Made by a program: the position numbers and the translations under genes
Notes under the pieces: model-generated
Database searches by the model: none
Told to the model about the DNA's origin: nothing
What the model saw: only the letters and a program-made list of their open reading frames with translations
Shown: piece after piece, positions 1-64,000 of the stretch
How the letters are laid out: the number at the start of each line of letters is the position of its first letter
Numbering within the stretch: the first letter of the stretch is position 1
Assembly (NCBI GenBank): GCA_023379265.1
Contig: JAMCUI010000004.1
Span: 9,273 to 73,272, forward strand
From: Patescibacteria group bacterium
Lineage (GTDB): Bacteria > Patescibacteriota > Microgenomatia > 2-02-FULL-39-11
Reading direction: 5' to 3'
Length of the DNA: 64,000 bases

Positions 1-320
1 ATCAAAGAAATTTAGAGAGATTTTGGAAAAAGTCAACTGTTTTTATTGTCCCAATTAGATACGGATCAGGATTAAGACTAAAAATATTAGAAGCAATGTC
101 CTGGGGAATACCAATAATTTCAACTGACGAAGGAGCTAAAGGTTTAGAAGTAAAAAACGGTCGCGAAATCCTTTTGGTTCAAAGCGGGAAAGATTTTACA
201 GATAAAATTGAATTACTTCTCAATAAAAAAAATCTTCAAAAAAAGCTTGTCGAAAATGCTTATATATTTCTATCTAAAAACCATTCATTAAATAAACTGC
301 AAAAGATATTCACAACATAA
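1..320 (+). CDS. glycosyltransferase family 1 (GT4-like), C-terminal fragment; the 5' end lies outside the window
   Basis: The frame is open from the window start. It translates to ...FIVPIRYGSGLRLKILEAMSWGIPIISTDEGA..., the classic GT1 C-terminal motif (E-x7-E region). Confidence 0.7.
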   Translation, partial: QRNLERFWKKSTVFIVPIRYGSGLRLKILEAMSWGIPIISTDEGAKGLEVKNGREILLVQSGKDFTDKIELLLNKKNLQKKLVENAYIFLSKNHSLNKLQKIFTT

Positions 321-600
321 TTAAATGATAGCGGGTCATAATTATTTATAACTTATTTAATTCCCACCATCTTGTTAATATTTTTGCTCCCTTAACAACT
401 TACAATAGATAAATAAGGTTAGTAATTTCCAGAGGGTTGGGAACATTGTAAATCACTACCAAATGATACAGAAAACAGTAGGCTACCAGATACGATAAAC
501 CGCCAAAAACTCTAAGGTCAATTTAATCAGACTATTTCTTAATTAGGCCTAAACAACACATAAAAGTATAATAACCACTGAACAATTTTACTTGTAAGTA

Positions 601-3426
601 TTACCATTTAACTATCTCAATTGGTCCATTATCTACATATACATCCATATTAGGTCCTGTTTTGACCACAGAATAAACATAAGCACTTGAATGAACGTTC
701 TTAAGAACAGGATCACCTCCATCCGGTGCCATTTTACCCTTAACTGATTGATGATAATGTATCGTATTCCCATCAGAATCTACCTTATCCCAATCTAAAT
801 TAGCTATTAATGATCTGTCAGGATTCACTCTGAGCTCAAATGTATAGAGAATATTAGGATTAATCGTAAAACCATCTGGAAAATAAATCCTATCTGAAAT
901 ATCATCATTCTGATTCATAGGTGCTAAAAATGGATGACCATATTTGTCAATATCCACCGTAGCTACATTATGCCATACACCGTCTTGCTCACCTGTTTTG
1001 TTAAATGCACTTATCACATTCATATCTCCTTCATATACCCATCCGTTACTCATCCTAAACGGTACTATCACAGAAAAAGGTCCAGATATAGTTTCCCCCC
1101 ATTTATTTAATTGGACTCTAACATTACCTCCCTCAGTGACATGGTATCTGATAATACCATTAGTCAATAACTCAACATGACCCCCCGTTTCCTGTAAATT
1201 AGTCCAACCCGGATCTTTCCAGGAGCGTGAATCGTCGTTGTGAGCTAATGAAGCAGGACTTTTCCATTCAATTTGATTTGGGGCTGGTGTTATCTCTGGT
1301 ACAAGAGTTTGCGTAGGAGATGGCGCTTTAAGCTTCACTATCCCGTCAAGATTCACGGAATAGACCTTCCCTGTAACGTCATCCTTTACTTGAGTCACGT
1401 ACACTTTCCCACCGACCGAATCCAACTTGAAATACAGATTATCCCTATGGTTGACCAATTCTTGATTTTCAAGTATGACTGATAACTGTGAGCCTATATA
1501 GTAATCAGCATTCTTATCAGAGAGAAATTTAATAACAGCCTTCCGTGTACCATTTGCATCAAGCTCAATAAAATCCTTCAAATTAGAAGGGGAGGATCCA
1601 TTAGATGACCTATAATATCTTGCCCAATCAATTCCTACCAATGCATCGTTTGAAAGTGCCAGATTGAAACTTTGTCCATCTAGAACAAAAACCAAATCTA
1701 ACCAATATTTACTCTTATCTAGACCTGCGTTGCTTTCGATTTTATCTTCATTAACAGTACCCATAAAGCTTGCCCAGCTATCAGTACTAAATTCCCCATG
1801 AACCGCTGTCGGCGTGGCTGTTACTGCTTCTATGGCTGTTGCTTTAGGAGATGGACTAAGAGTGGGAGTCTCAGTTGGTTGGACCACATTTACCATTTTG
1901 CCGGACTCCCGATCAAACGTGGCAATCGTTTGCCATGGACTATCCAGACTTGACCCCTGTCTCTCCCATACCCATGTCCCGTCATCCGTAAATCTTCCTC
2001 TCATATCTCTTGGCACCGGAGGAGGTTGAGTAGCTTCTCCTTTGGAATTCGGAAACCATCTGTTTCCCGTGCTATCCACAATTATCCAATTTACCTTTGC
2101 GGTACTATCCACACTTGGCATTTCCGAAAGAATTGCATCGGGATTTGTCTGATAAATCCTCCTTGCGGCTGTCGCCAGCTGCGGAGCAAAAGCATTTCTT
2201 GCGGAAATCACGTCAACACCATGAAGATCGGAAGGCAAATTACTTCCGTCATACCACATACCTGTTGCCTTATCCCAAATCTGATCTGCCTGTTTCTTGC
2301 CTGAGGCCAAATTTTCCCCTTTACCTTGTCTTATGATGTTTGACCCATCAGAAGTAAATCCTAAATCTCCTGCTGAAGAAGACAATTTTTCTATCCTGTA
2401 CTCCGTCGAATTTCCAATCACGATAGCAGATAGAGTGTATTGATCCTGACCGTGGGAAACAATAAGCGTCGGCGAAGCATTATTACTTTCCCAGGTGTTT
2501 AGCAATGATCTAGTCAAAGGCATTCTGACGCTAAATTCTGATATATTTGTAGAGGGGAATCTCCCAAGAAGAGCTCTACCGGTAATCCCCATATAGTACA
2601 AAATGAATTGGGCGTCAGTAGAAGGAGCCGCGGAACTATCCGGTTTATAATTATTTACGTAAGTAGCCAACTGTCTACTAAGCGCCGGATCTGATAATGA
2701 AGGATCAGGAGTAAAAGTAGGATAGGCTGAAACAACAGGTGTAGCCTCTCTTGAATTCCCAACAACAACGGTAGGAGTAGCTTCTCCCGCATGCAGTGTG
2801 GATGCGCAGGAAGTAAGAATTGCTCCTGAACCAAAGAATAATTCCGCTGCCGAGCCGCCGACATCCGCAACTGTCTGGACAACTTCACCAACCGTATTTG
2901 CGGCTTGGGAAGCCACTACTTCAATATCTGATTCAGTCTTCTTTCCTTTACTGATAATATCCGGATCGCCAAAAGTATCTGTATTTCTAATCTCATTTCT
3001 TGCTTGAGCTATTGCGGCGGAATTTGGTCCCTTATGATGCGCGCCGTCAAATAAAGTACTCCTTCTTGCCTGAGTATTGTTTGGCGATTGATCTTTGCCT
3101 CTAACGCCTTGATCCTGAGCGTGTCCCTGATCGTAACTTGGTGGAGAGGAAGTATTCCCTGCCTGCTTTACAGAAGTGTTACCCTGATCTCCCTTTTTAT
3201 CGGCAAGATACGAACTTTGTGAGGAATCCCTGACACTAAGCCCTGCCGGCGGCCTGCCGTTTCCTTTATTGTCCGCAGAATATTTATTGGGACTTTCAAC
3301 AGGTCCGCCCCCAGCTAAAAACCGGACCATTGTAACACCTAACGCTACCTTCGGTGCGTATTTCTTCCCCATGTCCAATGCCTTCTGTAACCCCAGATGC
3401 TGTTGTTCCTGTTTTGATCCTGGCAT
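601..3426 (-). CDS. large hypothetical protein (941 aa) with a polar low-complexity N-terminus and Thr/Pro-rich linkers
   Basis: Long uninterrupted ORF. There is no recognisable catalytic motif and no obvious signal peptide. PTETPTLSPSPK / APSPTQTLVPEITPAP linker segments are present. Confidence 0.55.
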   Translation of the reverse strand: MPGSKQEQQHLGLQKALDMGKKYAPKVALGVTMVRFLAGGGPVESPNKYSADNKGNGRPPAGLSVRDSSQSSYLADKKGDQGNTSVKQAGNTSSPPSYDQGHAQDQGVRGKDQSPNNTQARRSTLFDGAHHKGPNSAAIAQARNEIRNTDTFGDPDIISKGKKTESDIEVVASQAANTVGEVVQTVADVGGSAAELFFGSGAILTSCASTLHAGEATPTVVVGNSREATPVVSAYPTFTPDPSLSDPALSRQLATYVNNYKPDSSAAPSTDAQFILYYMGITGRALLGRFPSTNISEFSVRMPLTRSLLNTWESNNASPTLIVSHGQDQYTLSAIVIGNSTEYRIEKLSSSAGDLGFTSDGSNIIRQGKGENLASGKKQADQIWDKATGMWYDGSNLPSDLHGVDVISARNAFAPQLATAARRIYQTNPDAILSEMPSVDSTAKVNWIIVDSTGNRWFPNSKGEATQPPPVPRDMRGRFTDDGTWVWERQGSSLDSPWQTIATFDRESGKMVNVVQPTETPTLSPSPKATAIEAVTATPTAVHGEFSTDSWASFMGTVNEDKIESNAGLDKSKYWLDLVFVLDGQSFNLALSNDALVGIDWARYYRSSNGSSPSNLKDFIELDANGTRKAVIKFLSDKNADYYIGSQLSVILENQELVNHRDNLYFKLDSVGGKVYVTQVKDDVTGKVYSVNLDGIVKLKAPSPTQTLVPEITPAPNQIEWKSPASLAHNDDSRSWKDPGWTNLQETGGHVELLTNGIIRYHVTEGGNVRVQLNKWGETISGPFSVIVPFRMSNGWVYEGDMNVISAFNKTGEQDGVWHNVATVDIDKYGHPFLAPMNQNDDISDRIYFPDGFTINPNILYTFELRVNPDRSLIANLDWDKVDSDGNTIHYHQSVKGKMAPDGGDPVLKNVHSSAYVYSVVKTGPNMDVYVDNGPIEIVKW

Positions 3427-3433
3427 ATATTAA

Positions 3434-3456
3434 AAACCTGCTATTTGTAGCAGGTT
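3434..3456. promoter_or_regulatory. 9-bp perfect hairpin (aacctgcta-tttg-tagcaggtt) lying 8 nt upstream of the start codon of the 601..3426 gene
   Basis: The inverted repeat is read directly from the sequence. It is flanked by A-rich and T-rich runs. Confidence 0.3.
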
Positions 3457-3821
3457 AGCTTTTTATAATAATTTTTCCTTTTATATAAGGAAAACTGTAA
3501 AAAATCAATAAAAAATATTTATAACATTGTTTCATTTAACTTAAAAGTTATACCTTATTATCGATAACTGTAAACTAAATTACACTCTATGTAATATTAT
3601 AATTTATCACTATCCTATAGTTTTGTCAAGAAAGCTAGAAAATAGAGTCAGAGGTGGAGACAGTAGGGTATAGAAGTCTGATTTGGAGAAAGACCGCATA
3701 GTAAAATATACGATCATATAAGCTTATTGTAAACAACCATACATATTTGTCAACACCGAATCACTTATAACCGGACAGGAAGTGGAAAATCGACCCAAGA
3801 CTACCATATAATAATTCTATT

Positions 3822-6002
3822 GTGAAAAATAATATCATTTATCTAGTATTCATTTTTTTACTTATCCTTATCGTTTATTCACTAACCACTAGACTATTTG
3901 AAAAAACGCTTTTTGTCTCCACAAACGGAAGTGATAACAATTCCGGAACTTTCGGCAAACCGCTCAGATCCATTCAATATGCAGTAAATATCGCTACTGC
4001 CGGCACCACAATCCATATCCTACCCGGTACTTACAGGGAGTCTGTCACGGTATCAAACAGCGGAACAAAAGACTCTCCAATCACTTTATATGTTGCCCCT
4101 TCTGATAGAGGAAAAGTGATACTTGAAGGATCCGAACTTTCATCACAAATGATATGGCATAAATGCAATACCGTGAATTGTAAAAAAATTCCAGTGAATT
4201 CCGGACATGAAGTTTTTTTTACTCATCTGGATTGGAATGAAATACCTTATCAGATATATGAGAATATATCGGGAAGAGATTTATACCCATTACGTCTTGC
4301 TAGAACTCCAAATTATAACGTCACAACAGATTGGAAATTTCACCAGAACTGGTGGACCTCAGAAGATTCCTCTGAAAATAATAAAGTTTTGTCTGATCAC
4401 AAGCTGAAAAACATAGGTGATATCAACGGCGCTACAATAAACCTGATTGACGGTGGAACGCGTTGCGGAGAATTTTCATATTCCAGAGTTATAGATAATT
4501 TCAACGGACAAAAAGGCCAAATCATCTTTGATCAACCGGTAGGCTTCTCAATTTTCGGCTCCCAAGAAAACGGTATAAGCCAGTACACGAAATATTATGT
4601 CGAAAATAAACCACAATTTCTGGATGAAAAAGGGGAATGGTTCTATGACAAGAAAAGTGGAATACTTTATATCTGGCCATTGGAAGAGAAAAACCCAAAA
4701 AATCTTGACATCGAAATTTCAAAGAGATCCTTTGGATTGAACTTATCAAAAGCTTCAAACTTTATAGTAGACGGTTTGACTATCAAATATATAAACGAAT
4801 CAGATATATTTCACAACGAATCCTCTGCAGCAATCATTATTAATCCAGAAGAAAACTCTCAAGTTAAAAATATCAAGTTAGTGAACTTAGACATCAATCA
4901 TTCGTCAGCCGGAATTACTATCTCCAGCCCCTATAACTTATCTAGAGTAGAAAACATATCACTTACCAAAAGCAAAATTGACTATATTGATAAAAATGTC
5001 TTCGTTGCTGCTGCATCTTCACAATTCCCTTCAAATGTATCCAATATAACCATTAACGACTCTGATTTTGGATTTTCATCATTCCAAAACAACGATATCG
5101 GTCTTAGTTTTGTCAGAGTAAGCAACATCAAACTTGTAAATAATAAAATCCACGATTTTGCCAATTATCCAATCGTTTTTACCGGTTTTGAGAGAAATGA
5201 CGGTACCGTAAAAAACTTAGTAATAGAAAATAATTTTATAAATAATAATTGTCTAAATCTTTCAGCCTGTAGCTCGATAAAAATATATGGAGGAAAATTT
5301 TTAGATACACTCATAAAAAATAACATCATGGAGAATAATAAGGGTTGGTCTTATTGCCAGGAAGCAAAATATGGACAAGGTTATGCTCATGGAATATTCA
5401 TCAGCAATGCCAGCGGAATTACCGTCCAGAATAATATAATCTTAAACATGTCTGACATCGGTATTGAAATTTACCCGAGGCAAATTCCTACTACCAACAA
5501 CTACATTATAAATAACTTGATTAGTCGTTCTTCAACCGGAATAAATCTTGGTAACCCAAAAGATGCATTTGATTTGAATAAACTTGCACACAACACCAGA
5601 CATGACGGAGATATAATAAAAAATAACATTTTTCTGAATAATAATACCGCAATTAATATCGATCCAGCTGATTCAAACAGTATAGCAATTGACTACAGTG
5701 CCTATATCAACAATAAAAATGATATGATTTTCAGAAATGATCCGTTGATTTCTTTAAATTCCATTAGAAATGCTTTTCCTAAATGGGACATTCATTCTAT
5801 AGAAACAAATACTCAAGCATTCAGAAATGCAAAAAGTGGTGATTTTAATCTTTACTACACCAGTCCGCTTCGAGGAAAAGGAGAACCGCAATCCGGCAAT
5901 CCGTGGATCCAAGCCAACTTGTTTCTCCTGGGTCTGGCAAATGATATCGGTCCCTGCAAATTTTCCTGGGTGGGAAATACGTGCGCTGTTAACGGAAACT
6001 AG
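3822..6002 (+). CDS. right-handed parallel beta-helix repeat protein (pectin-lyase fold) with an N-terminal signal/anchor
   Basis: N-terminal hydrophobic segment MKNNIIYLVFIFLLILIVYSL. Repeated NNxIxNN-type beta-helix rungs (IENNFINNN, IKNNIMENN, VQNNIILN, IINNLISR, IKNNIFLNNN). Confidence 0.7.
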   Translation: MKNNIIYLVFIFLLILIVYSLTTRLFEKTLFVSTNGSDNNSGTFGKPLRSIQYAVNIATAGTTIHILPGTYRESVTVSNSGTKDSPITLYVAPSDRGKVILEGSELSSQMIWHKCNTVNCKKIPVNSGHEVFFTHLDWNEIPYQIYENISGRDLYPLRLARTPNYNVTTDWKFHQNWWTSEDSSENNKVLSDHKLKNIGDINGATINLIDGGTRCGEFSYSRVIDNFNGQKGQIIFDQPVGFSIFGSQENGISQYTKYYVENKPQFLDEKGEWFYDKKSGILYIWPLEEKNPKNLDIEISKRSFGLNLSKASNFIVDGLTIKYINESDIFHNESSAAIIINPEENSQVKNIKLVNLDINHSSAGITISSPYNLSRVENISLTKSKIDYIDKNVFVAAASSQFPSNVSNITINDSDFGFSSFQNNDIGLSFVRVSNIKLVNNKIHDFANYPIVFTGFERNDGTVKNLVIENNFINNNCLNLSACSSIKIYGGKFLDTLIKNNIMENNKGWSYCQEAKYGQGYAHGIFISNASGITVQNNIILNMSDIGIEIYPRQIPTTNNYIINNLISRSSTGINLGNPKDAFDLNKLAHNTRHDGDIIKNNIFLNNNTAINIDPADSNSIAIDYSAYINNKNDMIFRNDPLISLNSIRNAFPKWDIHSIETNTQAFRNAKSGDFNLYYTSPLRGKGEPQSGNPWIQANLFLLGLANDIGPCKFSWVGNTCAVNGN

Positions 6003-7396
6003 AAACTGTCCAAGATTCTTTGCAGTTTAATACTCACCTCCTCATCCTTTGCCGGATTTTGGGAAGAAAGGTCGCCTAATTCTTTTTTATCAGATCCTAA
6101 ATTATAAAGTTCATTTATATTAGTCTCCAAATCAGTAATAATTTTCCATCCGTCAGAAGTGATAAACGCCCTCTTAAATACCGCATAGCGATAATCTGTT
6201 TCGGAAAAAGCATCAAGATTCATCTTGCCGCCCTCCATAGCCGGAATTAGACTCACTCCTTGCATTTGTTTTTTTAATACATCATCGGGTGCAATATCCA
6301 ATACCGACAAAACTGTAGGCATGACATCTATACTACTAACTAAACTGTTAATTTTTACTCCGGAACTCATCCCGGGTACTGAAATTATTAAAGGCACATG
6401 AATAAGCTCCTGATAAAGGCTGTGGCCGTGGTCTATCTGCCCGTGGTCATACAATTCCTCGCCATGACCTGAGGTAAAAACAAAGATTGTTTTATCCATT
6501 AAACCCAATTTTTTGTATTCAGATAGAAATTTGGCGAGTTCTGTATCAGCACGCTGTAATTTCTCATCATATATCGCATTTAGAAATCTGACATCGTCCT
6601 TTGAAAGAAAAAGCTTTCCCTGGGCTAGACCGCTCTCACGAAGCTGAACCTCCTCATCTTTTGATCCCGTCAACTTACCTTTATAGGGAAAATCCAAAAA
6701 ACGGAAGTCATAACCGCCTTGGGGAACATATTCGCCATGGGTATCATAACCCTGAAGAAAGACAAAGAACTTATTTTCCTTGTGTGCTTTTATCCAATCG
6801 ATAGCCTTGGGATAGGTATATGGCAACCCGGCAAAATCCTTATCGTCAACATAGGTATCAAAACCAGCGCTGTAACCAAATTCACGGTTTACCGCAGCGC
6901 TTCCGGTAAATCCGCCTGTAGCATAACCGTTTTTCTTCAGAAATTCGGCAAAAGTAACAATGTCAGGCGCAAGCACCTTAAGATTGGAAATAATCTGAGA
7001 TCCCGGTGACAGAAGAGTGTATTTATTCAAAACTTTGTGTCTGGATGGATAAACTCCAGTCAACAAACTCATGTCAGCAGGAAGAGTCCAGGATGAAGCA
7101 CTGATATCGTTTGTAAAAGCGAAACCATGTGAGGCTAAAGAATCAATCGTAGGAGTAGTATCACGCATATACCCATATGAGTGGATATGATCCGCGCGAA
7201 GCGGATCCAAGACGATAAGCACTATATTACAATCACGGCAGGATATATCCGAAGGGTAATTTACTAACCTTGATTCATTTTTTCCCGAATGAAATACGGT
7301 GCTATAGATTACTGCTCCAGCAAGTATTAAAATTATAAAAGCAGCGATAATAACAAATTTATATTTCAAAGCGACACTGTCAAACCGCATCAGCAT
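5999..7396 (-). CDS. sulfatase-like / LtaS-family alkaline-phosphatase-superfamily enzyme, membrane anchored
   Basis: N-terminal TM segment. Motifs CNIVLIVLDPLRADH and SGHGEELYDHGQIDHGHSLYQELIHVPLII are typical of the sulfatase / phosphoglycerol-transferase fold. Confidence 0.7.
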   Translation of the reverse strand: MLMRFDSVALKYKFVIIAAFIILILAGAVIYSTVFHSGKNESRLVNYPSDISCRDCNIVLIVLDPLRADHIHSYGYMRDTTPTIDSLASHGFAFTNDISASSWTLPADMSLLTGVYPSRHKVLNKYTLLSPGSQIISNLKVLAPDIVTFAEFLKKNGYATGGFTGSAAVNREFGYSAGFDTYVDDKDFAGLPYTYPKAIDWIKAHKENKFFVFLQGYDTHGEYVPQGGYDFRFLDFPYKGKLTGSKDEEVQLRESGLAQGKLFLSKDDVRFLNAIYDEKLQRADTELAKFLSEYKKLGLMDKTIFVFTSGHGEELYDHGQIDHGHSLYQELIHVPLIISVPGMSSGVKINSLVSSIDVMPTVLSVLDIAPDDVLKKQMQGVSLIPAMEGGKMNLDAFSETDYRYAVFKRAFITSDGWKIITDLETNINELYNLGSDKKELGDLSSQNPAKDEEVSIKLQRILDSF

Positions 7397-7420
7397 ATAA
7401 AATTATTTTAGCATTATTTT

Positions 7421-8032
7421 ATGTCCATCAAACATCCAAGGAAAAAAACAACACCGCTTATTTTTCTTCTGTTCCTTGTTTTCTTTGCTTTATCCGCTTT
7501 TATTGTCACAATAATTTCACACTGCCAAAAAATTCAGTGTATTTCCATGGCTGATCTTCCTAAATACTCCCTGAAAGAAATCTACCAGAATACCAACAAT
7601 ATATACCGCGCGCTTTATACAAATGACAAGGATATACTTCGCGTCGAGATTAGGTCTGGAATAAACGAAACGGAAGCGCAAAAATCTATCGACGCACAAA
7701 CTGCCAGGATGGAAGCTCTTTTTGCCGATGCCACCTCGCCCTATCCCGGAGACATAACAAACGAGATAAGCTGCAACAGCAAATTCAAGCCGAAAATGGC
7801 AATAGAGAACATAAACGGAATAAGAATCACCCACTTTACAGGATACCTGAACAACAGGCTGACGTTTGGCGCATGTACAGATGACCAAGCTGTTAATAAA
7901 GGAATTGAAGCGTTATTTTATTGTTCTAGTCAACGAAAACTTTACCAAACAGAGATTATCGCTCCTACAAGTAAATTCAACTCAAATGAAAATTTCTATA
8001 ATGGAGTATTACATTCAATACGTTGTAAATGA
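7421..8032 (+). CDS. hypothetical membrane-anchored Cys-rich protein
   Basis: ORF with an N-terminal TM (LIFLLFLVFFALSAFIVTII). No recognisable motif. Confidence 0.45.
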   Translation: MSIKHPRKKTTPLIFLLFLVFFALSAFIVTIISHCQKIQCISMADLPKYSLKEIYQNTNNIYRALYTNDKDILRVEIRSGINETEAQKSIDAQTARMEALFADATSPYPGDITNEISCNSKFKPKMAIENINGIRITHFTGYLNNRLTFGACTDDQAVNKGIEALFYCSSQRKLYQTEIIAPTSKFNSNENFYNGVLHSIRCK

Positions 8033-8035
8033 TTC

Positions 8036-9604
8036 CTAAAAATATCCTGTTTTTATAAGTTTTTTTCTTTCCTCTTGATCCACCCATGCCGGAAACGGTT
8101 GGTTATCTTTCTGCTCATACACCGGTTGTTTATCAAGTATGGTATTTAATTTATTTTCCATTGAGGCAGCTATTCCTGGGTATTCGAAAATAACATTTTT
8201 TGTCTCATTATAATCATTATCCAGATTGTATAATTCACGCATTATATTGCCATTGAAATTCTGATTTATTATCAGCTTCCAATCCTTAGTCAAAATAGCC
8301 TGTTTACCTATCTGTAAACGTTGAGTAACAACATATTTATTCTCATAGGTAGAAAATAGATCATTCCCCTGAAATTGTGCGGGTGTGCTTATGCCCAAAA
8401 TATGAAATAATGAAGGAGCAATATCAATACTCTCTGCCAGTTTACCAATCACCTGTGGTTTTGCCCCCGGTATGTACATAATCAATGGTACATGAATCTC
8501 TTCGTTATATAAATCTGCACCGTGAGACCAATTACCGTGTTCCTGAAATTCTTCACCATGGTCAGCAGTGATTATGACTACAGTATTTTTCAGGAAATTT
8601 TTATCCTTAAGATATTGGAAAAACTTTTTCAGTTCAAAATCCAACTCATAAATTCTAGCCTCATAAAATGCTTGAATATACTTTCTTCTTTCATCTAGGG
8701 GGATATTTGAAAAAGCACTCATATAACTATCTACCCTTTCATCAAAAAACTGTGCGGTTTCAGCATATGATGACGAGTCGATATACTTTTGCGTATACAA
8801 TGTGAGAACATTACAATAATCTCCAGACGGATTTCCTTTTGGTATTAAATTTTTAATTCTATCAGGGTGTAGATTCATTAATTCTTCATAAGTCTTTTTA
8901 CATAAATCATTATATGAAATATAAGCAGTGGCGGGACCGTTATAAAATTTCTTAATGTCCTCTTTTTTGGGAATATATGGTATGTGTACCCAATATGAAT
9001 GAAGAAGAGCAAAGAATTTTTGGTCTCCTTTTATATCCTTATTCATATCAGCCATCCATGTTTGAGGGTCATCGGCAGATTCAATAAGTTTAAATCCTCT
9101 TCCCAATCCGCGATCCAATGGTTGGTTAATATCTCCTATGGAACTGGCATACATTGTCAGGTAACCGTTTTTTTGGAGTATCTGCGTCAATGTTACGATC
9201 TGGTTGCTTAAATTACTCACTAACGGAATAATCATTTTATGAGAAGATGGTAATAGGGAAGTGAAAATGGAAAATCGGTTATCCAAAGTATATGAACTCT
9301 GACTGTATGAATTTTTAAAAAGGAATGATTTGCTAGCAAAATCACAAAGGTTGGGAGCAGTATTTTTAATATACCCGTAGCAGGGTAGACTCTTGGCCCG
9401 CAGTGGAACGATGGTCATTAGTATCACGTTACAATCCTTACAGAAACCTTCTGGCAGTATATTTCTTTTTAAAAGATCAATTCCAAATATAGTCTTCAGG
9501 AAAAAAAATTGAAAAGCGGCAAATACCAGAATAAACGCAATAAAAGAAAAACCGACAATATATTTTTTACGGTGTTGTAACATTTTCCACTCAGTTAAAA
9601 ACAT
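8036..9604 (-). CDS. sulfatase-like / LtaS-family alkaline-phosphatase-superfamily enzyme (paralog of 5999..7396)
   Basis: N-terminal TM. Motifs CNVILMTIVPLRA and ITADHGEEFQEHGNWSHGADLYNEEIHVPLIMYIPG. Confidence 0.7.
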   Translation of the reverse strand: MFLTEWKMLQHRKKYIVGFSFIAFILVFAAFQFFFLKTIFGIDLLKRNILPEGFCKDCNVILMTIVPLRAKSLPCYGYIKNTAPNLCDFASKSFLFKNSYSQSSYTLDNRFSIFTSLLPSSHKMIIPLVSNLSNQIVTLTQILQKNGYLTMYASSIGDINQPLDRGLGRGFKLIESADDPQTWMADMNKDIKGDQKFFALLHSYWVHIPYIPKKEDIKKFYNGPATAYISYNDLCKKTYEELMNLHPDRIKNLIPKGNPSGDYCNVLTLYTQKYIDSSSYAETAQFFDERVDSYMSAFSNIPLDERRKYIQAFYEARIYELDFELKKFFQYLKDKNFLKNTVVIITADHGEEFQEHGNWSHGADLYNEEIHVPLIMYIPGAKPQVIGKLAESIDIAPSLFHILGISTPAQFQGNDLFSTYENKYVVTQRLQIGKQAILTKDWKLIINQNFNGNIMRELYNLDNDYNETKNVIFEYPGIAASMENKLNTILDKQPVYEQKDNQPFPAWVDQEERKKLIKTGYF

Positions 9605-11588
9605 CCAGAGGTTTTCCCTGAACGAAATCAGGTATTTTTACTTTAAGGGCTTTCATGATAGTCGGGTACTGGTCAATCTGAACTGCCGGCGTATCACCCA
9701 AAAAGTTGTTTTTCTTTATCCCCGGGCCGGCTATGATAAACGGGGTCCACATCCCCGGATCGTCCTTTGCCAGGATGGCCTGTTTATATCCGGTAATCAA
9801 TGGGGAAGTGAAAACCTTCAAATCGTTTGACATCTCTTCATTCCAACCATAACCCGGGGCATTGGCTATCACCAAATCACCAATTCTTGAAGGATCAAGC
9901 TGCATAAATCTTTTGGCATCCTCCCACTTCACCACCTCTGCCACCGGCTTACTGCCGTCTTCATCCTTCAAGTTTTCCAAAGCGTCGATCACCTGGTTTC
10001 GCAGATATTCATACTCCGGACCGGAGGCACGGTGATAGTCTCCGGCCAAACCGTTGGGGTTTATATAAACATGCGCCATTTTAAGATAAATCACTTTTGA
10101 GTTTTTCCAGTCGATATTCGGTTCTCCTGTTTTGGGATCAATGGTGAATTTCAACCAGCCTTTCTGGGCAAAAAGGTTATTCAGATTCACGTTCCGGTTC
10201 AAGGGTACGGCACCATGGTCGGAACTGAAAACGATAACCGTATTTTTGCCGGAGACTTTTAAGATTTCACCGACTATATTATCCAGCTTCTTGTACATAC
10301 CCCGCACTTCACCCCAAAGCTTTTCCCTTTCCTTATCGGAAATGTCTTTATAATGTATGCTTTTGGGGTCAACATAACCCATCCACCAGCGGCTGGTAAG
10401 CATCTGGTTGGGGGTATAAATGTCCTGAATGACGACATTTGGCGAAAAGTCCTTCACCATGGCGCTTACTGCTTTTGTATGCCACTCAAACGACATATCA
10501 GCCTCATCCATAAATGTCTTTTTATCCTCAGGGTAGTATACCAACTGGGCCGGGAAATTATCGGCAAAATCGATCATAGGACCAACTGAATTCTCCATCG
10601 CACTTGCTGCCTCTGGAGGCTGGGCAATATACTGGTTCAAGTTGTCATAGTCTATCCTGATCCTGAAAAATTTATCGCTTCCCAGTTTTATTACAGTCGC
10701 CTTAAAATGCGTATCAACCGGAATGTCCTTATCGGTGGTAACCCAATGTAAAGTAATGGGAAGCCACCCAGACCATTTGCCGGGTGTCAAATCCGCCAGA
10801 ACATCTTTCTTATCCAGGGAAAAGAGAACATGATCATAGTCCGTTTTACCATTATCCGTCGAATCATAAACGAAAGCGTAAACGGGAGTACCCCAACCAT
10901 CCATTTTCACCTCATAAGGAGGTGAGAAACTTTTGGGAGTATTAACCCACCCTGAAGGAGAAACAGAATCGATGTATTTAGTCAACTCAGCACCAAAGAA
11001 AAAAAGGTGGACCGCCCGGCCCTGTAGAACTCTCTGAAGGAGATTCCCCTTTGTCTCAAAGTTTATGGCATTAAAATCTGCACCCCAACCTCCCCATCTT
11101 CCTCTTATTACTACCCCTTTTTGGATCTCAGGAGGAGTAGATCCGGGAACTGATAATACCGCAACTTTCATACCGGCATCCTCAAGTGTCTTCCAAATTG
11201 CCGGCACCTTTCTGGCAACCGACCTGAAACCGCCTACTGCTACCTTATCAAGAGGACTGCCAATGGCATGCATGGGGCCGTCATCCACACCATTCACCTC
11301 GGGATAGGCACCCGTGAGAAGTGCGGCAAAATTGACGGGAGTATGGGAAGGAAAAGTGGGAAACGAATATCCATAAGAACCCATCTCCATCAACTTTTTA
11401 ATATTGGGAAGCTTACCTTCCTTGGCCCATTTATAGATATTAAATAGTCCCGGCTCGGCACGGACACCATCCGGAATAAACCAGTAAAGCTTGAGAGTGT
11501 TTTGAGGCTGAGTTTTTGGAGAAATAACCTTTGATACACCAAAAATAATAAGAATCAATAAGATAATAACTGCGGCTGTCTTCTTCAT
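9591..11588 (-). CDS. type I phosphodiesterase / nucleotide pyrophosphatase (NPP) family protein, alkaline-phosphatase superfamily; secreted or anchored
   Basis: Signal/anchor MKKTAAVIILLILIIFGV. Motifs LYWFIPDGVRAEP ... FPTFPSHTPVNFAALLTG ... VIVFSSDHGA. Confidence 0.65.
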   Translation of the reverse strand: MKKTAAVIILLILIIFGVSKVISPKTQPQNTLKLYWFIPDGVRAEPGLFNIYKWAKEGKLPNIKKLMEMGSYGYSFPTFPSHTPVNFAALLTGAYPEVNGVDDGPMHAIGSPLDKVAVGGFRSVARKVPAIWKTLEDAGMKVAVLSVPGSTPPEIQKGVVIRGRWGGWGADFNAINFETKGNLLQRVLQGRAVHLFFFGAELTKYIDSVSPSGWVNTPKSFSPPYEVKMDGWGTPVYAFVYDSTDNGKTDYDHVLFSLDKKDVLADLTPGKWSGWLPITLHWVTTDKDIPVDTHFKATVIKLGSDKFFRIRIDYDNLNQYIAQPPEAASAMENSVGPMIDFADNFPAQLVYYPEDKKTFMDEADMSFEWHTKAVSAMVKDFSPNVVIQDIYTPNQMLTSRWWMGYVDPKSIHYKDISDKEREKLWGEVRGMYKKLDNIVGEILKVSGKNTVIVFSSDHGAVPLNRNVNLNNLFAQKGWLKFTIDPKTGEPNIDWKNSKVIYLKMAHVYINPNGLAGDYHRASGPEYEYLRNQVIDALENLKDEDGSKPVAEVVKWEDAKRFMQLDPSRIGDLVIANAPGYGWNEEMSNDLKVFTSPLITGYKQAILAKDDPGMWTPFIIAGPGIKKNNFLGDTPAVQIDQYPTIMKALKVKIPDFVQGKPLDVFN

Positions 11589-11665
11589 CTTTACTATTTA
11601 CCAAAGCATAAGATTTTATTCCGATAAATGTCAAGACGAAAAAAGAGGCATATAACAAGAGCCAA

Positions 11666-11690
11666 AATTTATCGGCAAGCCTTGCCGCCT
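11666..11690. terminator. short hairpin (cggcaa-gcc-ttgccg) between the pilin block and the NPP gene; weak terminator candidate
   Basis: Inverted repeat followed by a T-rich run on the + strand and by ATAAATTTT on the - strand. Confidence 0.3.
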
Positions 11691-11698
11691 TTTCATTT

Positions 11699-12229
11699 CT
11701 ACTGGTAATTCCTCAGAGATATCGTGCTTTGGTATTCCAAAGTATTATAACTACCAGGAGTGGGGGTCAAAGATGTCCCGCTGTAATTTACGGTATAGTT
11801 TATAAAAACATACTTTGGGGAAGTGGGAGGAGTAGGGCAGACTATGCGGAAATTGCATCCTGATACATCAACCTTGGAACTGGTCAGGGATACCATTCCT
11901 GTTGGGGTAGGATTCGGCCAGGCGGAAATAGAAGATATTTGATTTCCGCTGCTACAGTCAAACATTGTCGTGTTTCCATCGGGATTCGTAATGGTAAGCT
12001 GGCTGGTGTTTGAATTACATTGTATTTGCTGTATGTCTACAGCATTCCTTACCATAGATTCCATCACCGACATTGCAAAATCACCGTTTTGTTTAATTTC
12101 CTTCAGAGTCTCGCTTCTTGTCTGGGATTTTATTCCCAAAATAAATATCTGGGTGGTAATGATACCGATTATCCCAACCAAAGTGGTAACTATCAAAAGC
12201 TCTATCAGTGTAAAACCATTTTCTCTCAT
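11699..12229 (-). CDS. type IV pilin / pseudopilin with prepilin-type N-terminal cleavage/methylation domain
   Basis: N-terminus MRENGFTLIELLIVTTLVGIIGI has the G|FTLIE prepilin motif followed by a hydrophobic helix. Confidence 0.75.
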   Translation of the reverse strand: MRENGFTLIELLIVTTLVGIIGIITTQIFILGIKSQTRSETLKEIKQNGDFAMSVMESMVRNAVDIQQIQCNSNTSQLTITNPDGNTTMFDCSSGNQISSISAWPNPTPTGMVSLTSSKVDVSGCNFRIVCPTPPTSPKYVFINYTVNYSGTSLTPTPGSYNTLEYQSTISLRNYQ

Positions 12230-12258
12230 AATTATCTTATTTTCATATATTCTTTATC

Positions 12259-12762
12259 TTAATTCCAATTAGTCAAACATGACGATATGTCCACTTCAGG
12301 AGCTGGGGTTACACCCACAGCTCCTTTAGACCATTCCACTTTTGCCGTAATCTTATACGCCACGGGAGTGGGAGTTATTGTTGCTACCGGTAACGGACAG
12401 TCAGCGGGATTAGAACCGGAAATTTGAAGCGATTGGCCATAAGTTCCTGTCGGTGTAACCGGAACCGGAGTAAGGCCGCTGTTTATGTAGCAAGAGGAAA
12501 AACAGTTAGTAGTGAGAGAGCCCAGTCCGCCCGAATCCCGTATCACTCTTGCACGCTCGATCTGTTGGTTGGCAAGATTGGTAGCGATGCTCTTATTTTC
12601 CGAAAAGATAGAATTTCGTATGGCATATAGTTCAATAGCTGTAATACCGGACATAAACAGTATGATAAGAGTCAGCGCTACCAATACTTCAATCAGTGTT
12701 TGACCGCGTGTTATCAGACCTGCCGAGTCGGAAGCAACTCCTGTGCTAACATCAATGATCAT
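12259..12762 (-). CDS. pilin-like protein with an extended leader (MIIDVSTGVASDSAGLITRG|QTLIEVLVAL)
   Basis: G-QTLIE variant of the prepilin motif plus a hydrophobic helix. Its 5' end lies inside the 78-bp tandem repeat. Confidence 0.6.
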   Translation of the reverse strand: MIIDVSTGVASDSAGLITRGQTLIEVLVALTLIILFMSGITAIELYAIRNSIFSENKSIATNLANQQIERARVIRDSGGLGSLTTNCFSSCYINSGLTPVPVTPTGTYGQSLQISGSNPADCPLPVATITPTPVAYKITAKVEWSKGAVGVTPAPEVDISSCLTNWN

Positions 12763-12975
12763 AAACTTTAATATCTAAGGACACGGTGTTATCAGACCTG
12801 CCGAGTCGGAAGCAACTCCTGTGCTAACATCAATGATCATAAACTTTAATATCTAAGGACACGGTGTTATCAGACCTGCCGAGTCGGAAGCAACTCCTGT
12901 GCTAACATCAATGATCATAAACTTTAATATCTAAGGACACGGTGTTATCAGACCTGCCGAGTCGGAAGCAACTCC
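12709..12975. repeat. 78-bp tandem repeat, about 3.4 identical copies, spanning the junction of two pilin genes
   Basis: Unit starts at 12709, 12787, 12865 and 12943. Each unit carries, on the - strand, TAG, a 12-nt spacer and ATG with 20 further codons, giving the mini-ORF MIIDVSTGVASDSAGLITPCP*. Confidence 0.9.
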
Positions 12976-13527
12976 GGCAGAATTTATACTAATTCTGTAA
13001 TACCCGTCAGCCGGGGCATTTTTATTACTCATACAAATTACCGCCGGCTGACTTACTGTCCCAGAGTTTTCGGTAAACAATATCCTTGCTGTATCAGGCG
13101 GTGTAATATAAGGCGTCACTAAAACATCCTTGGAGAAAGTAAAATTTTGTGTAGAAAACTGGCTGCTACCACACTTGCCATATATTTGTTTATTTGTAAA
13201 GTCGACATACCACCCGTCCCATCCTGTTGAAGAGTCAGGAGAGCAATTGCATACGCTGCAGTCTATCTCACCATTATATGACCTGCTTTGGGCATCCCTC
13301 AAAATGTTTTTCATATTCTGACCTGCGGAAATGACCGTCTGTTTCTGGTTTAGTGTGGCATAGCCGGCAAAACTTACACCCAAAAGAAGAAATATGACCG
13401 TGACAACCACCAGGATCTCAATGAGGGTAAAACCACTCAACAGTTGTGAGTTGTTCCGCCGCTTGCGTGATCCCGCTGAGGCGGGATGAGTTGTAAGTTG
13501 TGAGTTATTTTTTATTTTTTGAGTCAT
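12931..13527 (-). CDS. type IV pilin-like protein with a long leader (…NNSQLLSG|FTLIEILVVV)
   Basis: Prepilin motif and hydrophobic helix. The C-terminus ...SAGVASDSAGLITPCP* is part of the 78-bp repeat. Confidence 0.75.
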   Translation of the reverse strand: MTQKIKNNSQLTTHPASAGSRKRRNNSQLLSGFTLIEILVVVTVIFLLLGVSFAGYATLNQKQTVISAGQNMKNILRDAQSRSYNGEIDCSVCNCSPDSSTGWDGWYVDFTNKQIYGKCGSSQFSTQNFTFSKDVLVTPYITPPDTARILFTENSGTVSQPAVICMSNKNAPADGYYRISINSAGVASDSAGLITPCP

Positions 13528-13573
13528 TTTATAAACTATTAACTAACAACCAACAACTTACAACCCAACCAAA

Positions 13574-14089
13574 TTAAGGATTTGTCACCTGATAATTACA
13601 ATTACTGCCACATAAAGTGCCCCCGGAATCGTTACAATAGGCACTTGAGGCACCGGTACTGCCGTTTTCCAAATGTGCACACAAATCGTAGTGCAATGAG
13701 TCAGTCTGGAGGTAATAATAAGCAAATGCAGGCGATTTGGGATCGGAAGGATACTTCGCTATATAACTGCTGTCCAGACTCGGTATGCCTGTAGTAGTAG
13801 GCAAGGGATAAGATGAATTTTCGGACTTATAGATCTCAAGGGCGGAGCGCACCTGTTCCAGATCGGATTTGCGCAAAGCATCCCGGCCGTTTCTTGTCAT
13901 GGCTTGATATCCGGTCACGCCGATTGTAGACAAAAGGGCAACAATTGTAGCTGCCACCAGAATCTCAATAAGTGTAAAACCGAACATCGGTTGTAAGTGG
14001 TGGGTGGTGGGCCCGCCGGCCGGCTCGTCTCGCGGTGAAGCGGGCGAGGCAGTTTGCGGGTAAACTCTGTTTGATTTGTTCTTTGACAT
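13574..14089 (-). CDS. type IV pilin-like protein (…MFG|FTLIEILVAATIV)
   Basis: Prepilin motif. I trimmed the start to Met9 of the track ORF so that it does not overlap the upstream stop at 14092-14094. The true start is uncertain. Confidence 0.65.
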   Translation of the reverse strand: MSKNKSNRVYPQTASPASPRDEPAGGPTTHHLQPMFGFTLIEILVAATIVALLSTIGVTGYQAMTRNGRDALRKSDLEQVRSALEIYKSENSSYPLPTTTGIPSLDSSYIAKYPSDPKSPAFAYYYLQTDSLHYDLCAHLENGSTGASSAYCNDSGGTLCGSNCNYQVTNP

Positions 14090-14091
14090 GT

Positions 14092-14580
14092 TTACTGCTG
14101 ATTTGAAACGCAAAAATAATTTGGGGACTCAGACTCAAGTCCTGTGCAGACGGTATAGGATGAGGTAGTACAGTTTGAAGCGCCGGGAGTCGGCCCACAG
14201 TAATATGGAGTCCCCTGGGGGTCAACCGGAACAGCGGGCATAATGCTTATCGGTGGAGTGGGACAATTTATAGCAGTAAAAAAGCTGTTTCCGCCTCCGG
14301 CAGGAGTGATATAAGCATAACCGCAAACGGAATAATACTGCTCCAGTGCAGATTGAACTTCCTTAATATCACTTTTTCTTTTGGCATCCCGTCCTTTTTT
14401 CTGGGCGCTTGAGAAGGATGTCAGGCCCATGGCGATAAGTACCGTAATTATGGAAATAACAACCAACAACTCAAGCAGGGTAAAACCATAGTTATCGTTA
14501 TGGATAGATTTCGATTTATAGTCTGAGACTGTTAATCTACCAAAGATTTGAGATTTGAGATTTGAGATTTGAGATTTCAT
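14092..14580 (-). CDS. type IV pilin-like protein (MKSQISNLKSQIFGRLTVSDYKSKSIHNDNYG|FTLLELLVV)
   Basis: Prepilin motif. The start is taken at the ATG immediately after the upstream gene's stop; ATG 14592 is an alternative. The leader contains a heptanucleotide repeat. Confidence 0.65.
   Translation of the reverse strand: MKSQISNLKSQIFGRLTVSDYKSKSIHNDNYGFTLLELLVVISIITVLIAMGLTSFSSAQKKGRDAKRKSDIKEVQSALEQYYSVCGYAYITPAGGGNSFFTAINCPTPPISIMPAVPVDPQGTPYYCGPTPGASNCTTSSYTVCTGLESESPNYFCVSNQQ
14545..14577. repeat. heptanucleotide simple-sequence repeat (GATTTGA)x4.7 on the + strand, equal to (TCTCAAA)n on the coding strand, in the first codons of a pilin gene
   Basis: gatttgagatttgagatttgagatttgagattt read directly from the sequence. 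Confidence 0.9.
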
Positions 14581-14581
14581 A

Positions 14582-15064
14582 TTAAGGTTCATGTATAGTA
14601 TAACTGTTTCCGGTACTAGTATTGCAAGGAGAAACAGGAGTGAGGTCTTTATCCGGATCCACAGCATTCTCAAGACAGGCAGAAAGAGCATATTGTGACG
14701 TACTGCCGGGATTATATATATAAGGTGTGCCTGTCAGGCTTCCCGGATCGCACGGAACTTTTCGCAAGTAAATATTTCCGCTACAGTTGGAGCTTGAAGA
14801 CCAGCACTGTCCGCATATGGAAGCCGGAAATGCGCCCGTTGTGGGATATCGCTGATATTGATCATTTAATTTATATAGTTCGAGGGCTTTTTGGATATTT
14901 GATAAATCACCTTTCCTTTCAGTGTCTCTAGCCCTTTCACGGGCTCCCATGAAATTGGGAAAGAGTACAGCAATTACCATGGAAATTATAGCTATCACCA
15001 CAAGAAGCTCGATAAGGGTAAAACCTGAATTCAGTTGTGAGTTGTTTTTTATTTTATTTATCAT
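14582..15064 (-). CDS. type IV pilin (MINKIKNNSQLNSG|FTLIELLVVIAIISMVIAVLF)
   Basis: Canonical prepilin leader and cleavage motif. C-terminal Cys pair. Confidence 0.85.
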   Translation of the reverse strand: MINKIKNNSQLNSGFTLIELLVVIAIISMVIAVLFPNFMGARERARDTERKGDLSNIQKALELYKLNDQYQRYPTTGAFPASICGQCWSSSSNCSGNIYLRKVPCDPGSLTGTPYIYNPGSTSQYALSACLENAVDPDKDLTPVSPCNTSTGNSYTIHEP

Positions 15065-15107
15065 GTCGTGAAACTGGCTACCTGCTACTTTCTACATATT
15101 ACATAAA

Positions 15108-15617
15108 TCACGGCGTAATATTTGGACTTGAAATTCCATAGTTGTAATACACTGAGCCACCAACTGGACAGGCGACTGTCGGTATAATTTGGGAGTCTTC
15201 CTGGTTCTCCAAATGGGCATACAGCTTGTAATAAGTGCCGGACGCATCAGACGAATAACAATAAGCATATCCCGGGGAAGCCGGATCCTGGGGGAGTTTC
15301 TGCATATACACTACAGATGAGTTACCGGGATTTGACAAAGGTGACCCCCAGGCGGGAAACTGTGTTTCGTTGGGATAAGACCTCATATCATTATAATAAA
15401 GCTCAAGAGACTTGGAGGTAAGTGAAAGATCCTGTTTTCGCCTGGCATCTCTACCTTTTATGATAGAAGTGAAGAAATTTCCCCAAAGAGCACCACTGAC
15501 AATTGCTATAATTGCCATAGCTATAATAAGTTCCAGGAGTGAAAAACCTGACAGATAAATTTTATTTTTTTCCTTCCTGTTTATCCTAACCGTCTTCAAT
15601 TTTTCTCTTGTGACCAT
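15108..15617 (-). CDS. type IV pilin-like protein (…KIYLSG|FSLLELIIAMAIIAIV)
   Basis: Prepilin motif and hydrophobic helix. Confidence 0.75.
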   Translation of the reverse strand: MVTREKLKTVRINRKEKNKIYLSGFSLLELIIAMAIIAIVSGALWGNFFTSIIKGRDARRKQDLSLTSKSLELYYNDMRSYPNETQFPAWGSPLSNPGNSSVVYMQKLPQDPASPGYAYCYSSDASGTYYKLYAHLENQEDSQIIPTVACPVGGSVYYNYGISSPNITP

Positions 15618-15665
15618 TTTTATGAAACTAACTCTTAAACACTCATTTTTGGCTGCAAAAAATAT

Positions 15666-16436
15666 TCAAAACCCCATAAATTTTATGGAAAAAGACCATA
15701 TGCTATATCCGAATAGAAGAGAAACATAAGTGGCTGCCGCAAGAAAAGGACCAAAAGGTATAGTGCTTTTCATTTTTTTCTTACCCTTTATTACCAGTAT
15801 CAGGGAAAAGACCGCTCCTGTCAAGAAAGCCAGGTAAAAAGAAACTATGACAGCAGGGTAACCGAGCACAAGTCCCATGGCAAAAGCAAACTTCACGTCT
15901 CCCAACCCCATACCTTTACCTTTAGTGGCAACAGTCAGAAGGAGGAAAATCAAAAAAGCCGCCAAAGCGGAAAAGAAATTGTTTAAGAACTGGTTGATAT
16001 CAAAAAAAAATAGATATAAAAAACCTGATATCACCATCAGAAGTACTATCTGATCAGGAATTATCCTGTATTTAAGGTCCGCACCAAAAACCACAATCAG
16101 ACATCCTGTGAGCAACAACCAATATAAAAACTGGAAATCGCTTACCCCAATATTCTGAGAAAAAAGTACATACGCCGTAAAAGAAAGGAAAAATCCAGTG
16201 AAGATTTCCGATAGGGGATACTGCCTTGATATTTTTTTACCGCAATATCTGCATTTTGCGCTAAGAGCAACAAAGGAAAATACTGGAATAAGATCGTACC
16301 ATGCCAATTTGTGCCGGCAAAAGTCGCAATGCGACCTTCCTGAAATCACATTTTCACCTTTAGGCAACCGGTCAATAAGCACATTCAGGAAAGAACCAAT
16401 GAACAGTCCAGCGATAAAAATAATGAGTATCATCAT
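15666..16436 (-). CDS. pilD: prepilin peptidase (A24 family)
   Basis: N-terminal LIDRLP plus CDFC...CRYC zinc motif and polytopic membrane domains. Confidence 0.85.
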   Translation of the reverse strand: MMILIIFIAGLFIGSFLNVLIDRLPKGENVISGRSHCDFCRHKLAWYDLIPVFSFVALSAKCRYCGKKISRQYPLSEIFTGFFLSFTAYVLFSQNIGVSDFQFLYWLLLTGCLIVVFGADLKYRIIPDQIVLLMVISGFLYLFFFDINQFLNNFFSALAAFLIFLLLTVATKGKGMGLGDVKFAFAMGLVLGYPAVIVSFYLAFLTGAVFSLILVIKGKKKMKSTIPFGPFLAAATYVSLLFGYSIWSFSIKFMGF

Positions 16437-17788
16437 TTTTCTCTATATTTATTTTTTTTATTTCCCGCCTCCGACGCCATCCATAAAATAATCATATCAG
16501 TAACAAAATAGGATTCGTTTATGAATGTATAGCGGAATAAAATATAAAAAACCGAATAAAAAATTGCGACGGACAATAAAACAGCCGTCAAAATTTCATC
16601 ATTTTTTTTATATCCGGCAATTGCCGCATATAAGTTTTTTACCAAGAAGACCAATACCGCTAAAACAACGATTATCGTCACGAAAAACGGAATATCCCGG
16701 TTATAAAAAACGTTGTATAAGGCGTTCAGGCTCATTGCCCTGGGATATGGTATCCACCAATTCTGCTTGTTTGAATAAAAAAATCCGCCGATAGTCTGGA
16801 TAAAGAAAATTTTCGGGTCGGCAATAAAAAATGGAGAAACCGTAACTAAAATGACGGCTACAGAAGCATAAAAAAACTTTTTCACTTTCTTAAAGAGAGG
16901 GAATAAAAAAGGGTAAAGCACAACATAAACAGGTTTTATTCCAACCAACAACCCGAATATTAAACCGCCAAAAATCGTCTTATCAATCCTCCTGGAGCTA
17001 AACTTTTGCGAAAGAATATAAAAAGTAAGAACCAAAAAGAAGAATTCCATTTCCACGAGCCATGACTGCTCGACAATAAAAAGGGAATTTGGCCTGAATA
17101 GATAAATTAACGACAATGATTCAGAAACAATACTTCTTCCACCAATAAGATAAATCAGCAAGGCACTGCCTATTTCTAAAATGGCAAAAAGCAATCTGGG
17201 ATCGCCAAAAAGGGCAACAAACGGAATCTGAAGGAGAAATGACACCGGCCAGTAAGCAAAATAATTGCTGGGTACTCCGGCATACACTTGGGAGTAATGC
17301 GTATTGTAAGGATTTAGGCCTGAAAGTACTTTCATCGGGGCTTCCTTTAATATAGTAAACACATCTATAGTAGGAGATGGAGATGCTATAATTATCAAAA
17401 TCCTAAAAGCCAACGCGGCCAAAAGCAGGAAAACATACCGTAATCTCCTGTCTTTTGCCTGAAAATTATATTGAGGAACAATATAGGACAAAATGACAGG
17501 GAATATGAAAAGGGGCAAAAACTGAAGAATGGCCGATGAAATAAAATCCGTCTGATAAATTCCGCCCGAAAAAAACATAAATAATGAATATGAGACAACA
17601 AGAGAATAAAGCGCTAACGTTTCAGAATTTGATACATCCTTATTGATTTTATTTCTGTAAAAATAGACTATAAAAAGGAGAAATAAAACTGAGACGGCAA
17701 TTAAAATTCCGGCAAAACTCAAGAAACCTCTGTTAAAAGTAGTGACTATTATGGATAAAAAGACAATAATAAAGCTTAGGTTTGCCAT
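16433..17788 (-). CDS. polytopic membrane protein, possible GT-C-type glycosyltransferase
   Basis: About 12 predicted TM helices. No soluble-domain motif recognised. Start codon overlaps pilD (ATGA). Confidence 0.45.
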   Translation of the reverse strand: MANLSFIIVFLSIIVTTFNRGFLSFAGILIAVSVLFLLFIVYFYRNKINKDVSNSETLALYSLVVSYSLFMFFSGGIYQTDFISSAILQFLPLFIFPVILSYIVPQYNFQAKDRRLRYVFLLLAALAFRILIIIASPSPTIDVFTILKEAPMKVLSGLNPYNTHYSQVYAGVPSNYFAYWPVSFLLQIPFVALFGDPRLLFAILEIGSALLIYLIGGRSIVSESLSLIYLFRPNSLFIVEQSWLVEMEFFFLVLTFYILSQKFSSRRIDKTIFGGLIFGLLVGIKPVYVVLYPFLFPLFKKVKKFFYASVAVILVTVSPFFIADPKIFFIQTIGGFFYSNKQNWWIPYPRAMSLNALYNVFYNRDIPFFVTIIVVLAVLVFLVKNLYAAIAGYKKNDEILTAVLLSVAIFYSVFYILFRYTFINESYFVTDMIILWMASEAGNKKNKYREK

Positions 17789-20066
17789 AGGATTAGTTTA
17801 TCACAATATCCTTCTTCTACTCATCCCTGCGTTATTGATTTCATTTTTTTTCTTCAGGCTTTTCTTTCCCAATCCCTCACTCTTTATGATCCCGGATTTT
17901 GGCGAGAGCGACGTGTTACATCTTAACCTGCCACTAAAATTTATCCTTTCTCAATCGTTAAGAAGCAAAAACTGGCCTTTATGGACTCCTTATCTTGGTG
18001 GTGGATTTCCAATCCTTGCGGAAGGACAAATAGGGACCTTCTATCTGCCGAATCTGATCTCTTTCCGGTTTCTCCCGTTTATTACAGCATACAATCTAAA
18101 TCTTCTCTTTGCGTACGTTCTAATCTTTGCCGGTTCATTTTTATTCTTCAGGATTTTAAATTTATCAAAAACCGCCTCAATTGCCGCCGCTACAGTTTTT
18201 ACCTTTTCAGGATATTTATCAGTCCACCTCAACCATTTTGATCTCATCCAGGCAGCCTCACTGCTCCCCCTTATCTATTGGTCCGTAGTAAGGCTTTGGA
18301 AGAAAAAACACAACCTGCAATCAATAATTCTGACTTCATTCCTGCTTTCCCAACAGATATTTACGGGTCATTTTTATATTGTATTTATCACCCTTATTGG
18401 GGCAGCAATGATATTTCTCATGTTATATATATTTGATAGAAAAAATACGTCTATATCTCATTTCCTCTATAAATCGGGACTATTCTTATCGGCACTTCTT
18501 TTAACCTTTTTACTCTCAGCAATCCAGCTTTTCCCGACAATTGAACTCTGGAAACAATCAACAAGAAAAGCCGGCCTGGATTATAATACGGTGACGGCTT
18601 ATCCCTTTTCTTTCAAAGAGTTTGTCACCTTTCTCAAACCATATTTTTTTGGCAGCCCCGCAAACGGCACTTATCCTCAGTTTAGCAACGATTGGGGTGT
18701 TTTTTGGGAAAATACGGGATATATAGGAATAATTCCTCTTACCATGGCCCTTGCCTGCCTGCTGTTTTTCAGGGATAAAAGGGTAAGAATCGCCGCTGTA
18801 ATGTTATTTTTTTCCCTACTTCTTGTTTTGGGAAAAAATTCCCCATTATATTTCGTTTTTTCCTTTCCACCTTTTTCTTTTTTCCGCGTGCCTTCAAAAT
18901 TTCTCCTCTTAACTGATTTTTCGCTCGCTTTTCTGGTAGCAATTTTGCTGCATAAGACTTTAGAAAGCATAAGAGGTGTATATAAAAAATCTGCTTTATA
19001 TAAAACCAAGCTTATAACTGTACTTTTCCTACTTTGCTTACTGGCAGGGGGAATAGTAGGGGACGAGTATCACTTCTCATATTCATACCCGCCGACAACA
19101 CCAGCCAATTGGTGGACAACCCCCCCGGAAACCGCAAAACTATTACAGGCTCAACCAAAGGGCGGAGTCACTGATATCGGATCCAGAATCGCCTGGAATG
19201 AAATTTTTCTCACACATGGATGGGATGATATAAAACTTTTCTCCTACCTGAGAAATTATATTTATCCAAACTATAACTCACTATTTTCCCTAAAGGGATT
19301 TGATGTAAACACAGGAGGTCTAGTACCCATAAGGCAGAAACTGTTTATTTCCGCAGGCCAGCAATGGGATACCAAAAATAATATCGCTACAGTTAGCGCT
19401 GTGGCTAAAAATATCTTATCGCTTGCTGGAATACGCTATGTCTTGTCTCCTTATCGGCTGGACGGGATAAAAACTGAAATTGTCGATACGGTCAGATTTC
19501 CCGCAAAAAAAATCAGGCCTATCAGTATCTACAAAAATATATCAGCCTTGCCAAATGCTTATATGTCTTATAAAACCAAATTCATCTCCACTCTTGACGA
19601 GTTCTTCAACGCTTTGGAAAATCATAAGATTTTAACAGACAGGACTGTTCTAATAGAAAATAAACATTTAGCGGTAAATAATAACCCTGAAACCTTAAAT
19701 AATGTCAAGCTTATAAAATCACACGATAATCAAAATATTTGGAAAGTTTATACTGAAAACAAAGGTATTTTTGTCATTTCAGACACTTATTATCCGGGCT
19801 GGTCTGCAAATGTGGACGGAAAAAGCGTTCAAATAGCACCAGTAAACCTGACCCAACGGGGAATACCTTTGGAAATGGGAGAGCACACCGTAATTTTAAG
19901 ATATGAACCATTATCGTTTGCGCTGGGCAAATATACCACTTACGCGACAATGGTCATAATTGTTTCAGTTCTACTTGTTTCCCTCTCGATTTCTCATCAT
20001 AAAGTTTACGGTAAAACTCAGCCTTACCCTTATCCTGGAAACAAACGGCATAATTTATCGACATAA
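17742..20066 (+). CDS. YfhO-like large membrane protein (putative GT-C glycosyltransferase)
   Basis: 774 aa. N-terminal polytopic domain and C-terminal extracytoplasmic domain, the YfhO-family architecture. Assignment is by architecture only. Confidence 0.5.
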   Translation: MTIMDKKTIIKLRFAIGLVYHNILLLLIPALLISFFFFRLFFPNPSLFMIPDFGESDVLHLNLPLKFILSQSLRSKNWPLWTPYLGGGFPILAEGQIGTFYLPNLISFRFLPFITAYNLNLLFAYVLIFAGSFLFFRILNLSKTASIAAATVFTFSGYLSVHLNHFDLIQAASLLPLIYWSVVRLWKKKHNLQSIILTSFLLSQQIFTGHFYIVFITLIGAAMIFLMLYIFDRKNTSISHFLYKSGLFLSALLLTFLLSAIQLFPTIELWKQSTRKAGLDYNTVTAYPFSFKEFVTFLKPYFFGSPANGTYPQFSNDWGVFWENTGYIGIIPLTMALACLLFFRDKRVRIAAVMLFFSLLLVLGKNSPLYFVFSFPPFSFFRVPSKFLLLTDFSLAFLVAILLHKTLESIRGVYKKSALYKTKLITVLFLLCLLAGGIVGDEYHFSYSYPPTTPANWWTTPPETAKLLQAQPKGGVTDIGSRIAWNEIFLTHGWDDIKLFSYLRNYIYPNYNSLFSLKGFDVNTGGLVPIRQKLFISAGQQWDTKNNIATVSAVAKNILSLAGIRYVLSPYRLDGIKTEIVDTVRFPAKKIRPISIYKNISALPNAYMSYKTKFISTLDEFFNALENHKILTDRTVLIENKHLAVNNNPETLNNVKLIKSHDNQNIWKVYTENKGIFVISDTYYPGWSANVDGKSVQIAPVNLTQRGIPLEMGEHTVILRYEPLSFALGKYTTYATMVIIVSVLLVSLSISHHKVYGKTQPYPYPGNKRHNLST

Positions 20067-21963
20067 GAAAGTAAACTGTCGGGCTATCGGGAGAAATCTT
20101 TTCTGCCGCCTCAATCTGTTTTTTTGCGTCCTGACATCGCTTCTTCTCTATATATACCTGTGTCAGAATGGTATAACTGTCGCTGTCTCCTGGATTTAGA
20201 CTTTCGGCCCGCAAGAGATTCTTTTCCGCATCACCTGAATATCCGTTTTTAGCCTCCCAGAAGCCTGTTTCCTGACGCGCGGTAGAATAAATTGACAGGT
20301 TATCTGACAAAAGGAGGTTCTGGAAATGGGAAAGGCTGCCGGATAGTGGATCATGATAAATACTCCATAGTTTTTCGTTTTCTTTATGGATAAATTCTTT
20401 TTGGGGAACATCACCTTTTTCATAATATCTGAAAACTAAACCCCAGGGTATCCAAACTCCCTCCGTATTACCAAAAGCAAGTTTGCTGAAAACGGGAAAC
20501 TTACCATAGTTGTCCTTTACAAACGACTTAAACAGGAATACTGTGTCATCCGAATTTTGAGGTAAAGTCAAATCAGGATAACTCCTTTTCAGTTGGTCAA
20601 AATAGTAAGGAGTGCCGAATTTCCCCAGATGTATAAGTTTTACATCCGGCCGTATTTTCTGAGTGTAGTAGACATACTGTGTGTTGAAAAGGGGTGTGTC
20701 CGTGGAAATGACAAAAACACTGTTTTTGGGCAGGCTGGACAAAATATCATAAGCCAGGTTTTCTGCAGTAAAATCATCCCTGAGAATAGTGATTTTGGGA
20801 TAATTTATAAGAAAAATACCTACCGGATAAATAATAAACATAAGAACAAAAAGGCTTAAAACCGTATTACTCTTGGCTGAGGAAAACAAACGGGCAAGGA
20901 GCACCTTCATAAACAAATAAAGCTGTAACAGACCAAAGACGGTAAAAAAAGATAAAAGTATATAAAGCGGCTGGACAAAACGCTCAAAAGTACCAACCAG
21001 AAAATTCCCCACAAGTGGAAAAGAGGCATAAAAAATAAAAAAGAGATAAGAAACGGTCGAAAAAAGTAGCATAAAGAATACATCTCTTTTTTTCCTGAAT
21101 AAATAGAAAGATCCGGCAAGAATTAAAATTATCCCAAGAACACGGAAATCGTTAAAGACGAAATTAAATGCCGCCCAGACGTCTAAAGCCCGAAGCGCCG
21201 GTTCCATCATCACAAACGACCCGACCTTAAATGTCCCGTAGCCGGCGCGACTCACAAGCGCAACTACGTTTGAAGGCGTTACCTGACCTTGCCAGTTTAG
21301 AGGTGAATAAGATAATGAAGGAAGCAGAATATATATGTATGGCAAAAGGCCCGCGATAAAAAGAAATATAGATTTTATCAGTAAAGTCTTTCGAAATAGT
21401 CTTTTGTTTTTCCAAAAGAGCCATAAAAGGCCTGGTAAAACGAAAATAATTATCTGGTGGTGGGTAAAAGACAATCCAAGGAAGAATGAGAAGAGATAGA
21501 TATATTTGCTCCTTTTTTCTTTTGTAAACCGCAGAGCCGCCCAAAAAAGCAATATTATAAATAAATTGTTCAGCGCAAACACTTCCACTACTTCGCTATA
21601 GAGCCATACCGGATAAAGAAAGGCATAAGAAAAAACGCTTAAAAGGGGAATAAAAACTGATCCTCCCGTCAGAATATAAAAAATATCAAAAAGAAAAAGC
21701 AGGGAAATAAGCGAAGGAATACTGGATAAAAACCCCACTTTCCAAGCGGCAGTACCTCCCGTAACAAACTTTAGAATTAAAATTCCAAGAGAAGTATAAA
21801 GAGGATAACCCGGCGGATGGGGAATACCTGCTGTCACAATGGCGGAGACCAGATCACCTGCATCTCCGCCATAGATTGTCTTTAATTGATAATATAAGTA
21901 TAGGCTACCGCATATAAAAAATATACTCAGTAGCCCGAGAAAATATCTTTTTTCTTTTACCAC
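19954..21963 (-). CDS. DUF2723 (TMEM260-like) membrane glycosyltransferase-like protein with C-terminal TPR repeats
   Basis: N-terminal GGDAGDLVSAIVTAGIPHPPGYPLYT matches the DUF2723 signature. Many TM helices. The C-terminus carries TPR-like repeats. Confidence 0.6.
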   Translation of the reverse strand: MVKEKRYFLGLLSIFFICGSLYLYYQLKTIYGGDAGDLVSAIVTAGIPHPPGYPLYTSLGILILKFVTGGTAAWKVGFLSSIPSLISLLFLFDIFYILTGGSVFIPLLSVFSYAFLYPVWLYSEVVEVFALNNLFIILLFWAALRFTKEKRSKYIYLFSFFLGLSFTHHQIIIFVLPGLLWLFWKNKRLFRKTLLIKSIFLFIAGLLPYIYILLPSLSYSPLNWQGQVTPSNVVALVSRAGYGTFKVGSFVMMEPALRALDVWAAFNFVFNDFRVLGIILILAGSFYLFRKKRDVFFMLLFSTVSYLFFIFYASFPLVGNFLVGTFERFVQPLYILLSFFTVFGLLQLYLFMKVLLARLFSSAKSNTVLSLFVLMFIIYPVGIFLINYPKITILRDDFTAENLAYDILSSLPKNSVFVISTDTPLFNTQYVYYTQKIRPDVKLIHLGKFGTPYYFDQLKRSYPDLTLPQNSDDTVFLFKSFVKDNYGKFPVFSKLAFGNTEGVWIPWGLVFRYYEKGDVPQKEFIHKENEKLWSIYHDPLSGSLSHFQNLLLSDNLSIYSTARQETGFWEAKNGYSGDAEKNLLRAESLNPGDSDSYTILTQVYIEKKRCQDAKKQIEAAEKISPDSPTVYFLMSINYAVCFQDKGKAEFYRKLYDEKSRGKQVELKQL

Positions 21964-22016
21964 TTCTTCAACCTATTTCCGTCCCCTGTAACACGCAGGT
22001 TACAGGGGAAAAGTAC

Positions 22017-22571
22017 TTATTTAATACACCAGTAACAGGCAGTACCCGTCGAAGTTACGGAGAGACAATTTGCTCCCGTTGATCCATCACTATTATATTT
22101 TGCGTTCGCATCATTCCCGAAAGATTTCGACTGAGGAAGGAAACATACGGTCACATTTTGTGTAACTCCGTTTACATCAGCTGTAGACGTCATGTATATT
22201 TTGCCCAAATTGCCCGATCCGGCCAACTGGATAAACTCGGGTTTCAATTCTCCTGCACTTATTATCTGGTTCAGGTAGCCGTTTGGAGCACTAGTCATAT
22301 TCGTATTGGACAGTTGCATAGCATTGACATCAGTCGTCCACGGCCAGACATTCTTGACTGAATAATACCTGATAGCGGAATTATAAACCTCCTCAGCTGT
22401 ATTTCTGGTAGAAGTATCGGTTCCTTTCTTTAACTGCTCAAATGGGTCAACTGTCGCCAGAAGACCTACGGCTAAAGCTCCCAAAAGAGCTATAACGATA
22501 AGAAGCTCAATAAGCGTAAAACCTTTACTTAGAGATGAACGGACAGTTTTAATTTTCAATTCAATTTTCAC
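22017..22571 (-). CDS. type IV pilin, candidate major pilin
   Basis: …SLSKG|FTLIELLIVIALLGALAVGLLA. Located directly downstream of pilB-pilT-pilC. Confidence 0.8.
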   Translation of the reverse strand: MKIELKIKTVRSSLSKGFTLIELLIVIALLGALAVGLLATVDPFEQLKKGTDTSTRNTAEEVYNSAIRYYSVKNVWPWTTDVNAMQLSNTNMTSAPNGYLNQIISAGELKPEFIQLAGSGNLGKIYMTSTADVNGVTQNVTVCFLPQSKSFGNDANAKYNSDGSTGANCLSVTSTGTACYWCIK

Positions 22572-22621
22572 CCCCTCCAGAAAAATAAAGGATTTTTATC
22601 CGAATCAATAATATCTTTTAA

Positions 22622-23824
22622 CTAAAACTTGCTGGTCAACGAATATATTGGCAATAGCACTGCCATCACTAAAAACCCCACTCCAAGGCCCAATACAACC
22701 ATGATAAGTGGTTCCATAAGGGTTGTCAAGGAACGTATGCCGTTCTCCGCTTCTGTCTGAAAATATATGGATAATTTATACAGGGCGTCACCCAATTTTC
22801 CAGTCTGTTCACCTACAGTCACCATTTGCGGCAATATTGGAGGGAAAAGGCTGGGATCTGATAACGGCTCTGAGAGAGGTAAACCTTTTTCTACCTTTTT
22901 GGCAGCCAGTGAAAAAGCCTCCTGATATAATACGTTACCCGTGGCGTCCTGCGAAATTTTAAGAGCAAGAAGGATGGGGACACCTCCTTCAACAAGCATC
23001 GACAGAGTTCTGGTCACCTCAACTAAAGTGGATTCCCTCACCAAATTTCCAAATACCGGAATCTTAAGAGAAATTGTAGCTAAAATATGTTTACCCAACC
23101 AGGTTTGTTTCCATTTCAAAAATGCGGTAACAAATACTACGATACCGATAATAAGAAAATACCAGCTGTGTAACATCAGGTTTGATATAAAAATGAGAAT
23201 CTGTGTAGGCAGAGGCAAATCCACGCCAAATTCCATATACATTGAAGACAATCTTGGTATCACAACAGTCATCACTATTACTGTAACTATACCCATACCG
23301 GTTATGACTACAGCAGGATACATCAGTGTTCCTCTGACTTTGCTCTGGAAATCTCTTGACTTCTCCAGATTATCCGCCAGTCTAGTCAATATCACATCAA
23401 GCTTACCTGAGGCTTCTCCTGCTTTTACTAATGCAATATAAATCGGTGGGAAAACTTTAGGATATTTTTCCAATACATCCGCAAAAGCCTTTCCACCCTG
23501 CACCTCATCTTCAATTTGGCTGACAAGCTTGAGGGATGAAGGATTATTCATCTGCTGTTGCAATATATTTAAGGCTTCAACCAGCGTCAGTCCGGCCGTA
23601 ATCATTGTCGCCAGCTGTCTAGTAATATGGACCAGATCGCTAAAACTTATCTTACTCCCTGAAGCGGAAAGATTTAAGATCGGTTTTGAGGTCTCCTTCA
23701 AAGAAACGACAAAAAAACCTCTTTCGTGCAAGAGTGAAAGAGCCTGTTGGTTAGTAACCGCTTCAACCACGCCTTTTTGAGTCTTGCCTTCGGCATCCTT
23801 CACCTGATAAGAAAAACGTGACAT
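22622..23824 (-). CDS. pilC: type IV pilus assembly platform protein (GspF/PilC family)
   Basis: Two T2SSF-type repeats with 3-4 TM helices and the conserved MVTVGEQTGKL motif. Confidence 0.85.
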   Translation of the reverse strand: MSRFSYQVKDAEGKTQKGVVEAVTNQQALSLLHERGFFVVSLKETSKPILNLSASGSKISFSDLVHITRQLATMITAGLTLVEALNILQQQMNNPSSLKLVSQIEDEVQGGKAFADVLEKYPKVFPPIYIALVKAGEASGKLDVILTRLADNLEKSRDFQSKVRGTLMYPAVVITGMGIVTVIVMTVVIPRLSSMYMEFGVDLPLPTQILIFISNLMLHSWYFLIIGIVVFVTAFLKWKQTWLGKHILATISLKIPVFGNLVRESTLVEVTRTLSMLVEGGVPILLALKISQDATGNVLYQEAFSLAAKKVEKGLPLSEPLSDPSLFPPILPQMVTVGEQTGKLGDALYKLSIYFQTEAENGIRSLTTLMEPLIMVVLGLGVGFLVMAVLLPIYSLTSKF

Positions 23825-23840
23825 AATTAGTGTTTGATCA

Positions 23841-24908
23841 TCAGTGTTCCATCAATTGTAAATACCTATCAGGCCGCAAAGCGTATTCCAATGCGACATC
23901 ATGGGAAATAATATTCTGCTCTACCATTTGCCTCAAATTTTCCTCAAAAAGCATCATTCCTGTTTCGGCGGATGTCTGAATAATATTGTCAATCAGATGA
24001 GTTTTCCCCTCCCGGATGGTATTTTTTACACCGGCTGTACCCAAGAGTATTTCACACACAGGTACCCTTCCCCCGGAAGTGCTCGGTACCAACCTCTGTG
24101 AAACAACGCCTGACAACACCATGGAAAGCTGCAATCTCACTTGGGACTGCACGCCGGGCGGAAAACTATCAATAATCCTGTCAATCGTCTGGGAAGTGGA
24201 ATTGGTATGCAATGTCGAGAAGACAAGATGACCAGTTTCAGCAATAGTCAGTGCAGAAGAGATAGTATCATAATCCCTCATCTCACCAACATAGACTATG
24301 TCCGGATCTTCACGAAGTACATTTTTCAGTGCCCCAGCCCATGAATGCGTATCCTGATACATTTCCCGTTGGGATATGATTGATTTTCCCTTTGCGTAAA
24401 CATACTCAATTGGATCCTCAATTGTCACGATATGGCACATCCTACTGACATTTATTTCAGCAATAATAGAGGCGAGAGTAGTAGACTTACCTTGGCCTGA
24501 TGCGCCAGTAAGAAGTATAAATCCTTGGCGCATTTTGACAAATTCATGCAGAATCTGCGGCAGATGAAGTTCTTCTACGGTGGCGACTCTTGAGGGAATA
24601 AGCCTGAACTCTGCAGCAAGGGAATCGCGCTGGTAATAGGCATTTCCGCGAAAACGGTACTCCCTTTTATCATCGGTTTCAAAAACTGAGGAAAAATCAA
24701 GTTCCCTATTTGCAATTAAAAGTTCCTTCTGGGCAGGATTGAGAAGGCTGTAGACCATCTGCTCAATATCCGCAGATGATATCTGGGGGAAAGTAATAAG
24801 AGCATGCAACTCGCCATGAATCCTCAGAGTAGGCACATGGTTTACCACAAGATGCAAATCTGAAGCATTTCTGGAAATCGTAACTGCAAATAATTCCCTT
24901 ATATCCAT
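23841..24908 (-). CDS. pilT: twitching-motility retraction ATPase PilT
   Basis: 355 aa. Walker A GASGQGKSTT and the PilT-type His box. Confidence 0.85.
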   Translation of the reverse strand: MDIRELFAVTISRNASDLHLVVNHVPTLRIHGELHALITFPQISSADIEQMVYSLLNPAQKELLIANRELDFSSVFETDDKREYRFRGNAYYQRDSLAAEFRLIPSRVATVEELHLPQILHEFVKMRQGFILLTGASGQGKSTTLASIIAEINVSRMCHIVTIEDPIEYVYAKGKSIISQREMYQDTHSWAGALKNVLREDPDIVYVGEMRDYDTISSALTIAETGHLVFSTLHTNSTSQTIDRIIDSFPPGVQSQVRLQLSMVLSGVVSQRLVPSTSGGRVPVCEILLGTAGVKNTIREGKTHLIDNIIQTSAETGMMLFEENLRQMVEQNIISHDVALEYALRPDRYLQLMEH

Positions 24909-24916
24909 AATAATCT

Positions 24917-26614
24917 TTATTCCTCCGCCACTCTTATAACCTCTTCTATAGTAGTAGTCCCATCCAAAACCTTGAGATATCCATCCTGTTTTAATGTAAT
25001 CATGCTTTCCTCCCGCGCCTGATTTTCAATCGCTTCTGCAGTTGCCCTCTCCATAATAAGCTTGGCTATCGAAGGAGAAACGATAATTACTTCGAAAATC
25101 CCTACTCTTCCTAAATAACCTGTATTATTACACTCCTTACAACCCTTCCCCCTGTATAAAACAATATCCTGTTTGTCTGGTGGATAAAGCTTGCCCAAAA
25201 CATTTTTGATATCAGCTACAACTTGAGGAGTAGGCTTATAAGTTTCCTTGCATGCTGTACAAATTTTCCTAGTAATTCTTTGGGCTTCAACAGCATTAAG
25301 GACTGACACCACCAGAAACGGTTCGGCACCCAAATCCAAAAGTCTTGGTATGGCTGTGGCCGCATTATTGGTATGCAGTGTAGAAAAGACCAAATGGCCT
25401 GTCAGAGCTGCCTGAACAGCCAGGTTCATTGTCTCATTATCCCTTATCTCACCAACAAGAATGATATTTGGGTCCTGACGAAGAAAAGAACGGAGTCCTG
25501 AAGCAAAAGTGAGACCGGCTGTGGGATTTATCTGAACCTGGCTTAGTCCCACAATTTCATACTCCACCGGATCTTCCAGGGTGACTATATTTACTTTCTC
25601 TGTATTCAGCTTTGACAGAACCGAATATAAGGTAGTGGTTTTCCCAGAACCGGTAGGCCCGGTTACAAGTATTATACCATGGGGCCTGGTGATGGCATTG
25701 TTTAGATAATTAAGCGATATGCCGTGTAACCCCAATTCGGGCAGATCCGGAATACCGCCAGTTTTCTTCAGAAGCCTCATCACAATCTTCTCTCCGTGTA
25801 CAGTAGGCAGTGAGGAAACACGAAGGTCGATCTCATCACTTCCCAGTTTGAAATTAAAACGCCCATCCTGGGGAACCCTCCTTTCATCAATCTTCATTGC
25901 AGACAGTATTTTTATTCTTGAGACAACAGCTTCATGCACTGACCTTGGAAGAGCTAATTTTTCGTGAAGTATACCATCGATACGATAGCGAACGCGGGTA
26001 CGCGTTTCCTGCGGTTCTATATGGACGTCTGAAGCCCTGCTGCGCACAGCATACTCAAGAATGGTAGACACTATTTTGGCAATAGGGGCTTCCTTTATAA
26101 TCTGACCTAACTGTTTTGCGTCAATAGTCTTTACCGTTGCAGTCTCTTTGAGAGCTTCGGAAACTTCAGTAGAAAGGCCGGCTGAGTAAACTTCTTCTAT
26201 CTTCTGAGTAATCTCGCTTTCTTTGGCCAGGTAAGATACTATTGATTTTCCGGATTTTTGCTCCAGAAATTCAATAAGAGGCAAATCAAGAGGATCCACC
26301 ATCGCAATTTTTAATTTGTTGGCTTTTTTATCAAGATCAAAAGGAACCAGTCTGTATTTCCGCGCCACAGGCTCAGGGATAAAAGTCAGAATCTCAGGAG
26401 ATATGCCTCTACCTGATAGGGAAACAAACGGCACGTGATCAATTTTTGCTTTCGCCTCTAAAACTGCATCCTCACTTACCAAATTTTTGGAAAGAAGTAT
26501 TTCAATAGTGCTTTTTCCGGAGTTAAGAGCGCTCAATTTCACCTCATCGGCAATCGTTTGGGAAATTAAACCCTCTTCAACAAGTATCGCTAATAGTTGC
26601 TGGCTGTTATCCAT
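24917..26614 (-). CDS. pilB: type IV pilus extension ATPase PilB (GspE family)
   Basis: 565 aa. N-terminal GSPII_E_N-like domain, Walker A GPTGSGKTTT and a tetra-Cys motif CTACKE...CKEC. Confidence 0.85.
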   Translation of the reverse strand: MDNSQQLLAILVEEGLISQTIADEVKLSALNSGKSTIEILLSKNLVSEDAVLEAKAKIDHVPFVSLSGRGISPEILTFIPEPVARKYRLVPFDLDKKANKLKIAMVDPLDLPLIEFLEQKSGKSIVSYLAKESEITQKIEEVYSAGLSTEVSEALKETATVKTIDAKQLGQIIKEAPIAKIVSTILEYAVRSRASDVHIEPQETRTRVRYRIDGILHEKLALPRSVHEAVVSRIKILSAMKIDERRVPQDGRFNFKLGSDEIDLRVSSLPTVHGEKIVMRLLKKTGGIPDLPELGLHGISLNYLNNAITRPHGIILVTGPTGSGKTTTLYSVLSKLNTEKVNIVTLEDPVEYEIVGLSQVQINPTAGLTFASGLRSFLRQDPNIILVGEIRDNETMNLAVQAALTGHLVFSTLHTNNAATAIPRLLDLGAEPFLVVSVLNAVEAQRITRKICTACKETYKPTPQVVADIKNVLGKLYPPDKQDIVLYRGKGCKECNNTGYLGRVGIFEVIIVSPSIAKLIMERATAEAIENQAREESMITLKQDGYLKVLDGTTTIEEVIRVAEE

Positions 26615-26796
26615 GGGCAGTTTATTTATAATTTATCCAACAAATCCACTACACTATAAAACAGTGTTAAATCAGAATCTTTATCTCATTATCTCCATTT
26701 TGGAGTATAATTGTCAACAGAACAAATACATAGACCACCTTCCACTGCAGCTGAATTTCAGGATAAGAGTGAAAATGGCTGTACGGGGCAGAAAAT

Positions 26797-27501
26797 ATGC
26801 AAACATTTCTTTTAGTCTCATCTGATAAAAAATTTATAAAAAAGGCAACTGATGACATGGTAAATAAACTGGGGGTCTCAGATTACAATCTGCACCCAAT
26901 TTATCCCGAACCCTCAATCGGTATAGGACAGGTCAGAAAAATCACCCAACTTATAACAGTCAAAACCTACGCGGGAGGCAACAGGCTTATCATCATAAAC
27001 GATATGGGTAAAGCAACAACCGAGGCGCAAAATGCGCTTTTGAAAATTCTTGAAGAGCCTCCTTTGGGAACTTATTTTCTCTTAACCGTAGATAATGCCG
27101 ACAGACTTTTGCCAACCATAATATCCCGTTCCCAGATTATTTCAAACAGGCTTAGAGATGACAACGAAAGTTCCCCTGTTTCAAAAATCTCTGACCTTAT
27201 AAATCAGGTTATTAACTCAAGTGAAGGTGATCGCCTGATAATTTCCGCTGCCCAGGCAAAATCAAAAGAAGATACTATTATATTAATGGATAATATAGTA
27301 TCGGCGCTGGAAAAAAATATGCAGCAAAACGCCAATACAATTCCTCTCTCCCGGGCAGATACGGCACTTCTTATAAGAAAAGTTCTGGCAGCCAAGGAAT
27401 ATATAAACAGAAATGTAAATTATAAAACCACACTGGATCTTCTATTTTTAGGCTTCCCGAATAAACAACTCTCCCTTAAACCCTCACCCCTCCCTCAATA
27501 A
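26797..27501 (+). CDS. holB: DNA polymerase III delta-prime-like subunit (short)
   Basis: ATTEAQNALLKILEEPP clamp-loader sensor motif. The protein is shorter than canonical delta-prime. Confidence 0.6.
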   Translation: MQTFLLVSSDKKFIKKATDDMVNKLGVSDYNLHPIYPEPSIGIGQVRKITQLITVKTYAGGNRLIIINDMGKATTEAQNALLKILEEPPLGTYFLLTVDNADRLLPTIISRSQIISNRLRDDNESSPVSKISDLINQVINSSEGDRLIISAAQAKSKEDTIILMDNIVSALEKNMQQNANTIPLSRADTALLIRKVLAAKEYINRNVNYKTTLDLLFLGFPNKQLSLKPSPLPQ

Positions 27502-27525
27502 TTTTTAATTCCTAAATTTTAATAA

Positions 27526-29700
<2,175 letters not shown>

Positions 29701-29765
29701 TGTTATATTAGATATAGCAGAAATAATAAATATATTATAAACAGCCTGATCAATTAGGAGGATAT

Positions 29766-31799
29766 ATGAACAATTACATATTAATGGCGGCGGGAGGAGG
29801 ACTTTTAGCGGTATTATATGGCCTTTTTCTTTCCGCCAGAATTTTCAGACTTCCTTCGGGCACTAAAGATATGCAGGATATATCAGACGCCATAGCCGAA
29901 GGTGCCTCAGCATTCCTCAATAGGCAATATAAAACAGTAGCAGCAATAGCCTTGGTAATATTTGCTATATTATTTTATACACTTGGCCTTCTGTCTGCAG
30001 TTTCTTTTGCTGTTGGAGCCGCCTTTTCAGCCATGGCAGGCTTTATCGGCATGAACGTGTCAGTCCGGGCAAATGTAAAAACAGCCCAGGCGGCCAAAAA
30101 CGGTCTAAGTGACGCACTTGAAGTTGCTTTCAAAGGAGGTTCAGTAACAGGACTAATGGTTGCCGGTCTGGCACTTCTTGCTTTAAGTATAATTTTTTAT
30201 ATAGTCGTAGGAGGAAACCCCTCGGCAGTAAACTTACAACCGGTTGTAACTCTCAGTTTCGGAGCGTCGCTTATCTCTGTCTTTGCCCGTCTGGGTGGAG
30301 GTATTTATACAAAAGGAGCGGATGTCGGGACGGATATGGTCGGTAAAATTGAAAAAGGCATCCCGGAGGACGACCCAAGAAACCCAGGCGTGATTGCTGA
30401 CTTGGTAGGGGACAACGTTGGCGATGATGCCGGAATGGCCGCTGATCTTTTTGAGACTTATGTAGTGACCGCAACCGCTGCCATGCTTTTGGCACAGCTT
30501 ACTATGCCGGGCTTCACAAATGCCCTTGTTTTTCCATTAATTGTCGGCGCGGCGGCCATAGTCACCTCAATTATAGGCACGTTTTTCGTAAAACTGGGCA
30601 AGAACGGGAAAATTATGCCGGCACTTTATAAAGGACTTATAACGACAGCAGTACTTTCGGCCATAGTCTTTTATTTTGTCACAAAGGCAATCATGACAGG
30701 AAACGGCATGTACACAAGCCTTAACCTCTATCTTGCCAGCCTCATTGGAATAATAGTGACTATTGGCATGGTGGCAATAACCGAGTATTACACATCAAAA
30801 AATTATTCACCCGTAAAGGAAATTGCTCAAGCTGCAAATACAGGACACGGGACAAACATAATTGCGGGTCTTGCCATATCGATGAAATCCACACTTTTGC
30901 CAATATTATTGATATCAGCCGCCACACTTTCCGCCTACTATCTTGCAAATCTTTTTGGGATTGCTATTGCTGCAGTTGCCATGTTATCTCTTACCGGAAT
31001 TGTTGTCGCAATTGACGCCTTTGGTCCAATCACAGATAACGCAGGAGGAATAGCAGAGATGACAAACCAGCCGGAAAAAGTCAGGGAAGTAACGGACGCT
31101 CTGGATGCTGTCGGCAATACAACTAAAGCAGTAACCAAAGCCTACGCCATAGCATCGGCCGGTCTTGCAGCTTTAGTCCTTTTTGCCAGCTATACCCAGG
31201 AATTGTCAAAATCCGTAGTCTTAAACACGCTGCAGCTGACAGCCAGTTTTTCTCTCTCTGATCCAAAAGTGCTTGTCGGTCTGCTCATAGGCGCAGCCTT
31301 ACCTTATTTTTTTGGCGCCCTCGCTATGGAAGCGGTCGGGAAAGCTGCTGAAGCGGTAGTAATAGAAGTGAGGCGGCAGTTTAAGGAAATCAAAGGAATA
31401 ATGCAAGGTAAAGCCAAACCCCAATATGGGGTAGCTGTAGATATAGTCACGAAATCAGCATTAAAAGAGATGATATTACCAGCCTGTCTTCCTGTAGCTA
31501 CTCCCATAATAGTAGGATTTATCCTGGGTCCTTATGCATTGGGAGGATTCCTTGTAGGAACAATTGTTACGGGTCTTTTTGTAGCAATCTCCATGACGAC
31601 CGGCGGGGCTGCCTGGGATAACGCCAAGAAATATATCGAAGAAGGCCATTTTGGCGGGAAAGGCAGTCCGGCTCACCAGGCTGCGGTCACCGGCGATACG
31701 GTAGGAGACCCTTATAAAGATACCGCCGGTCCCGCTATAAACCCGATGATAAAGGTAGCAAACATTGTTGCGTTACTGATAGCAGGCTTTATTCATTAA
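29766..31799 (+). CDS. hppA: membrane-bound H+-translocating (V-type) pyrophosphatase
   Basis: [17 protein letters not shown] and [17 protein letters not shown] motifs, about 16 TM helices. Preceded by a Shine-Dalgarno sequence (AGGAGG). Confidence 0.95.
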
Positions 31800-31877
31800 A
31801 AGTCAGGACCTGCCATTAATCCTATGATTAAAGTGGCAAATATTGTGGCTCTCCTTATCGCAGGATTTATACATTAA
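31800..31877 (+). repeat. in-frame duplicate of the hppA 3' end (KS + [23 protein letters not shown]), diverged only at synonymous sites
   Basis: 23 codons give identical amino acids, with 16 third-position or synonymous nucleotide differences relative to the hppA end. Confidence 0.85.
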
Positions 31878-32025
31878 GGTTTACGCGCAAGAATGTCTTC
31901 CGAAATGGCCGGTTGAAGAGATTTCCAATCATTAAAAGTAGATGGTAACTTTAATGAAAAATAAGTGAAATTTGTAAAAAGACTGCCGGAAACAGTAAAT
32001 CTTATAAAACAATTGTTAAATTATT

Positions 32026-34596
32026 ATGAATGACATAGGCAAATTACAGCACTCGGAGATAACTGCAGAGATGAAGCGCAGCTACCTGGACTATGCCATG
32101 AGCGTCATAGTCTCGCGTGCTCTACCAGACGTGCGTGACGGCTTAAAACCGGTACACAGGCGCATACTTTATGCCATGCATCAGATGGGACTCCATTTCT
32201 CCGGTAAAAATACCAAATCCGCCAAGGTAGTCGGAGAAGTGTTGGGAAAATACCATCCTCACGGGGATATGCCGGTATACGACGCTTTAGTACGTCTGGC
32301 ACAGGAATTTTCCATGCGCTATCCCCTCATCAAGGGTCAGGGTAATTTTGGCTCAGTGGATGGAGATCCACCGGCAGCTATGCGTTATACGGAAGTAAAA
32401 CTAGCCAAAATTGCCGAGGAAATGCTTCTTGATATTGAAAAAGAGACGGTAAAATTTTCCGATAATTTTGACGGAACTCTTAAGGAACCGGACTGGTTGC
32501 CGGCCAAACTGCCAAATCTTCTCCTTATGGGTTCAGACGGAATAGCGGTAGGCATGGCTACCAAAATACCTCCCCATAATCTCTCAGAGATTGTTGATGC
32601 CATAGTTTATGCCCTTGGGAAAAGCAAGTTTGTAAAAAAAGAGGAAGAAACATCCGACATCACGCAACTGGCCTCAAACAACCAGTCCTCACCGGTCAAG
32701 AAAAAAAGCGAGGAAAAACAACCAGCAGTACAAACAGTTCTGAAAACCGATGTAACTTTGGACGAGTTAATGCAGTTTGTAAACGGACCGGACTTCCCTA
32801 CAGGTGCCGCAATCTATGACATGGAAGAGATAAAAAATGCTTATGCCACCGGACGGGGCAAAATCATCATGCGTGCCAAAGCCGAAATTGAAGAAATAGG
32901 CAATGGCAAATCAGCCATAATCGTAACTGAAATACCTTATCAGGTAAACAAAGCCATGCTTATAGCCAAAATTGCCCAACTGGTCAAAGACAAAAAAATT
33001 GAGGGCATATCGGACCTCCGGGATGAATCAGACAGACATGGTATAAGGGTAGTAGTGGAACTCAAACGCGATGCCGTACCCAAAAAAGTCCTCAATAATC
33101 TTTTCAAACACACTGAAATGCAATCAAGCTTCCCTGTAAATATGGTAGCCCTCGTTGAGGGCACACCCCAAACCCTAACCCTTAAAATGATCGTTGAGGA
33201 ATACATAAAACACCGCCACCAGGTCATAAAACGCCGCAGCGAGTTTGAACTCCGGGAGGCCAAAGCCCGCGAACATATTCTGGAAGGCCTAAAAATTGCC
33301 GTAGACCATATCGATGAAGTAATAGAGATCATAAAACGAGCAAAAGATGTAGAGGACGCAAAGATAAAACTCATGTCCAAATTTTCGCTCAGCGACATCC
33401 AGTCACAAGCGATTTTGGATATGCAACTGAAGCGCCTGGCTGCCCTTGAAAGGCAGAAAATTGAGGATGAACTGGCAATGATAAGGGAAACAATAGCTTA
33501 TCTTACAGACCTTCTTTCCCACCCAGAAAAAATTCTGGTAGTGATAAAGGACGAACTCCTGAAACTGAAAGAAAAATATGGCGATGAGAGACAAACCAGA
33601 GTTTACAAATCAAAAGTCGGCGAATTCTCAGACGAGCAGCTTATACCAAATGAAGAGACTGTCATCGTCATTACAAAGACTGGTTATGTCAAAAGACAGT
33701 CACCCTCATCATTTAAGCTTCAGGCAAGAGGCGGAAAAGGTGTAATAGGAATTACAACCAAAGAGGAAGACAGCATACAGCATTTGCTTTCCGCTTTTAC
33801 ACACGACAATATCCTTTTCTTTACCAATAAAGGCAAAGTCTACCAGCTGCGGGTCTGGGATCTGCCTGAGGGCACAAGGATAAGCAAAGGCCAGGCCATA
33901 GTAAACCTCATCAATATCGACCAAAACGAGCTTGTAACGTCTGTCCTTTCCTACGCGCTAAAGGGAGAAGAAAGCAAAAAATATTCATACATCACCATGG
34001 CCACAAAAAAAGGAACAGTAAAGAAATCAAAACTCAAAGAATATGAAAACATAAGACGAAGCGGACTTATAGCTATCAAACTTGAGTCAGGTGACGAATT
34101 GACATGGGCCAAACTATCTACAGGAGAGGACAGCGTGCTTATGGTCTCGCACGAGGGTAAATCCATCAAATTTTCAGAAAAAGAAGTACGCCCCACCGGA
34201 CGTGACACAATGGGTGTAAGAGGAATACTTATAGGAAGTGAAGATTATGTCATAGGCATGGAGATAATTGGTCCAGACAGCAAGTCACTTGATTTCCTTA
34301 CAATAATGGAAAAAGGTATAGGCAAAAAGACACCCACGTCTGGATTTCCCATGCAACACAGGGGTGGACAGGGAGTCAAAGTAGCCCAGGTTACACCCAA
34401 AACAGGAAAAGTGGCCTGCGCGCAGCTTATACCCGCCGACTGTCAAAATCTGGTTTTGACTTCCCACAAGGGACAAGTAGTCAAACTTCCAATCATTTCC
34501 GTACCAAAACTGTCCCGTGCTACTCAAGGGGTCATCCTGATGCGATTTTCCACAGATAAAAATGACTCAATAGCGGGTGCTACCTGTCTTGCATAA
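32026..34596 (+). CDS. gyrA: DNA gyrase subunit A
   Basis: [16 protein letters not shown] and [19 protein letters not shown] motifs, with C-terminal beta-pinwheel repeats. Confidence 0.95.
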
Positions 34597-34631
34597 AAAG
34601 CTGGAAGTAAATAAATTCTCGGACATTTTCA

Positions 34632-35471
34632 ATGAAAATTGACGGCAGAAAAATCGCCTACGGAATAAAAAATAGCCTGAAGAAGCAGGTAAACATCATC
34701 CTTTCTCAAAATATTTCTCCTCATCTTGCGGTAATTATTGTCGGGAAGGATAAAAGTTCGCTTGCCTACGTCAGGCAAAAACAAATAACCGGCGCCGATA
34801 TTGGAGTAAAAGTATCTGTAATATCCTTTCCTGATAATCTGGCGCAAAATAAGCTTTTTTCAGAAATTGACCGATTGAACCAAGATCGGTCAGTCCATGG
34901 CATCATAATCCAAAGGCCTCTACCAATAACCGTAGACAATATAAAACTTGATAAGGCCGTAACTCCACAAAAAGATGTTGATGGCTTTCACAAAAATTCC
35001 TTATTCCGCCCGCCAATAGCCCTAGCCATAATGCATATATTACATAATATATTTAGCACTATAAAAAATGATAAAAATGAAAGTTTTTCCGGCTGGCTTT
35101 CAAAAAAGAAAATACTGGTCATCGGTAGGGGAGAGACTGGTGGTAAACCTATAGCAAATTATTTGATGAAAAATAATTTATCTATAACTATAGCTCATAG
35201 TAAAACAACCGACTTAAAAAGGGCGTGTCTTACCTCGGAAATTATCGTAAGCTGTGTAGGGAAGTCAAACATTGTGCGACATGATATGATAACAAATAAA
35301 ACAATCCTGATTGGAGTCGGACTGCACCCTGAGGATAACAAACTACGGTCTGATTATGATGAAGCTGAAATCGCCCAAAGAGCCGCTTTTTACACACCAG
35401 TTCCAGGAGGTGTAGGACCTGTTAATGTAGCATGTCTCTTTGAAAATCTAGTTAAAGCGTGTAAGATATAG
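34632..35471 (+). CDS. folD: bifunctional methylenetetrahydrofolate dehydrogenase / cyclohydrolase
   Basis: AYVRQKQ ... VIGRGETGGKPIANYL ... TPVPGGVGPVNVACLFENL. Confidence 0.9.
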   Translation: MKIDGRKIAYGIKNSLKKQVNIILSQNISPHLAVIIVGKDKSSLAYVRQKQITGADIGVKVSVISFPDNLAQNKLFSEIDRLNQDRSVHGIIIQRPLPITVDNIKLDKAVTPQKDVDGFHKNSLFRPPIALAIMHILHNIFSTIKNDKNESFSGWLSKKKILVIGRGETGGKPIANYLMKNNLSITIAHSKTTDLKRACLTSEIIVSCVGKSNIVRHDMITNKTILIGVGLHPEDNKLRSDYDEAEIAQRAAFYTPVPGGVGPVNVACLFENLVKACKI

Positions 35472-35628
35472 AAGATTTTACAGATCTACCGGACCTGTTA
35501 ATGTAGCATGTCTCTTTGAAAATCTAGTTAAAGCGTGTAAGATATAGAAGATTTTACAGATCTACCGGACCTGTTAATGTAGCATGTCTCTTTGAAAATC
35601 TAGTTAAAGCGTGTAAGATATAGAAGAT
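35415..35628. repeat. 76-bp tandem repeat x2.8 whose first copy is the 3' end of folD
   Basis: Unit starts at 35415, 35491 and 35567. The last copy is truncated. Confidence 0.9.
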
Positions 35629-36284
35629 TAATACCTCTTATCAATAAACTCCATTTTCCCGTTATCAATCTTTAAGTACTGACCATAACCCCAGCGAATA
35701 AAACCTGTATTTATATATCTCTCCCTTAAATTAAACTCAGCCAGATGACTGTGTCCGCATACCAAAACAGTATTTTCCGGAAGATTGCTATTTAACCATT
35801 TTCTCATCCGGTTATTCTGACTTTTATAATAACTAAGTAGCGGCTTGCCCAAAATGGCCAAAGGTATCTTTTCCCGCAAAAACTGGTAAGCAGCCGTCAG
35901 TATCCGGCCATGAGGCAACCACAAATACCTGTCGTCAGCAGCTGGAGCTATACGGCAACCGTGCTCTATATGCAGGATTTTACCTCCGGCTTTCATTTTA
36001 TATATGTTCCGCTGGCTGACCGAAAAAAGATTCAAACTTTTATCAGACAGGCTTTTCCGGTCATGGTTACCAAAAAGATAAATAGTTTCCCGGGATTTTA
36101 ACAAAGGGAATAATTTTTTCCAGCCGCTTTCGAGAAAATCATCAAGGCTAACAATATACCCATCCCAGAAATCGCCATTTATTATCACTCTATCGGCAGG
36201 AGTGATAAGTCTGGTAAGGAAATCAAATTTAGTCTTTTCAAACTTTTTTGTCAGATGAGTATCTGAAAACACTACGGAAATCAT
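35628..36284 (-). CDS. calcineurin-like metallophosphoesterase
   Basis: VFSDTHL, INGDFWD, GNHD and CGHSH motifs. I chose the internal Met (MISVVFSDTHL) to avoid overlap with the xer gene. Confidence 0.7.
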   Translation of the reverse strand: MISVVFSDTHLTKKFEKTKFDFLTRLITPADRVIINGDFWDGYIVSLDDFLESGWKKLFPLLKSRETIYLFGNHDRKSLSDKSLNLFSVSQRNIYKMKAGGKILHIEHGCRIAPAADDRYLWLPHGRILTAAYQFLREKIPLAILGKPLLSYYKSQNNRMRKWLNSNLPENTVLVCGHSHLAEFNLRERYINTGFIRWGYGQYLKIDNGKMEFIDKRY

Positions 36285-36300
36285 ATGCAAACGTGAAAAG

Positions 36301-37245
36301 TTACTTGCGGTGAAATTTTTGATGAACCTGGCGCAGCTGCGGGTTAGTGACGTGTGTATATATCTGGGTTGTCGAAATATTTTTGTGCCCAAGCATCTCC
36401 TGGATCGAGCGCAAATCAGCTCCGGCTGACAATAAATCTGTGGCAAATGAATGTCTCAGCCCGTGCGGTGTAATCTTTACAGGCAACCTGGCTTTTTTGA
36501 CATATTTCTCCACAATCCTTTGGACTGAACGTACATTCAGTCTTGCCGCCTCATTTTCCCGTCCCGGTGAAGCTTTCCTGCCCGCATAACGAATAAATAA
36601 TGGCGAAAACGTATCCTCCCTTTCCTTCAAGTAGCGCTCAAGCCACAGGACTGCTGAATCTGACAGAAAGACTACCCTAGGCCGTCCGCCCTTTCCTATC
36701 ACACCAAACTCTTTTCTTTCAAGATTTATGGAGTCGCGGTTGAGCCGCGTCAGTTCGCTCACGCGAAGTCCGGTGCTAAAAAGCACCTCTAATATGGCTT
36801 TATCCCTCATGCCCTGGGGCGTAGAGATATTGGGCATATTCAAAAGCCTTTCAACCATCTCCCGATCAAGAAACTTCAGCGATCTGCTCTCCGCCTTTCC
36901 CAACTCTACTTTTTCAGGATTCAGAGTGGGCTTATCCTGCCTTATAAGAAACCTCAAGAAAGCCCTAAGTGCAATCAGATGATAATTTTGCGTAATGTGT
37001 TTGAGAGTCAGACCGTGGTCATCTGAATATCTGGATAAAAATAACCTGTAATCCCTTACCGTTTCTGCCTTTATTGAGTCTGTATCTGATATAGTAGGGG
37101 ATTGCAAGGCTCCAAATTGCAAAAACCTGTTTAGATAATGCCTGTAGTTCCTGATCGTTAACCTCGAACAATTCCGTTCAAGTTCCAAATAGATCAGAAA
37201 CTGATCAATCGCTTCAGATAGCTTCATTCTTACATTTTGCGACAT
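36301..37245 (-). CDS. tyrosine site-specific recombinase, XerC/XerD family
   Basis: C-terminal HGLRHSFATDLLSAGADLRSIQEMLGHKNISTTQIYTHV carries the R-H-R-Y catalytic signature. Confidence 0.85.
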   Translation of the reverse strand: MSQNVRMKLSEAIDQFLIYLELERNCSRLTIRNYRHYLNRFLQFGALQSPTISDTDSIKAETVRDYRLFLSRYSDDHGLTLKHITQNYHLIALRAFLRFLIRQDKPTLNPEKVELGKAESRSLKFLDREMVERLLNMPNISTPQGMRDKAILEVLFSTGLRVSELTRLNRDSINLERKEFGVIGKGGRPRVVFLSDSAVLWLERYLKEREDTFSPLFIRYAGRKASPGRENEAARLNVRSVQRIVEKYVKKARLPVKITPHGLRHSFATDLLSAGADLRSIQEMLGHKNISTTQIYTHVTNPQLRQVHQKFHRK

Positions 37246-38917
37246 CTATATATATTTGTCAAATTTTATCCGTCTTGAACTCATCTCGATATACTCACGT
37301 AACTTCGGTTTGCAATTGAGTTACTCAGTATATACCCCTCATAAATTGCTTCTGTCCGGGCTGGAAAATCAAAGGAACAAAGTGCCAGATTTGGTTAAAT
37401 TACTTCCGGAATGTCATATCAATACGAAAACGCAACAAACCAGTCAAGAAAATTAAAAAGGTGGAAAATCAGAATCGTTGTCAAAATACAGGTTTTAACC
37501 TTCATTCCTGGCCTCCTATAATCGTTTTTGAGGGCTTTAATTTGATTAGGATGTATATTTAGTCATCTTAACCCTAAAAGGTAAGAACCGTTTTATTTAG
37601 TTTGAGAAAATAGCATTTTACATAATAGAAGTTTTGACGGACCTATCGTAAATTTGACGGATAACTGATTTATAAAGAAAAAGAGAATTATAAATAAGAA
37701 AGACAATTCAACAACTTAATTTATAAATATCACTACGAAAATCTAAGCAGATGAATATGGTAAAAATTGGCACTTCTCCGGAGATCCGTGCGTATATATG
37801 TCGCAAAAGATATATTGTGCGACAATATAGCAATCCATATCCCCGGCCTTTTTTTAACGAAAGATTCTCTTCTTTACCTATATCATAAAAATGAGAATAA
37901 ATACCGGGGAAGGTAGAGACTCATACCGGTCAAATCTGCCAGGAATAAATAAACCGTTCGTCATCGAATAACCAATTAACAGTGCTTGCTGGACAGAATA
38001 TGTTTGGTCCATAGAGAGGCTTTCGGTTTTTTTCTTCTCTACACTATTTAGATCTATATAACGCTCTAAACTCATATATCTGAAGCTAAAATTATTATCT
38101 TCTACTTGCATTAAATACGGAATAGAGCGTCATCAAAATCTAAACAACTATTTTCGTGGCTAATATACTCTATTTATCCGATTATCTATATGGAATTATA
38201 CTCAATTTAGCGCATAACAACGCTCTGATTTCTAATTTTTGAGGCTAATCTTTCATTATGCCTTTTCTGTACACGTATTACTAGAGAGCATTATGACGCT
38301 CTAATCCTTTTATTATGAAGCTAAGTATTTTTCGACATTTCTTATTCGTTACTTTAATGTAAGAGTAAAAATAAGTCCTATAGTTTAGGGCTTCGCAATA
38401 GTCCAAATATTTAATTCTAAAGCTAAATCAACTTTCATTTATTATATGAATATCTATGGTATAGAGCATAATGATGCTCCATTCTCTCTTTATTTAAGCT
38501 AATAGGAAAACTGTAAACCTCTATACGGATAATTGCTATAAAATATAGTTTAGGGCTTTATTAGGCTCCATAGCAATCACGTTGAGGCTAATTTTTTGGT
38601 ATTTTAGGATAATAAAGATAGTATAGAAGGTCATGATGCTCTAAACTAACAATGTTATGCGTAATTAATTTGTTCAGTCAGGCATATGTGTTTTCACTTA
38701 CACTTTGAGAGTGATACCGTGAAAAGTCGGTACAAATATTCGTGAAAAGTTATCCACATTACTATAGGATACTATAGGCTTTTGTACCATATCAAACTAT
38801 ATCACTACTCTACTTCCCCATTCCCGCCACAACTTTTAAATTTCTTTGGACTAAATAAATTCTTGATAATAAAACTTCCTAATTCTAAATTGGAAATTAA
38901 AAATTGAAATTAACCGG
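37246..38917. other. 1.67-kb ORF-free AT-rich region with a degenerate palindromic repeat family, one perfect DnaA box and an inverted duplicate of the xer gene 5' end
   Basis: No ORF of 80 aa or more in any frame. Imperfect palindromes of form tAGAGCnnnATGAyGCTCtaa recur about nine times between 38060 and 38650. TTATCCACA at 38750-38758. Confidence 0.6.
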
Positions 38918-39763
38918 TCAACCCCAAGCTGTAGTAACAAAAGCCACCAGGAAGGTAAAAATAAAGGCAAAAATATATTCCCGCACCGTGTTGGCAAAAA
39001 GCCTATCCTGGATTTTCTGCTGCAATATGCCTACCATCGCATAAAAACCAGACGCCACAAGAAGAGACACTGTAGATATCTGGATCGGCCAGAAAGAAAT
39101 TACCATTGCCAATTCCCCTACTAATATTCCGATAATGACGGAATATGATATTGCCTCATTTGTAAGTTTTGATTCTAAGTTTACTGACCAAATAGACTGC
39201 AGAGACAAAAGTCCTGCAAAAGGAGACAATATAAGCATATTTGCCCAAAATGACATCCTGAAGGAGAAAACTATACTAGTCAAAAGAAACATGACAATAA
39301 GAGTAATAAGAAGCCCAATGCTTTGCGCCGCCCGCAAAAGTTGTATAGATCTCTCTGCGGCTACGTTATATATATTTTCTACCAGAAGATAAGCATAAGT
39401 TCCAATAGCAAAAACAGTTGCTATGGTCAACCTGATAATCCAGCGTGCTGGAAGCAGATAATAAAAAAGTGATACCGAGGCTGTAAAAACAACAGGAAGT
39501 ATAAATAAAAGCAACCACTCTGTTCCTCTTATGTCTTCAGCAAGAGACCAGGCAGTCAAAATGTACGACGCAACAGCAAGAAGCCCAACCATATAAAACC
39601 TGTAATCCTCCCAAACAAGCTGGGTCAAAAGAAGACCTCCCGATAAAATGAGCGTCTGGAGGGCAAACCTCTGTCTTTTAGAAAGGGAGTCCAATAAATC
39701 CCAATGCGGAATAACCCTCTCAAAACGTTTCTTCTTCTTTGGTTTTATATGAAAGTAGTTCAA
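38918..39763 (-). CDS. hypothetical polytopic membrane protein
   Basis: 281 aa with about 7 TM helices. No motif recognised. Confidence 0.5.
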   Translation of the reverse strand: MNYFHIKPKKKKRFERVIPHWDLLDSLSKRQRFALQTLILSGGLLLTQLVWEDYRFYMVGLLAVASYILTAWSLAEDIRGTEWLLLFILPVVFTASVSLFYYLLPARWIIRLTIATVFAIGTYAYLLVENIYNVAAERSIQLLRAAQSIGLLITLIVMFLLTSIVFSFRMSFWANMLILSPFAGLLSLQSIWSVNLESKLTNEAISYSVIIGILVGELAMVISFWPIQISTVSLLVASGFYAMVGILQQKIQDRLFANTVREYIFAFIFTFLVAFVTTAWG

Positions 39764-40506
39764 TGGAGTAAATTATCAGGAATATCAAAATTGGCAAAAA
39801 CTTTTTGCACATCTTCCAACTCTTCCAGTGAGGTAAGAAGGGATAAAACTTTTTGAGCAGTTTGGCTGTCATTTACCGGAATGGATGTCACCGGCCGGTA
39901 ATAAAGCTCAAAAGATGATACGGGTACCCCCGCTTGGGAAAGAGTCTCTTTTATTTTATGTACATCCTTGGGTTCTGTATAAACCTCAATATCATCACCT
40001 GTATCGTCAATGTCAATTGCCCCGGCATCAATTGCCTGCTCCATAACTTTATCATTGTCATTGCCGGTCTTTGGAATTGTTATAAGGCCAACATATTTGA
40101 AAAGGTGGGAAACGGCTCCAGTTGTAGCCAACACTCCTCCTCCCCTTTCCAAAACATTTTTTAAGTCAGAAACAGTCCGTTGCTTATTATTTGTTGCGGC
40201 CTCAATAATTATTCCCACTCCCGCCGGGCCGAAAGCCTCATACACAATTTCGTTTATCTCCTCCCCCTCTCCTCCTCCAGCTGCCCTCTCTATTGCCCTT
40301 TCTATATTCTCTTTGGGCATATTCAGACTTCTGGCTTTTTCCACTATCAGACGCAATTTGAAATTACTCTCAGGATCTTTTATCCCTCCGCCCTCCTTTA
40401 CAGCAACAATTATCGCATTGGCTATCTTTGTGAAAATTTTACCTTTTACGGCATCTGTCGCTTCTTTCTGGTGCTTGACCTTTGACCACTTGGAATGTCC
40501 GGACAT
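39760..40506 (-). CDS. yebC: YebC/PmpR-family transcriptional regulatory protein
   Basis: MSGHSKWSKVKHQKEATDAVKGKIFTKI... family signature. Confidence 0.9.
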   Translation of the reverse strand: MSGHSKWSKVKHQKEATDAVKGKIFTKIANAIIVAVKEGGGIKDPESNFKLRLIVEKARSLNMPKENIERAIERAAGGGEGEEINEIVYEAFGPAGVGIIIEAATNNKQRTVSDLKNVLERGGGVLATTGAVSHLFKYVGLITIPKTGNDNDKVMEQAIDAGAIDIDDTGDDIEVYTEPKDVHKIKETLSQAGVPVSSFELYYRPVTSIPVNDSQTAQKVLSLLTSLEELEDVQKVFANFDIPDNLLH

Positions 40507-40684
40507 ATTTTAATTATCCAATATTACTTAAATAAAAATTTGATAATTGGGAATTAGTAAGTTGGATATTTTATTTTATAACGCCTATTGACTTTTCTCA
40601 AGCCGCCACTTAAACTACCGTTATCTTTTTTTACAAAATAGGCATAATTTTCCTTAAAACATCGGCGGTTATTCATTCTTCTTT

Positions 40685-41422
40685 ATGAGTGATTCAAACC
40701 TTTCTAACTTAGCAATACAAGCAGCGTTATCAAACGAATGGGAAGAAGCTATTTCCCTCAACGGTAATATATTAAAAGAAAATCCTCAAGACATAAATGC
40801 ACTAAACAGAATGGCATTTGCTTATGTACAGGTACGGAAATTTGATGATGCAAAAAGGATATACAAAAAAATTCTCGGCTTTGACCGCTACAACATTATC
40901 GCGCAGAAAAATCTTGACAGGATCAACAATTTACTCAAACAAAACAAGTCAGGCCTGAATTCTAAAAACACAATATTCCCTCTCTCCCCCAGCCTGTTTA
41001 TTGAAGAACCGGGTAAAACAAAAACTGTAGTGCTAAGTAATATTGCGCCTTCATCCGTCCTCTCAAATCTAAATATGGGCGATCCTGTCACATTTAAGCT
41101 TAAAAAACATTCTGCGGAAATAAGAGATACAAACAATGTATATATTGGAGCCTTACCTGATGATATTGCCTTCAGGCTGATAAGATTTACAAAAGCCGGC
41201 AATACCTATCTGGTGAATATAAAAAATATCACTAAAAACAGCGTATCAGTCTTCATAAGGGAGATAAAAAGAGGAAAACGTTTTGCTTCACAACCGACTT
41301 TTATCTCTCTTGTCTCTGAGAAAAATTATGTGAGCCACCATACCACCTCAAGACAAACCAATGAGGATGAAGATGATAATTCTTCGGAAAATGAAGAGGA
41401 CGACGCTCAGGAAGAGGAATAA
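40685..41422 (+). CDS. TPR-repeat protein with a strongly acidic C-terminal tail
   Basis: TPR-like helices in the N-terminal 90 aa. The C-terminus is NEDEDDNSSENEEDDAQEEE. Confidence 0.55.
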   Translation: MSDSNLSNLAIQAALSNEWEEAISLNGNILKENPQDINALNRMAFAYVQVRKFDDAKRIYKKILGFDRYNIIAQKNLDRINNLLKQNKSGLNSKNTIFPLSPSLFIEEPGKTKTVVLSNIAPSSVLSNLNMGDPVTFKLKKHSAEIRDTNNVYIGALPDDIAFRLIRFTKAGNTYLVNIKNITKNSVSVFIREIKRGKRFASQPTFISLVSEKNYVSHHTTSRQTNEDEDDNSSENEEDDAQEEE

Positions 41423-41626
41423 TGTATTATTTTCTCCTTCAGAAATAATATTACACCGCTCTTCACCTTTTTCCTTTTATTTATCTTAAGGTTCTTGACT
41501 TCTTCTGGAGCTGCCATTTCCTTATCAACAGATCTAACAGCCAGAATAAGAGAAACTATAAATATCGTAATAATCGCAACTGCCATCAACATAGTTAATA
41601 AGTTAATATAAATATATAATTGACAA

Positions 41627-42739
41627 TCATTTAACAAAATCCTCACCTAATACTACTTGAATATCTGTCTGGTTGCTCATGTCTGAACTATTTCCAATCT
41701 CTGATATTTTACACCCGTACCTTTTTTTGAGCTTCGTCACTATATAACTGGTCTTTAGGCTATCTTTTGTAAAGTATATCACGCATGCAAAAGAAACATC
41801 ATTTTGGGCGGTAGTAGTTACCAGAACATTGGCCCCAATATTCCGCAGTATTTTACCAAATTGACCAGCCAGTTGGTTTTGTCCCGAAGCGTTCACAATT
41901 TCCAATGTTACATTTTCCGTACGGATGGCTTGATCCTGAAAGTTATCCTGTATGACTGACGCTAAAATATCTGTATCTATCACTTTAACTGAAGTACCGT
42001 CAGGCAACTTATCATCGCGCAAAACGCTTCTGTCCCCCAGATTTACAAGTCTTATCTGGTCGCTACGAAGACTGGCGATGGATAAATATAATCGCATCAG
42101 ATCCATTTTTGTCAGATTTGTATCCAAAGTATTTGCCCCTGTAAAAACACCCAGCGCTATACCAGGTAATTTCAGGAAAGAAAAATATTTACTTTTATAT
42201 GCAGCTATATCCTTTGAGGATTTTATCGGGAAAGGAAAAGAAACTCCTTTTGTGGCAATATACCCGTCTATAAGAATGTCAAATGAATTCTCTACGCTCC
42301 TTTCCAAAAGCACTCCCGCTGGACGTTTCTTGTCTAATTCACCAAGTTTATATACCGATGAGGCTTTATATTCACCATAACCATAAGGGACATAAAGCAT
42401 TGTTTCTTCCGGAATTACAGCTATATAAGCCTGCCGTTTTACGGGGTCTATCGTAAAAACTGCCATCGGATCGGAATTCAAAACTACAGTCAGACGGTTT
42501 GAACCATCCCATTTGTTTAGATTGTTTAGACTGATAAATCCGGAAAGCAAAAGTATGATTGCCAAACACCAAATTATCAATTTTGGGATACGCTGTCTGG
42601 GGTTTGACTTTCCCCCGCCAACTCGTACCTTAAAGCTTCCGGATCTGTTTGTAGTTCGTCTCATAAAATTGACATCCGGACCAGCTTTGAAAGATATAGG
42701 AAAAATAAGTGAAACAAAGATTAGCAGCTTGTTCCACAA
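41627..42739 (-). CDS. LytR/CpsA/Psr (LCP)-like envelope protein, putative
   Basis: Membrane anchor, then a periplasmic domain. The C-terminus (ENVTLEIVNASGQNQLAGQFGKILRNIGANV) resembles a LytR_C domain. Assignment is tentative. Confidence 0.45.
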   Translation of the reverse strand: MWNKLLIFVSLIFPISFKAGPDVNFMRRTTNRSGSFKVRVGGGKSNPRQRIPKLIIWCLAIILLLSGFISLNNLNKWDGSNRLTVVLNSDPMAVFTIDPVKRQAYIAVIPEETMLYVPYGYGEYKASSVYKLGELDKKRPAGVLLERSVENSFDILIDGYIATKGVSFPFPIKSSKDIAAYKSKYFSFLKLPGIALGVFTGANTLDTNLTKMDLMRLYLSIASLRSDQIRLVNLGDRSVLRDDKLPDGTSVKVIDTDILASVIQDNFQDQAIRTENVTLEIVNASGQNQLAGQFGKILRNIGANVLVTTTAQNDVSFACVIYFTKDSLKTSYIVTKLKKRYGCKISEIGNSSDMSNQTDIQVVLGEDFVK

Positions 42740-43042
42740 AATTTTGTCTCCTGAATCAGCTTTGAGAAACGTATGAAAATCAAATGAACGCAGTACTAGT
42801 CCGCTTATTCCTCATCTTTGCCCTTTTTTATTATCTCAACTCTGGGCAAAACGAAGGATTGTTTTTGAGATAGAATTTGAGCTTTCTTTTCAAGGATGGA
42901 TTTTTTGGCTTTTTTCTTGTCCCCCTTGAAAAAACCTCCAAAATTTCCCATATGTCTAATTTTATAATCCAGTCAAGCAAACGTCAATATTTCAATCCTG
43001 AACATACGTATGAAAGCCAGATAATTGTCATGCCGAACTTGT

Positions 43043-43076
43043 CCCGCCTCAGCGGGATTCCGCTAAGCGGTTTTTA
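43043..43076 (+). terminator. two adjacent GC hairpins (cccgc-ctca-gcggg; ccgc-taa-gcgg) followed by TTTTT; an intrinsic terminator in + orientation between two minus-strand genes
   Basis: Read directly from the sequence. Confidence 0.45.
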
Positions 43077-43147
43077 TTTCAGCACCTCGTTTAGATCCTG
43101 AAATAAATTCATGATGACAACATCCGTGTTTTGAGACACATGTCCCT

Positions 43148-44878
43148 TCAATCCAAACCCTGGTAAGACCTCAAATGTCTTAGCTTTGTTTCAATCTCAG
43201 AATCATCTACCAATAATATGTGTAATAATTTTTCCGTCATGGAAATTGCAGCCTCAAATTCCGGCTGCACCACCGAATCTACTCCCAATTCTTTAAGTTT
43301 TTTCTGATCCTCATCAAAATGCGTCCGGCATATAATTTTTATACCCGGATTCAATGCCATTGCGTTTACCACTACCATCTCCTGTGTATGTCTGTCAGCA
43401 TAAGCCAGAATCAAAACCTTCGCCTCTCTGACGCTTGCAAATTCCAATACATCTATTTCAGCAGGATCGCCATATATAACGTTTACTCCCTTTTTCCTGA
43501 GAAACTTCACCAGCTTGTGGTTGTATTCAACTACAATATATGGTATCTGGGCAAGGGATAAAGCCTTACAGATATACTTACCGACTCTACCGTGACCTAA
43601 AACCACAACGTGGTTTGAGAGCGCACTAACTCTCTCAAGCGGCATACGGTCAAACTTCAAAAGAGCTTTATACATCAGTGGCATATTCGTCCTAAACCAG
43701 CTTCTGGCAACATAGTAAATTTTGTCCCCGGCATAAAGAATCGGCACTGAAATAATAAGGGATATAAAAGAAACAGATAATATAGTCATATAAGTCACTT
43801 GAGTGATAAGATGGGCCGATATACCCATAATGGCCAATACAAAGGCAAATTCCCCCACCGAAATCAGTGAAAATCCAACTAGTGTAGCGGTCTTTGTGTG
43901 ATACCCCAAAAGAAATAAAAGAACGACTGAGATGACAAACTTCAAAACTATGACAAAAACCACCAATGCTAAAATCAGAGAAAATGATGAAAGTATAAAT
44001 CCGGGATTCAACATGAAGCCTAAAGAAACAAAAAATACGGTGGCAAAAAGGTCCCGCAGCGGTCTAACCTCCGAAAATATTCCATGATGGGCTGAAGATG
44101 AGGACAAAAGTACCCCGGCCAAAAATGCGCCTATCCCATACGACAGGCCCATCATCTGGAAAAAATAAGCAAATACAAGACAGAACGATATGGCGGCCAA
44201 AAGCATCAGTTCCCTACTCCGGAAATCAGCCGCCTTTTCCAAAAGATATGGAACAATATTTTTACCCAGTAGAAGCACCAGGAAAAATGTACCACCGGCA
44301 ATAAGCATACTTTTGAAGAAAACCAGAAAAGAAGCAACGCTTACCCCTCCCCCATTCATCGCCAGTCCCAAAGAGGGTAAAAGGATTATAATTGGCAGCG
44401 TATACAGATCCTGCATGAAAAGCCACCCGGAAGCCATCTCTCCATGAAGAGTTTCTACTTCTCCCTTATCCGACAACGTCTTCAGTGCCACTGCGGTAGA
44501 CGATAGGGAAAAAACTGCGCCCAAAAAAAGTGAGGCATAAAAATTAAACCCAAATAGCGGAAAAACCATTATAGACGCCACTATTGTCAGGAGTATCTGT
44601 ATCAGTGATCCAAGGACTATTGTCAAACCCATTTCCTTTAGTTTTTCAGGAGAAAACTCCAATCCCAGAGTAAAAAGGAGCAGTATCACCCCTACCTGAG
44701 CAATGCTGTCAATCGCACCTGATTGGCTAATGTAGTGCGAGAGAAAATTTCCAATGAGTATACCGCCGAAAAGGTAACCTACAATAAGAGGCAGGCGCAT
44801 TTTTTTGGCCACGGATCCGCTCAAAAAAGCCGTCAAAAGCACAATTAGTAGATTCCTGACAAACATGAAGTTAGTCAT
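43148..44878 (-). CDS. Kef-type (CPA2) monovalent cation:proton antiporter with C-terminal RCK/TrkA-N domain
   Basis: About 12 TM helices. A Rossmann GxGxxG (VVLGHGRVGKYI) sits in the C-terminal domain. Confidence 0.8.
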   Translation of the reverse strand: MTNFMFVRNLLIVLLTAFLSGSVAKKMRLPLIVGYLFGGILIGNFLSHYISQSGAIDSIAQVGVILLLFTLGLEFSPEKLKEMGLTIVLGSLIQILLTIVASIMVFPLFGFNFYASLFLGAVFSLSSTAVALKTLSDKGEVETLHGEMASGWLFMQDLYTLPIIILLPSLGLAMNGGGVSVASFLVFFKSMLIAGGTFFLVLLLGKNIVPYLLEKAADFRSRELMLLAAISFCLVFAYFFQMMGLSYGIGAFLAGVLLSSSSAHHGIFSEVRPLRDLFATVFFVSLGFMLNPGFILSSFSLILALVVFVIVLKFVISVVLLFLLGYHTKTATLVGFSLISVGEFAFVLAIMGISAHLITQVTYMTILSVSFISLIISVPILYAGDKIYYVARSWFRTNMPLMYKALLKFDRMPLERVSALSNHVVVLGHGRVGKYICKALSLAQIPYIVVEYNHKLVKFLRKKGVNVIYGDPAEIDVLEFASVREAKVLILAYADRHTQEMVVVNAMALNPGIKIICRTHFDEDQKKLKELGVDSVVQPEFEAAISMTEKLLHILLVDDSEIETKLRHLRSYQGLD

Positions 44879-45611
44879 AGTCTTTTATCTTCTCCAGGCT
44901 GGACAAAGTATCCTGTAAATCTTGTGGGAGCTCACTCTCCAAAACCAACGCTTCCTTCCTGTATGGGTGCATAAATTTTATGTATTTGGCGTGCAAAAAT
45001 AAGCGCCCACAAAACTTTTGATCTCTACGGTAAACTTTCCTTCCTGCATAAAGATTATCCCCTACTATACTATGCCCTATATATTTAAGATGAATTCTGA
45101 TTTGGTGAGTCCGGCCGGTATGCGGAAATGCAGTAAGTAATGTATATTTTTCCTGGCCCAAAGATCCGTATAAAGATTCGCATTTATATAAAGTTATCGC
45201 CTCTTTTCCACCCGGTAAAACGCCAAACTTTTCCCTGCTCCATGGCAACCTGCCTACGCTTGCTTTTATTTCCCCACTTATAGATGGCATCTGCCCATGC
45301 ACAAGAGTAAAATATCTTTTTTCTATTTCCCTCTCCTTAAATTGTGTCTGCATGAGCTTAAATGTTTCGGGGTCTTTAGCGATAATAAGTAATCCTGATG
45401 TCTCCTTGTCCAGTCTATGCACTATACCTGCTCTGGAAATAAAATCATTTGCTTCATTAACCGGAAATTGAGAATTGAGAATTGATAATTTTCTCTCCGC
45501 CCAATCCTGTATAGTTTCCCCCTTTACCGATTCAGCTCTGTTGACAACCACACCAGAAGGTTTTTCCACTACCAATAGATACCCATCCTCAAATACTATC
45601 TTTATTTCCAT
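44871..45611 (-). CDS. RluA-family 23S rRNA / tRNA pseudouridine synthase
   Basis: Catalytic motif GIVHRLDKETSGLLIIAKD. Confidence 0.85.
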   Translation of the reverse strand: MEIKIVFEDGYLLVVEKPSGVVVNRAESVKGETIQDWAERKLSILNSQFPVNEANDFISRAGIVHRLDKETSGLLIIAKDPETFKLMQTQFKEREIEKRYFTLVHGQMPSISGEIKASVGRLPWSREKFGVLPGGKEAITLYKCESLYGSLGQEKYTLLTAFPHTGRTHQIRIHLKYIGHSIVGDNLYAGRKVYRRDQKFCGRLFLHAKYIKFMHPYRKEALVLESELPQDLQDTLSSLEKIKDYD

Positions 45612-45808
45612 ACACTAGAACTCATTTCAAAACCCAATATAACCGGATTTGCGTCATTATCCGTTCTTAAACGGCTCAGGCTTTGCAACAGCTACTAATT
45701 TAACTATATAAGACATTGGGCTTAATTGAAAGAATTGATATTGTACGAAAAATTACGGGATTGTACTAAGTAGCATGGGAAAGTGCCGGGAGAAATTGAT
45801 TAAGGAGG

Positions 45809-46168
45809 TTATTTTTCCCTTTTTTTCTCACACTCAACACAGTAAAGAGCAGTAGGTTTAATTGCCAACCGGTCAGTATCTATCATCTTGTGGCAAGAAA
45901 GACATCTGCCATATGTGCCCCTTTTTATCCTTGCCAGCGCCTGCTCTATTTCCTCAAGATGGAGCCTGAGTTCCTTCTCTAAAGCCTCCATCCGTTCGTG
46001 AGATATTTCTTCTTTGGCATCCGTATCGGACGCCGCATTATCGTTTAGCCTGTCCGGATCCGAGAAAGGGTCCTGCGATTTCAGTGACGACATATTTGAG
46101 ACAACTTTGCTCTTTTCTTTATTCAAATGGTCAGTGATCTTTTTCAGGACGTTTAACGGAAATTTCAT
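45809..46168 (-). CDS. DksA/TraR-family C4-type zinc-finger protein
   Basis: C-terminal CLSCHKMI...CVECEKK four-Cys zinc finger and a coiled-coil N-terminus. Confidence 0.75.
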   Translation of the reverse strand: MKFPLNVLKKITDHLNKEKSKVVSNMSSLKSQDPFSDPDRLNDNAASDTDAKEEISHERMEALEKELRLHLEEIEQALARIKRGTYGRCLSCHKMIDTDRLAIKPTALYCVECEKKREK

Positions 46169-46208
46169 TCTTCACTCCTTATCAATTTAATTTCTTATAA
46201 TTACCTTT

Positions 46209-46976
46209 CTAACTTTTCAATTTATTTTTCTTCCCTGATGTCTTTAACTTAACAAATAATGACCAGGCGGCAATACATATTATTACAAACGCACCCAGTT
46301 GTTTGGCGCTAAATATATATAAGTATAAGGGGTGATCCTTCAAAAATTCAAGCAGGAAAATAATAACCGGTATAAAGATCGTAAAAAATAAAAAGACTAT
46401 TCCCTCGGGCCACTTCTTTCTATTTATGCGGTTATAAATATAGTAAAGCACTATTGATAAAACCAGTATAAGTAGTGCTTCGTATAATTCCACGGGATGA
46501 TGCCGGCCACTCTGACCTATAATTCTTACGCCCAAAATGAAATTGGTAGCCTTGCCAAAACCTGCTCCACCCAACTGTTCCCCTATTTTGGTAAACACCA
46601 GTGAAAAACTTGCCGCTAATGAAAAAAGGTCTGAAATATGCCCAAAATTGTATTTTTTCTGCCGGCAGTACCAGAAAAGAAATAAGAAACCACCAACCAG
46701 CCCTCCCACCAGAGAAAGTCCGGGAGTCTCACGCACCACTATATACCTTAGTATGTTCAGTCCGAAATCACCCGGATGCATAAATATGTATAAAATGCGC
46801 GCGCTGACTAATCCTGCTATGCCGGTAAGAAGAAAGGCGTCAAGATACTCCTCTTCCTTAAACTCCTCCTTTGCTTCCCTCCAGATGATAAACGTGGAAA
46901 GAAGAAAAGAGAATGCTAAAAAGAATCCGAAGGCGTATACGTTGAATGGTCCTATGGTAAAGAGAACGGGTAACAT
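46209..46976 (-). CDS. lgt: prolipoprotein diacylglyceryl transferase
   Basis: Lgt signature region (GGLVGGFLF, HPVELYEAL) and multi-TM topology. Confidence 0.85.
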   Translation of the reverse strand: MLPVLFTIGPFNVYAFGFFLAFSFLLSTFIIWREAKEEFKEEEYLDAFLLTGIAGLVSARILYIFMHPGDFGLNILRYIVVRETPGLSLVGGLVGGFLFLFWYCRQKKYNFGHISDLFSLAASFSLVFTKIGEQLGGAGFGKATNFILGVRIIGQSGRHHPVELYEALLILVLSIVLYYIYNRINRKKWPEGIVFLFFTIFIPVIIFLLEFLKDHPLYLYIFSAKQLGAFVIICIAAWSLFVKLKTSGKKNKLKS

Positions 46977-47049
46977 AATATTTTTATATGGTATTATTTA
47001 ACTTTTTTATTTTCAAGTAAGCAATGACTAAAAATATATTTCTTCAATT

Positions 47050-48327
47050 TTATAATATGGTATACTGACTTCTTCTATCAAAATAATGGTAAATACCGGC
47101 AATGAGTATAATAATACCGATGATAAAAAGAGTCTTGCCTACTCCGACGATATCAGCAAGCACTCCTGAAAAGACAACCGGCAGGAACGAAACTCCTCCT
47201 GTCATTGAAGTCAAAACACCGTATACACGCCCCCTCATGGAATGATGAGTGTCTCCCTGCAGGATAGTATTAGCAGGTACATTTATAAAAGAGTTGAATA
47301 ACCCCAATATAAAAAGGAGGACAATTGCAACTGTCAGATTGGTAAAAAGTATGTGACTTCTGATAAAAAATATATATATACTTATACTCGGGGCGGCAGC
47401 TTTGGTAATAACCGATAAGAAGATAAGCGTGACGGCTGTTCCCAATATCCCTGCCAGTATGATGGAGCCCTTCAGGTATTTTTGCCCGAAACCACCCACC
47501 AGAAAAGCTCCAATAACAAGTCCTACCGCAGCAGGCCCCAATACCAGATACGAAGCTGCCGTAAGATTTATTTTTAACACCTGGTCTGCAAAACCAGGAG
47601 CAAGAACAGCCAGCGTGGCAATTAGTGCCTGGGAAAAGGTCATAAGAATAAGGCTTTGCCTTATCCTTGCATTTTCCCTGATAAAAACCAAACCGTCCCT
47701 GATAGTTCTTCCGATAAAATCCAGGTCAATTTTTTCTGAATTTTTTTTGAGAACTCTTATGGCCGGCATATGATAAACAAAAAAAGTAGCTGCCGCCATA
47801 AGGATAAGCATAAGCATATATACATCCCTATTCCCAAACATCTGTATAACGGGACCCGCTGATACAAAGCCGATTATTGTCGAGAGATAAAAACTGATGG
47901 TAAAAAGCGAATTGGCAGTCAATAACTCATCCTTATCAACCAAATGCGGTATGGAAGGAGCTTCAGCCGGAATAAAAAATTGGGTAATAATGGATATAAA
48001 AATGGTAAGAATAAAAAGAATATATATATTTTTATAAAAAAGGAAAAAAGCAAACAGCAGAAATACACGAATGAGGTTACAATAAAAAAGCACAGCTCTC
48101 TTGTCGTAAAAGTCAACCAGACCTCCGGCAATTACCCCGAAAATAAGAGAGGGAATGCCAAATGAGAGAAGCATAAGCGATACGGCGGTGTTGGAATGCG
48201 TCTCCTGATATACCCTGATAACCAAAACAAAAGAAAGCATGTTTAGGGCTATCTGTGAAGCAACCTGGCCAAACCAAAGATTCCGGAATGAATTGTTTCT
48301 TGCTACTTTAATGTAAGACTTTATCAT
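47050..48327 (-). CDS. MFS-family transporter
   Basis: 425 aa with 12 predicted TM helices in a 6+6 arrangement. Confidence 0.7.
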   Translation of the reverse strand: MIKSYIKVARNNSFRNLWFGQVASQIALNMLSFVLVIRVYQETHSNTAVSLMLLSFGIPSLIFGVIAGGLVDFYDKRAVLFYCNLIRVFLLFAFFLFYKNIYILFILTIFISIITQFFIPAEAPSIPHLVDKDELLTANSLFTISFYLSTIIGFVSAGPVIQMFGNRDVYMLMLILMAAATFFVYHMPAIRVLKKNSEKIDLDFIGRTIRDGLVFIRENARIRQSLILMTFSQALIATLAVLAPGFADQVLKINLTAASYLVLGPAAVGLVIGAFLVGGFGQKYLKGSIILAGILGTAVTLIFLSVITKAAAPSISIYIFFIRSHILFTNLTVAIVLLFILGLFNSFINVPANTILQGDTHHSMRGRVYGVLTSMTGGVSFLPVVFSGVLADIVGVGKTLFIIGIIILIAGIYHYFDRRSQYTIL

Positions 48328-48371
48328 GAAGAGGAAAGAAAATCCAGAAAAAGCTACTGTACTTTTTCAAT

Positions 48372-49871
48372 TTATAATCCGGTTAGGTAGCTCAGTAATA
48401 GCCTCACTCCAAATCCAGTTCCGCCATACGGCGCTATGGGAGTATCTTTTTCTTCATAAGCCGGTCCTGCTATGTCAAGATGTACCCAGGGAGTTTTCCC
48501 TACAAATTCAGACAGGAATAACGAAGCGGTAATTGCACCGCCGTAGCGTCCGGCTTGTACATTTTTGATGTCGGCAATATGGCTTTTTAGGAGCTCCTTG
48601 TAGTCATCGGGTAAAGGCAGCCTCCAGACTCTCTCAGCTGCCGATCTAGCCGCATCCTCTATTTTTGAGAGCAGTTTATCATCATTCCCAAAAGCTCCTG
48701 CAATTTCCTGTCCCAGAGCGACCATACAAGCGCCAGTCAGTGTGGCCAGATCGATAATCTCGTCAGCCTTTTCCTTCATATTGGCAAAAGAAATGGCATC
48801 AGCCAAAGTCAACCTTCCCTCCGCATCGGTATTGAGAACCTCAATAGTTTTCCCGTTCATCGCCCGCAATATATCTCCGGGTTTGAGAGCACGGCCTGAA
48901 GGCATATTCTCACAGGCGGCAATAAGTCCCACCACCTCTACTTTCGGTCCTAATGCGGAAAGTGCGGAAAAAATACCCAGCACCGCTGCGGCTCCTGACA
49001 TATCAAGCTTCATTGTCTCCATAAATTCGGCAGGTTTGAGGGAAAGCCCCCCGGCGTCAAAAGTAATGCCTTTACCAATTATCACCACTTTTTTCTTTGC
49101 CACTGCTGAGGGCTTGTAGGACAGGTGTATGAATTTGGGCGGTTTATCGCTTCCCTCAGCCACTCCCAAAAATGACCCCATACCCAGTTTGGCAATCTCT
49201 CCTTTTTCAATAATCTTCACGCTAACTGATCCTTTTGACTTTTTGGCAATAAGAAGAGCGGTATTTGCCAAAAATTCCGGTGAGGTTAACTCGGGAGGTT
49301 CGTTCACCAGATCCCGCGCAAATATGACTGCATCTGCGGTTATCTTGCCCGGCGCTAAGCCGGATTCTCCGCCAGCCAGCTTGTTTGGCGGCAGATGGAT
49401 AACTACTTCCTCTATCGGTCTCGATTTGGATTTTTCTTCTTCTCCCTTAAACTTAAGAAATTTATAGGCTGAAAGCGATACGGCCTCAATAATTCCTTTT
49501 ACTGTCTCTCGTGCCGATAATTTGTTTATCCAAAAATCAGCTACTGAGATTGATATTTTTACAGGCTTGAGGCTCTGGGCTTTTTTTATTGCCAGGCTGA
49601 CAAACTTATTCAAGTTATAGTAGTCGACATTCTCAATCTTACCGGTCCCGACAAAAAGCACCTTGTAAGGCTCAATTTTGCCCAGTCCGGAGACTATCAG
49701 AAACTGCCCTTCCTTTCCTTCAAATATTTCTCTTTGGGCAGCGTCTTTGACAATTGATATAAATTCCTGACTAAATCCCTTCAACTTCCTTATCTCACCT
49801 TCGGAAACAAATTGTATTAATAAATCTGTGGAGAGCTTTGACGGTTCGGTAGGTTTCAATAGAAATTTCAT
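48372..49871 (-). CDS. pepA: leucyl aminopeptidase (M17)
   Basis: NTDAEGRLTLADA signature plus metal-binding K/D/E residues. Confidence 0.9.
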   Translation of the reverse strand: MKFLLKPTEPSKLSTDLLIQFVSEGEIRKLKGFSQEFISIVKDAAQREIFEGKEGQFLIVSGLGKIEPYKVLFVGTGKIENVDYYNLNKFVSLAIKKAQSLKPVKISISVADFWINKLSARETVKGIIEAVSLSAYKFLKFKGEEEKSKSRPIEEVVIHLPPNKLAGGESGLAPGKITADAVIFARDLVNEPPELTSPEFLANTALLIAKKSKGSVSVKIIEKGEIAKLGMGSFLGVAEGSDKPPKFIHLSYKPSAVAKKKVVIIGKGITFDAGGLSLKPAEFMETMKLDMSGAAAVLGIFSALSALGPKVEVVGLIAACENMPSGRALKPGDILRAMNGKTIEVLNTDAEGRLTLADAISFANMKEKADEIIDLATLTGACMVALGQEIAGAFGNDDKLLSKIEDAARSAAERVWRLPLPDDYKELLKSHIADIKNVQAGRYGGAITASLFLSEFVGKTPWVHLDIAGPAYEEKDTPIAPYGGTGFGVRLLLSYLTGL

Positions 49872-50054
49872 AATTTTTAGAATAACTGAAAATTAATAAA
49901 TTGTAGGATTCTTCTGGCAGGAATCAATTATTTGACTTATACTACTTATACAAAATATAATCGGGGGAGTCAATAAAACGGGTTGTTTAGTGGTCAGTCG
50001 TTTGTAGTTGGAGTTGGTTTTTTGTTTATTCTTTGTTATTTGTTCTATGAAATA

Positions 50055-50081
50055 GCCGAGGTGGCGGAATTGGCACCCACC
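50055..50081 (+). pseudogene. 5' fragment (acceptor arm plus D-arm) of a degenerate type-II tRNA, here called tRNA-B
   Basis: GCCGAGGTGGCGGAATTGGCA... Its acceptor 5' strand GCCGAGG is complementary to CCTCGGC at 50233-50239. Confidence 0.5.
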
Positions 50082-50088
50082 TAAATAT

Positions 50089-50175
50089 GCCGCGATGGTG
50101 GAATTGGCAGACACGCAGCTCTCAAAAAGCTGTGAGCCCAAAGCTCATGTCGGTTCGACTCCGACTCGCGGCACA
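50089..50175 (+). tRNA. tRNA-Leu(CAA), type II (long variable arm)
   Basis: Acceptor GCCGCGA/TCGCGGC, D-arm GTGG..CAC, anticodon stem CAGCT/AGCTG with loop CTCAAAA (anticodon CAA), variable-arm stem GAGC/GCTC, T-arm GTCGG-TTCGACT-CCGAC. Confidence 0.85.
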
Positions 50176-50180
50176 ATTTT

Positions 50181-50240
50181 TGGCTGGTCAAAAACCTGTG
50201 GGCCTCAAAGCTCATGAGGGTTCGAGTCCCTCCCTCGGCA
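50181..50240 (+). pseudogene. 3' portion (anticodon-loop region, variable arm, T-arm, acceptor 3' strand) of degenerate tRNA-B
   Basis: T-arm GAGGG-TTCGAGT-CCCTC is intact. The acceptor 3' strand CCTCGGC matches the 5' fragment upstream of tRNA-Leu. The anticodon stem does not pair. Confidence 0.5.
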
Positions 50241-50307
50241 CTTCGATCCGACATAATGTCGGGCCTCAGTGTAGGCACGAATGTCACACGGTTGTCTAGC
50301 CCATCAT

Positions 50308-50612
50308 TCTATCACCTGAACTACAAAATCTATGCACTCTGTTCCGTTTCAGCTGTCTTTTCCATACTGTAGAACCTTATTCTATCACCTGAACTACAAA
50401 ATCTATGCACTCTGTTCCGTTTCAGCTGTCTTTTCCATACTGTAGAACCTTATTCTATCACCTGAACTACAAAATCTATGCGCTCTGTTCCGTTTCAGCT
50501 GTCTTTTCCATACTGTAGAACCTTATTCTATCACCTGAACTACAAAATCTATGCGCTCTGTTCCGTTTCAGCTGTCTTTTCCATACTGTAGAACCTTATT
50601 CTGTCACCTTTG
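50308..50612. repeat. 73-bp tandem repeat x4.2 covering the dnaB 3' end. Each copy encodes ...MEKTAETEQSA* on the - strand
   Basis: Unit starts at 50308, 50381, 50454, 50527 and 50600. Copies 1-2 versus 3-4 differ by a single synonymous change (AGT versus AGC). Confidence 0.9.
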
Positions 50613-51889
50613 AAAATAAGGTCTATCTCCCCCAAAGCTCCGTTTCTGTGCTTGGCGATTAGAAGCTTGACTATCTGATGATCCCATTTCTCCAACTCTT
50701 GCTCCTCACGGTATAGAAACATCACTACATCTGCATCCTGCTCTATGGCACCTGACTCACGAAGATCCGCCAACTGCGGCACCTTCGTACCTCTTGCTTC
50801 AACAGCACGTGAAAGCTGGGAAACAGCAAGTACCGGAATCTTTAATTCCCTGGCAAGATTTTTTAAGGATTGTGACACTATCGATACTTCCTGCACCCTA
50901 TTATCATACCGGCGGCCGGGGTCTACCAGCTGCAGATAGTCAACAATAAGAAGTTTCACGTTGTGACTTACCTGAAGCCGACGGGCCTTAGTCCTCATTT
51001 CAAAAAGATTTATACCCGGCGTATCATCAATAAAAATTGGCGCTTCGGATAGCTCCCCCATCGCTTCTGAAAGCCTAGTAAAATCATCATCATTTAGTCT
51101 GCCGGTTTTCAGCCTCCAGGCATCTACATCAGCCTGCGCTACAAGTAACCTATCTACTAACTCTTCCTTGCTCATCTCCAAAGAAAATATGCCGACAGCC
51201 TGCTTTTGCGCCAGCGAAACGTACTGGGCAATATTTAGGACAAAAGCTGTTTTTCCTTGTCCTGGACGGGCGGCTAGTATCACCAGGTTGGAATCCTGCA
51301 GTCCAGCCAATTTGTTGTCTAAATCGGAAAATCCTGTAGGCACGCCCCGAAGTGATGAACCTCTCTTGTGCAATTCATCCAGCCTGTCAAAGCTTTCCGC
51401 CAGCGCATCCTTCACCTGTACAAAATCCTGTCTTGATCTTTTCAGAGCAATGGACAATATGTCGCTCTCTGCTTTATCAAGAAGCATCTTTACATCCGAC
51501 TGGTCACCAAAAGCAGACTCACTTATCCTGCCTGAACTTTCGATGAGACGCCGCTTGACATAGTTATCCGTCACTATATTGCTGTATACCTCAATATTGG
51601 CAGAAGTGGGTACGACATTGGTCAGATCTGTCAGGTATGCTGTGCCTCCAACATCCTTGTATTTGCCCATTTTTTTCAGTTGTGAGGTAACAGTGACGAT
51701 ATCAACCGGCTCATGCCGCTCAAAAAGAGCCATCATCGCGGCATAAATATGATTGTGTGCATCCTTATAAAAAAATTCCGGCCTGAGGAAATCAACCACA
51801 TCTGCCAAAGCGTCTTTATCAATAAGTATGGCACCCAACACACTGGCTTCTGCCTGCTCATCATGAGGGGGTATTCTTGCTTCAGCCAT
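50549..51889 (-). CDS. dnaB: replicative DNA helicase DnaB
   Basis: Walker A ARPGQGKTAF, Walker B LLIVDYLQL, and DnaB N-terminal domain ILGAILID. Confidence 0.9.
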   Translation of the reverse strand: MAEARIPPHDEQAEASVLGAILIDKDALADVVDFLRPEFFYKDAHNHIYAAMMALFERHEPVDIVTVTSQLKKMGKYKDVGGTAYLTDLTNVVPTSANIEVYSNIVTDNYVKRRLIESSGRISESAFGDQSDVKMLLDKAESDILSIALKRSRQDFVQVKDALAESFDRLDELHKRGSSLRGVPTGFSDLDNKLAGLQDSNLVILAARPGQGKTAFVLNIAQYVSLAQKQAVGIFSLEMSKEELVDRLLVAQADVDAWRLKTGRLNDDDFTRLSEAMGELSEAPIFIDDTPGINLFEMRTKARRLQVSHNVKLLIVDYLQLVDPGRRYDNRVQEVSIVSQSLKNLARELKIPVLAVSQLSRAVEARGTKVPQLADLRESGAIEQDADVVMFLYREEQELEKWDHQIVKLLIAKHRNGALGEIDLIFKGDRIRFYSMEKTAETEQSA

Positions 51890-52075
51890 AGTTCAACTCC
51901 AGTGGAAATTTAACTAAAATTAAAAACTGCTCATCATGAGGGGGTATTCTTGCTTCAGCCATAGTTCAACTCCAGTGGAAATTTAACTAAAATTAAAAAC
52001 TGCTCATCATGAGGAGGTATTCTTGCTTCAGCCATAGTTCAACTCCAGTGGAAATTTAACTAAAATTAAAAACTG
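51854..52075. repeat. 73-bp tandem repeat x3 covering the dnaB 5' end (start codon plus the first 12 codons plus 5'UTR)
   Basis: Unit starts at 51854, 51927 and 52000. The third copy has a GGGGG to GGAGG change. Confidence 0.9.
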
Positions 52076-52087
52076 CTGTTTTGACGT

Positions 52088-52111
52088 TTGAGTTTTGAGA
52101 TTTGAGATTTT
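52088..52111. repeat. imperfect heptamer repeat (TTTGAGA-like x3.5), the same motif as in the pilin leader at 14545
   Basis: tttgagttttgagatttgagatttt read directly. Confidence 0.7.
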
Positions 52112-52113
52112 AA

Positions 52114-52758
52114 TTATTCCATTACCACCACTGTCATTTCTGACGGTAATTTATCTTTTGTCACCAAAAGCTTCGGCACCGGCGCCAGATTCTCCTTACC
52201 CATCTGTTTGAGAAATACATCAAGAGTCGCCACCTTGGCAAATGACTCAGCTTTATGGCTTTCAGTCCTGTAATGCATAGGTATCACTATATCAGGCTCT
52301 ACTTGGGAAACCACCTCAGAGGCAATATCGGCAGATATGGTATAATAGCCACCCACCGGAATTAAAAGCACATTTACCCCATCCAGGGCGTCAAGAGTCT
52401 TATCATCCAGCTTATGTCCCAAATCACCAAGATGCACAATATAAATGCCGTCTATCTCAATCCGATAAATTGTATTCAGTCCCCTTTCACTGCCTTTTGA
52501 TTGGTCATGGTAAGTGGAAAGCCCGAATATCTTGATCCCTTTGGACTCATATTCACCCGGGCCGGAAATAATAAGAGGATCTCCTTCTACACCCTCTCCC
52601 CAACTGTGGTCTGCATGTCCATGTGAAATTGTGACTATGTCTGCTGCCACTTTGGGAAATTTCATCCCTGTCTTTTCAGGGTTATAAGGATCAGTGACAA
52701 CTACAGCTGATCTACCGCGTAACTTAAAAGACGAATGGCCTAAATATGTAATCTCCAT
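52114..52758 (-). CDS. MBL-fold metallo-hydrolase
   Basis: HGHADHSWG motif and downstream His/Asp ligands. Confidence 0.8.
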   Translation of the reverse strand: MEITYLGHSSFKLRGRSAVVVTDPYNPEKTGMKFPKVAADIVTISHGHADHSWGEGVEGDPLIISGPGEYESKGIKIFGLSTYHDQSKGSERGLNTIYRIEIDGIYIVHLGDLGHKLDDKTLDALDGVNVLLIPVGGYYTISADIASEVVSQVEPDIVIPMHYRTESHKAESFAKVATLDVFLKQMGKENLAPVPKLLVTKDKLPSEMTVVVME

Positions 52759-52872
52759 TGTGTTTTATTGAATTAATTATTCTGAATTTGGTAAATCAAT
52801 TTTTAACACTTTTACCATATCTTGACAAGGGGTATAATTGGAAATTAAGATTGGAATATTATTCCCAAACTT

Positions 52873-53304
52873 ATGAAAAGGGACATTGTTATCGCCCTCG
52901 TAATAGGCTTTTTTATCGGATGTGCCACGGCACTCACCGCTGTCAATCTGCCCAATATCGTCAAAGGCAGACTTACATTATCATCAAATAAGTTATCGCT
53001 CGTTTCCCCAAGTCCGGCAGTAAACATAGAAAAACCAAACCAGCTGGCCATCTCAACTCCCAAAGATAAAAGCGTTTCGGATGAAAAAACAGTCAGCATT
53101 GAAGGGAAAACAAAACCCGGTTCCGTAGTGCTTATGGAAAGCAGTCTTGACAGTAAAGCTTTTGAGGCCACAGGGGATGGAAGCTTCAAAAACACCATGC
53201 CCCTTACTGACGGCGCAAACAATATTTATGTCACGTCTTATGATAAAAACGGGGAAAACGCGGCACAGGAATTAACAATTTTTTACACGAGCCAAAATTT
53301 ATGA
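52873..53304 (+). CDS. hypothetical secreted protein (Ig-like domain?)
   Basis: N-terminal signal/anchor. No motif recognised. Confidence 0.45.
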   Translation: MKRDIVIALVIGFFIGCATALTAVNLPNIVKGRLTLSSNKLSLVSPSPAVNIEKPNQLAISTPKDKSVSDEKTVSIEGKTKPGSVVLMESSLDSKAFEATGDGSFKNTMPLTDGANNIYVTSYDKNGENAAQELTIFYTSQNL

Positions 53305-54113
53305 GATTTCGCCTGACTACCATCTTTATATCTATTTTTACAGTTTCCGTACTCTTCTTTATCCGTGCCGGCTATGTGAAATCTGCCAGCCCTACCCCAA
53401 CTGATGTTTCCCCCAGTCCTAATTCTGATTCTGTCGCTGATACTATCTCTTCTGATTCAGCCAACCTACTTGATAAGCTGAAGAAAATTGAGATATTAAA
53501 AGATAAAATTGCCACCAAAGTCGCCCAGCTTAGAGCCAATGAAAAAGGCGGGGTCACTGGAACAGTCAAATCAATAAGTGATACCACTATTACTGTCAAA
53601 ACCGATAAAGGTGACTTTCCCGTAAGCTATGCCAGTGATGCCACTTTTTACGATCTGACGACATCCGCCCAAGACAACCAAATAAGTATAAAGAAAATCA
53701 GCGTGGGTGATGAAATTACAGCCCTTGGTTATTTTGATGACACCAAATCAACACTTTCTGGGAAGTATATTTACATTGAAACGTCCGGAGTGCATAGCGT
53801 GGGCAAAATTGCAGATATAGACAAATCAAACTATACTGTCACGATAAAAGAACCTGAGGGCAATATCACTGTCGATATTGAAACTTATACTAAAATATAT
53901 TCATATACCCCGGATAAAGGTTTTATAAAAAGCGGATTTTCCAAACTGCAAATAGGAGATATCGCCCAGACTGTCGGCACTCCCAACGCCAAGGAGCAAA
54001 ACCGCATGTCGGCAATAAGGATGATAACTATCTCGTTACCTACGACACAGATAAGCACCACTCCCCAAACAAGTCCTTCACCCACACCCACCCAGACTCC
54101 AAAGAAAAAATAA
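53301..54113 (+). CDS. hypothetical secreted or anchored protein with S/T/P-rich termini
   Basis: N-terminal TM. C-terminal TTPQTSPSPTPTQTPKKK. Confidence 0.45.
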   Translation: MRFRLTTIFISIFTVSVLFFIRAGYVKSASPTPTDVSPSPNSDSVADTISSDSANLLDKLKKIEILKDKIATKVAQLRANEKGGVTGTVKSISDTTITVKTDKGDFPVSYASDATFYDLTTSAQDNQISIKKISVGDEITALGYFDDTKSTLSGKYIYIETSGVHSVGKIADIDKSNYTVTIKEPEGNITVDIETYTKIYSYTPDKGFIKSGFSKLQIGDIAQTVGTPNAKEQNRMSAIRMITISLPTTQISTTPQTSPSPTPTQTPKKK

Positions 54114-54116
54114 CTC

Positions 54117-54932
54117 CTATGGCATTGCCAATAAATTCAATAATTTTCCGTGAAGTACAGGATTGGCAGCCAAAATCCCCGGTGTGAAGGCGTCCCATGC
54201 TCTTCCCTTCTCGTCTGTCACCACTGCCCCTGCCTTTTGCGCCAAAAATGCCGCGGCTGCCACATCCCACGGGTAAAGATGTACATGGTGGTATATATCC
54301 ACTCCACCGCGGGCTAAAAGCGTCAAATCCGTCGCCGCAGAACCCAATATTTTTATCTGCCTCACTTCACCGTAAACTTTATGCAAAAAATCAGTGGTTT
54401 CATCCCTGGTAGACAAAATATGTGACCAATCGGTGCAAACAATTGACTCAGACAGCTCGTTTACGGGTGAAACGTGTATATTTCTGCCATTCCAAAAAGC
54501 ACCGTCTTTACCATCCCTTGCCCAAAACAGCCTGCTTGATATCGGCGCAAAAAGTGCACCCACTATAGGCTTACCTTTTGATACCAAAGCAACGGAAATG
54601 GAAAAATTACTGTCTCCCCGGGCAAAATTGGCCGTCCCGTCCAAAGGGTCCACTACCCACAAATATTCTTCTGAAAGAAGCGGCATAAAATCAGCCGGTG
54701 CCGTCTCTTCCGTAAGAACGGGAATACCCGGATAATTTTTCGAAAGCTCACTCCTTATAAAATTATCTGCGGACAAATCAGCTGCCGTGACAAAATCCAG
54801 TTTCCCCTTCTTGCGGCTTTCAAGATTCTCTGAGTGGAAATACCTGCGCAGTATCTGTCCTGCCCTGGGCAACATATTTTGCAGAAAATTCTCTACGCTG
54901 GGCAAATCGATATCTTTTTCAGGTTTGGTCAT
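54117..54932 (-). CDS. inositol monophosphatase-family protein (SuhB/CysQ-like)
   Basis: VVDPLDGTANFARG metal-binding motif. Confidence 0.85.
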   Translation of the reverse strand: MTKPEKDIDLPSVENFLQNMLPRAGQILRRYFHSENLESRKKGKLDFVTAADLSADNFIRSELSKNYPGIPVLTEETAPADFMPLLSEEYLWVVDPLDGTANFARGDSNFSISVALVSKGKPIVGALFAPISSRLFWARDGKDGAFWNGRNIHVSPVNELSESIVCTDWSHILSTRDETTDFLHKVYGEVRQIKILGSAATDLTLLARGGVDIYHHVHLYPWDVAAAAFLAQKAGAVVTDEKGRAWDAFTPGILAANPVLHGKLLNLLAMP

Positions 54933-55078
54933 ATACCGTCAATCTTTTCTCTGATAAAATAAAACCTGATTTCATTATAACTTATACTTCTCGCGTTTGA
55001 GACTGCGATCAGTATAAACCTCTCCAAGTTGATTTCCGGGAAATAAATTCGCAAAATCAACGAAGACGATATATCTTT

Positions 55079-56161
55079 ATGAAAGAAAGATTGGACAGGC
55101 TCAGGCGTATTCTCATCGTAGAAAAGCTTGGTGCTCTTTTTGTCACCGATCAGGCAAATGTCACTTATCTTACTGGCTTTGCCGGGCTTTCCCCGCATGA
55201 ACGGGAGGGTTTCCTTTTCGTCACAAAAAAAGATGCATATTTATTGACTTTCCCTACATACTTTGGCCTATATAAAAAGGGTTCAGACAGTTTCAAAACA
55301 GTAAATATTACTCCCGTACATAGACTGACCGACTACCTAAATGAAATTACTCAAGGCCAAAAAATAAAACATGTTGGGGTGGAAAAAGAAAACCTGACAC
55401 TGTCCGAAATGGAATCGCTTAAGGCAAAAACTGAATTTGAATTCCGGGAAACCGCCGGCCTGGTCGAGAAGTTGCGAGAAATAAAGGATGAAGAAGAAAT
55501 CGGTTATATCAGCCAGGCGGCAGCGATAACGGATGACGCTTTTGAGTTTATCAAGACAAAAATAAGAAAAGGCGTTACCGAACACGGATTGGCGCTCGAG
55601 TTGGAATTTTTTATAAAGAAAAAGGCAGACGACATCGCCTTTTCCCCCATCGTGGCGTTTGACGAGAATGCGGCAATCCCACACTATCTTCCAAACAAAA
55701 AACAAATAACAAATAACAATTTAATACTTTTAGATTTTGGAGCTAAGATACACGGTTATTGCTCTGACATGACACGAGTAGTCTTTTGGGGAAGTCCCAA
55801 AAACGATAAAATAGTCACAATTTTCCAAACAGTTCTTTCAGCGCAAGAGGCGGTTATGTCGCATCTGAGAATCGGTAAAACTGGCCATGAAATAGATATC
55901 ATTGCCAAAGAGATAATAAAAAATGCCGGATTTCCCGAGTATTTGCACGGATTGGGACACGGAGTGGGATTAAACATCCATGAAGCCCCCAGGCTGAAAA
56001 AGGACAGTCCTGACATTATGACAAAAAACATGGTCGTGACTGTGGAACCGGGCATTTATATAGAAGGCTTTGCTGGCACAAGAATTGAAGATTTGGTAGT
56101 ATTAAAGGAAGACGGAATTGAAATATTGTCCAAGTCGGATAAAACGTTACAGATAATATGA
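55079..56161 (+). CDS. M24-family Xaa-Pro aminopeptidase / prolidase
   Basis: HGLGHGVGLNIHEAP and the pita-bread-fold metal ligands. Confidence 0.85.
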   Translation: MKERLDRLRRILIVEKLGALFVTDQANVTYLTGFAGLSPHEREGFLFVTKKDAYLLTFPTYFGLYKKGSDSFKTVNITPVHRLTDYLNEITQGQKIKHVGVEKENLTLSEMESLKAKTEFEFRETAGLVEKLREIKDEEEIGYISQAAAITDDAFEFIKTKIRKGVTEHGLALELEFFIKKKADDIAFSPIVAFDENAAIPHYLPNKKQITNNNLILLDFGAKIHGYCSDMTRVVFWGSPKNDKIVTIFQTVLSAQEAVMSHLRIGKTGHEIDIIAKEIIKNAGFPEYLHGLGHGVGLNIHEAPRLKKDSPDIMTKNMVVTVEPGIYIEGFAGTRIEDLVVLKEDGIEILSKSDKTLQII

Positions 56162-57366
56162 TTACTCCACAGACATTAAAAGGCTTCCGTGACTTTCTGC
56201 CTGAGGAAGCGATGAAACGCCAGTATGTCATCGATATCATAAGGCGCACTTTTGAGCTTTACGGTTTTGAACCGGTAGAGACTCCGGCTATAGAATATAT
56301 TGAGGTCTTTACGGGCAACATCGGCGAAGATGAGAAGCTTTTTTACCGGTTTACAGACACTGGAGGACGCAAAGTGGCTCTTCGCTACGACCAGACTGTT
56401 CCTACCTGCCGGCTTATTGCCCAGTATCCTGATAAAATCACTTTGCCTTTCAAAAGATACCAAATACAGACTGTCTGGCGTTCCGAGAAACCGCAAAAAG
56501 GCAGATCCCGAGAATTTCTACAGTGTGATGCCGATATTTTTGGAATTGATGACCGCACAGCAGACGCTGAAACAGTGGCTTTGACAATAGATATTTATAA
56601 GAATCTGGGATTTAAGAAACCCATCGCTGTCATAAATGACCGGGATTTGTATGCTGGCATACCGTACAAAGCAATCGTGGCAATAGATAAACTTGAAAAA
56701 ATCGGCGAAGAAGGAGTAATTAGCGAACTGGAAAATAAAGGTTACACAAAAGATGATGCCGTCAAAATCTTAAATTCCGTAAAAAATAATCAGCCCAACG
56801 AGCGCCTCAATCAGATATTCAGATATCTTGATAATTACGGAATGAAAGACAATTACCGTTTCCAGCCCACGCTTGCTCGCTCATTTTCCTATTCTAACGG
56901 GACTATCTGGGAAATTATAGTTGAAGAATTTGACGCCGGATCCTTGTGTGGCTGTGAACGTTTTGACAGCTTAGTTTCAAGGTTTTCCAAGAAATCAGTT
57001 CCGGGAGTAGGTTTTGCCGTAGGATTTGACCGTACAGTCCTTGCTATGGAGGAAATGGGGCTTCTGCCCGCCATAAAAACCAGATCAAAAGTACTCGTCA
57101 CGGTATTTTCCAAAGACCTTTTGCCTTCATCCCAAAATTTTGCTAAAAAATTAAGATCGGCCGGCATAAATACCGATTTATTTTCCGACCCCAACACCAG
57201 ACTGGATAAGCAACTCAAACACGCAGATAAAAAAGGAGTGCAGTTTGTAGCTATCATAGGACCTGATGAGGCAAAAGAAAACAAAGTCACAGTCAAAAAC
57301 CTGCCAACGCGTGAGCAGAAAACGCTTTCACCATCCGATGCCATCACTTTTATACAAAAGTCATAA
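56158..57366 (+). CDS. hisS: histidine--tRNA ligase
   Basis: Class II motifs: KGFRDFLPEE, RYDQTVP, FKRYQIQTVWRSEKPQKGRSREFLQCDADIFG. Confidence 0.85.
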   Translation: MITPQTLKGFRDFLPEEAMKRQYVIDIIRRTFELYGFEPVETPAIEYIEVFTGNIGEDEKLFYRFTDTGGRKVALRYDQTVPTCRLIAQYPDKITLPFKRYQIQTVWRSEKPQKGRSREFLQCDADIFGIDDRTADAETVALTIDIYKNLGFKKPIAVINDRDLYAGIPYKAIVAIDKLEKIGEEGVISELENKGYTKDDAVKILNSVKNNQPNERLNQIFRYLDNYGMKDNYRFQPTLARSFSYSNGTIWEIIVEEFDAGSLCGCERFDSLVSRFSKKSVPGVGFAVGFDRTVLAMEEMGLLPAIKTRSKVLVTVFSKDLLPSSQNFAKKLRSAGINTDLFSDPNTRLDKQLKHADKKGVQFVAIIGPDEAKENKVTVKNLPTREQKTLSPSDAITFIQKS

Positions 57367-57367
57367 T

Positions 57368-58324
57368 ATGCTTTATGACTTCTCTAAAACCGTCCAAACA
57401 AAGACAATGCAGAAAATCTTATCCAAAAGTCATAATAGGGCGATCCTTGCTCTTATTGTCGCCAACAGTATCTGGGGTGCCGCCTCTCCTATATTCAAAC
57501 TGGCTCTTGAAAATATCCCGCCTTTTACCCTTGCTTTTTTCCGTTTTTTCGGCGCCATGGCAATCATTTTCCCTTTTGCCGTAAACGACTTCTGGATAAG
57601 GAAAAAAGACTGGCCCAACCTCATCTTCCTTTCCCTTTGCGGCATCACGGTAAACATCACTTTCTTCTTCTGGGGACTGCAGGAGGCTCCGGCTATAAAT
57701 GCGCCGATTATAGCTTCCTCTGGACCAGTATTTATATACCTTTTTGCAGTATTGTTTCTCAAAGAAAAACTCCACCCCAAAGTATTATCAGGAATAATGG
57801 TTGGCCTTACCGGAGTTCTAGCTATCGTCCTGCAACCAGTATTTACCCATGAGCCTGACGGGCGGATCCTGGGAAACATTTTCTTCGTCATTGCCACTCT
57901 GGGTACAGTAGGATATGTCATTTTCAGCAAAAAAATTGTGAAGTATTATAATGCTGCCACGCTCACTTTCTGGTCGTTTCTTATCGGCAGCCTGACGTTT
58001 TTACCCATGTTTATATGGGAAATGAGAAACCTCCATCCCTTTTACACGATCGATTACCGCGGTTGGATTGGCCTGGCCTTTGGCATATTCCTCTCCTCCG
58101 CTTTAGCTTATTTCCTTTATGAATGGAGTATAAAAAGTCTCCTAGCCCAGGACGTGGGAATATTTACATATATCGATCCGGTTGTGGCGGCAATTATTGC
58201 GGTACCACTATTGGGAGAAGTCATCACACCAATTTACCTCCTGGGATCATTTCTTGTCTTTGCCGGCATCTATGTAGCCGGGGGCCGTCTGCACTGGCAC
58301 CCGATACATTGGTTAAAGAGGTGA
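57368..58324 (+). CDS. DMT-superfamily (EamA-like) transporter
   Basis: 10 TM helices in two EamA-like halves. Start is taken at the ATG just after the hisS stop. Confidence 0.7.
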   Translation: MLYDFSKTVQTKTMQKILSKSHNRAILALIVANSIWGAASPIFKLALENIPPFTLAFFRFFGAMAIIFPFAVNDFWIRKKDWPNLIFLSLCGITVNITFFFWGLQEAPAINAPIIASSGPVFIYLFAVLFLKEKLHPKVLSGIMVGLTGVLAIVLQPVFTHEPDGRILGNIFFVIATLGTVGYVIFSKKIVKYYNAATLTFWSFLIGSLTFLPMFIWEMRNLHPFYTIDYRGWIGLAFGIFLSSALAYFLYEWSIKSLLAQDVGIFTYIDPVVAAIIAVPLLGEVITPIYLLGSFLVFAGIYVAGGRLHWHPIHWLKR

Positions 58325-58464
58325 CTTCTGCTGCACTGGCACCCGATACATTGGTTAAAGAGGTGACTTCTGCTGCACTGGCACCCGATACATTGGTTAA
58401 AGAGGTGACTTCTGCTGCACTGGCACCCGATACATTGGTTAAAGAGGTGACTTCTGCTGCACTG
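58289..58464. repeat. 42-bp tandem repeat x4.2 whose first copy is the 3' end of the DMT transporter gene (…LHWHPIHWLKR*)
   Basis: Unit starts at 58289, 58331, 58373, 58415 and 58457. Copies are identical. Confidence 0.9.
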
Positions 58465-58507
58465 TGGCCCCACTTCATAAGTTTGTTGGATAACTGAAAT
58501 AAATTGA

Positions 58508-58715
58508 GCCGGAATGGTGGAATTCTGCTTTACTTCACAGCCTAATCGGCCGGAATGGTGGAAACCGGCCGATTGACTCGGTAAAAGCTAATCACCAACC
58601 TCTGATTTACAACGTTCGGGAACTGGCCGGAATGGTGGAAACCGGCCGATTGACTCGGTAAAAGCTAATCACCAACCTCTGATTTACAACGTTCGGGAAC
58701 TGGCCGGAATGGTGG
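58508..58715. repeat. 77-bp repeated hairpin element (stem GGCCGG / CCGGCC, loop aatggtggaaa) x2.2, plus a partial copy upstream
   Basis: Unit starts at 58548, 58625 and 58702, with a partial copy at 58508. Confidence 0.85.
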
Positions 58716-58773
58716 AAGCAGGCTCGATTGCTACTCTTCCCTTCCTGCAAAATAAATGGTATAATCTACTTTT

Positions 58774-59082
58774 ATGAAAGCTAGTATACATCCTAAATGG
58801 TATCCTGATGCCACAGTCGTTTGTGCCTGCGGTAATACTTTTACTGTAGGTTCAACCAAACAAGCTGTCAGGGTCGAAATCTGCCATAAATGCCATCCTT
58901 TCTTTACAGGAGAGATGAAGTATGTCGATACCATGGGAAGGGTGGAAAAATTCCAGGCCAAGCAAAAACAGGCACAAGCTCAAATAGCCGTACTCGCTGC
59001 CAAAAAGAAAAAGAAACTGGAAAAACAAGCCCAGGAAAGAACCCCAAAAACTCTGCGGGAAATGCTGTTGGGAAATGGTTAG
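58774..59082 (+). CDS. rpmE: 50S ribosomal protein L31
   Basis: [10 protein letters not shown] ... CxC ... [10 protein letters not shown] zinc-ribbon signature. Confidence 0.9.
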
Positions 59083-59094
59083 ATTCGTATTAAA

Positions 59095-59190
59095 TTATTA
59101 GGTATTACGTATTAAGTATTGAATTAAGAGATAATTTTCCAAATACTTAATACTTGATACGTAATACTTAATACGATTTTTTTATTTATG
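59095..59190. terminator. long imperfect AT-rich palindrome built from gtattaagtattg / caatacttaatac units; a hairpin-capable element downstream of rpmE
   Basis: Inverted repeats read directly. Confidence 0.35.
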
Positions 59191-59255
59191 ATGTTGCAAT
59201 AATTGAAAGTTGGAGGAGCAGCAGTAGATACAAAAGTTAATTTTACTCACGGATT

Positions 59256-59640
59256 ATGAATAATGATATTGTTATATTAGAAATCCATGGGGCAACAGCT
59301 GACTCGGTCATTTTAGAAATCCATGGGGCAACAGCAGATATGTTAGTATAATTGTTTAACGGATTATGAATACTGACTCGGTCATTTTAGAAATCCATGG
59401 GGCAACAGCTGACTCGGTCATTTTAGAAATCCATGGGGCAACAGCTGACTCGGTCATTTTAGAAATCCATGGGGCAACAGCTGACTCGGTCATTTTAGAA
59501 ATCCATGGGGCAACAGCAGATATGTTAGTATAATTGTTTAACGGATTATGAATACTGACTCGGTCATTTTAGAAATCCATGGGGCAACAGCTGACTCGGT
59601 CATTTTAGAAATCCATGGGGCAACAGGTGGTGATGAAGCC
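59256..59640. repeat. nested tandem duplication of the release-factor gene 5' end. The outer unit is repeated 3 times and contains a 36-bp inner unit ([12 protein letters not shown]) present in 2, 4 and 2 copies
   Basis: Inner-unit starts at 59265 (variant), 59301, 59375, 59411, 59447, 59483, 59557 and 59593. Upstream mini-ORFs are 59256-59351 and 59366-59533. Confidence 0.9.
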
Positions 59641-60285
59641 AATATATGGGCTGCTGACCTCTTACGCATGTATATGCGTTTTGCCGCTTCCCGCAGCTGG
59701 AAGGTAGATTATCTGGACGGGGAAGTAATAAGAATAAAAGGCCCGCAGGCCTATACCCTTCTTCAGTTTGAAGGAGGAGTACATAGAGTACAAAGAATCC
59801 CCAAGACAGAAAGATATGGCAGAATTCATACTTCAACAGCCACAGTAGCGGTCTTACCGGAAATTGAAGAGACTCAAATTTATATAAACCCGCAGGATAT
59901 AGAATGGGACTTTTTCCGAAGCGGCGGACATGGCGGACAAAATGTCAACAAGGTCGCAACAGCAGTAAGGCTCAGACATAAACCTACTGGAATTGTGGTT
60001 TCTGCCCAAAGGGAGAGAAATCAGGAACAGAACCGCCGGATTGCCATGGGACTTCTTCGTTCCAAACTTTGGGAGATTGAAGAAGAGAAAAAAATGCAAA
60101 CACTGTCAAGCGCCAGATCCCTTATCGGCCGGGGTATGAGGGCTGAAAAAATAAGAACCTATAATTTTCCCCAAAACAGGGTAACTGATCACCGCATAAA
60201 CAAAAGCTGGCATAACCTGGAAGATATAGTCGAAGGGAAACTGGACAAGATGCTTTCTACTCTGTCTGAAGCCGCAAACCAATAA
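59548..60285 (+). CDS. prfA: class-I peptide chain release factor, RF1-like (PxT-type), lacking N-terminal domain 1
   Basis: [13 protein letters not shown]...[19 protein letters not shown] (PxT-type codon-recognition loop) and the GGQ motif [12 protein letters not shown]. An in-frame stop lies 6 codons upstream of the first copy of the start. Confidence 0.75.
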
Positions 60286-60332
60286 ATTTTTACTTTTATG
60301 CCATACCAATCCTACAGATTAATTTTACGGTT

Positions 60333-61523
60333 CTATTGCTGACTACCGTCGTTACTTCCCAATATCACATTAAAAGTTTTAGTATTATTATTTCGCCATA
60401 CCTCAACACTCAGGCTATCCCCTACTTTCTTGCCGGAAATGATAGTTGCTAAATCATTATTATCACTGGACCTAAGCCTTTTGCCATCCACTTTGGTTAT
60501 AATATCTCCTTTTTGCAAACCTGCAGTGTCTGCTGGTGACCCGACCACTACATTTTCTACATATGCGCCTTCAGGTACGTCGTTTAGAAGCGCCAGATCG
60601 CGAGTTATCATCTTATAGCGTACGCCCAGAAAAGGCCGTTGGAATTTACCACCGCTTTTATTGAACTGATCGAGTGCGTCTTTAATCACATCGATTGGAA
60701 TGGCAAACCCGATATTCTGTCCCGATTGGGAAACGGCCGTGTTTATACCAATTACCTGGCCACTGGAATTTAAGAGCGGTCCGCCGGAGTTTCCAGGATT
60801 TATTGCCGCATCAGTCTGTATCACATTATCCAGTCTCTCCACATAACCTTCATACGGACTACCGGCAGTAATTCCTCTACCTAATCCTGAAATGACACCG
60901 GTTGTAACAGTATTTCTAAATTCTCCTAAAGCAGTCCCGATTGCAATGGCCATCTGCCCCACTTTCAGTTTCGAGGAATCCCCCATGGCTACCGGTTTTA
61001 ATCCGCTAGCGTTGATCTTGAGAATCGCCAGATCGTTGGCCGGATCACGGTAGATATTTTGCACTTCATATGTTTTGTCGTCTTTGGTGATCACTTTATA
61101 CTTGGCAGTAGTGTCTGAAACCACATGTTTATTGGTTACGATCATTCCATCTTGATCTACTATAAAACCTGATCCTATATCCTGTTGTTGCTGTTGGCTC
61201 TGGCCCTGGCTGCCGCCTGAAGGCGGCAACTGCTGATCCCCAAAAAAGCCAAAAGGGTCAAAAGGATTTAAGTCATATAAGCCGCTTGAGCCTTGTGTGG
61301 TGACGATGGAGACTGTCACCACCGATGGCGAAACTTTATCCACCACATCCGTCACTACCGACTCTTCGCTGACAATTTTGATTTTTTCGGCAGGTTGCGA
61401 GTTTGATGAATTTTGTGGCAAAAGTTGACCCAATTTACTCAATTGCAGCTGCCACTGTCCGTTTGCCGCACCATATGCTAGAAGTACAATAATCAACAAC
61501 ACTAACAGAATTATTCTTTTCAT
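60333..61523 (-). CDS. HtrA/DegP-family serine protease with PDZ domain
   Basis: Catalytic triad contexts TNKHVV, NDLAILKI and GNSGGPLLN. C-terminal PDZ domain. Confidence 0.85.
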   Translation of the reverse strand: MKRIILLVLLIIVLLAYGAANGQWQLQLSKLGQLLPQNSSNSQPAEKIKIVSEESVVTDVVDKVSPSVVTVSIVTTQGSSGLYDLNPFDPFGFFGDQQLPPSGGSQGQSQQQQQDIGSGFIVDQDGMIVTNKHVVSDTTAKYKVITKDDKTYEVQNIYRDPANDLAILKINASGLKPVAMGDSSKLKVGQMAIAIGTALGEFRNTVTTGVISGLGRGITAGSPYEGYVERLDNVIQTDAAINPGNSGGPLLNSSGQVIGINTAVSQSGQNIGFAIPIDVIKDALDQFNKSGGKFQRPFLGVRYKMITRDLALLNDVPEGAYVENVVVGSPADTAGLQKGDIITKVDGKRLRSSDNNDLATIISGKKVGDSLSVEVWRNNNTKTFNVILGSNDGSQQ

Positions 61524-61579
61524 AAATAAATATTTTAAGAGGAATGAAAATTTATTTCAATATATATCCGGAAATAAAT

Positions 61580-62902
61580 TTACTTGACCAAGGTTTCTAC
61601 TGCTTTTTGCAGTTGCAGATCCTCGTCAGGCTTAGTATCGTCATTTGCCACTTTGACATCGGGATCAATCCCTGTACCGTTTATCCATTTACCCGACGGC
61701 AGTAGCCACTTGGCAACTGTAATATGTATTCCTGCGCCTCCGGGCAAATCCTGCGCTTCCTGCACGCTACCTTTGCCAAAAGATGTCTCACCAACCAGTC
61801 TTGCCCTTCCTCTCTCATGGAGAGCTCCGGCTACAATCTCAGCGGCTGAAGCCGTACCTTTATTTATGAGAACAACCATAGGAATAGACAAAAGTGCGCC
61901 TTTCCTGTTGACATTGTAAGTTTCCTTTCCGCCTGTAGTTGATTCCTGTACTACAACAGTACCGTCCTTAAGAAACTCTGATGCGATAAATACCGAACCT
62001 GAAAGATAACCTCCGGGATTGTCGCGAAGATCAAGGACAAGACCTTTAATCCTGCCCTGCCGCCTGTCCTTTTGCATCTCCTGGTTTATTTCTGATACGG
62101 CCTTATTCCATTCGTCTGACGTCTGGTCCCCGAAACGGCTGAGTTTCAGGTAAACCACCTCATCGCATGTTGGGCAGTTCGTCTGTACAATAGCGCATGT
62201 GTTTGCTGAGGAACAGTTGGCGTAAACTGTATTCCAATCGACCGATGACACGGTTATGGTATCGCGGACTACCTTGATGTCCACCGGTACTGCAGTATTT
62301 TTGTGAAGCACCGTCAATGTAACACTTGTACCTTTTGGCCCGCGTATTTTGGTTACAGCCTCAGGCAATGTCCAATCTGCAGTATCTTTACCATCCACCT
62401 TCACTATTACATCCCCTGACTTTATCCCAGCTTTTACCGCTGGAGCACCTTTAAGGGGAGCTACCACAACAATCTTTTTATCCTGCATACCAAGCTGTAT
62501 GCCAACCCCTTCAAGCTTACCTCCCAAATCATCTTTAGCTTCCTGATTTTGCGCAGGCGCAAGAAAGACTGTATAAGGGTCACCCAGCGAATTCACCATC
62601 CCGGATATTGCCCCATACACCATTTTCTGAGGATCAATCTTTGTTTTATCGACATAATAGCGGTTTAGCCTGTCCCAGACGTTCCAGAAAAGGGAAAAAT
62701 CCACACTGACAGGCTTATTGGGAGACCGGCCGGCAATCTGCGAGACGGGGATAATATTATTTTGGCCTGTTGCGTTTACTCCAGCATTGTAGCCCAATCC
62801 GAATGCAATCACTAGAAAAGCTATTCCAAGTATCAGGTTACGGATTGTCCTTAGCGAAAACGGTGGATTTTTTTTAGAATGGTTCACTACAATTTTATTC
62901 AT
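61580..62902 (-). CDS. S41-family C-terminal processing peptidase (Ctp)
   Basis: PDZ domain followed by LVLDLRDNPGGYL and TASAAEIVAGAL...GETSFGKG. Confidence 0.85.
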   Translation of the reverse strand: MNKIVVNHSKKNPPFSLRTIRNLILGIAFLVIAFGLGYNAGVNATGQNNIIPVSQIAGRSPNKPVSVDFSLFWNVWDRLNRYYVDKTKIDPQKMVYGAISGMVNSLGDPYTVFLAPAQNQEAKDDLGGKLEGVGIQLGMQDKKIVVVAPLKGAPAVKAGIKSGDVIVKVDGKDTADWTLPEAVTKIRGPKGTSVTLTVLHKNTAVPVDIKVVRDTITVSSVDWNTVYANCSSANTCAIVQTNCPTCDEVVYLKLSRFGDQTSDEWNKAVSEINQEMQKDRRQGRIKGLVLDLRDNPGGYLSGSVFIASEFLKDGTVVVQESTTGGKETYNVNRKGALLSIPMVVLINKGTASAAEIVAGALHERGRARLVGETSFGKGSVQEAQDLPGGAGIHITVAKWLLPSGKWINGTGIDPDVKVANDDTKPDEDLQLQKAVETLVK

Positions 62903-63632
62903 TTAACACTATTATTTCCCTGCTTTCAGGTCTTAACCAGACATGTCGTGACGTATGGTGTAATAGTCTATTATATACTTCTTTTTCCACTTCTAGAAAT
63001 GGCAATTCCAACTCTTTGTCATCTGGAACATGTTGCGCGATTAACCCTACAGCTCCAATTGCCTCAAGTTTCGTGCTTGATTCGGGCAAAAGAGAAATAC
63101 ACATGACAATTTTGCCGTTTGAATCTGAGTCTATGCTTAGAATTCCGACATTTTCTCCTGAAATATGATGCAGTTTTGCCGTGACATCAGCCCCTTTCCC
63201 TCTTTTGGACTGAAACATCTCCCCATCCACTTCGATTTCTAAGCAAGTCTTTGTAATAGCTTTTACCTTTCCCGTTACTGGAAGGCAAACTTTCCCTCCA
63301 CCCGCAACTTTATTTCTTATCAATACAACATCACCTGTCTTCAAATCAATTTCCTTGAGCATTGCACCCCCCGGAGACTTGACTTGATACGAAGAGAATA
63401 GACCCTTTTTTTCGGCAATTATGTCTCCTTCGCTAAGTTTTTCTCCTATACCCTTTTTCAGAAATTTAGGCAAAAAAACAGGATTTATCTTAAAAATTTT
63501 GGCTACGGGTATGGACTGGAGGTTTTCTTCGTCTCTCTTTTCAAAAACAGGAATACTTGGGTCGATTCTGTCACCAGTGTCAACTAAAATTCGTGTCTTT
63601 TCATCGATGGGGAGTTGGACAGTTACTTTCAT
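62895..63632 (-). CDS. hypothetical protein
   Basis: 245-aa ORF. No motif recognised. Confidence 0.45.
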   Translation of the reverse strand: MKVTVQLPIDEKTRILVDTGDRIDPSIPVFEKRDEENLQSIPVAKIFKINPVFLPKFLKKGIGEKLSEGDIIAEKKGLFSSYQVKSPGGAMLKEIDLKTGDVVLIRNKVAGGGKVCLPVTGKVKAITKTCLEIEVDGEMFQSKRGKGADVTAKLHHISGENVGILSIDSDSNGKIVMCISLLPESSTKLEAIGAVGLIAQHVPDDKELELPFLEVEKEVYNRLLHHTSRHVWLRPESREIIVLNE

Positions 63633-63748
63633 TAAGCGCGAGTCTGGTACTTTTCTCTTCTAAATCCCAATCGTCTCTTAATCCGTACCAGGTATAAAAA
63701 TTTCTGGAATTAGGCACCAGGGCGTATTAAATTAATAATCGTCAAGGA

Positions 63749-63997
63749 TTATGATGGTCGGACGACATATGGCAAAATAGCTATATAGCGTGCCCTTTTT
63801 ATTGCGCTGGACAACGCTTTTTGATGTTTTTGACAAATACCGCTTAGCATTCTACCAATTATTTTGCCCCTGTCAGACACGCCGTGCTTTAGAGTCTCCA
63901 GATCTTTATAATCGGGTTCAATTTTCTGTTTACAGTAGAAACAGTTTTTCCTCTTTATTATCCGTCTTCGGGTTGTACGCCTGCGATCTTTTAACAT
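63749..63997 (-). CDS. rpsR: 30S ribosomal protein S18
   Basis: …CKQKIEPDYKDLETLKHGVSDRGKIIGRMLSGICQKHQKALSSAIKRARYIAILPY. Confidence 0.85.
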   Translation of the reverse strand: MLKDRRRTTRRRIIKRKNCFYCKQKIEPDYKDLETLKHGVSDRGKIIGRMLSGICQKHQKALSSAIKRARYIAILPYVVRPS

Positions 63998-64000
63998 AAT

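Follow-up and report, generated by a model that had tools for sequence, protein, structure and literature searches.

The 1.67-kb gap at positions 37246-38917 of the analysed window (the whole 64-kb stretch of DNA, taken from a Candidatus Gottesmanbacteria (CPR) chromosome) is a non-coding module and is read here, with a rough probability of 0.55, as a composite locus, cis-acting and conserved among Gottesmanbacteria chromosomes, with the Xer site-specific recombination system at its centre. It is neither a replication origin, a terminus, a mobile element nor a known RNA gene. The features of the gap and of the genes that border it are as follows.

36301-37227, minus strand: xer, encoding a 308-aa tyrosine recombinase of the XerC/XerD/XerA type (Pfam Phage_integrase and SAM_1)
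37234-37262, minus strand: xer promoter, TTGACA, 17 nt, CAAAAT, from a promoter scan with 10/12 matches
37235-37244, no strand assigned: lone Xer arm, TGTCGCAAAA as read on the minus strand, over the -10 element; part of the xer-proximal copy of an inverted repeat
37266-37400, no strand assigned: hypervariable spacer upstream of the xer promoter
37798-37825, no strand assigned: predicted dif-type Xer core, TTGTCGCACAA-TATATC-TTTTGCGACAT on the minus strand, 28 bp, 11-6-11, a single match
37878-38111, minus strand: 77-aa ORF
38020-38033, minus strand: AAAAAA(A/C)CCGAAA box after the last array unit, present in 7 genomes
38046-38680, minus strand: array of 8 units of about 75 bp, each with a TTAGCYTCAAAA box, about 10-12 nt and then a 26-bp imperfect palindrome, GTTTAGAGCRTYATRAWGCTCTAAAC
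38718-38806, minus strand: Block A motif cluster, conserved in all 9 genome loci
38918-39763, minus strand: gene for a DUF5656 membrane protein (Pfam PF18900; conserved synteny) on the far side of the gap

The gene order yebC-DUF5656-gap-xer was kept in 9 reference genomes, and the same synteny was found in about 36 of 43 metagenome loci. The gap measured 760-1780 bp in syntenic relatives and was ORF-poor in them. Since the 43 metagenome loci were retrieved with the Block A pattern as search handle, the universal co-occurrence of Block A and the dif-type site among them is partly circular. Identity comparisons were made with the closest relative, locus L006, using as neutral yardstick the 84-85% identity of 4-fold sites between it and the window. 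The GC content of the gap is 32%, compared to about 40% for the window. The original observation that this region is free of sizeable ORFs was borne out, as the longest ORFs are 77 aa and 66 aa; the longer of the two has a broken frame in L006 and is therefore not a gene.

The core element at 37798-37825 is very probably a dif-type Xer recombination site, as judged from its sequence and its conservation. It is composed of two 11-bp inverted, nearly identical arms around a 6-bp centre, and the dif-type pattern matched once in the 64-kb window against 0.01 matches expected. The arms were invariant in 8 genome loci and carried at most 2 mismatches in about 25 metagenome loci; the central 6 bp varied between lineages and took the form TAnnnC. 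The site was 100% identical to that of L006, and its adjacency to the tyrosine recombinase gene was conserved among relatives. Lineages with two xer genes carried a variant site of the same geometry in the xer leader. If it behaves as characterised Xer systems do, two such sites would be brought into alignment, recombinase monomers on their arms would swap strands over the centre, and chromosome dimers would thereby be resolved. A dif or recombination region serviced by the adjacent Xer protein had been proposed, and a probable recombination site does lie beside xer, but the proposal had placed it on the wrong element: the site is the 28-bp palindrome and not the tAGAGC...GCTCta repeat family, some of whose units had been likened to a XerC arm and which shows no resemblance to Xer arms.

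The xer product scored under the cut-offs of all NCBIfam XerC/XerD/XerA models, and its closest solved structures were E. coli XerD (3e-41) and P. abyssi XerA. The xer start was assigned to 37227, which is Met7 of the mechanically called 314-aa ORF, because of a 46-nt insertion in L006 between the xer-proximal repeat copy and ATGAAGCT and because of the NCBI annotation of a 308-aa protein. Upstream of this start, TTGAC(A/T)-N14-15-TGTCGCAAAAT was kept in 8 related loci, and the promoter was 97% identical to that of L006 versus about 84-85% at 4-fold sites. The arm over the -10 element was also conserved in 8 loci; at L013, L046 and L082 its position holds GTCGCACAAT, which is of the left-arm type. 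Xer bound at this lone promoter arm would repress its own transcription.

The arm also accounts for the inverted duplicate of the first nucleotides of xer that had been reported between the gene and the array. The repeat itself is real (37235-37250 versus 37793-37808, 16 nt with 1 mismatch), but its xer-proximal copy lies at 37229-37250 rather than 37245-37262 and is non-coding, being upstream of the true start at 37227; the pairing of the promoter arm with the dif-type site produces the apparent inverted copy of the xer start. A second xer gene, now decayed, between the dif-type site and xer, an idea that arose from an LGH...S-like peptide in an ORF of locus L014 and from the tandem xer genes of locus L007, was rejected after a relaxed tblastn search gave chance-level matches only.

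The slot between the dif-type site and the promoter arm (about 37263-37797) was poorly constrained, and in distant relatives it holds unrelated cargo genes. Its xer-proximal part is the hypervariable spacer (59% identity to L006, 34 gap columns), and it is here, at about 37286-37373 of the window, that Logan contigs of three runs break off. The 9-mer GTCCGGGCT, which had been taken to match the RNase P CR-I core, lies at 37354-37362 in this least conserved segment (59% identity to L006), and no match to RNase P or to any other Rfam family was found there even at E<=10. The RNase P reading is refuted.

On the other side of the dif-type site, the palindromic repeat family was confirmed as real, with 8 units at spacings of 73-102 bp rather than about nine. 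The 26-bp palindromes start at 38046, 38120, 38205, 38281, 38383, 38459, 38548 and 38621, with a weak ninth match at 37911, and in the unit nearest DUF5656 the box is replaced by TTGAACAnnTTAnTTACGCATAA. A position weight matrix built from the units scored 22 bits or more at 8 places, all in the array, and never exceeded 16 bits elsewhere in the 64 kb; within the window, the palindrome motif that had been put forward for a wider search is confined to this locus. The accompanying rrGCTAAt box also held up: as TTAGCYTCA on the minus strand, it had 4 of its 5 window matches inside the array versus 1.4 expected by chance. Most unit spacings are 73-77 bp, or about 7 helical turns, with the phasing kept, and relatives carried 4-5 positionally orthologous units. 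The box that follows the last unit was found in distant relatives in a related form, AAAAAAATACGAA.

The array probably represents protein-binding sites that act at the DNA level, a reading that draws on how the repeats have changed between genomes. The right half-site of the palindrome was far better conserved than the left. When the halves were treated as putative stems, 59% of cells were Watson-Crick and 23% of pairs were transversion mismatches, and G.T pairs (89) were overall about as common as A.C pairs (80). Unit cores were 88% identical to L006, and inter-unit spacers, at 81%, were at or below the neutral rate. This combination of half-site bias, pair types and neutral spacers points to DNA binding sites and not to RNA stems. 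Among known elements, the CIRCE (HrcA) and KorB operators, parS half-sites, CRP sites and integron attC appear not to fit the palindrome in spacing or sequence.

Block A, beyond the array, reads on the minus strand as GTGATATAGTTTGATAT, two copies of CCTATAGTA, the DnaA box TGTGGATAA and two copies of CTTTTCACG. The perfect DnaA box TTATCCACA was found where it had been reported, at 38750-38758, and is the only perfect copy in the window; both flanking direct repeats were likewise recovered, CGTGAAAAGT at 38718-38727 and 38741-38750 and TACTATAGG at 38760-38768 and 38770-38778. Each CTTTTCACG copy (38718-38727 and 38741-38750) agrees with the relaxed DnaA-box consensus at 7 of 9 positions and is oriented the opposite way. 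Across the 9 genome loci, TGTGGATA and the second TTTTCACG were invariant, and the perfect box and the two inverted 7/9 boxes were kept even in relatives whose DUF5656 protein is only 30% identical. The order and orientation of the Block A motifs change between genomes. A reading of ATGTGGATAACTTTTCAC as a conserved peptide (MWITFH...) was discarded, as the motifs are separated by indels of 1-2 nt that break the reading frame from one genome to the next; what is conserved is the nucleotide sequence.

The 28-bp dif-type sequence was also present outside the chromosomal locus. In IMG/VR viral contigs it gave 26 exact matches, compared to 0 for a composition-matched scrambled control. Seven longer viral contigs, all of other hosts, carried the full site together with a second, hybrid copy 5.3-5.5 kb apart in direct orientation, an arrangement that the window itself does not contain. 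The hybrid copy retains the left arm and centre, GTCGCACAA-TATATC, and its right arm is unrelated. The DNA between the two sites (about 5.4 kb) encodes a rolling-circle Rep (PF23343, phrog_3419), and these Rep-encoding elements are flanked by the host genes murG and DUF3048. A full and a hybrid site around a Rep element form the signature of a Xer-integrated element, and small Rep elements without a recombinase of their own thus appear to integrate at the dif-type site. The palindrome matrix and the Block A motifs were absent near the dif sequence in the host flanks of the viral contigs, and a search of viral contigs with the Block A pattern also found no match.

The position of the locus on the chromosome was assessed by skew analysis, which had been suggested as a means of locating origin and terminus. 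No switch in strand composition or gene orientation was detected from -37 kb to +46 kb, a span for which the window was lengthened by 10 kb of its contig on the right. Cumulative GC skew shows a monotonic fall across the locus. At 4-fold sites the replication-associated part of the skew is negative to the left (-0.13) as well as to the right (-0.19), and most genes on either flank, out to +46 kb, lie on the minus strand. The locus is therefore neither an origin nor a terminus. Classical dif lies at the convergence of replication forks; the dif-type site described here either functions at a distance from the terminus or is not where the chromosome resolves its dimers.

Other explanations of the region were weighed against the same data. 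A chromosomal oriC or iteron-type origin, in which the palindromes serve as initiator-binding iterons, would draw on the conserved perfect DnaA box, the AT-rich gap with its repeat array, the presence of holB, gyrB, gyrA and dnaB nearby, and a report that the origins of assembled genomes typically contain a small repeat array (10.1101/808410). It is nevertheless highly improbable, since the cumulative skew is monotonic, its replication part at 4-fold sites is negative on both sides, the genes are co-directional rather than diverging, a dif-type site adjoins, a cluster of strong DnaA boxes is absent, and dnaA, dnaN and rep genes are missing within 26-37 kb. The original origin or iteron proposal finds no support, with one perfect DnaA box in the window and none of these genes nearby. 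The locus has one perfect and two 7/9 boxes at 32% GC, and a defined unwinding element was not found. The units of about 75 bp with 26-bp palindromes, between housekeeping flanks and with no rep, are not tandem iterons of 17-22 bp. One or more minus-strand non-coding RNAs, with transcription beginning at the extended -10-like TGATATAGT motifs of Block A and running on across the repeats and with the palindromes as hairpins, are improbable as well. The minus strand does fold somewhat better than shuffled sequences (z -3.9) and better than the plus strand (z -2.3), two stem positions have G.T far above A.C (31 to 5 and 37 to 9), and a 9-bp stem in distant relatives shows two compensatory changes (AGAAACAGT/ACTGTTTCT versus AGAATCCGT/ACGGATTCT). 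The pair types given above, taken over all positions, and the neutral evolution of the inter-unit spacers argue against structured RNA, as the palindrome halves are without RNA-like covariation, and the shifting order and orientation of the Block A motifs suits binding sites more than the 5' end of an RNA. The covariance-model scans that had been recommended (Rfam, with RNase P, tmRNA, SRP, 6S and the remaining families) yielded nothing that reached the gathering score, either in the window or in 8 related loci; at E<=10 the gap gave two chance-level miRNA matches only. The sole RNA gene found in the window by ARAGORN was a tRNA-Leu at 50089.

It is exceedingly improbable that the region is decayed mobile or repeat DNA, be it a MITE with the inverted ttttgcgacat repeats as its ends or an orphan CRISPR array that has degenerated. 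An inverted repeat does bound about 550 bp, assemblies break near 37286-37373, and the unit dimensions are CRISPR-like, with about 46 nt conserved and about 28 nt variable. The segment of about 550 bp, however, is syntenic in relatives, the same position being filled in all of them, and has no other copy in the 64-kb window; its inverted repeat is explained by Xer arms, with the dif-type site at one end and the promoter-borne arm at the other. The units are only 60-78% identical to one another yet positionally orthologous between genomes, and no cas or transposase gene was identified among the window ORFs scanned with Pfam and NCBIfam. It is also very improbable that the 28-bp palindrome and the promoter arm are operators of a dimeric transcription factor controlling xer and not a recombination site. 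Operators classically take this form, a palindrome with a half-site across the -10 element, but the same 28 bp, centre included, occur in unrelated contigs of 30-47% GC without a nearby xer, and the full and hybrid sites flanking an integrated element would be left unexplained.

Characterised Xer/dif systems come from proteobacteria, firmicutes, epsilon-proteobacteria and archaea. For CPR bacteria, literature searches turned up no description of such a system, and a search with the dif sequence string returned unrelated primers only. E. coli dif, which we take to be GGTGCGCATAA-TGTATA-TTATGTTAAAT, shares with the predicted site its length of 28 bp, its 11-6-11 geometry and, on that assumed sequence, 17 of 28 positions, including the left-arm CGCAnAA core. 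Unlike XerCD/dif, the site described here is not at a skew switch. The integrase-less Rep elements between a full and a hybrid site resemble IMEX, such as CTX-phi and the filamentous phages at dif. The almost identical sequence of the two arms suggests a single recombinase rather than a XerC/XerD pair, and the placing of dif beside its own xer gene has been described as a hallmark of systems with a single Xer recombinase (PMC5357621), namely XerS/difSL of streptococci and lactococci, XerH/difH of Helicobacter and Campylobacter, and XerA/dif of archaea. As in those systems, a recombinase gene is linked here to a short site with near-symmetrical arms (PMC5357621), and the leader position of the site in the two-xer lineages recalls difSL, which directly adjoins xerS. 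The differences are that the recombinase is of the XerC/XerD/XerA type, unlike XerS and XerH; that the site is a 28-bp canonical 11-6-11 core, unlike the 31-bp difSL; and that, unlike in single-recombinase modules, it lies in this lineage about 570 bp from xer, is accompanied by an extra lone promoter arm and a flanking repeat array, and by strand composition is not at the fork-convergence point.

A role of the array as Xer accessory sequences is the weakest part of the explanation and is put forward tentatively, as a possibility. In every locus having both array and dif-type site, the order and orientation of Block A, array, dif-type site and xer were constant, and the array was always on the GTCGCACAA-arm side of the core. 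The distance from the last unit to the dif-type site was fairly constant (median 270 bp, IQR 237-317, about 200-340 bp overall), and that from Block A to the site varied (463-1278 bp). Array and Block A lie on the side of the arm that integrated elements appear to keep, and Xer synapsis would be aided or controlled by an architectural nucleoprotein complex formed on them; such a complex could let the dif-type site work away from the replication terminus. The nearest parallel is cer (ColE1) and psi (pSC101), where non-coding DNA beside the core binds architectural proteins and steers recombination without FtsK (PMC5357621). Like this accessory DNA, the array keeps to one side of the core, and its distance from the core varies little. 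It differs in being chromosomal, in comprising 400-600 bp of phased 75-bp repeats, compared to an accessory region contained within the 280-bp cer, and in having no recognised ArgR-, PepA- or ArcA-like sites. Counted against an accessory role were this length, far beyond that of the cer/psi accessory regions, the missing likeness to ArgR, PepA or ArcA sites, the unconserved sequence of the 200-300 bp that separate array and dif-type site, and the dif sites of other hosts in the viral-contig flanks, which have no array.

The array and Block A may instead be an independent chromosomal cis-element that is merely beside the dif-type site, a reading that is rather doubtful. Candidates are a DnaA-titrating or DnaA-reactivating locus like datA/DARS, a centromere-like or condensin-loading site, and a fork-pausing site. 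The conservation of the perfect and the two inverted 7/9 DnaA boxes in distant relatives, the retained helical phasing of the array, the array-free dif sites of other hosts and the 200-300 bp of unconserved, unconstrained sequence between array and dif-type site would all suit it. It is set back by there being just one strong DnaA box, by the lack of par genes in the window, by a palindrome that is not known to fit any operator, and by the conserved order, orientation and rough distance to the dif-type site in every locus with both. In E. coli, datA, DARS1 and DARS2 are non-coding chromosomal loci that regulate DnaA. The locus resembles them in being intergenic and off oriC, with a few DnaA boxes of mixed orientation beside a region that would be bound by nucleoid proteins. 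It differs in having a single consensus box, itself predicted from sequence, and a novel palindrome in the neighbouring repeats.

Returning to the Xer-centred reading, the locus gives a concrete, widely conserved and testable dif sequence for CPR bacteria, and it would seem to depart from the rule of a terminus-located dif. The viral contigs provide evidence that small rolling-circle-Rep elements integrate at the CPR dif sequence. The array and the DnaA-box cluster beside the dif-type site could serve as bait DNA of defined sequence in the search for new CPR DNA-binding proteins. Should the array be a recombination accessory region, chromosome dimer resolution would have a second means of acquiring its direction. 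It is conceivable, though unlikely on present reading, that Gottesmanbacteria and related CPR bacteria resolve dimers at an intra-replichore dif whose directionality comes from the accessory region and not from FtsK, possibly coupled to DnaA; if true, a plasmid-style topological filter would have been adopted by a chromosome and may be tied to its replication status.

The relatives of this DNA are Candidatus Gottesmanbacteria (Microgenomates group, CPR). Plus-strand genes run in the order holB, gyrB, H+-PPase, gyrA and folD, followed on the minus strand by a metallophosphoesterase gene, xer, the gap, DUF5656 and yebC. Since the flanks hold housekeeping genes (type IV pilus genes, dnaB, hisS and an RF-1-family release factor gene), the window is chromosome and not a mobile element. 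The order yebC-DUF5656-gap-xer was found in nine reference genomes, with an ORF-poor gap of 760-1780 bp in all. A metagenome scan with the pattern of Block A, a motif cluster adjoining DUF5656, returned 43 loci; ~36 of them are syntenic, some in relatives with a DUF5656 of just ~30% identity. Every feature noted earlier is present in the sequence. No sizeable ORF lies in the gap; the longest (77 aa) is frame-broken in the nearest relative. Weak collinear similarity among relatives was detected by nhmmer along the entire gap, and three parts are strongly conserved in alignments: Block A, the repeat array and Block C.

37246-38917: ORF-free gap between xer (minus strand, start at 37227) and the DUF5656 gene
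37798-37825, minus strand: Block C, predicted dif-type Xer site, TTGTCGCACAA-TATATC-TTTTGCGACAT, two 11-bp arms around 6 bp
38046-38680: array of palindromic units
38718-38806: Block A, motif cluster with a DnaA box

Several features of the surroundings were also recorded. The closest relative, L006, carries a 96-nt insertion (L006 4242-4340) relative to the window, right behind the DUF5656 stop codon, with the GC-rich hairpin-like sequence GGAAGCCCCGCGCATAAGGACGGGGAGCTTC inside. The mechanical metallophosphoesterase ORF (272 aa, 35628-36446) overlaps the end of xer (36301-37245) by 146 nt, an artefact of taking the first TTG as start; the publicly annotated 218-aa product starts farther downstream. 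At 11699-15617, six small genes (160-200 aa) stand in a row downstream of prepilin peptidase and pilus ATPase genes; unlike the remaining window, their GC skew at 4-fold sites is near zero or positive. Variable pilin-like genes from a different source are one possibility.

The identification of Block C as a dif-type Xer site is well supported by sequence comparison. The two arms differ from each other at two positions. Relatives share invariant arms and differ in the centre, which follows TAnnnC; a tyrosine-recombinase core site is expected to show this pattern. Block C occurs once in the window and is identical in L006, while 4-fold sites are just 84-85% identical. The 20-base Block C pattern gave 26 exact matches in IMG/VR, on contigs of 30-47% GC; a composition-matched scramble gave 0. 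The adjoining recombinase is of the XerC/XerD/XerA type, and a site linked to its own xer gene is a described hallmark of single-recombinase systems (PMC5357621). The original prediction of a dif or recombination region thus stands as to the region, but the site is a 28-bp palindrome and not the repeat family.

Seven longer viral contigs carry a second site copy 5.3-5.5 kb away in direct orientation, with the left arm and centre kept and an unrelated right arm. Encoded between both copies are a rolling-circle replication initiator and a protein that has a P-loop-like GWQGxGKT motif but no Pfam match; host genes (murG, DUF3048) lie outside. Elements that use host Xer enzymes to integrate at dif are known to leave such a pair of full and hybrid sites (PMC5357621). 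Among the IMG/VR contigs L015-L040, such ~5.4-kb elements (rolling-circle Rep plus P-loop-like protein) are integrated next to host genes at the dif-type site, in low-GC genomes (30-32%). The flanking host genes include murG and one that is ftsQ-like by eye (no Pfam match), upstream of which a GAACA-N5-6-GAACA motif is repeated.

In L007 (7616-9938), L064 and L083, two tandem xer genes were observed, whose products share 55% and 50% identity with the window protein. These lineages have, in place of the canonical site, a perfectly symmetrical variant with unchanged geometry, TTCGTTAAA-TGTATC-TTTAACGAA, in the leader of the first xer gene.

Upstream of xer lies a sigma-70-like promoter (TTGACA-17-CAAAAT), and a lone Xer arm, TGTCGCAAAAT, encompasses its -10 region. 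This arrangement is kept in eight loci, and some relatives have exactly the left-arm type there, GTCGCACAAT; Xer would bind the arm and autoregulate xer. The "inverted copy of the xer start" proved to be a genuine repeat (37235-37250 and 37793-37808), but its xer-proximal copy is not coding, because L006 has a 46-nt insertion between that copy and the ATGAAGCT start and the public annotation gives 308 aa. Within the insertion, which lies between promoter arm and start codon (L006 5996-6039), a short piece of the xer N-terminal coding sequence is duplicated (FELERNCS vs LELERNCS).

From the full dif site to the promoter arm, sequence divergence is close to neutral, and in distant relatives this slot holds unrelated genes. 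This accounts for the MITE-like look of the segment, and no transposon is needed. In five distant relatives (L046, L047, L055, L071 and L082) the unrelated genes span 1-2.9 kb and by eye include glycosyltransferase-like sequence, a Y1-transposase-like protein and membrane proteins resembling the VIT family. The slot is possibly a hot spot for insertions. Just upstream of the xer promoter, 37266-37400 is hypervariable (59% identity to L006, many indels; ~85-89% in the remaining gap). Short-read assemblies break in this stretch: Logan contigs of three sequencing runs all stop at ~37286-37373, which suggests heterogeneity at the population level. The RNase P-like 9-mer GTCCGGGCT (37354-37362) falls here, where the gap is least conserved, and no RNA was detected that would include it. 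Between dif and xer, L008-L014 share a further conserved non-coding block, AAGCCnTTnTAGGGCATTACAGnGGGTCAG, of which the window has a degenerate version (~37500-37530). A xer pseudogene was considered there, the L014 translation resembling the LGH..S tyrosine-recombinase motif, and tblastn gave no support.

The proposed palindrome family was borne out: at 38046-38646 eight units stand out clearly, 73-102 bp apart. A matrix built from them scores at least 22 bits at those eight places only in 64 kb. The companion box is also real, TTAGCYTCA being concentrated in the array. On the minus strand each unit consists of the box TTAGCYTCAAAA, ~10-12 nt and a 26-bp imperfect palindrome, GTTTAGAGCRTYATRAWGCTCTAAAC. 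The first unit carries TTGAACA...TACGCATAA, one precedes TAACCGAAA and the last precedes AAAAAACCCGAAA. Units are positionally orthologous between genomes, 4-5 in the ancestral form and eight in the window lineage. Neighbouring units are mostly 73-77 bp apart, roughly seven turns of the helix, so the sites would lie on one helix face.

That the array region is instead an RNA was given low weight. The minus strand folds somewhat better than shuffled sequence, and distant relatives offer one stem with compensatory changes. The substitution patterns of the array, however, fit DNA binding sites rather than structured RNA: the right half-site is conserved far better than the left; as stems, the palindromes would have just 59% Watson-Crick pairs and 23% transversion mismatches, with G.T (89) about as frequent as A.C (80); and unit cores are 88% identical to L006, against 81%, the neutral level, in spacers. 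The stem in question has 9 bp and two compensatory changes (AGAAACAGT/ACTGTTTCT vs AGAATCCGT/ACGGATTCT). It is one of the GC-rich stem-loops that distant relatives L044, L061 and L072 have inserted between Block A and dif, and could be a structured insert or terminator-like element.

Block A reads as a cluster of predicted protein-binding sites. Its short repeats are of the types TGATATAG and CCTATA(A/G)T. Alongside them are the DnaA box TGTGGATAA and, in two copies, the motif CTTTTCACG; each copy matches 7/9 positions of the relaxed DnaA-box consensus in opposite orientation. The box noted earlier (TTATCCACA at 38750) is the sole perfect one in the window, and the direct repeats beside it were confirmed; the order and orientation of the short repeats differ between genomes. 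A conserved peptide was ruled out, the TGTGGATA-to-TTTTCAC spacing varying by 1-2 nt. DnaA binding here is plausible.

The locus is not the replication origin that had been proposed, as neither skew sign nor gene-strand bias switches at the gap. GC skew is negative over the entire window. With the gene-strand effect separated at 4-fold sites, its replication component is -0.13 left of the gap and -0.19 right, and minus-strand genes predominate on both sides, continuing 10 kb past the window's right end. Because both measures agree across the gap, replication forks appear to traverse the locus one way, from DUF5656 toward xer. Nor was a terminus, a position that is one of the defining features of a classical dif, indicated by any skew or strand switch at the locus, and in this the site departs from classical dif.

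The array and Block A would form an architectural complex assisting or directing Xer synapsis, in the manner of the accessory DNA at the plasmid sites cer and psi (PMC5357621). This tentative reading (probability roughly 0.3) is based on the constant order and orientation of Block A, array, dif and xer among loci, the array always lying on the side of the dif arm retained by integrated elements, the fairly constant distance from last unit to dif (median 270 bp, IQR 237-317) and the non-terminal position. Between last unit and dif no sequence conservation is seen, and the total length from Block A to dif is 463-1278 bp. The estimate is low because the array is unlike cer or psi in size and sequence, because no array was found near the dif sites of other hosts in the viral-contig flanks, and because co-occurrence with dif is partly circular, Block A being the search handle. 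An independent role of array and Block A, DnaA-related or in chromosome organisation, is about as likely. The function of the array and the DnaA-box cluster is an inference; the locus itself is, as read from its sequence, a variant of the known Xer/dif recombination region.

Follow-up and report, generated by a model that had tools for sequence, protein, structure and literature searches.

How does a complete tRNA gene come to lie within another tRNA gene, and which of the two is the resident? In the window, by which we mean the whole stretch of 64,000 nt of patescibacterial DNA analysed here, a tRNA-Leu(CAA) gene is located between the halves of a second type-II tRNA gene. This arrangement had been pointed out in a preliminary description of the sequence and is confirmed here by ARAGORN, a covariance model, an nhmmer profile and the alignment with the closest relative, L002. 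Read along the forward strand, the locus starts with a 5' remnant of the outer tRNA-Leu(CAA), GCCGAGGTGGCGGAATTGGCA (50055..50075), which corresponds to tRNA positions 1–21 and comprises the acceptor 5' strand, the D-stem 5' strand and the D loop. There follow a left flank, CCCACCTAAATAT (50076..50088), consisting of a GC hexamer and an AT-rich leader, the inner tRNA-Leu(CAA) of 85 nt up to discriminator A73 (50089..50173), and a right flank, CAATTTTTGGCTGG (50174..50187), in which an AT-rich trailer precedes a GC hexamer that repeats the left one imperfectly in inverted orientation. Left flank (13 nt), tRNA-Leu(CAA) and right flank (14 nt) make up a cassette of 112 nt in total. The 3' remnant of the outer gene, TCAAAAACCTGTGGGCCTCAAAGCTCATGAGGGTTCGAGTCCCTCCCTCGGCA (50188..50240), spans from U33 to the discriminator A and holds part of the anticodon loop, the 3' anticodon-stem strand, the variable arm, the T arm and the acceptor 3' strand. 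The locus is flanked by two genes on the reverse strand, pepA for leucyl aminopeptidase (48372-49871) and dnaB for the replicative helicase DnaB (50549-51889). The latter gene has perfect 73-bp tandem repeats at both ends, the repeats being 99–100% identical. For the remainder of the window, exact-protein comparisons led to short Logan contigs only.

The two tRNA genes differ clearly in their state. In the whole window ARAGORN reports a single tRNA, the inner tRNA-Leu(CAA), called at 50089-50174 and hence one base past 50173. This gene scores 54.1 bits against Rfam family RF00005 (gathering score 29) and is alone in passing a family threshold in an Rfam scan of positions 49500-51500. With a covariance model made from 46 resident tRNA-Leu(CAA) genes of relatives (model R1, the E-values of which are rough) it reaches 96.9 bits. 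All features expected of a tRNA-Leu are present: the cloverleaf, G18 and G19, the T-loop TTCGA, U33, a long variable arm and A73. Judged by these models, the inner gene is predicted to be a working tRNA gene. The fragments around it are not random either, which had been suggested as a check by covariance model. The 3' piece is detected by model R1 at 50183-50241 with 26.6 bits (E ~6e-7, a rough value) and by the nhmmer tRNA-Leu(CAA) profile at 50188-50241 (E = 3e-10); the 21-nt 5' piece alone yields 2.2 bits and nothing significant, being too short for a covariance model. The acceptor strands of the outer gene had been described as complementary and covarying and are indeed so: GCCGAGG and CCTCGGC (the 3' strand, 50233-50239) form seven of seven pairs, and the T arm (GAGGG/CCCTC) as well as the variable arm pair, too. 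Relative to the inner gene there are four compensatory pair changes, two each in acceptor and T stem. When the outer halves were joined in silico, ARAGORN made a tRNA call at 182 of the 300 junctions tried, each time with an odd anticodon, and it made no call for the precise native join without positions 22–32. A complete cloverleaf does not result from joining the halves, as positions 22–32 are absent relative to L002. We therefore predict the native outer gene to be a dead relic in two pieces.

Comparison with related genomes indicates which gene came later. A scan with the DnaB protein, using one genome per species, gave 80 loci that by their titles belong to Gottesmanbacteria, Levybacteria and other Microgenomates-type Patescibacteria; near dnaB, 68 of them have a tRNA-Leu(CAA). 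The closest relative, L002, is syntenic (pepA, tRNA, dnaB) and shows 90–92.5% nucleotide identity across pepA, spacer and dnaB. At the syntenic spot it has a single intact tRNA-Leu(CAA) of 86 nt, GCCGAGGTGGCGGAATTGGCAGACGCGCAGGTCTCAAAAACCTGTGGGCCTCAAAGCTCATGAGGGTTCGAGTCCCTCCTTCGGCA, and not the two ordinary adjacent tRNAs that relatives might have been expected to show if the nested arrangement were an illusion. The empty site reads GGCA-GACGCGCAGGTC-TCAAAAA, and both flanks found in the window are missing. In place of the 12 nt GACGCGCAGGTC (tRNA positions 22–32) the window holds the 112-nt cassette. The outer 5' piece is identical to the first 21 nt of the L002 tRNA (21/21 nt), and the outer 3' piece differs from its last 53 nt in one base (98%); by BLASTN against this single tRNA the matches are 50188-50242 at 98% and 50050-50075 at 96%. 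Identity of the inner gene to the native type of L002 is ~82–85%. It is more similar to the resident tRNA of L004, another Gottesmanbacterium (92%), to the inner genes of two other nested loci, L121 (93%) and L110 (95%), and to the interrupted outer gene of L128 (97%). Since the outer halves match the intact gene of L002 and the site in L002 is empty, the outer tRNA is the native one and the inner tRNA the later arrival. The sequence comparison thus shows that a 112-nt cassette with a complete foreign tRNA-Leu(CAA) struck the native gene of this lineage and replaced its positions 22–32.

These results support the earlier assumption that both tRNAs were once functional, the outer one being the ortholog of the single intact tRNA in L002. 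They also redraw the borders of the outer pieces. The two halves are real, but native sequence extends over 50055-50075 (21 nt) and 50188-50240 (53 nt), whereas 50076-50081 and 50181-50187, formerly counted with the outer tRNA, are cassette flanks. In the same way, the outer anticodon stem does not pair, as had been noted, but the strand in question is conserved cassette flank and not decayed native sequence. An assembly chimera was considered and rejected: Logan contig L318, from an independent run (SRR10267473) and another pipeline, carries the identical left junction, and the architecture recurs across projects and assemblers. A strong promoter-like site, TTGACT-18 nt-TATAAT (49932..49961, forward strand; 11 of 12 consensus positions), is located ~95 nt upstream of the tRNA locus within a block that is conserved in L002-L006. 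Most likely it drives the entire tRNA locus, including the inner gene, which is located behind this native site.

The arrangement is not a singular case. With an nhmmer profile of the resident tRNA, extra fragments beside a full gene were found in other species representatives: L019 has a 5' piece, a full gene and a 3' piece, interrupted at the profile position that is also the breakpoint in the window, and in L074 a 5'-truncated neighbour lies beside the full gene. Metagenomes were searched with a pattern that combined the anticodon loop CTCAAAAA with two T loops, the second one too near for a full second gene; being modelled on the window, this pattern could find only tRNA-Leu(CAA) cases of the window's geometry. 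It returned 111 stretches, about half of which are ordinary tight tRNA clusters (e.g. Leu-Gln with spacers of 1–3 nt), and among the remaining ones there are many nested loci. Counting the window and L019, we obtained 14 non-redundant cassettes of 109–127 nt with homologous inverted-repeat flanks, in assemblies from many projects. Flanks of this type are absent from all 65 un-nested resident tRNA-Leu(CAA) genes next to dnaB, and among the loci examined they are seen around tRNA-Leu(CAA) only. A look at other tRNA species (1.3 Mb, biased to Leu(CAA)) gave orphan T loops which were mostly missed or intron-bearing tRNAs. By their sequences, the cassettes constitute a family of the Microgenomates-type Patescibacteria with the conserved ends CCYRCC...GGCRGG.

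In every cassette the right junction is located just 5' of TCA(A/G)AAA in the anticodon loop, whereas the left junction defines two classes. In class 1 (window, L084, L098, L102, L110, L117, L121 and L153) the outer 5' piece ends at position 21 with GG(C/T)A, one base further in L153; the left flank is CCCRCC + TAAAT(A/T)T, the right flank AATTTTT + GGCGGG, and the outer 3' piece starts at U33 with TCA(A/G)AAA. In class 2 (L019, L094, L108, L128, L164 and L185) the 5' piece ends at position 32 with ...GGTC, the flanks are CCTGCC + CG(A/C)AAT and A(T/G)CTTT + GGCAGGCGGG, and the 3' piece starts at U33 with TCAAAAA. Class 1 thus corresponds to a removal of positions 22–32 and class 2 to a clean insertion between positions 32 and 33. 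Within class 1, the left flank of the window, CCCACCTAAATAT, is homologous to CCCGCCTAAAT(A/T)T in L084, L098, L110, L117 and L121, and its right flank, CAATTTTTGGCTGG, to AATTTTTGGCGGG in the other cassettes. The flanks of both classes can be aligned with each other, and the GC hexamers at the ends are mutual inverted repeats. The most constant feature is GGCGGG right before TCAAAAA (GGCTGG in the window, GTCGGG in L117, GGCGAG in L164). Removal of the cassette in silico gives an ARAGORN-callable tRNA-Leu(CAA) in five out of six class-2 cases and never in class 1, because the same 11–12 nt are missing every time. Two variants depart from this scheme: L151 has TCCCGC...tRNA...GCGGGA in place of the entire anticodon arm, and in L150 GGCGGGG and then a second copy of the gene's own 3' part come after a full gene.

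The interrupted genes are not copies of one event. Their acceptor strands pair at seven of seven positions in 11 out of 13 cases while the sequences differ (the types include GCCGAGG, GCCAAGG, GGCGCGG, GCCCGCG and GGCGCAG). Since dead halves cannot co-evolve, these genes must have been intact when they were struck, and therefore many separate insertions with shared end points have to be assumed. The tRNA type that acts as invader in the window is found in L128 as the invaded gene. Between L110 and the window the 186-nt unit alone is in common (92.6%) and the surrounding genes are unrelated; L176 and L185 share the nested tRNA region alone, 224 nt at 91.5%; and the cassettes of L108 and L185 have the same flanks and inner tRNAs that are 98% identical, compared with 86% for the outer tRNAs. 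As far as such alignments can tell, the cassette moves without its surroundings. It is also hit itself. L102 and L156, from two samples and identical in 999 of 1000 positions, have three nested levels, all with class-1 junctions. In L003, a near relative of the window, a working gene of the GGGCGGG type lies inside relics of the GCCGCGG type, followed by a 3' relic of the GCCGAGG type, that is, one 5' piece and two successive 3' relics; the window, L002 and L006 have the GCCGAGG type as their native one. At this locus, five different acceptor stems of tRNA-Leu(CAA) occur in the six closest genomes, and relics of a replaced type are present in two of the six. Older outer copies have decayed, with hairpin insertions and truncations in L003, L094, L121 and L126. 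Each newcomer is itself open to invasion, and nested genes are the result.

From this we regard it as very likely that the history of the locus is one of replacement by a cassette. Probably, a small non-autonomous cassette is placed by site-directed recombination and so replaces the resident tRNA gene. It would arrive as foreign DNA, and a recombination enzyme acting in trans would read the conserved ends of the cassette together with the conserved anticodon-loop DNA of the target. Once in, the cassette could not be lost, because the resident copy of an essential single-copy gene has been destroyed and the substitute supplied.

Two of the alternatives concern the nature of the outer gene. A local duplication of both gene ends with subsequent divergence had been among the first readings of the locus. 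It would resemble the tandem gene-end repeats of the window, such as those at both ends of dnaB next door, and L150 offers a comparable picture with a 3' fragment that is nearly identical to the 3' half of the inner gene including the trailing flank. For the window we reject it and would give it next to no chance. Inner and outer gene differ by ~15–18% with four compensatory pair changes, while the outer one is 96–98% identical to the functional gene of L002; a dead duplicate cannot stay nearer to the gene of a relative than the working copy does. Furthermore, the site in L002 is empty and the flanks are common to unrelated genomes. An unusual split or permuted tRNA was another of the early readings. 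Extremely unlikely, too, is such a functional arrangement, with one transcript giving two tRNAs, in which the inner tRNA would behave like an intron and the outer halves would be joined or form a split tRNA. The position of class-2 inserts exactly between positions 32 and 33, with a tRNA-Leu(CAA) restored upon removal in five of six, would suit it, and so would the predicted fold of the window's 186 nt, which closes both acceptor stems. However, the outer gene lacks 11–12 nt in all class-1 cases, the window (12 nt) included, and the older outer copies decay. The resemblance to group I introns in tRNAs lies in an insert in the anticodon loop whose presence varies among close relatives and which may spread into intact alleles; in addition, the base before class-2 inserts (C) and the last base of the insert (G) are allowed by the rules given in a preprint on group I introns in bacterial tRNAs, which deals with ribozyme introns. 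In contrast to such introns the cassette has no ribozyme core, its ~110 nt being mostly tRNA, class 1 cannot restore the host tRNA, and host copies decay. The insert is too short for a group I intron, and no intron family matched in the Rfam scan of 49500-51500 with E up to 10. With the disrupted tRNA genes of archaea the window shares a tRNA gene in pieces and an intervening sequence within the tRNA body, but it belongs to a bacterium, the pieces are relics, and the intervening sequence is itself the predicted working tRNA. At neither class-1 nor class-2 junctions could a 3-4-3 bulge-helix-bulge be drawn by hand; what the predicted fold shows is only a leader-trailer helix. We know of no protein-based tRNA splicing in bacteria.

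The other alternatives concern the way in which the cassette arrived. Anticodon loops are classical crossover sites of integrases, and displaced 3' tRNA fragments are their usual scar. An integrase-borne island or prophage might accordingly have entered at the anticodon loop with its own tRNA and later have been deleted nearly completely. Crossover site and 3' scar would fit, as would a 3' fragment ~1.4 kb from the full gene in L079 and further 3' relics that start in the T loop in L108 and L003. Nevertheless we consider this very unlikely: all 14 cassettes are 109–127 nt long, their ends are homologous at either side, no remnant of an island is present, and independent deletions are disfavoured since they would not stop at the same bases. 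Besides, no integrase is found nearby, and the resident gene was not rebuilt as a hybrid, the inner tRNA being coherent in both halves. Integrative elements that target tRNA genes by tyrosine integrases share with the cassette the tRNA target, the anticodon-loop crossover, the displaced 3' fragment and the possibility of stacked events, and the early suggestion of site-specific integration in a tRNA gene therefore came closest, though there is no integrase, no island and no rebuilt resident gene. Such elements carry an integrase and kilobase-scale cargo; here the insert is 112 nt, and the neighbours in the window and at 14 nested loci are housekeeping genes. They rebuild the host gene with a matching 3' half, whereas the cassette brings a complete gene with its own 5' half, and the host gene is left behind as two dead fragments, one of them the stranded 5' part; class 1 moreover deletes 11–12 nt of the target. 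Spread without any dedicated enzyme, in a manner similar to homing, is a more serious rival, because both junctions lie beside the only short blocks common to all these tRNAs. DNA of a nested locus would be taken up and recombine with the intact tRNA gene of the recipient via these blocks in a microhomology-limited way, and the flanks would be passengers from the first event. In its favour, the best-conserved stretches of tRNA-Leu(CAA) adjoin the junctions, the D-loop GG(C/T)A or GGTC at the left one and TCAAAAA at the right one; the right flank, GGC(A)GGCGGGTC, is similar to the segment from D loop to anticodon stem, e.g. in the outer gene of L185 and the inner gene of L164; the base at the left junction of L128 and L019 departs from what the 3' stem strand would need, which resembles a short co-conversion; and near nested loci no enzyme was found. 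Yet the usable identity at the junctions amounts to ~4–13 nt only, and in the window the native sequence of the outer pieces reaches as far as both junctions. That seven or more independent class-1 events share the same two end points is hard to explain by rare illegitimate recombination without strong selection, and the flanks look, by eye, about as conserved as the cargo tRNAs. On balance, we find this explanation rather unlikely.

Returning to placement of a cassette by site-directed recombination, we hold the question of a dedicated insertion mechanism to be evenly balanced even if the replacement history is accepted. In favour of a dedicated reaction, the same two end points recur across many different targets, and the flanks vary no more than the cargo tRNAs, as far as can be seen by eye. 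The conservation of the flanks could also reflect common descent and not function, since pairing between the GC hexamers of the window (CCCACC versus GGCTGG) is imperfect and there is little covariation in the flanks. In every case the loop beside the right junction lacks 2 nt. A conservative site-specific exchange with a shared TC core was worked through by hand and discarded, the products being 2 nt short of the prediction. Among the ORFs within 3 kb of 14 nested loci there is no consistent recombinase, transposase or nuclease. According to this survey and a Pfam scan of ten proteins near nested loci the neighbours are mostly housekeeping genes; L128 and L094 stand out by PIN-domain genes, L092 and L134 have GIY-YIG genes upstream of the tRNA, and in L117 alone a single DDE transposase lies at a distance of 1.2 kb. 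Being inconsistent across loci, all three were dismissed as candidates for a cis-encoded enzyme. An excised, circular or tandem form, in which the right flank would be followed by the left flank, was not found outside native contexts. A phage carrier was likewise dropped: in viral contigs of IMG/VR the nested pattern matched two contigs, both with unrelated 3'-fragment arrangements, and the right-junction pattern gave 120 non-specific matches, none of them beside a tRNA-Leu.

Among small mobile elements, MITEs and REPIN-like elements resemble the cassette in size (~110 bp), in short putative terminal inverted repeats and in coding for no protein, and because no protein is coded, the cassette must depend on functions in trans. 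Its candidate terminal inverted repeats are CCYRCC...GGCRGG plus AAAT/ATTT in the 14 cassettes, 6–12 nt long, imperfect in the window and without clear covariation. It differs from MITEs in having one kind of target, a cargo that is an essential homolog of this target, and no identified parent insertion sequence. There is no target-site duplication at any cassette junction, class 1 showing a target deletion of 11–12 nt instead, and within the 64-kb window there is one cassette copy and not many dispersed ones. Gene cassettes of integrons are also small promoterless one-gene units which enter at a fixed site behind an upstream promoter, and there, too, the newest unit counts. In contrast to them, the tRNA cassette has neither attC/attI nor an integrase, and the units are nested and not set in a row, the insertion site being the gene of the previous cassette.

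More tentatively, the cassette may be a minimal selfish element of ~110 bp with an essential tRNA-Leu(CAA) as its sole cargo, which homes specifically into the anticodon-arm DNA of any tRNA-Leu(CAA) gene present, destroys the resident gene and takes over its role, and could then be described as a kill-and-replace drive acting on a component of translation. A later cassette would overwrite the earlier one and leave nested relics. For its movement, a folded single-strand intermediate taken up by presumably competent cells is one possibility. The literature we searched, an incomplete selection, contains no description of tRNA-in-tRNA cassettes or of nested bacterial tRNA genes of this kind, and a paper on insertions in the rRNA genes of these bacteria makes no mention of tRNA. 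Apparently this is a route, not described so far, by which an essential gene takes the place of its resident copy. If mobile, the cassette would be the smallest known element carrying and spreading an essential gene and a new answer to the question how tRNA genes are exchanged between lineages. As target and ends comprise only tens of bases, it would provide a well-defined system in which to look for a new activity of site-directed recombination in Patescibacteria. There are practical consequences as well. tRNA finders report the inner gene only, and the relics are missed or possibly mis-called as pseudogenes or introns. Markers based on tRNAs and predictions of attachment sites in these genomes are affected. 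The nesting order, in turn, preserves the sequence in which genes at the locus were successively replaced.

Just downstream of the outer 3' remnant there is the 15-bp palindrome that was part of the preliminary description, CCGACATAATGTCGG (CCGACAT-A-ATGTCGG). It is present, but at 50248..50262, one base to the right of where it had been placed. The palindrome is not followed by a T run, and a terminator scan made no call for it. Probably it is not part of the cassette. At the same place L002 has only ...TTGATTTATGTCAA..., and for this reason the left arm of the palindrome looks like a local inverted insertion.

Across the Microgenomates the tRNA-Leu(CAA) gene is kept beside dnaB, the gene for the replicative helicase (loci L002 to L081). 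Its strand switches between clades and its distance to dnaB varies from less than 100 nt to almost 4 kb. Loci L004 and L005 share a common upstream flank up to the base before the tRNA, but have different tRNAs and continue into unrelated downstream DNA. Judged from this variability and from the divergence that begins at the tRNA, the gene is a break point of synteny. Many of the third-party-assembled genomes, among them those of L002, L004 and L008, carry the title 'uncultured Gammaproteobacteria bacterium'. According to DnaB similarity and gene order they clearly are Patescibacteria, and the records have probably been mislabelled.

The sequence immediately around the nested locus was compared with that of L002, the closest relative, which has one intact tRNA at the same spot. 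Between a conserved promoter block and the outer, interrupted tRNA the window has about 64 nt of T/G-rich sequence (49991-50054), in which no tRNA-like content was seen; in L002 this spacer measures 13 nt. On the other side, the stretch 50241-50262 contains the palindrome CCGACAT-A-ATGTCGG, with TTCGAT before it. Its arms are the same sequences as the T-stem strands of the inner tRNA, and L002 has only ...TTGATTTATGTCAA... at this site. Because of this match and the form found in the relative, the left arm looks like an inverted templated insertion, by which the native sequence would have been made palindromic.

Seven tandem repeat arrays are present in the window (12708-12975, 35415-35629, 50306-50609, 51854-52077, 58289-58464, 58548-58730 and 59277-59626). 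All are near-perfect (97-100% matches). The repeat period ranges from 42 to 182 nt and is in most cases 73-78 nt, and each array overlaps an ORF start or stop or lies within approximately 230 nt of one. For dnaB both ends are affected, the start region being present in 3.1 and the stop region in 4.2 copies. L002 is devoid of these arrays, and Logan contigs from the same organism as the window terminate near two of the seven.

In other loci GC-rich palindromes of the type CCTGCC(TGCC)GGCAGG(CAGG) occur, which correspond to both terminal hexamers of the class-2 cassettes (those joined on the left after tRNA position 32) placed end to end. They were found in several genomes (L019 1256-1271, L074 8343-8358, L092 1832-1847, L126 953-968, L134 1634-1645 and 2023-2038, L073 2291-2307, L009 1915-1932), often at loop boundaries within decaying tRNA relics. 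Possible readings are footprints, precursors and a REP-like repeat. Furthermore, the relic outer 5' halves of L121 and L126 hold additional inserts with class-2-like flanks, CTTGCCCGCAAT ... TTGCAGGCGG, and no tRNA between them.

In two distinct class-2 loci the nested tRNA has a PIN-domain (VapC-like) gene at a distance of a few hundred bases (L128, 10743-11189; L094, 692-1370); in L094 a small adjoining ORF could be the antitoxin partner. VapC toxins cleave anticodon loops of tRNA, and a connection of these genes with the nested tRNAs is possible. In L092 and L134/L160, which also contain relic 3' fragments, small GIY-YIG nuclease genes (~81-83 aa) are located directly upstream of tRNA-Leu(CAA), ending at most about 50 nt away. 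In L084, a peptide resembling their C-terminus (HEIIKEI) can be read from the DNA upstream of the nested tRNA.

A different tRNA-like arrangement was seen in L188 (approximately 1484-1700), where two short tRNA-like mini-helices consisting of acceptor and T arm come after a tRNA-Gly(CCC), one of the two with CAGGCAGG in place of the D and anticodon arms.

Follow-up and report, generated by a model that had tools for sequence, protein, structure and literature searches.

The tandem arrays at both ends of dnaB in Candidatus Gottesmanbacteria are probably part of a lineage-specific set of hypervariable minisatellites with units of about 75 bp

Introduction

The formation of tandem repeats in bacteria is usually treated as sequence-driven slippage, a process without a preferred length. 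Microhomology-flanked tandem duplications are known from slipped misalignment in E. coli, from yeast rad27/FEN1 and from E. coli polA 5′-nuclease mutants; the spectra of such duplications are broad in length, and we know of no report of a fixed length near 75 bp. Duplicated gene 3′ ends are also found at the att sites of integrative elements, which lie in tRNA genes or, for e14 and phage 21, in icd.

Supply et al. reportedly described, in 1997, that some MIRUs contain short ORFs overlapping the stop and start codons of their neighbours. The MIRU-VNTR and ETR loci of the Mycobacterium tuberculosis complex are made of 40-100 bp tandem units at gene junctions, their copy number varies between closely related isolates, and at the corresponding junction relatives outside the lineage carry just a few bp (PMC2734929). 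The Borg repeats, found in extrachromosomal elements of Methanoperedens, are perfect, genome-specific and fast-evolving, with a copy number that varies in populations; some begin inside the end of an ORF, and the arrays are bounded by incomplete repeats, so that no source is visible for the central part of the unit (PMC9879509). The passages of that paper considered here report no single preferred unit length.

Here we analyse a stretch of 64,000 nucleotides (the window) from Candidatus Gottesmanbacteria (CPR), an uncultivated, groundwater-type organism. It was compared with a sister strain, represented by a MAG that is about 99.8% identical (99.8-100% over most of the region), and with locus L002, which is about 90% identical. 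The features found are collected in Table 1.

Table 1. Arrays, diverged duplications and associated features of the window; positions count from its first nucleotide.
Feature	Position	Strand	Evidence
78 bp x 3.4 array that covers the junction of two successive pilin-like genes (stop of the first, start of the second)	12708..12975	-	TRF
Diverged gyrB 3′-end duplicates (KSATLDI*, KSAALDI*, KSATLDT*), offsets 71 and 35	29541..29701	+	offset scan
Diverged H+-PPase 3′-end duplicate, offset 78	31728..31877	+	offset scan
76 bp x 2.8 array over the folD stop codon; 63-nt gene end and 13-nt spacer	35415..35629	+	TRF
Diverged duplication, offset 75, at the 5′ end of ORF 41627..42739	42678..42788	-	offset scan
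tRNA-Leu(CAA), 50089-50174, nested in older tRNA-Leu fragments; offsets 34 and 67	50055..50241	+	
dnaB 3′ array, 73 bp x 4.2, over the stop codon	50306..50609	-	TRF (99% matches, score 587)
dnaB CDS, 446 aa	50549..51889	-	ORF; Pfam DnaB_C (6.7e-100) and DnaB N-terminal domain (4.2e-34)
dnaB 5′ array, 73 bp x 3.1, over the start codon	51854..52077	-	TRF (99% matches, score 441)
Imperfect TTTGAGA-type heptamer tract between the stop of an MBL-fold hydrolase gene and the dnaB 5′ array	52078..52110	.	TRF
42 bp x 4.2 array over the stop of an EamA-family gene	58289..58464	+	TRF
77 bp x 2.4 intergenic array with a GGCCGG/CCGGCC hairpin	58548..58730	+	TRF
Compound array over the start of a release-factor gene	59215..59629	+	TRF

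Results

The arrays at the two ends of dnaB

The initial annotation had described 73-bp tandem arrays at both ends of dnaB. The same spacing was obtained with TRF and with a second repeat search, and the period common to both arrays held on recount, the two units being unrelated in sequence when compared pairwise. The DnaB protein itself is identical in GCA_023487465.1. Copy 1 of the 3′ array (50609-50537) is the true gene end, with the stop codon at 50551-50549; copies 2-4 each contain the last 15 codons and TAG and are followed by a 12-nt partial copy. All four units indeed re-encode the C-terminus, as RFYSMEKTAETEQSA plus TAG, and the single synonymous change said to separate copies 1-2 from 3-4 corresponds to AGC in the two gene-proximal copies and AGT in the two distal ones, both Ser codons. 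A direct repeat, GGTGA[C/T]AGAAT, is present at the unit border. Copies 2-4 would be untranslated spare ends located between dnaB and the convergent tRNA-Leu gene.

Each of the three 5′ units carries, as annotated, a ribosome-binding region, an ATG and 12 codons (MAEARIPPHDEQ), in the order GGAG, 7 nt, ATG. The leader, previously given as 36 nt, has 37 nt, which with 36 nt of coding sequence makes 73. The ATGs are at 51889 (the real start), 51962 and 52035; the distal copy has one synonymous base change (CCTCCT vs CCCCCT), and AGCAG is repeated at the unit border. The two upstream ATGs open 26-codon uORFs (52035-51955 and 51962-51882), which terminate 5 nt into the next copy, their TGA overlapping its codons 2-3. 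Judged from the sequence, this geometry would suit termination-reinitiation coupling at least as well as the ribosome sequestration suggested before. Promoter or terminator signals above shuffled expectation were not detected in the dnaB units. The heptamer tract reported directly upstream of the 5′ array was recovered, and its position is conserved in the sister strain and in L002.

Similar arrays at other genes of the window

Such arrays turned out not to be peculiar to dnaB, as similar ones occur at many genes across the region and the lineage. TRF periods in the window are 73 and 73 at dnaB and 78, 76, 77, 74 (with a 36-bp sub-repeat; 74/36) and 42 at five further perfect arrays at gene ends, with 97-100% matches; identity is 100% in four (12708, 35415, 58289 and the 182-bp repeat at 59277). 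The partial terminal units comprise 5-63 nt, every array overlaps a gene start or stop end or is intergenic, and the density is roughly one hypervariable array per 8 kb. There are, in addition, about five diverged duplications with offsets of 67-78.

In the array at 12708 the repeated 34-nt part encodes GVASDSAGLIT in both pilin-like proteins, and the array at 58548 has an extra diverged copy of its first part 40 nt upstream. The base unit of the release-factor array is of 74 nt (31-nt leader plus 43 nt coding) and has a 36-nt in-frame sub-repeat, the 182-bp repeat being 74 + 3 x 36. The 5′ arrays of dnaB and of the release-factor gene are simple contiguous duplications with border repeats of 5-6 nt, and short direct repeats border the dnaB 5′, dnaB 3′ and 42-bp arrays. 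Four arrays (12708, 35415, 58548 and site I of the sister strain) show an X-Y-X-Y-X form, in which the spacer Y measures 13-48 nt; spacer sequences include TTGAGTAATATGAATTCATTC and TTACAGATCTACC. Y has no second occurrence in the window or in any retrieved locus and is missing from the single-copy allele of site I. Plain contiguous tandem duplication does not predict this form without an extra deletion or recombination step. The heptamer GGACCTG, with which both the folD unit and the second PPase copy start, was rejected as a common border motif; as it stands for Gly-Pro-Val in the one case and for Gly-Pro-Ala in the second, we regard it as a codon coincidence.

A narrow range of unit lengths in unrelated sequences

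Taking the window and the sister strain together, there are eight perfect arrays with periods of 73-78 bp and mutually unrelated sequences. As controls we used 159 loci (1.77 Mb) from the same kinds of assemblies, in which neither the window arrays nor the 73-78 cluster was present. Their 68 short duplications show a broad spread of offsets, and five fall within 67-78, compared with 13 of the 16 short duplications here (Fisher p = 6e-9). All pairwise scores among nine units, on both strands, were not clearly above those of shuffled controls. The units contain 24-37% A, similar to T, and Rfam at gathering threshold returned tRNA only and no family for the units. Hairpin-driven slippage was discarded, as eight of the nine units are less structured than their shuffles (DNA folding z +0.5 to +1.5). 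The initial annotation had taken the identical period at both ends of dnaB as a sign of length-defined copying and not of slippage. Its first half now stands on wider evidence, the 73-78 bp periods and the 67-78 offsets of the older, diverged duplications against broad controls; the exclusion of slippage does not stand, because the short direct repeats at several unit borders (AGCAG, GGTGA[C/T]AGAAT) leave room for a sequence-driven process.

Variation between strains and conservation in the lineage

Copy number differs between the window and the sister MAG at six of the seven arrays in common, that at 58548 being equal in both. The sister strain has 3.2 copies at the dnaB 3′ array, a single copy of the dnaB 5′ unit against three in the window, 2.4 copies at 12708, 1.8 at folD and three at the 42-bp array (single copy in L002), and lacks one 182-bp block of the release-factor array; since the counts derive from short-read assemblies, those above two may be inexact. 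Unit-sized changes at these six arrays explain all indels of at least 4 nt except three. At all six the window has the higher number, an excess that could partly reflect how assemblers handle loops. The sister strain has two additional arrays, with periods of 76 and 75; site I, single-copy in the window strain, has 2.7 copies there. All its dnaB 3′ copies share a strain-specific base (TTTTGCAG vs TTTTGTAG), a case of concerted evolution.

The dnaB flanks were also compared in relatives. In L002, diverged two-copy versions with the same borders are found at the dnaB 5′, dnaB 3′ and release-factor 5′ sites (offsets 73, 74 and 74; three to four diverged copies, with offsets 73-74, at the last), and the duplications are therefore real and old. 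The second dnaB 5′ copy retains the 26-codon uORF, and its first 12 codons differ from those of the window by four synonymous and no nonsynonymous changes. The 5′ end is single-copy in the sister strain, as stated, and duplicated dnaB ends occurred in none of 158 other Microgenomates dnaB loci (161 tested, including three of the focal clade). A metagenome scan gave no dnaB relatives above 81% identity. An 87-bp array downstream of dnaB in Levyibacteriota locus L050 was set aside as a feature of another kind, being located within an ORF. Our search of the literature found nothing relevant on tandem repeats in Patescibacteria or Gottesmanbacteria.

Parts of the window are represented in Logan contigs of three runs: SRR10278331 (100% identical), SRR10267473 and SRR10252151 (about 99.9% each). 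Contigs of the first two runs end inside arrays. A Logan contig breaks within the array at 12708, and contigs break at the release-factor array; further contig ends coincide with short repeats, for example the heptamer tract.

Diverged copies beside resident genes

The second PPase copy, 6 nt away from the first, encodes the identical 23 amino acids and stop with 17 synonymous and no nonsynonymous codon differences, an outcome obtained in none of 200,000 random simulations; 17 of the 18 nucleotide differences are at third codon positions, and all four bases are involved. The older tRNA-Leu fragments (5′, 50055-50080; 3′, 50183-50241) are separated by 8 nt on each side from the functional gene. 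The latter shows 14 differing positions, with compensation in the stems, whereas the fragments agree with the L002 orthologue at 80 of 87 positions. Both cases are a hint that divergent alleles are sometimes captured, and they fit imported alleles better than duplication in place. Protein searches for outgroups at the folD and PPase sites gave no match above 58% (FolD) and 80% (PPase) identity.

Import of highly divergent DNA is indicated by a 2-kb block in which the identity of the window to the otherwise near-identical sister strain drops to about 70%. It is the sole divergent block of the SNP-density profile (7705-9700) and lies away from every array; arrays as recombination breakpoints were accordingly rejected.

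Comparison with known systems

As in bacterial minisatellites or VNTRs, the units lie head to tail, fall within about 10-100 bp and vary in copy number between close strains. The resemblance to slippage and flap duplications extends to a length of tens of bp, direct-repeat borders of 3-12 nt and later expansion and contraction. With the MIRU-VNTR and ETR loci the arrays share their location at gene junctions, unit size range and variable copy number (PMC2734929). MIRUs are one dispersed sequence family, whereas here each locus duplicates its own gene end, and units of different loci are not homologous by pairwise scores, which stay within the shuffled range; the tight 73-78 cluster across unrelated sequences is not explicable by common unit ancestry.

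Perfect, genome-specific arrays with partial flanking repeats are found here as in Borgs, and the unsourced middle of the Borg unit poses the same puzzle as the X-Y-X arrays. Borgs are archaeal and extrachromosomal, whereas these arrays are on a bacterial chromosome. About half of the Borg repeats lie inside ORFs as amino-acid repeats (PMC9879509), unlike the arrays here, and Borg units are strongly A-rich, an enrichment not seen in our units.

The att duplications resemble the PPase and tRNA-Leu cases in having a nearby second 3′ end with mainly synonymous differences, or tRNA fragments beside an intact tRNA. In contrast to them, the copies here adjoin directly or are spaced by 6-8 nt, with no element in between, 5′ ends are duplicated as well and most arrays have at least three identical copies; the only tyrosine recombinase gene (36301..37245) adjoins no array. 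A CRISPR array was rejected since identity extends over the entire unit, the stretch between the repeated gene ends included; a diversity-generating retroelement was rejected since the PPase differences are mostly at third positions and involve all four bases, not being confined to adenine. The sister-strain and Logan loci, corresponding to most of the window, contain no cas-domain gene among their called genes and, by the Pfam lists for these genes, no RT domain.

Discussion

We consider it probable that both dnaB arrays belong to a lineage-specific set of hypervariable minisatellites formed by local template switching with a length ruler of about 75 bp. Local DNA of about 75 bp (in a minority of cases about 34-42 bp) would be duplicated head to tail, most likely through a template switch during replication or through misalignment, of the slipped or flap type, between short direct repeats. 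Whole units are then gained or lost by slippage or unequal sister-strand exchange, which keeps the copies identical, as the strain comparison shows. The genome being tightly packed, a duplication would survive only if it left one reading frame intact, so that every surviving array would straddle a start or stop codon or be intergenic; dnaB would simply happen to carry one array at each end. Taken by themselves, the near-constant lengths in unrelated sequences imply a physical ruler in the initiating step. We speculate that this could be a single-strand loop or flap of fixed size wrapped by a protein, for instance the 35- and 65-nt binding modes of SSB plus a junction. In the sister strain an SSB of 199 aa is encoded beside rpsF and rpsR.

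Tentatively, and with clearly less confidence, one may envisage a ruler-bearing copying or repair step that duplicates any local sequence in quanta of 74 ± 3 bp, or of half that size (34-42 bp), and that sometimes places diverged coding copies beside the residents, the 3′ end of the PPase gene and the nested tRNA-Leu being examples. Possible rulers would then be an SSB tetramer with its two binding modes on a flap or loop, or an undescribed enzyme.

The all-synonymous PPase copy, the compensatory changes of tRNA-Leu with its L002-like flanking fragments and the 2-kb divergent block would also be accounted for if short homologous DNA from siblings or diverged relatives, taken up through a competence-type pilus, were captured beside the resident copy, leaving imprecise recombination joints at conserved gene ends. 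The window encodes a T2SSE/T2SSF/prepilin-peptidase/pilin cluster, and the X-Y-X form, with a spacer without known source, fits insertion. We nevertheless judge capture unlikely: most arrays have 100% identical copies that change by whole units between strains, as slippage predicts, the dnaB and release-factor 5′ arrays are simple contiguous duplications, no donor sequence was found, and the fixed length of about 75 bp is left without a reason.

A selected function, in which the 5′ copies tune dnaB and the release-factor gene through uORFs or translational coupling and the 3′ copies serve as spare ends or spacers, appears still less probable. L002 does retain the second dnaB 5′ copy with its uORF, stop overlap and synonymous-only changes, the spare end of PPase has kept its protein sequence, and in M. 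tuberculosis expression correlates with how long the repeat region upstream of fpg is (PMC2734929). Against this, single-copy alleles exist in strains that are about 99.8% identical or closer (dnaB 5′ in the sister strain, site I in the window), the two strains have unequal copy numbers at six of their seven common arrays, units of different genes have no motif in common, and the dnaB units lack promoter and terminator signals.

Loops of de Bruijn graphs near the k-mer size could in principle generate arrays in short-read assemblies: a period of 73-78 lies near k values in common use (77, 79) and near half the length of a 150-nt read, short reads do not give the number of units once an array exceeds the read length, and the window exceeds the sister MAG at every differing common array. 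That the arrays exist merely for this reason is largely refuted, and we hold it very improbable. L002 has diverged copies at the same sites and offsets, the window itself has five diverged duplications at offsets of 67-78, and diverged copies cannot be assembly artefacts because they have no k-mers in common; moreover, SNPs are ordered among the copies within arrays, arrays occur in two MAG assemblies, Logan contigs from two further runs end inside them, and the control loci, from the same kinds of assemblies, lack the cluster. Finally, a dispersed mobile family (MIRU-, REP- or MITE-like) inserting at gene junctions, suggested by the similarity of the ~75 bp unit to the 40-100-bp MIRUs (PMC2734929), can be put aside almost entirely, being refuted for the sequence in hand by the all-against-all comparison of the nine units and by the fact that the units are the host gene's own conserved coding end (DnaB IPPHDEQ, FolD GPVNVACL, PPase).

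In this lineage, about a dozen unrelated sequences have been duplicated at nearly one length. The arrays offer a bacterial counterpart to the unexplained Borg repeats, including the puzzle of the middle part of the unit. In practical terms, they break short-read assemblies at gene ends, give gene callers spurious alternative starts and stops, and constitute strain markers for CPR populations. As close strains and a sister species let the events be ordered in time, the initiating step of minisatellite birth becomes open to study.

Tandem arrays at both ends of dnaB

The initial annotation had described 73-bp arrays at the two ends of dnaB, and a recount with Tandem Repeats Finder gave 73 for both; a second, separate repeat search reproduced the spacing. 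Copy 1 of the 3′ array is the true gene end, and this copy and three more each encode RFYSMEKTAETEQSA followed by TAG, as had been noted. The single synonymous change said to split these copies was found as well, the Ser codon being AGC in the two gene-proximal copies and AGT in the two distal ones. For the 5′ unit, the ribosome-binding GGAG (seven nt 5′ of the ATG), the ATG and the 12 codons stand, and the leader is corrected from 36 to 37 nt. Since three does not divide 73, translation from either upstream ATG cannot continue into dnaB; each is the start of a 26-codon ORF (MAEARIPPHDEQFLILVKFPLELNYG, then stop), the TGA of which overlaps codons 2–3 of the next copy.

The heptamer tract reported beside the 5′ array was located by Tandem Repeats Finder at 52078–52110. 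Imperfect tracts of this kind are frequent in intergenic spacers (also at 59087–59174, 14544–14577, 45466–45490 and 55693–55719), and one Logan contig terminates within the 14544 tract. 3′ of rpmE, tracts of GTATTAA (×4.7) and AATACTT (×4.7) lie opposite one another, and together they would fold into a long hairpin; CAZFNL010000018.1 (L002), the next-closest relative, has an analogous facing pair, but of GCGTAAA type. The tRNA-Leu cluster is preceded by a sigma-70-type promoter close to consensus (TTGACT, 18 nt, TATAAT; 49932–49961) that is aimed at the dnaB 3′ array; transcription units thus converge on this array from both sides. The converging order of dnaB and tRNA-Leu(CAA) is kept across Microgenomates (L002 and the loci L005, L051 and L075).

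Other arrays and duplications in the window

The same Tandem Repeats Finder run identified five further long-unit arrays in the 64-kb window. Hence dnaB is not special: read against the ORF map, the arrays of the window all overlap a gene terminus or are intergenic. A more sensitive offset scan added diverged duplications at gene ends, and one more diverged copy precedes the 77-bp array by 40 nt.

Arrays and diverged duplications. Coordinates are those of the window, or of L165 (a sister-strain locus, ~3–4 kb past the window end); copy numbers above 2 rest on short-read assemblies. X, repeated segment; Y, spacer.
Feature	Coordinates	Period or offset (bp)	Copies, window	Copies, sister MAG	X, Y (nt)	Context
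dnaB (minus strand)	50549..51889					446 aa; Pfam DnaB_C 6.7e-100, DnaB N-terminal domain 4.2e-34
dnaB 3′ array	50306–50609	73 (99% matches)	4.2	3.2		Tandem Repeats Finder
dnaB 5′ array	51854–52077	73 (99% matches)	3.1	1		Tandem Repeats Finder
Pilin array	12708–12975	78	3.4	2.4	34, 44	from one pilin-like gene's stop to start of next
folD array	35415–35629	76	2.8	1.8	63, 13	over folD stop
42-bp array	58289–58464	42	4.2	3.0		over stop of EamA-family gene
77-bp array	58548–58730	77	2.4	2.4	29, 48	spacer between EamA-family gene and rpmE
RF compound array	59277–59626		with 182-bp block	without one 182-bp block		over start of release-factor gene
recR-stop array	L165 3646–3796	76		2.0		recR stop
Site I	L165 4060–4263	75		2.7		FeS-assembly gene stop
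gyrB 3′ end		71 and 35				diverged; offset scan
H+-PPase 3′ end	31728–31877	78				diverged; offset scan
5′ end of ORF	41627..42739 (ORF)	75				diverged; offset scan
hisS/EamA junction		69				diverged; offset scan
tRNA-Leu gene	50055–50241	67				diverged; offset scan

The unit of the RF compound array measures 74 nt, 31 of leader and 43 of coding sequence; a 36-nt sub-repeat that keeps the reading frame adds to it (182 = 74 + 3 × 36) and created an in-frame 12-aa duplication in the release factor. The gene (59548–60285) is short, encoding 245 aa with PCRF and RF-1 domains, apparently without the usual N-terminal domain. From the pilin array come the C-terminal end of one pilin-like protein (GVASDSAGLITPCP, then stop) and also the next protein's leader peptide (MIIDVSTGVASDSAGLIT-RGQTLIEVL). 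At one copy it would fuse both genes, so that the minimum viable state already holds the 34-nt repeat twice. None of the nine perfect units matched an Rfam family, and folding stability was below that of shuffled versions in eight of them.

Copy number differs between near-identical strains

By a scan with one genome per species, the window belongs to Candidatus Gottesmanbacteria (CPR/Patescibacteria). An identical DnaB is found in the sister MAG GCA_023487465.1 (contig JAMDBJ010000009.1); the L002 protein is 99% identical, with DNA at ~88–93%. Logan contigs of SRR10278331 match the window at 100% identity, and in all ~85 kb of sequence was examined for this species. Window and sister MAG share 99.8–100% identity across ~46 kb, except for block 7705–9700 (~70%), and six of the seven arrays common to both differ in copy number. 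All strain indels of at least 4 nt are unit-sized array changes except three (37 nt, 49 nt and one of 4 nt). The two longest, at 37353 and 37443, lie within 37245–38918, 1.7 kb without a long ORF beside a tyrosine recombinase gene (36301..37245); this stretch has weak direct repeats at 73, 76 and 89 bp spacing and may be a decayed array or element remnant. Site I, with 2.7 copies in the sister strain, has just one in the strain of the window itself (Logan contig L166), showing that unit gains and losses go both ways. The dnaB 3′ array reads TTTTGTAG in all window copies and TTTTGCAG in all sister-strain copies, a copy-wide difference of the kind that concerted evolution leaves. Logan contigs break off within the pilin and RF arrays, and the Logan contig beginning just downstream of recR starts within the recR array.

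The duplications are old and restricted in range

The dnaB flanks were compared in relatives, and in a targeted test of 161 dnaB loci drawn from genome and metagenome scans, duplicated ends occurred only in L001 (sister strain) and in L002. No perfect arrays occur in the 18.6 kb of L002 scanned, and three window sites have diverged duplicate versions there. At dnaB 5′ the offset is 73, the upstream copy reads ATGGCTGAAGCAAGAATACCTCCCCATGACGAGCAA, and borders and 26-codon uORF architecture are as in the window; at dnaB 3′ the offset is 74 and both copies comprise 16 codons ending in stop; RF 5′ has three or four copies, spaced at offsets of 73–74. Judged from these diverged copies, the duplications are real and old.

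Unit length is nearly constant

The periods of the perfect arrays are 73, 73, 74, 75, 76, 76, 77 and 78, with 42 and 36 besides; for the diverged duplications the offsets are 67, 69, 71, 75 and 78, with 35 and 34 besides. Offsets of 67–78 make up 13 of 16 duplications in the focal lineage. In 159 Microgenomates control loci (1.77 Mb), the offset scan gave 68 short duplications ranging from 20 to 295 bp, of which only 5 have such offsets (Fisher p = 6e-9). Events are also denser in the focal lineage, at ~220 per Mb versus ~38 per Mb in the controls. The initial annotation had proposed length-defined copying and not sequence-driven slippage. Given this cluster against the broad control spread, the length-defined process holds, and on a far broader basis; the exclusion of slippage does not, since short direct repeats at several unit borders (AGCAG at dnaB 5′, an imperfect 11-nt GGTGA[C/T]AGAAT at dnaB 3′) make misalignment likely still part of the mechanism.

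Four arrays (site I, folD, pilin and 77-bp) are built as X-Y-X-Y-X, an anatomy that plain duplication fails to explain. X + Y is constant at 75–78 although X and Y each vary, and the Y spacers have no second occurrence anywhere in the sequence at hand. At site I, X covers 54 nt of gene end with the TAG, and Y, of 21 nt, reads TTGAGTAATATGAATTCATTC; in the single-copy allele, X is followed directly by downstream sequence, without Y. This allele could stem from X-X recombination, so that insertion with filler is not proven. No outgroup turned up for the folD, PPase and site-I loci, the closest proteins being 58% (FolD) and 80% (PPase) identical. In Borg repeats the middle of the unit is likewise reported to be without visible source (PMC9879509).

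Origin of the arrays

We lean towards the view that these are real lineage-specific minisatellites, in which local template switching, with a putative length ruler, would duplicate sequence, unit-wise slippage or unequal exchange would homogenize the copies, and selection would let only gene-end and intergenic events persist. In this compact genome, ~84% of random 75-bp segments are expected inside a gene. An SSB-wrapped flap or loop is a conceivable candidate for the ruler, and would match the units' lack of structure and their two size classes.

As an account of the arrays, capture of homologous fragments by recombination is unlikely. Two loci do point to diverged alleles. At the H+-PPase 3′ end, the gene's TAA and then AAGTCA are followed, in frame, by 72 nt encoding the same 23 aa plus stop as the gene end, this second copy lying 78 nt downstream. 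The 18 base differences affect 17 codons and are all synonymous, with no amino-acid change, an outcome seen in 0 of 200,000 random simulations and one that a decaying spare copy should not show; the terminal GFIH is lineage-specific among the closest homologues. At the second locus, an intact tRNA-Leu(CAA) (50089–50174) is nested, with 8-nt linkers, in an older tRNA-Leu copy. Once spliced, the flanking fragments agree with the L002 orthologue in 80 of 87 positions. The intact gene shows 14 differences, with compensatory changes in the stems; the arrangement is also present in the sister strain. In-place duplication and decay would give either pattern only with difficulty, and both are in keeping with a diverged functional allele having been captured or having taken over. 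The ~70%-identity block is a sulfatase gene region with a sharp right boundary at ~9650, near the gene start, and a left boundary past the compared sequence; such identity between near-identical strains indicates import of a highly divergent allele, and capture at the two loci fits a lineage that demonstrably imports such DNA.

The motif GGACCTG, at four independent window sites only (the folD-array copies repeat one), forms the first bases of two unrelated units, the PPase second copy (31806) and the folD array (35415). This may be coincidence; it encodes Gly-Pro plus Ala or Val in both.

That the arrays serve a selected regulatory function is quite unlikely. An assembly artefact is highly improbable, because the diverged copies in L002 share no k-mers and cannot be assembly loops. 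A dispersed mobile family can practically be dismissed, a unit-versus-unit comparison having revealed no shared sequence among the nine perfect units.

By definition the arrays belong to the bacterial VNTR minisatellites; neither a CRISPR array, a DGR pair nor an att duplication of an integrative element fits them. They resemble MIRU-VNTRs in size, position and lineage restriction (PMC2734929), but are without the homology between loci by which MIRUs are recognized. They resemble Borg repeats (PMC9879509) in their perfection, in being genome-specific and in having partial repeats at the flanks, but the adenine bias described there is missing. What is new here is the near-constant unit length across unrelated sequences, together with the density of gene-end events.

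Follow-up and report, generated by a model that had tools for sequence, protein, structure and literature searches.

A release factor 1 lacking domain 1 in Microgenomates, with tandem repeats over the start of its gene

The prfA gene found in a 64-kb stretch of Patescibacteria DNA (hereafter the window, meaning the whole stretch analysed) encodes a release factor 1 (RF1) made up of domains 2, 3 and 4 only, domain 1 being absent. Judged from its sequence, this domain-1-less RF1 is best described as a real, functional-looking and clade-wide natural variant of RF1, and the short gene is neither a pseudogene, nor a minor paralog, nor an oddity of one genome. The start of the gene lies among nested tandem repeats, and the reading that we favour and consider probable is that of a housekeeping, clade-wide domain-1-less prfA, with the repeats as mutational by-products of local tandem duplication. 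The features of the locus are as follows.

58774-59082 (+): rpmE, encoding ribosomal protein L31 (Pfam Ribosomal_L31, 1.1e-26), with a TAG stop
59096-59190 (+): AT-rich hairpin with a stem of about 27 bp followed by a U run, the likely rpmE terminator (fold -49.5 kcal/mol, z = -7.4)
59249-59358 (+): start module 1, a copy of the prfA start that is older and has diverged (acggattATG...), with 1.6 36-bp units, read from the sequence
59256-59351 (+): mini-ORF of module 1, 31 aa
59359-59540 (+): start module 2, 182 bp, a decoy start with four 36-bp units (59373-59516), from the sequence and TRF
59366-59533 (+): mini-ORF of module 2, 55 aa, its TAA lying 14 nt ahead of the next ATG
59541-59626 (+): start module 3, where prfA truly begins (ATG 59548), its two 36-bp units lying at 59555-59626, read from the sequence
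59548-60285 (+): prfA, the main ORF
59800-59808 (+): PKT tripeptide, the PxT 'anticodon' of RF1, residues 85-87
59932-59940 (+): GGQ catalytic motif of domain 3, its residues G129, G130 and Q131 invariant in 37 homologs

The prfA product has 245 aa, or 233 aa without an extra repeat, and its ATG at 59548 follows an in-frame TAA three codons upstream. A first-pass annotation of this DNA had pictured an RF1-like factor without domain 1 that carries a PKT loop and a GGQ motif, and both the motifs, at the positions listed above, and the missing domain were borne out. Only the C-terminal half of the Pfam PCRF profile was matched (positions 99-194 of 194), the Pfam RF-1 domain was found at full length (3.8e-38), and the NCBIfam prfA models gave 326 and 315 bits over profile positions 103-342 of 347; with the alignment beginning at 103/347, domain 1 is absent. 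These scores stay below the equivalog cut-offs (326 vs 400 bits for NF001859 and 315 vs 423 bits for TIGR00019) because about 100 profile positions, those of domain 1, are missing. The same profiles place the protein in the RF1 class and not among RF2, PrfH or ArfB, the NCBIfam scores being 219 bits for prfB, 76 for PrfH and 54 for ArfB. The best PDB sequence match was the RF1 of Thermotoga maritima, from T. maritima residue 83 (254 bits), with 143 bits for RF2 and 56 bits for the PrfH structure 9MOR. Across the 37 aligned homologs Q82, P85, T87, E88, H94, T95, G27, G28 and E30 are also invariant, so that the invariant residues comprise the Pro and Thr of PxT, the Gln before it, the Thr of HTS, the GGxE at the tip of alpha-5, and GGQ. 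An AlphaFold (AF2) model calculated from this alignment (mean pLDDT 73.5) superposes on ribosome-bound RF1 of T. thermophilus and E. coli with a TM of 0.78; residues 1-12 of the model, the extra repeat, have a pLDDT below 50.

The DNA upstream leaves no room for domain 1, as had been claimed, there being 173 nt between the end of rpmE and the first ATG of the repeat region (59256), with an in-frame TAA at 59238-59240, six codons 5' of that ATG. A separate ORF for domain 1 had been named as evidence that would speak against the annotation; profile hits and tblastn showed neither a domain-1-like ORF nor a second release factor gene within the 64-kb window. When RF2 or a second RF1 was sought by tblastn in the window and 85 loci, with approximate E. 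coli RF1 and RF2 sequences as queries, only the known gene was matched. The gene secA often adjoins prfB, and the ORF at 601-3426 was considered as secA and hence as a possible prfB neighbour; it gave no Pfam match and was set aside. The 53 long ORFs of the window end in TAA (26), TGA (14) and TAG (13), rpmE being among those with TAG. With all three stops in use, the standard code is in force and a working RF1 is needed, and by inference RF2 must also exist in this genome. Given the conserved residues and the use of TAG and TAA stops, the prfA product would be expected to carry out UAA/UAG-dependent peptidyl-tRNA hydrolysis.

The closest named relatives of the protein belong to Candidatus Gottesmanbacteria (CPR/Patescibacteria, Microgenomates), and the best 120 database matches are, every one, 221-253 aa long and 70-98% identical. 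The loci of 80 Microgenomates were surveyed, with one genome per species and 8-20 kb of each relative. In 57 of the 80 there is no room for domain 1, an in-frame stop lying at a median of 14.5 codons upstream, and the RF1 ORF at these loci opens with M-[NK]-x-D-x-[AV] immediately ahead of the ILE[IF]R strand. The other 23 (Levy-, Davies-, Curtiss- and Amesbacteria) carry an N-terminal extension of 54-92 aa with the motif LLxDPELxxLAxxEIxxLExQK, which aligns to residues ~54-98 of E. coli RF1 and is thus a remnant of domain 1. A same-strand L31 (rpmE) match lies directly upstream of the RF1 gene in 79 of the 80 related loci, indicating that the short and intermediate genes are orthologs at one locus from which domain 1 was lost stepwise; by inference, the full-length RF1 genes are orthologous at the rpmE-adjacent locus too. 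An exhaustive search of cluster representatives returned ordinary RF1s of about 355 aa, aligning from residue ~105-115, besides which there were a handful of short clusters and a number of intermediate length (256-330 aa), and the named members of the short and intermediate clusters were only Amesbacteria, Patescibacteria and some contig-end fragments. Curated RF1 models miss the short proteins, which are named just 'PCRF domain-containing protein', and no description of a natural domain-1-less RF1 in CPR was found in the literature searched, a limited full-text collection.

Set beside bacterial RF1 (PrfA; TIGR00019/PRK00591; T. maritima 1RQ0, T. thermophilus 70S 4V63), the window protein shares domains 2-4, over which it is 45-48% identical, and keeps the PxT loop, GGQ, the third-base Gln and Thr and the alpha-5 GGxE, whereas the whole N-terminal domain 1 (about 105 aa) is missing; relative to T. 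maritima RF1 it further has a deletion of about 10 residues in a domain-2 hairpin. Its domain content equals that of the engineered E. coli RF1 minus domain 1 cited in PMC1586002 (Mora et al. 2003). That protein was made in the laboratory, whereas the form in the window occurs naturally and is conserved throughout a lineage. PMC1586002 also reports that domain 1 is not required for stop-codon recognition or peptide release in vitro (Mora et al. 2003; Vestergaard et al. 2005), that RF1 without domain 1 works in vivo and that RF3 stimulation needs domain 1 (both Mora et al. 2003), and that the RF3 gene is absent from many small genomes. PrfH (RFH, TIGR03072), like the window protein, is a class-I release factor homolog naturally without domain 1. 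However, the codon-recognition loops of PrfH are altered and its gene always has an RtcB-like partner upstream (PMC1586002), whereas the window protein keeps the RF1 loops, adjoins rpmE and scores 76 bits against the TIGR03072 cut-off of 166.65. ArfB consists of a GGQ domain and a basic C-terminal tail and has no domain 2/4, while the window protein has the PCRF part of domain 2 and matches ArfB only over residues 109-144 (54 vs 100 bits). We propose that the helical, N-terminal domain 1 was lost from RF1 in Gottesmanbacteria and neighbouring Microgenomates, where the codon-reading superdomain 2/4 (PxT loop and alpha-5 tip) and the GGQ domain 3 would suffice for UAA/UAG recognition and peptide release, and where recycling of RF1 may be independent of RF3.

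The start of the gene had been described as occurring three times over, with two, four and two copies of a 36-bp unit. The units were confirmed, those of module 1 being a partial copy (59277-59298) and a whole one (59299-59334), but the head of module 1 is not a copy of the others, as 7 of its first 18 coding nt differ from modules 2/3 (MNNDIV vs MNTDSV), the modules being otherwise identical. MNNDIV is the N-terminus of the real RF1 in a further relative, L008. The exact unit is ctgactcggtcattttagaaatccatggggcaacag, and over 59277-59626 TRF gave period 36 (9.6 copies) and period 182 (1.9 copies, 100% matches). The two upstream mini-ORFs of 31 and 55 aa are present as annotated, and so is a repeat of variable length at the N-terminus of the real protein, in that one of the two units of module 3 is extra and lengthens the product by 12 aa. 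This 12-aa repeat is unique to the window protein among the 37 aligned. Database searches returned no exact record for the two mini-ORF products and no other record for the 245-aa protein, and the module junction, GCAACAGCAGATAYGTTAGTNTNATTGTTTAA, had 0 matches in JGI metagenome contigs. Scans of the modules for promoter or terminator consensus gave nothing over the shuffle background.

An older layer of duplication underlies these modules. In a syntenic relative (L001, GCA_964520615.1), whose flanks are 88-93% identical in nucleotides and whose protein is 98% identical, the 20.7-kb syntenic locus has none of the window's perfect tandem arrays, the hairpin at the matching place has a different sequence, and the TATAAT of the window junction is not conserved. 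Three diverged start-region copies, MNTDIAILEIRMSIYITEYEF, MNSDMVILKIKGGATADTLV and MNIHNDTVIMEIHEATADTLV, each closed by a stop, lie 5' of its 233-aa prfA, and two of the three use the junction of the window, caacag/cagataYgttagt...ttgtttaa. As the junction is common to both genomes, the higher-order duplication took place before the two lineages diverged, after which each reshaped the region in its own way; in copy c of L001 the original ATG is lost and a new in-frame ATG lies upstream. Three Logan short-read contigs break exactly within caacag/cagataYgttagt, as would be expected if a 31-mer were repeated in the reads. In an unrelated lineage (L047, 67% identity) a 42-aa decoy ORF beginning MNPDIAIMEFRPGPGGEED lies 133 nt upstream of prfA, a duplication that arose independently of that in the window and L001. 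In both the window and L047 the decoy and the real start differ mainly in the first ~8 codons and are identical over the next 8-10, a pattern that gene conversion, or else recombination with a divergent allele, might have produced. Mutagenesis of the DGR type was considered for the module head and rejected, the differences, by eye, not being adenine-specific.

The start had also been called hypervariable. It is fair to call it fast-evolving, its structure differing greatly between two related genomes. The remaining 55 of the 57 short-RF1 loci have no start copies above background, and the feature is thus sporadic and recurrent and not a conserved regulatory element. That the prfA start became duplicated twice independently (window/L001 and L047), and that all decoys are open ORFs starting with MN, could be a hint of selection.

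The repeats at prfA have counterparts elsewhere in the window. TRF reported seven long, near-perfect arrays in the 64 kb, with periods of 36/182, 42, 73, 73, 76, 77 and 78 bp and 2.4-4.2 copies each (1.9 for the 182-bp period) at 97-100% identity, copy numbers that may be unreliable as the perfect copies rest on one, probably short-read, assembly (GCA_023487465.1, contig JAMDBJ010000009.1). Every one of the seven lies at a gene end. By comparison, 637 kb of related loci held four small arrays, or 0.4 per 64 kb. Apart from prfA, the arrays are the following.

12708-12975 (-): 78-bp x 3.4 array across the start of one gene and the end of the upstream gene (TRF)
35415-35629 (+): 76-bp x 2.8 array over the 3' end of ORF 34632-35471 (TRF)
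50306-50609 (-): 73-bp x 4.2 array over the dnaB 3' end, its unit single-copy in L001 (TRF)
51854-52077 (-): 73-bp x 3.1 array over the dnaB start, with two 26-aa mini-ORFs (MAEARIPPHDEQ...) (TRF)
58289-58464 (+): 42-bp x 4.2 array over the 3' end of an EamA transporter gene, single-copy in L001
58548-58730 (+): 77-bp x 2.4 array upstream of rpmE (TRF)

The array over the dnaB start triples the ribosome-binding site, the ATG and the first 12 codons, an architecture like that at prfA, and the array at 12708-12975 likewise repeats a gene start. A direct repeat of 13-14 nt (aggtgaYagaat) borders the array at the 3' end of dnaB. The units share no sequence beyond chance 7-9-mers and have no dispersed copies. 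Of the eight duplicated units, seven extend across the end of a gene or occupy intergenic DNA, and the sole internal one, of 36 bp, is a multiple of 3, although for units of such lengths placed at random the probability of lying entirely within a CDS is ~0.82. This gene-sparing placement looks like purifying selection on real DNA and speaks against pure assembler noise. The MIRU-VNTR minisatellites of mycobacteria are tandem units of 40-100 bp at gene boundaries, with small ORFs overlapping the flanking starts and stops and with copy numbers that vary between strains, and the window arrays are likewise at gene boundaries with small ORFs. However, MIRUs are a dispersed family of related sequences, and in contrast to such MIRU/REP-like families the window arrays each amplify their own local unique sequence, with unrelated units.

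We suggest that an old tandem duplication of a start segment of about -35 to +45, common to the window genome and the related species, was overlaid by a very recent, slippage-type amplification of the 36-bp and 182-bp units, and that the amplifications at prfA would be part of a genome-wide burst of local tandem duplications, which may survive only where one intact gene copy stays, as is the case at gene ends and for in-frame units. As a result, prfA would be preceded by two decoy starts, each opening a short ORF, and its product would gain an extension of 12 disordered residues at the N-terminus, the place to which domain 1 is joined in other bacteria. The decoy mini-ORFs and the extension are probably near-neutral.

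The strongest competing explanation, though one we regard as unlikely, is that the perfect copies, or their numbers, are assembly artefacts in all seven arrays, a de Bruijn loop having been traversed arbitrarily where there are truly fewer or single copies. The perfect arrays are indeed seen in one assembly only and are lacking from the syntenic locus of L001, neither the 245-aa protein nor the mini-ORF products are on record from anywhere else, and a MAG of neighbouring accession (L065), which judging by its accession prefix belongs to one and the same deposit, has a SPAdes-style contig name. Five of the seven periods fall at 73-78 bp, near common k-mer sizes, a clustering that simple random slippage leaves unexplained. 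Yet seven of eight units disrupt no gene and the internal one is in frame, for which random placement would give ~0.18^7; some copies differ by 1-2 bases (97-99% identity); the direct repeat flanking the dnaB 3' array is what real slippage predicts; and the diverged prfA copies in L001 and L047 cannot be artefacts.

It could be envisaged that the decoy modules form a regulatory leader in which termination at a uORF is coupled to translation of prfA, so that the release factor regulates itself and copy number tunes dosage, and we hold this to be quite improbable. Window and L001 alike have 14 nt between the uORF stop (TAA and TGA, respectively) and the start that follows, every decoy copy in the three genomes is an open ORF beginning with MN, copy c of L001 has lost the original ATG but has a new in-frame one upstream, and the duplication arose independently in L047. 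However, the feature is missing from 55 of the 57 short-RF1 loci of other species, the uORF stops vary (TAA, TGA, TAA) with none being the RF1-specific TAG, and L047 bears no relation to the other two genomes in spacing or intervening sequence. Furthermore, a matching architecture is found at dnaB and another window gene, ORFs of ~20 codons are fairly often open by chance, and the modules hold no consensus promoter or terminator signal. The autoregulatory +1 frameshift of prfB (RF2) is likewise a case of a release factor gene with a 5' stop codon able to sense termination capacity, but prfA in the window is without a frameshift site and its start repeats are not conserved across the clade, so that prfB serves as an analogy for the leader alone. 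A broader proposal, of a CPR phylum with domain-1-less RF1, RF3-independent termination and altered stalk contact, in some lineages of which a uORF-feedback leader with copy-number dosage has been selected, seems to us just as doubtful as the leader itself.

The first-pass annotation had ended on contingency-like variation, which would make prfA a phase- or size-variable locus in which selection favours changes in the number of 36-bp units as a means of varying the N-terminus of RF1 or of switching the gene on and off. Nested perfect repeats do lie at the prfA start, and the repeat structure is very different in two genomes with 88-93% flank nucleotide identity. In contrast, the 36-bp unit is 12 codons long and causes no frameshift, each module has its own start and stop, and the extra 12 aa are predicted to be disordered and sit where other bacteria tolerate a whole domain. 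The window protein is the one of the 37 aligned that has an N-terminal repeat, 55 of 57 loci are without start copies, and six other arrays of unrelated units are spread over the window, pointing to a genome-wide process. The suggestion was therefore not upheld, and we consider it very unlikely.

Least credible of all is that the short prfA is a secondary paralog or decaying copy, with a full-length prfA elsewhere doing the work, for although the DNA in view amounts to 64 kb of the source genome and 8-20 kb per relative, and the product scores under the NCBIfam equivalog cut-off (326 vs 400 bits), identity is 70-98% clade-wide with every catalytic and decoding residue invariant, the rpmE-prfA synteny is common to lineages still holding part of domain 1, the graded N-terminal lengths (~0, 54-92 and ~105-115 aa) argue for loss in situ, and no second release factor gene was seen in the window or the 80 related loci, ~640 kb in total.

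Domain 1 of class-I release factors contacts RF3 and the L11/L7-L12 stalk. To our knowledge, its dispensability has so far been called only from engineered E. coli truncations. A natural clade shedding domain 1 stepwise, from full length through a 54-92-aa remnant to none, would be an evolutionary confirmation of that dispensability, and it opens to testing whether CPR, with their reduced translation apparatus, lack the contacts with RF3 and the stalk or have rewired them. Curated models that miss the short RF1 can distort inferences of completeness and genetic code for CPR genomes. The repeat burst, if real, would mark a strain with an unusual rate of tandem duplication and would offer a clear view of where duplications are tolerated.

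The tandem copies of the prfA start were found to be 100% identical to one another except directly after the ATG, where 7 of 18 bases differ (window 59260-59277 versus 59370-59387). The variant module heads encode MNNDIV and MNTDSV respectively, and each of these is the real RF1 N-terminus in relatives. This difference, set amid complete identity and with both forms in genuine use, suggests that the heads arose through recombination or conversion between alleles rather than through drift. An independent decoy copy of the start, giving a short ORF, was present in the distant Microgenomates locus L047, and long AT-rich inverted repeats were located directly 3' of rpmE in the window, in L047 and in the syntenic locus L001:

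L047 3850-3978, decoy copy of the prfA start
Window 59096-59190, inverted repeat 3' of rpmE
L001 9665-9790, inverted repeat 3' of rpmE
L047 3765-3845, inverted repeat 3' of rpmE

The L047 decoy encodes an ORF of 42 aa that resembles the RF1 N-terminus over its first 18 residues; the decoy shares 31 identical nt with the real prfA start, and many differing sites fall in the first ~25 nt. The three inverted repeats are unrelated in sequence but alike in architecture, each being a terminator-like hairpin made of short 7-nt repeats.

Besides the prfA array, six near-perfect tandem arrays were identified in the window:

12708-12975
35415-35629
50306-50609
51854-52077
58289-58464
58548-58730

Their periods range from 42 to 78 bp (73-78 bp in five of all seven window arrays). 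All six lie at gene ends, their units are mutually unrelated, and array density is ~17x that of related genomes. This pattern points either to a burst of duplication specific to the strain or to an effect of assembly. In the array at 51854-52077 the dnaB start is triplicated, yielding two identical 26-aa mini-ORFs (window 51882-52035, - strand; MAEARIPPHDEQFLILVKFPLELNYG), the stop of each overlapping the following ATG (ATGGCTGA). Adjoining the dnaB 3' array is tRNA-Leu(CAA) (50089-50174), the sole tRNA within the 64 kb; this stretch has only 85% identity to L001, where its neighbours are rearranged.

Elsewhere in the window, three clustered sulfatase/type I phosphodiesterase family genes (5999-11588) were unexpected for a small CPR genome, and a Pfam search at 1e-5 gave no match for two large ORFs:

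601-3426 (-), 941 aa
3822-6002 (+), 726 aa

The related loci L006, L008, L013 and L015, together with many other CAY*/CAZ* MAG records, are titled 'uncultured Gammaproteobacteria' or 'Pseudomonadales', and in one case 'Clostridia'. In both RF1 and synteny they are nevertheless of the Microgenomates type, and thus these public taxonomy labels look wrong.

Finally, the prfA protein (window 59548-60285) lacks ~10 residues of the domain-2 hairpin around residues ~56-60 when compared with T. maritima RF1, the gap in the alignment reading LD.......G..E.V. The reduction of this RF1 therefore extends beyond domain 1.
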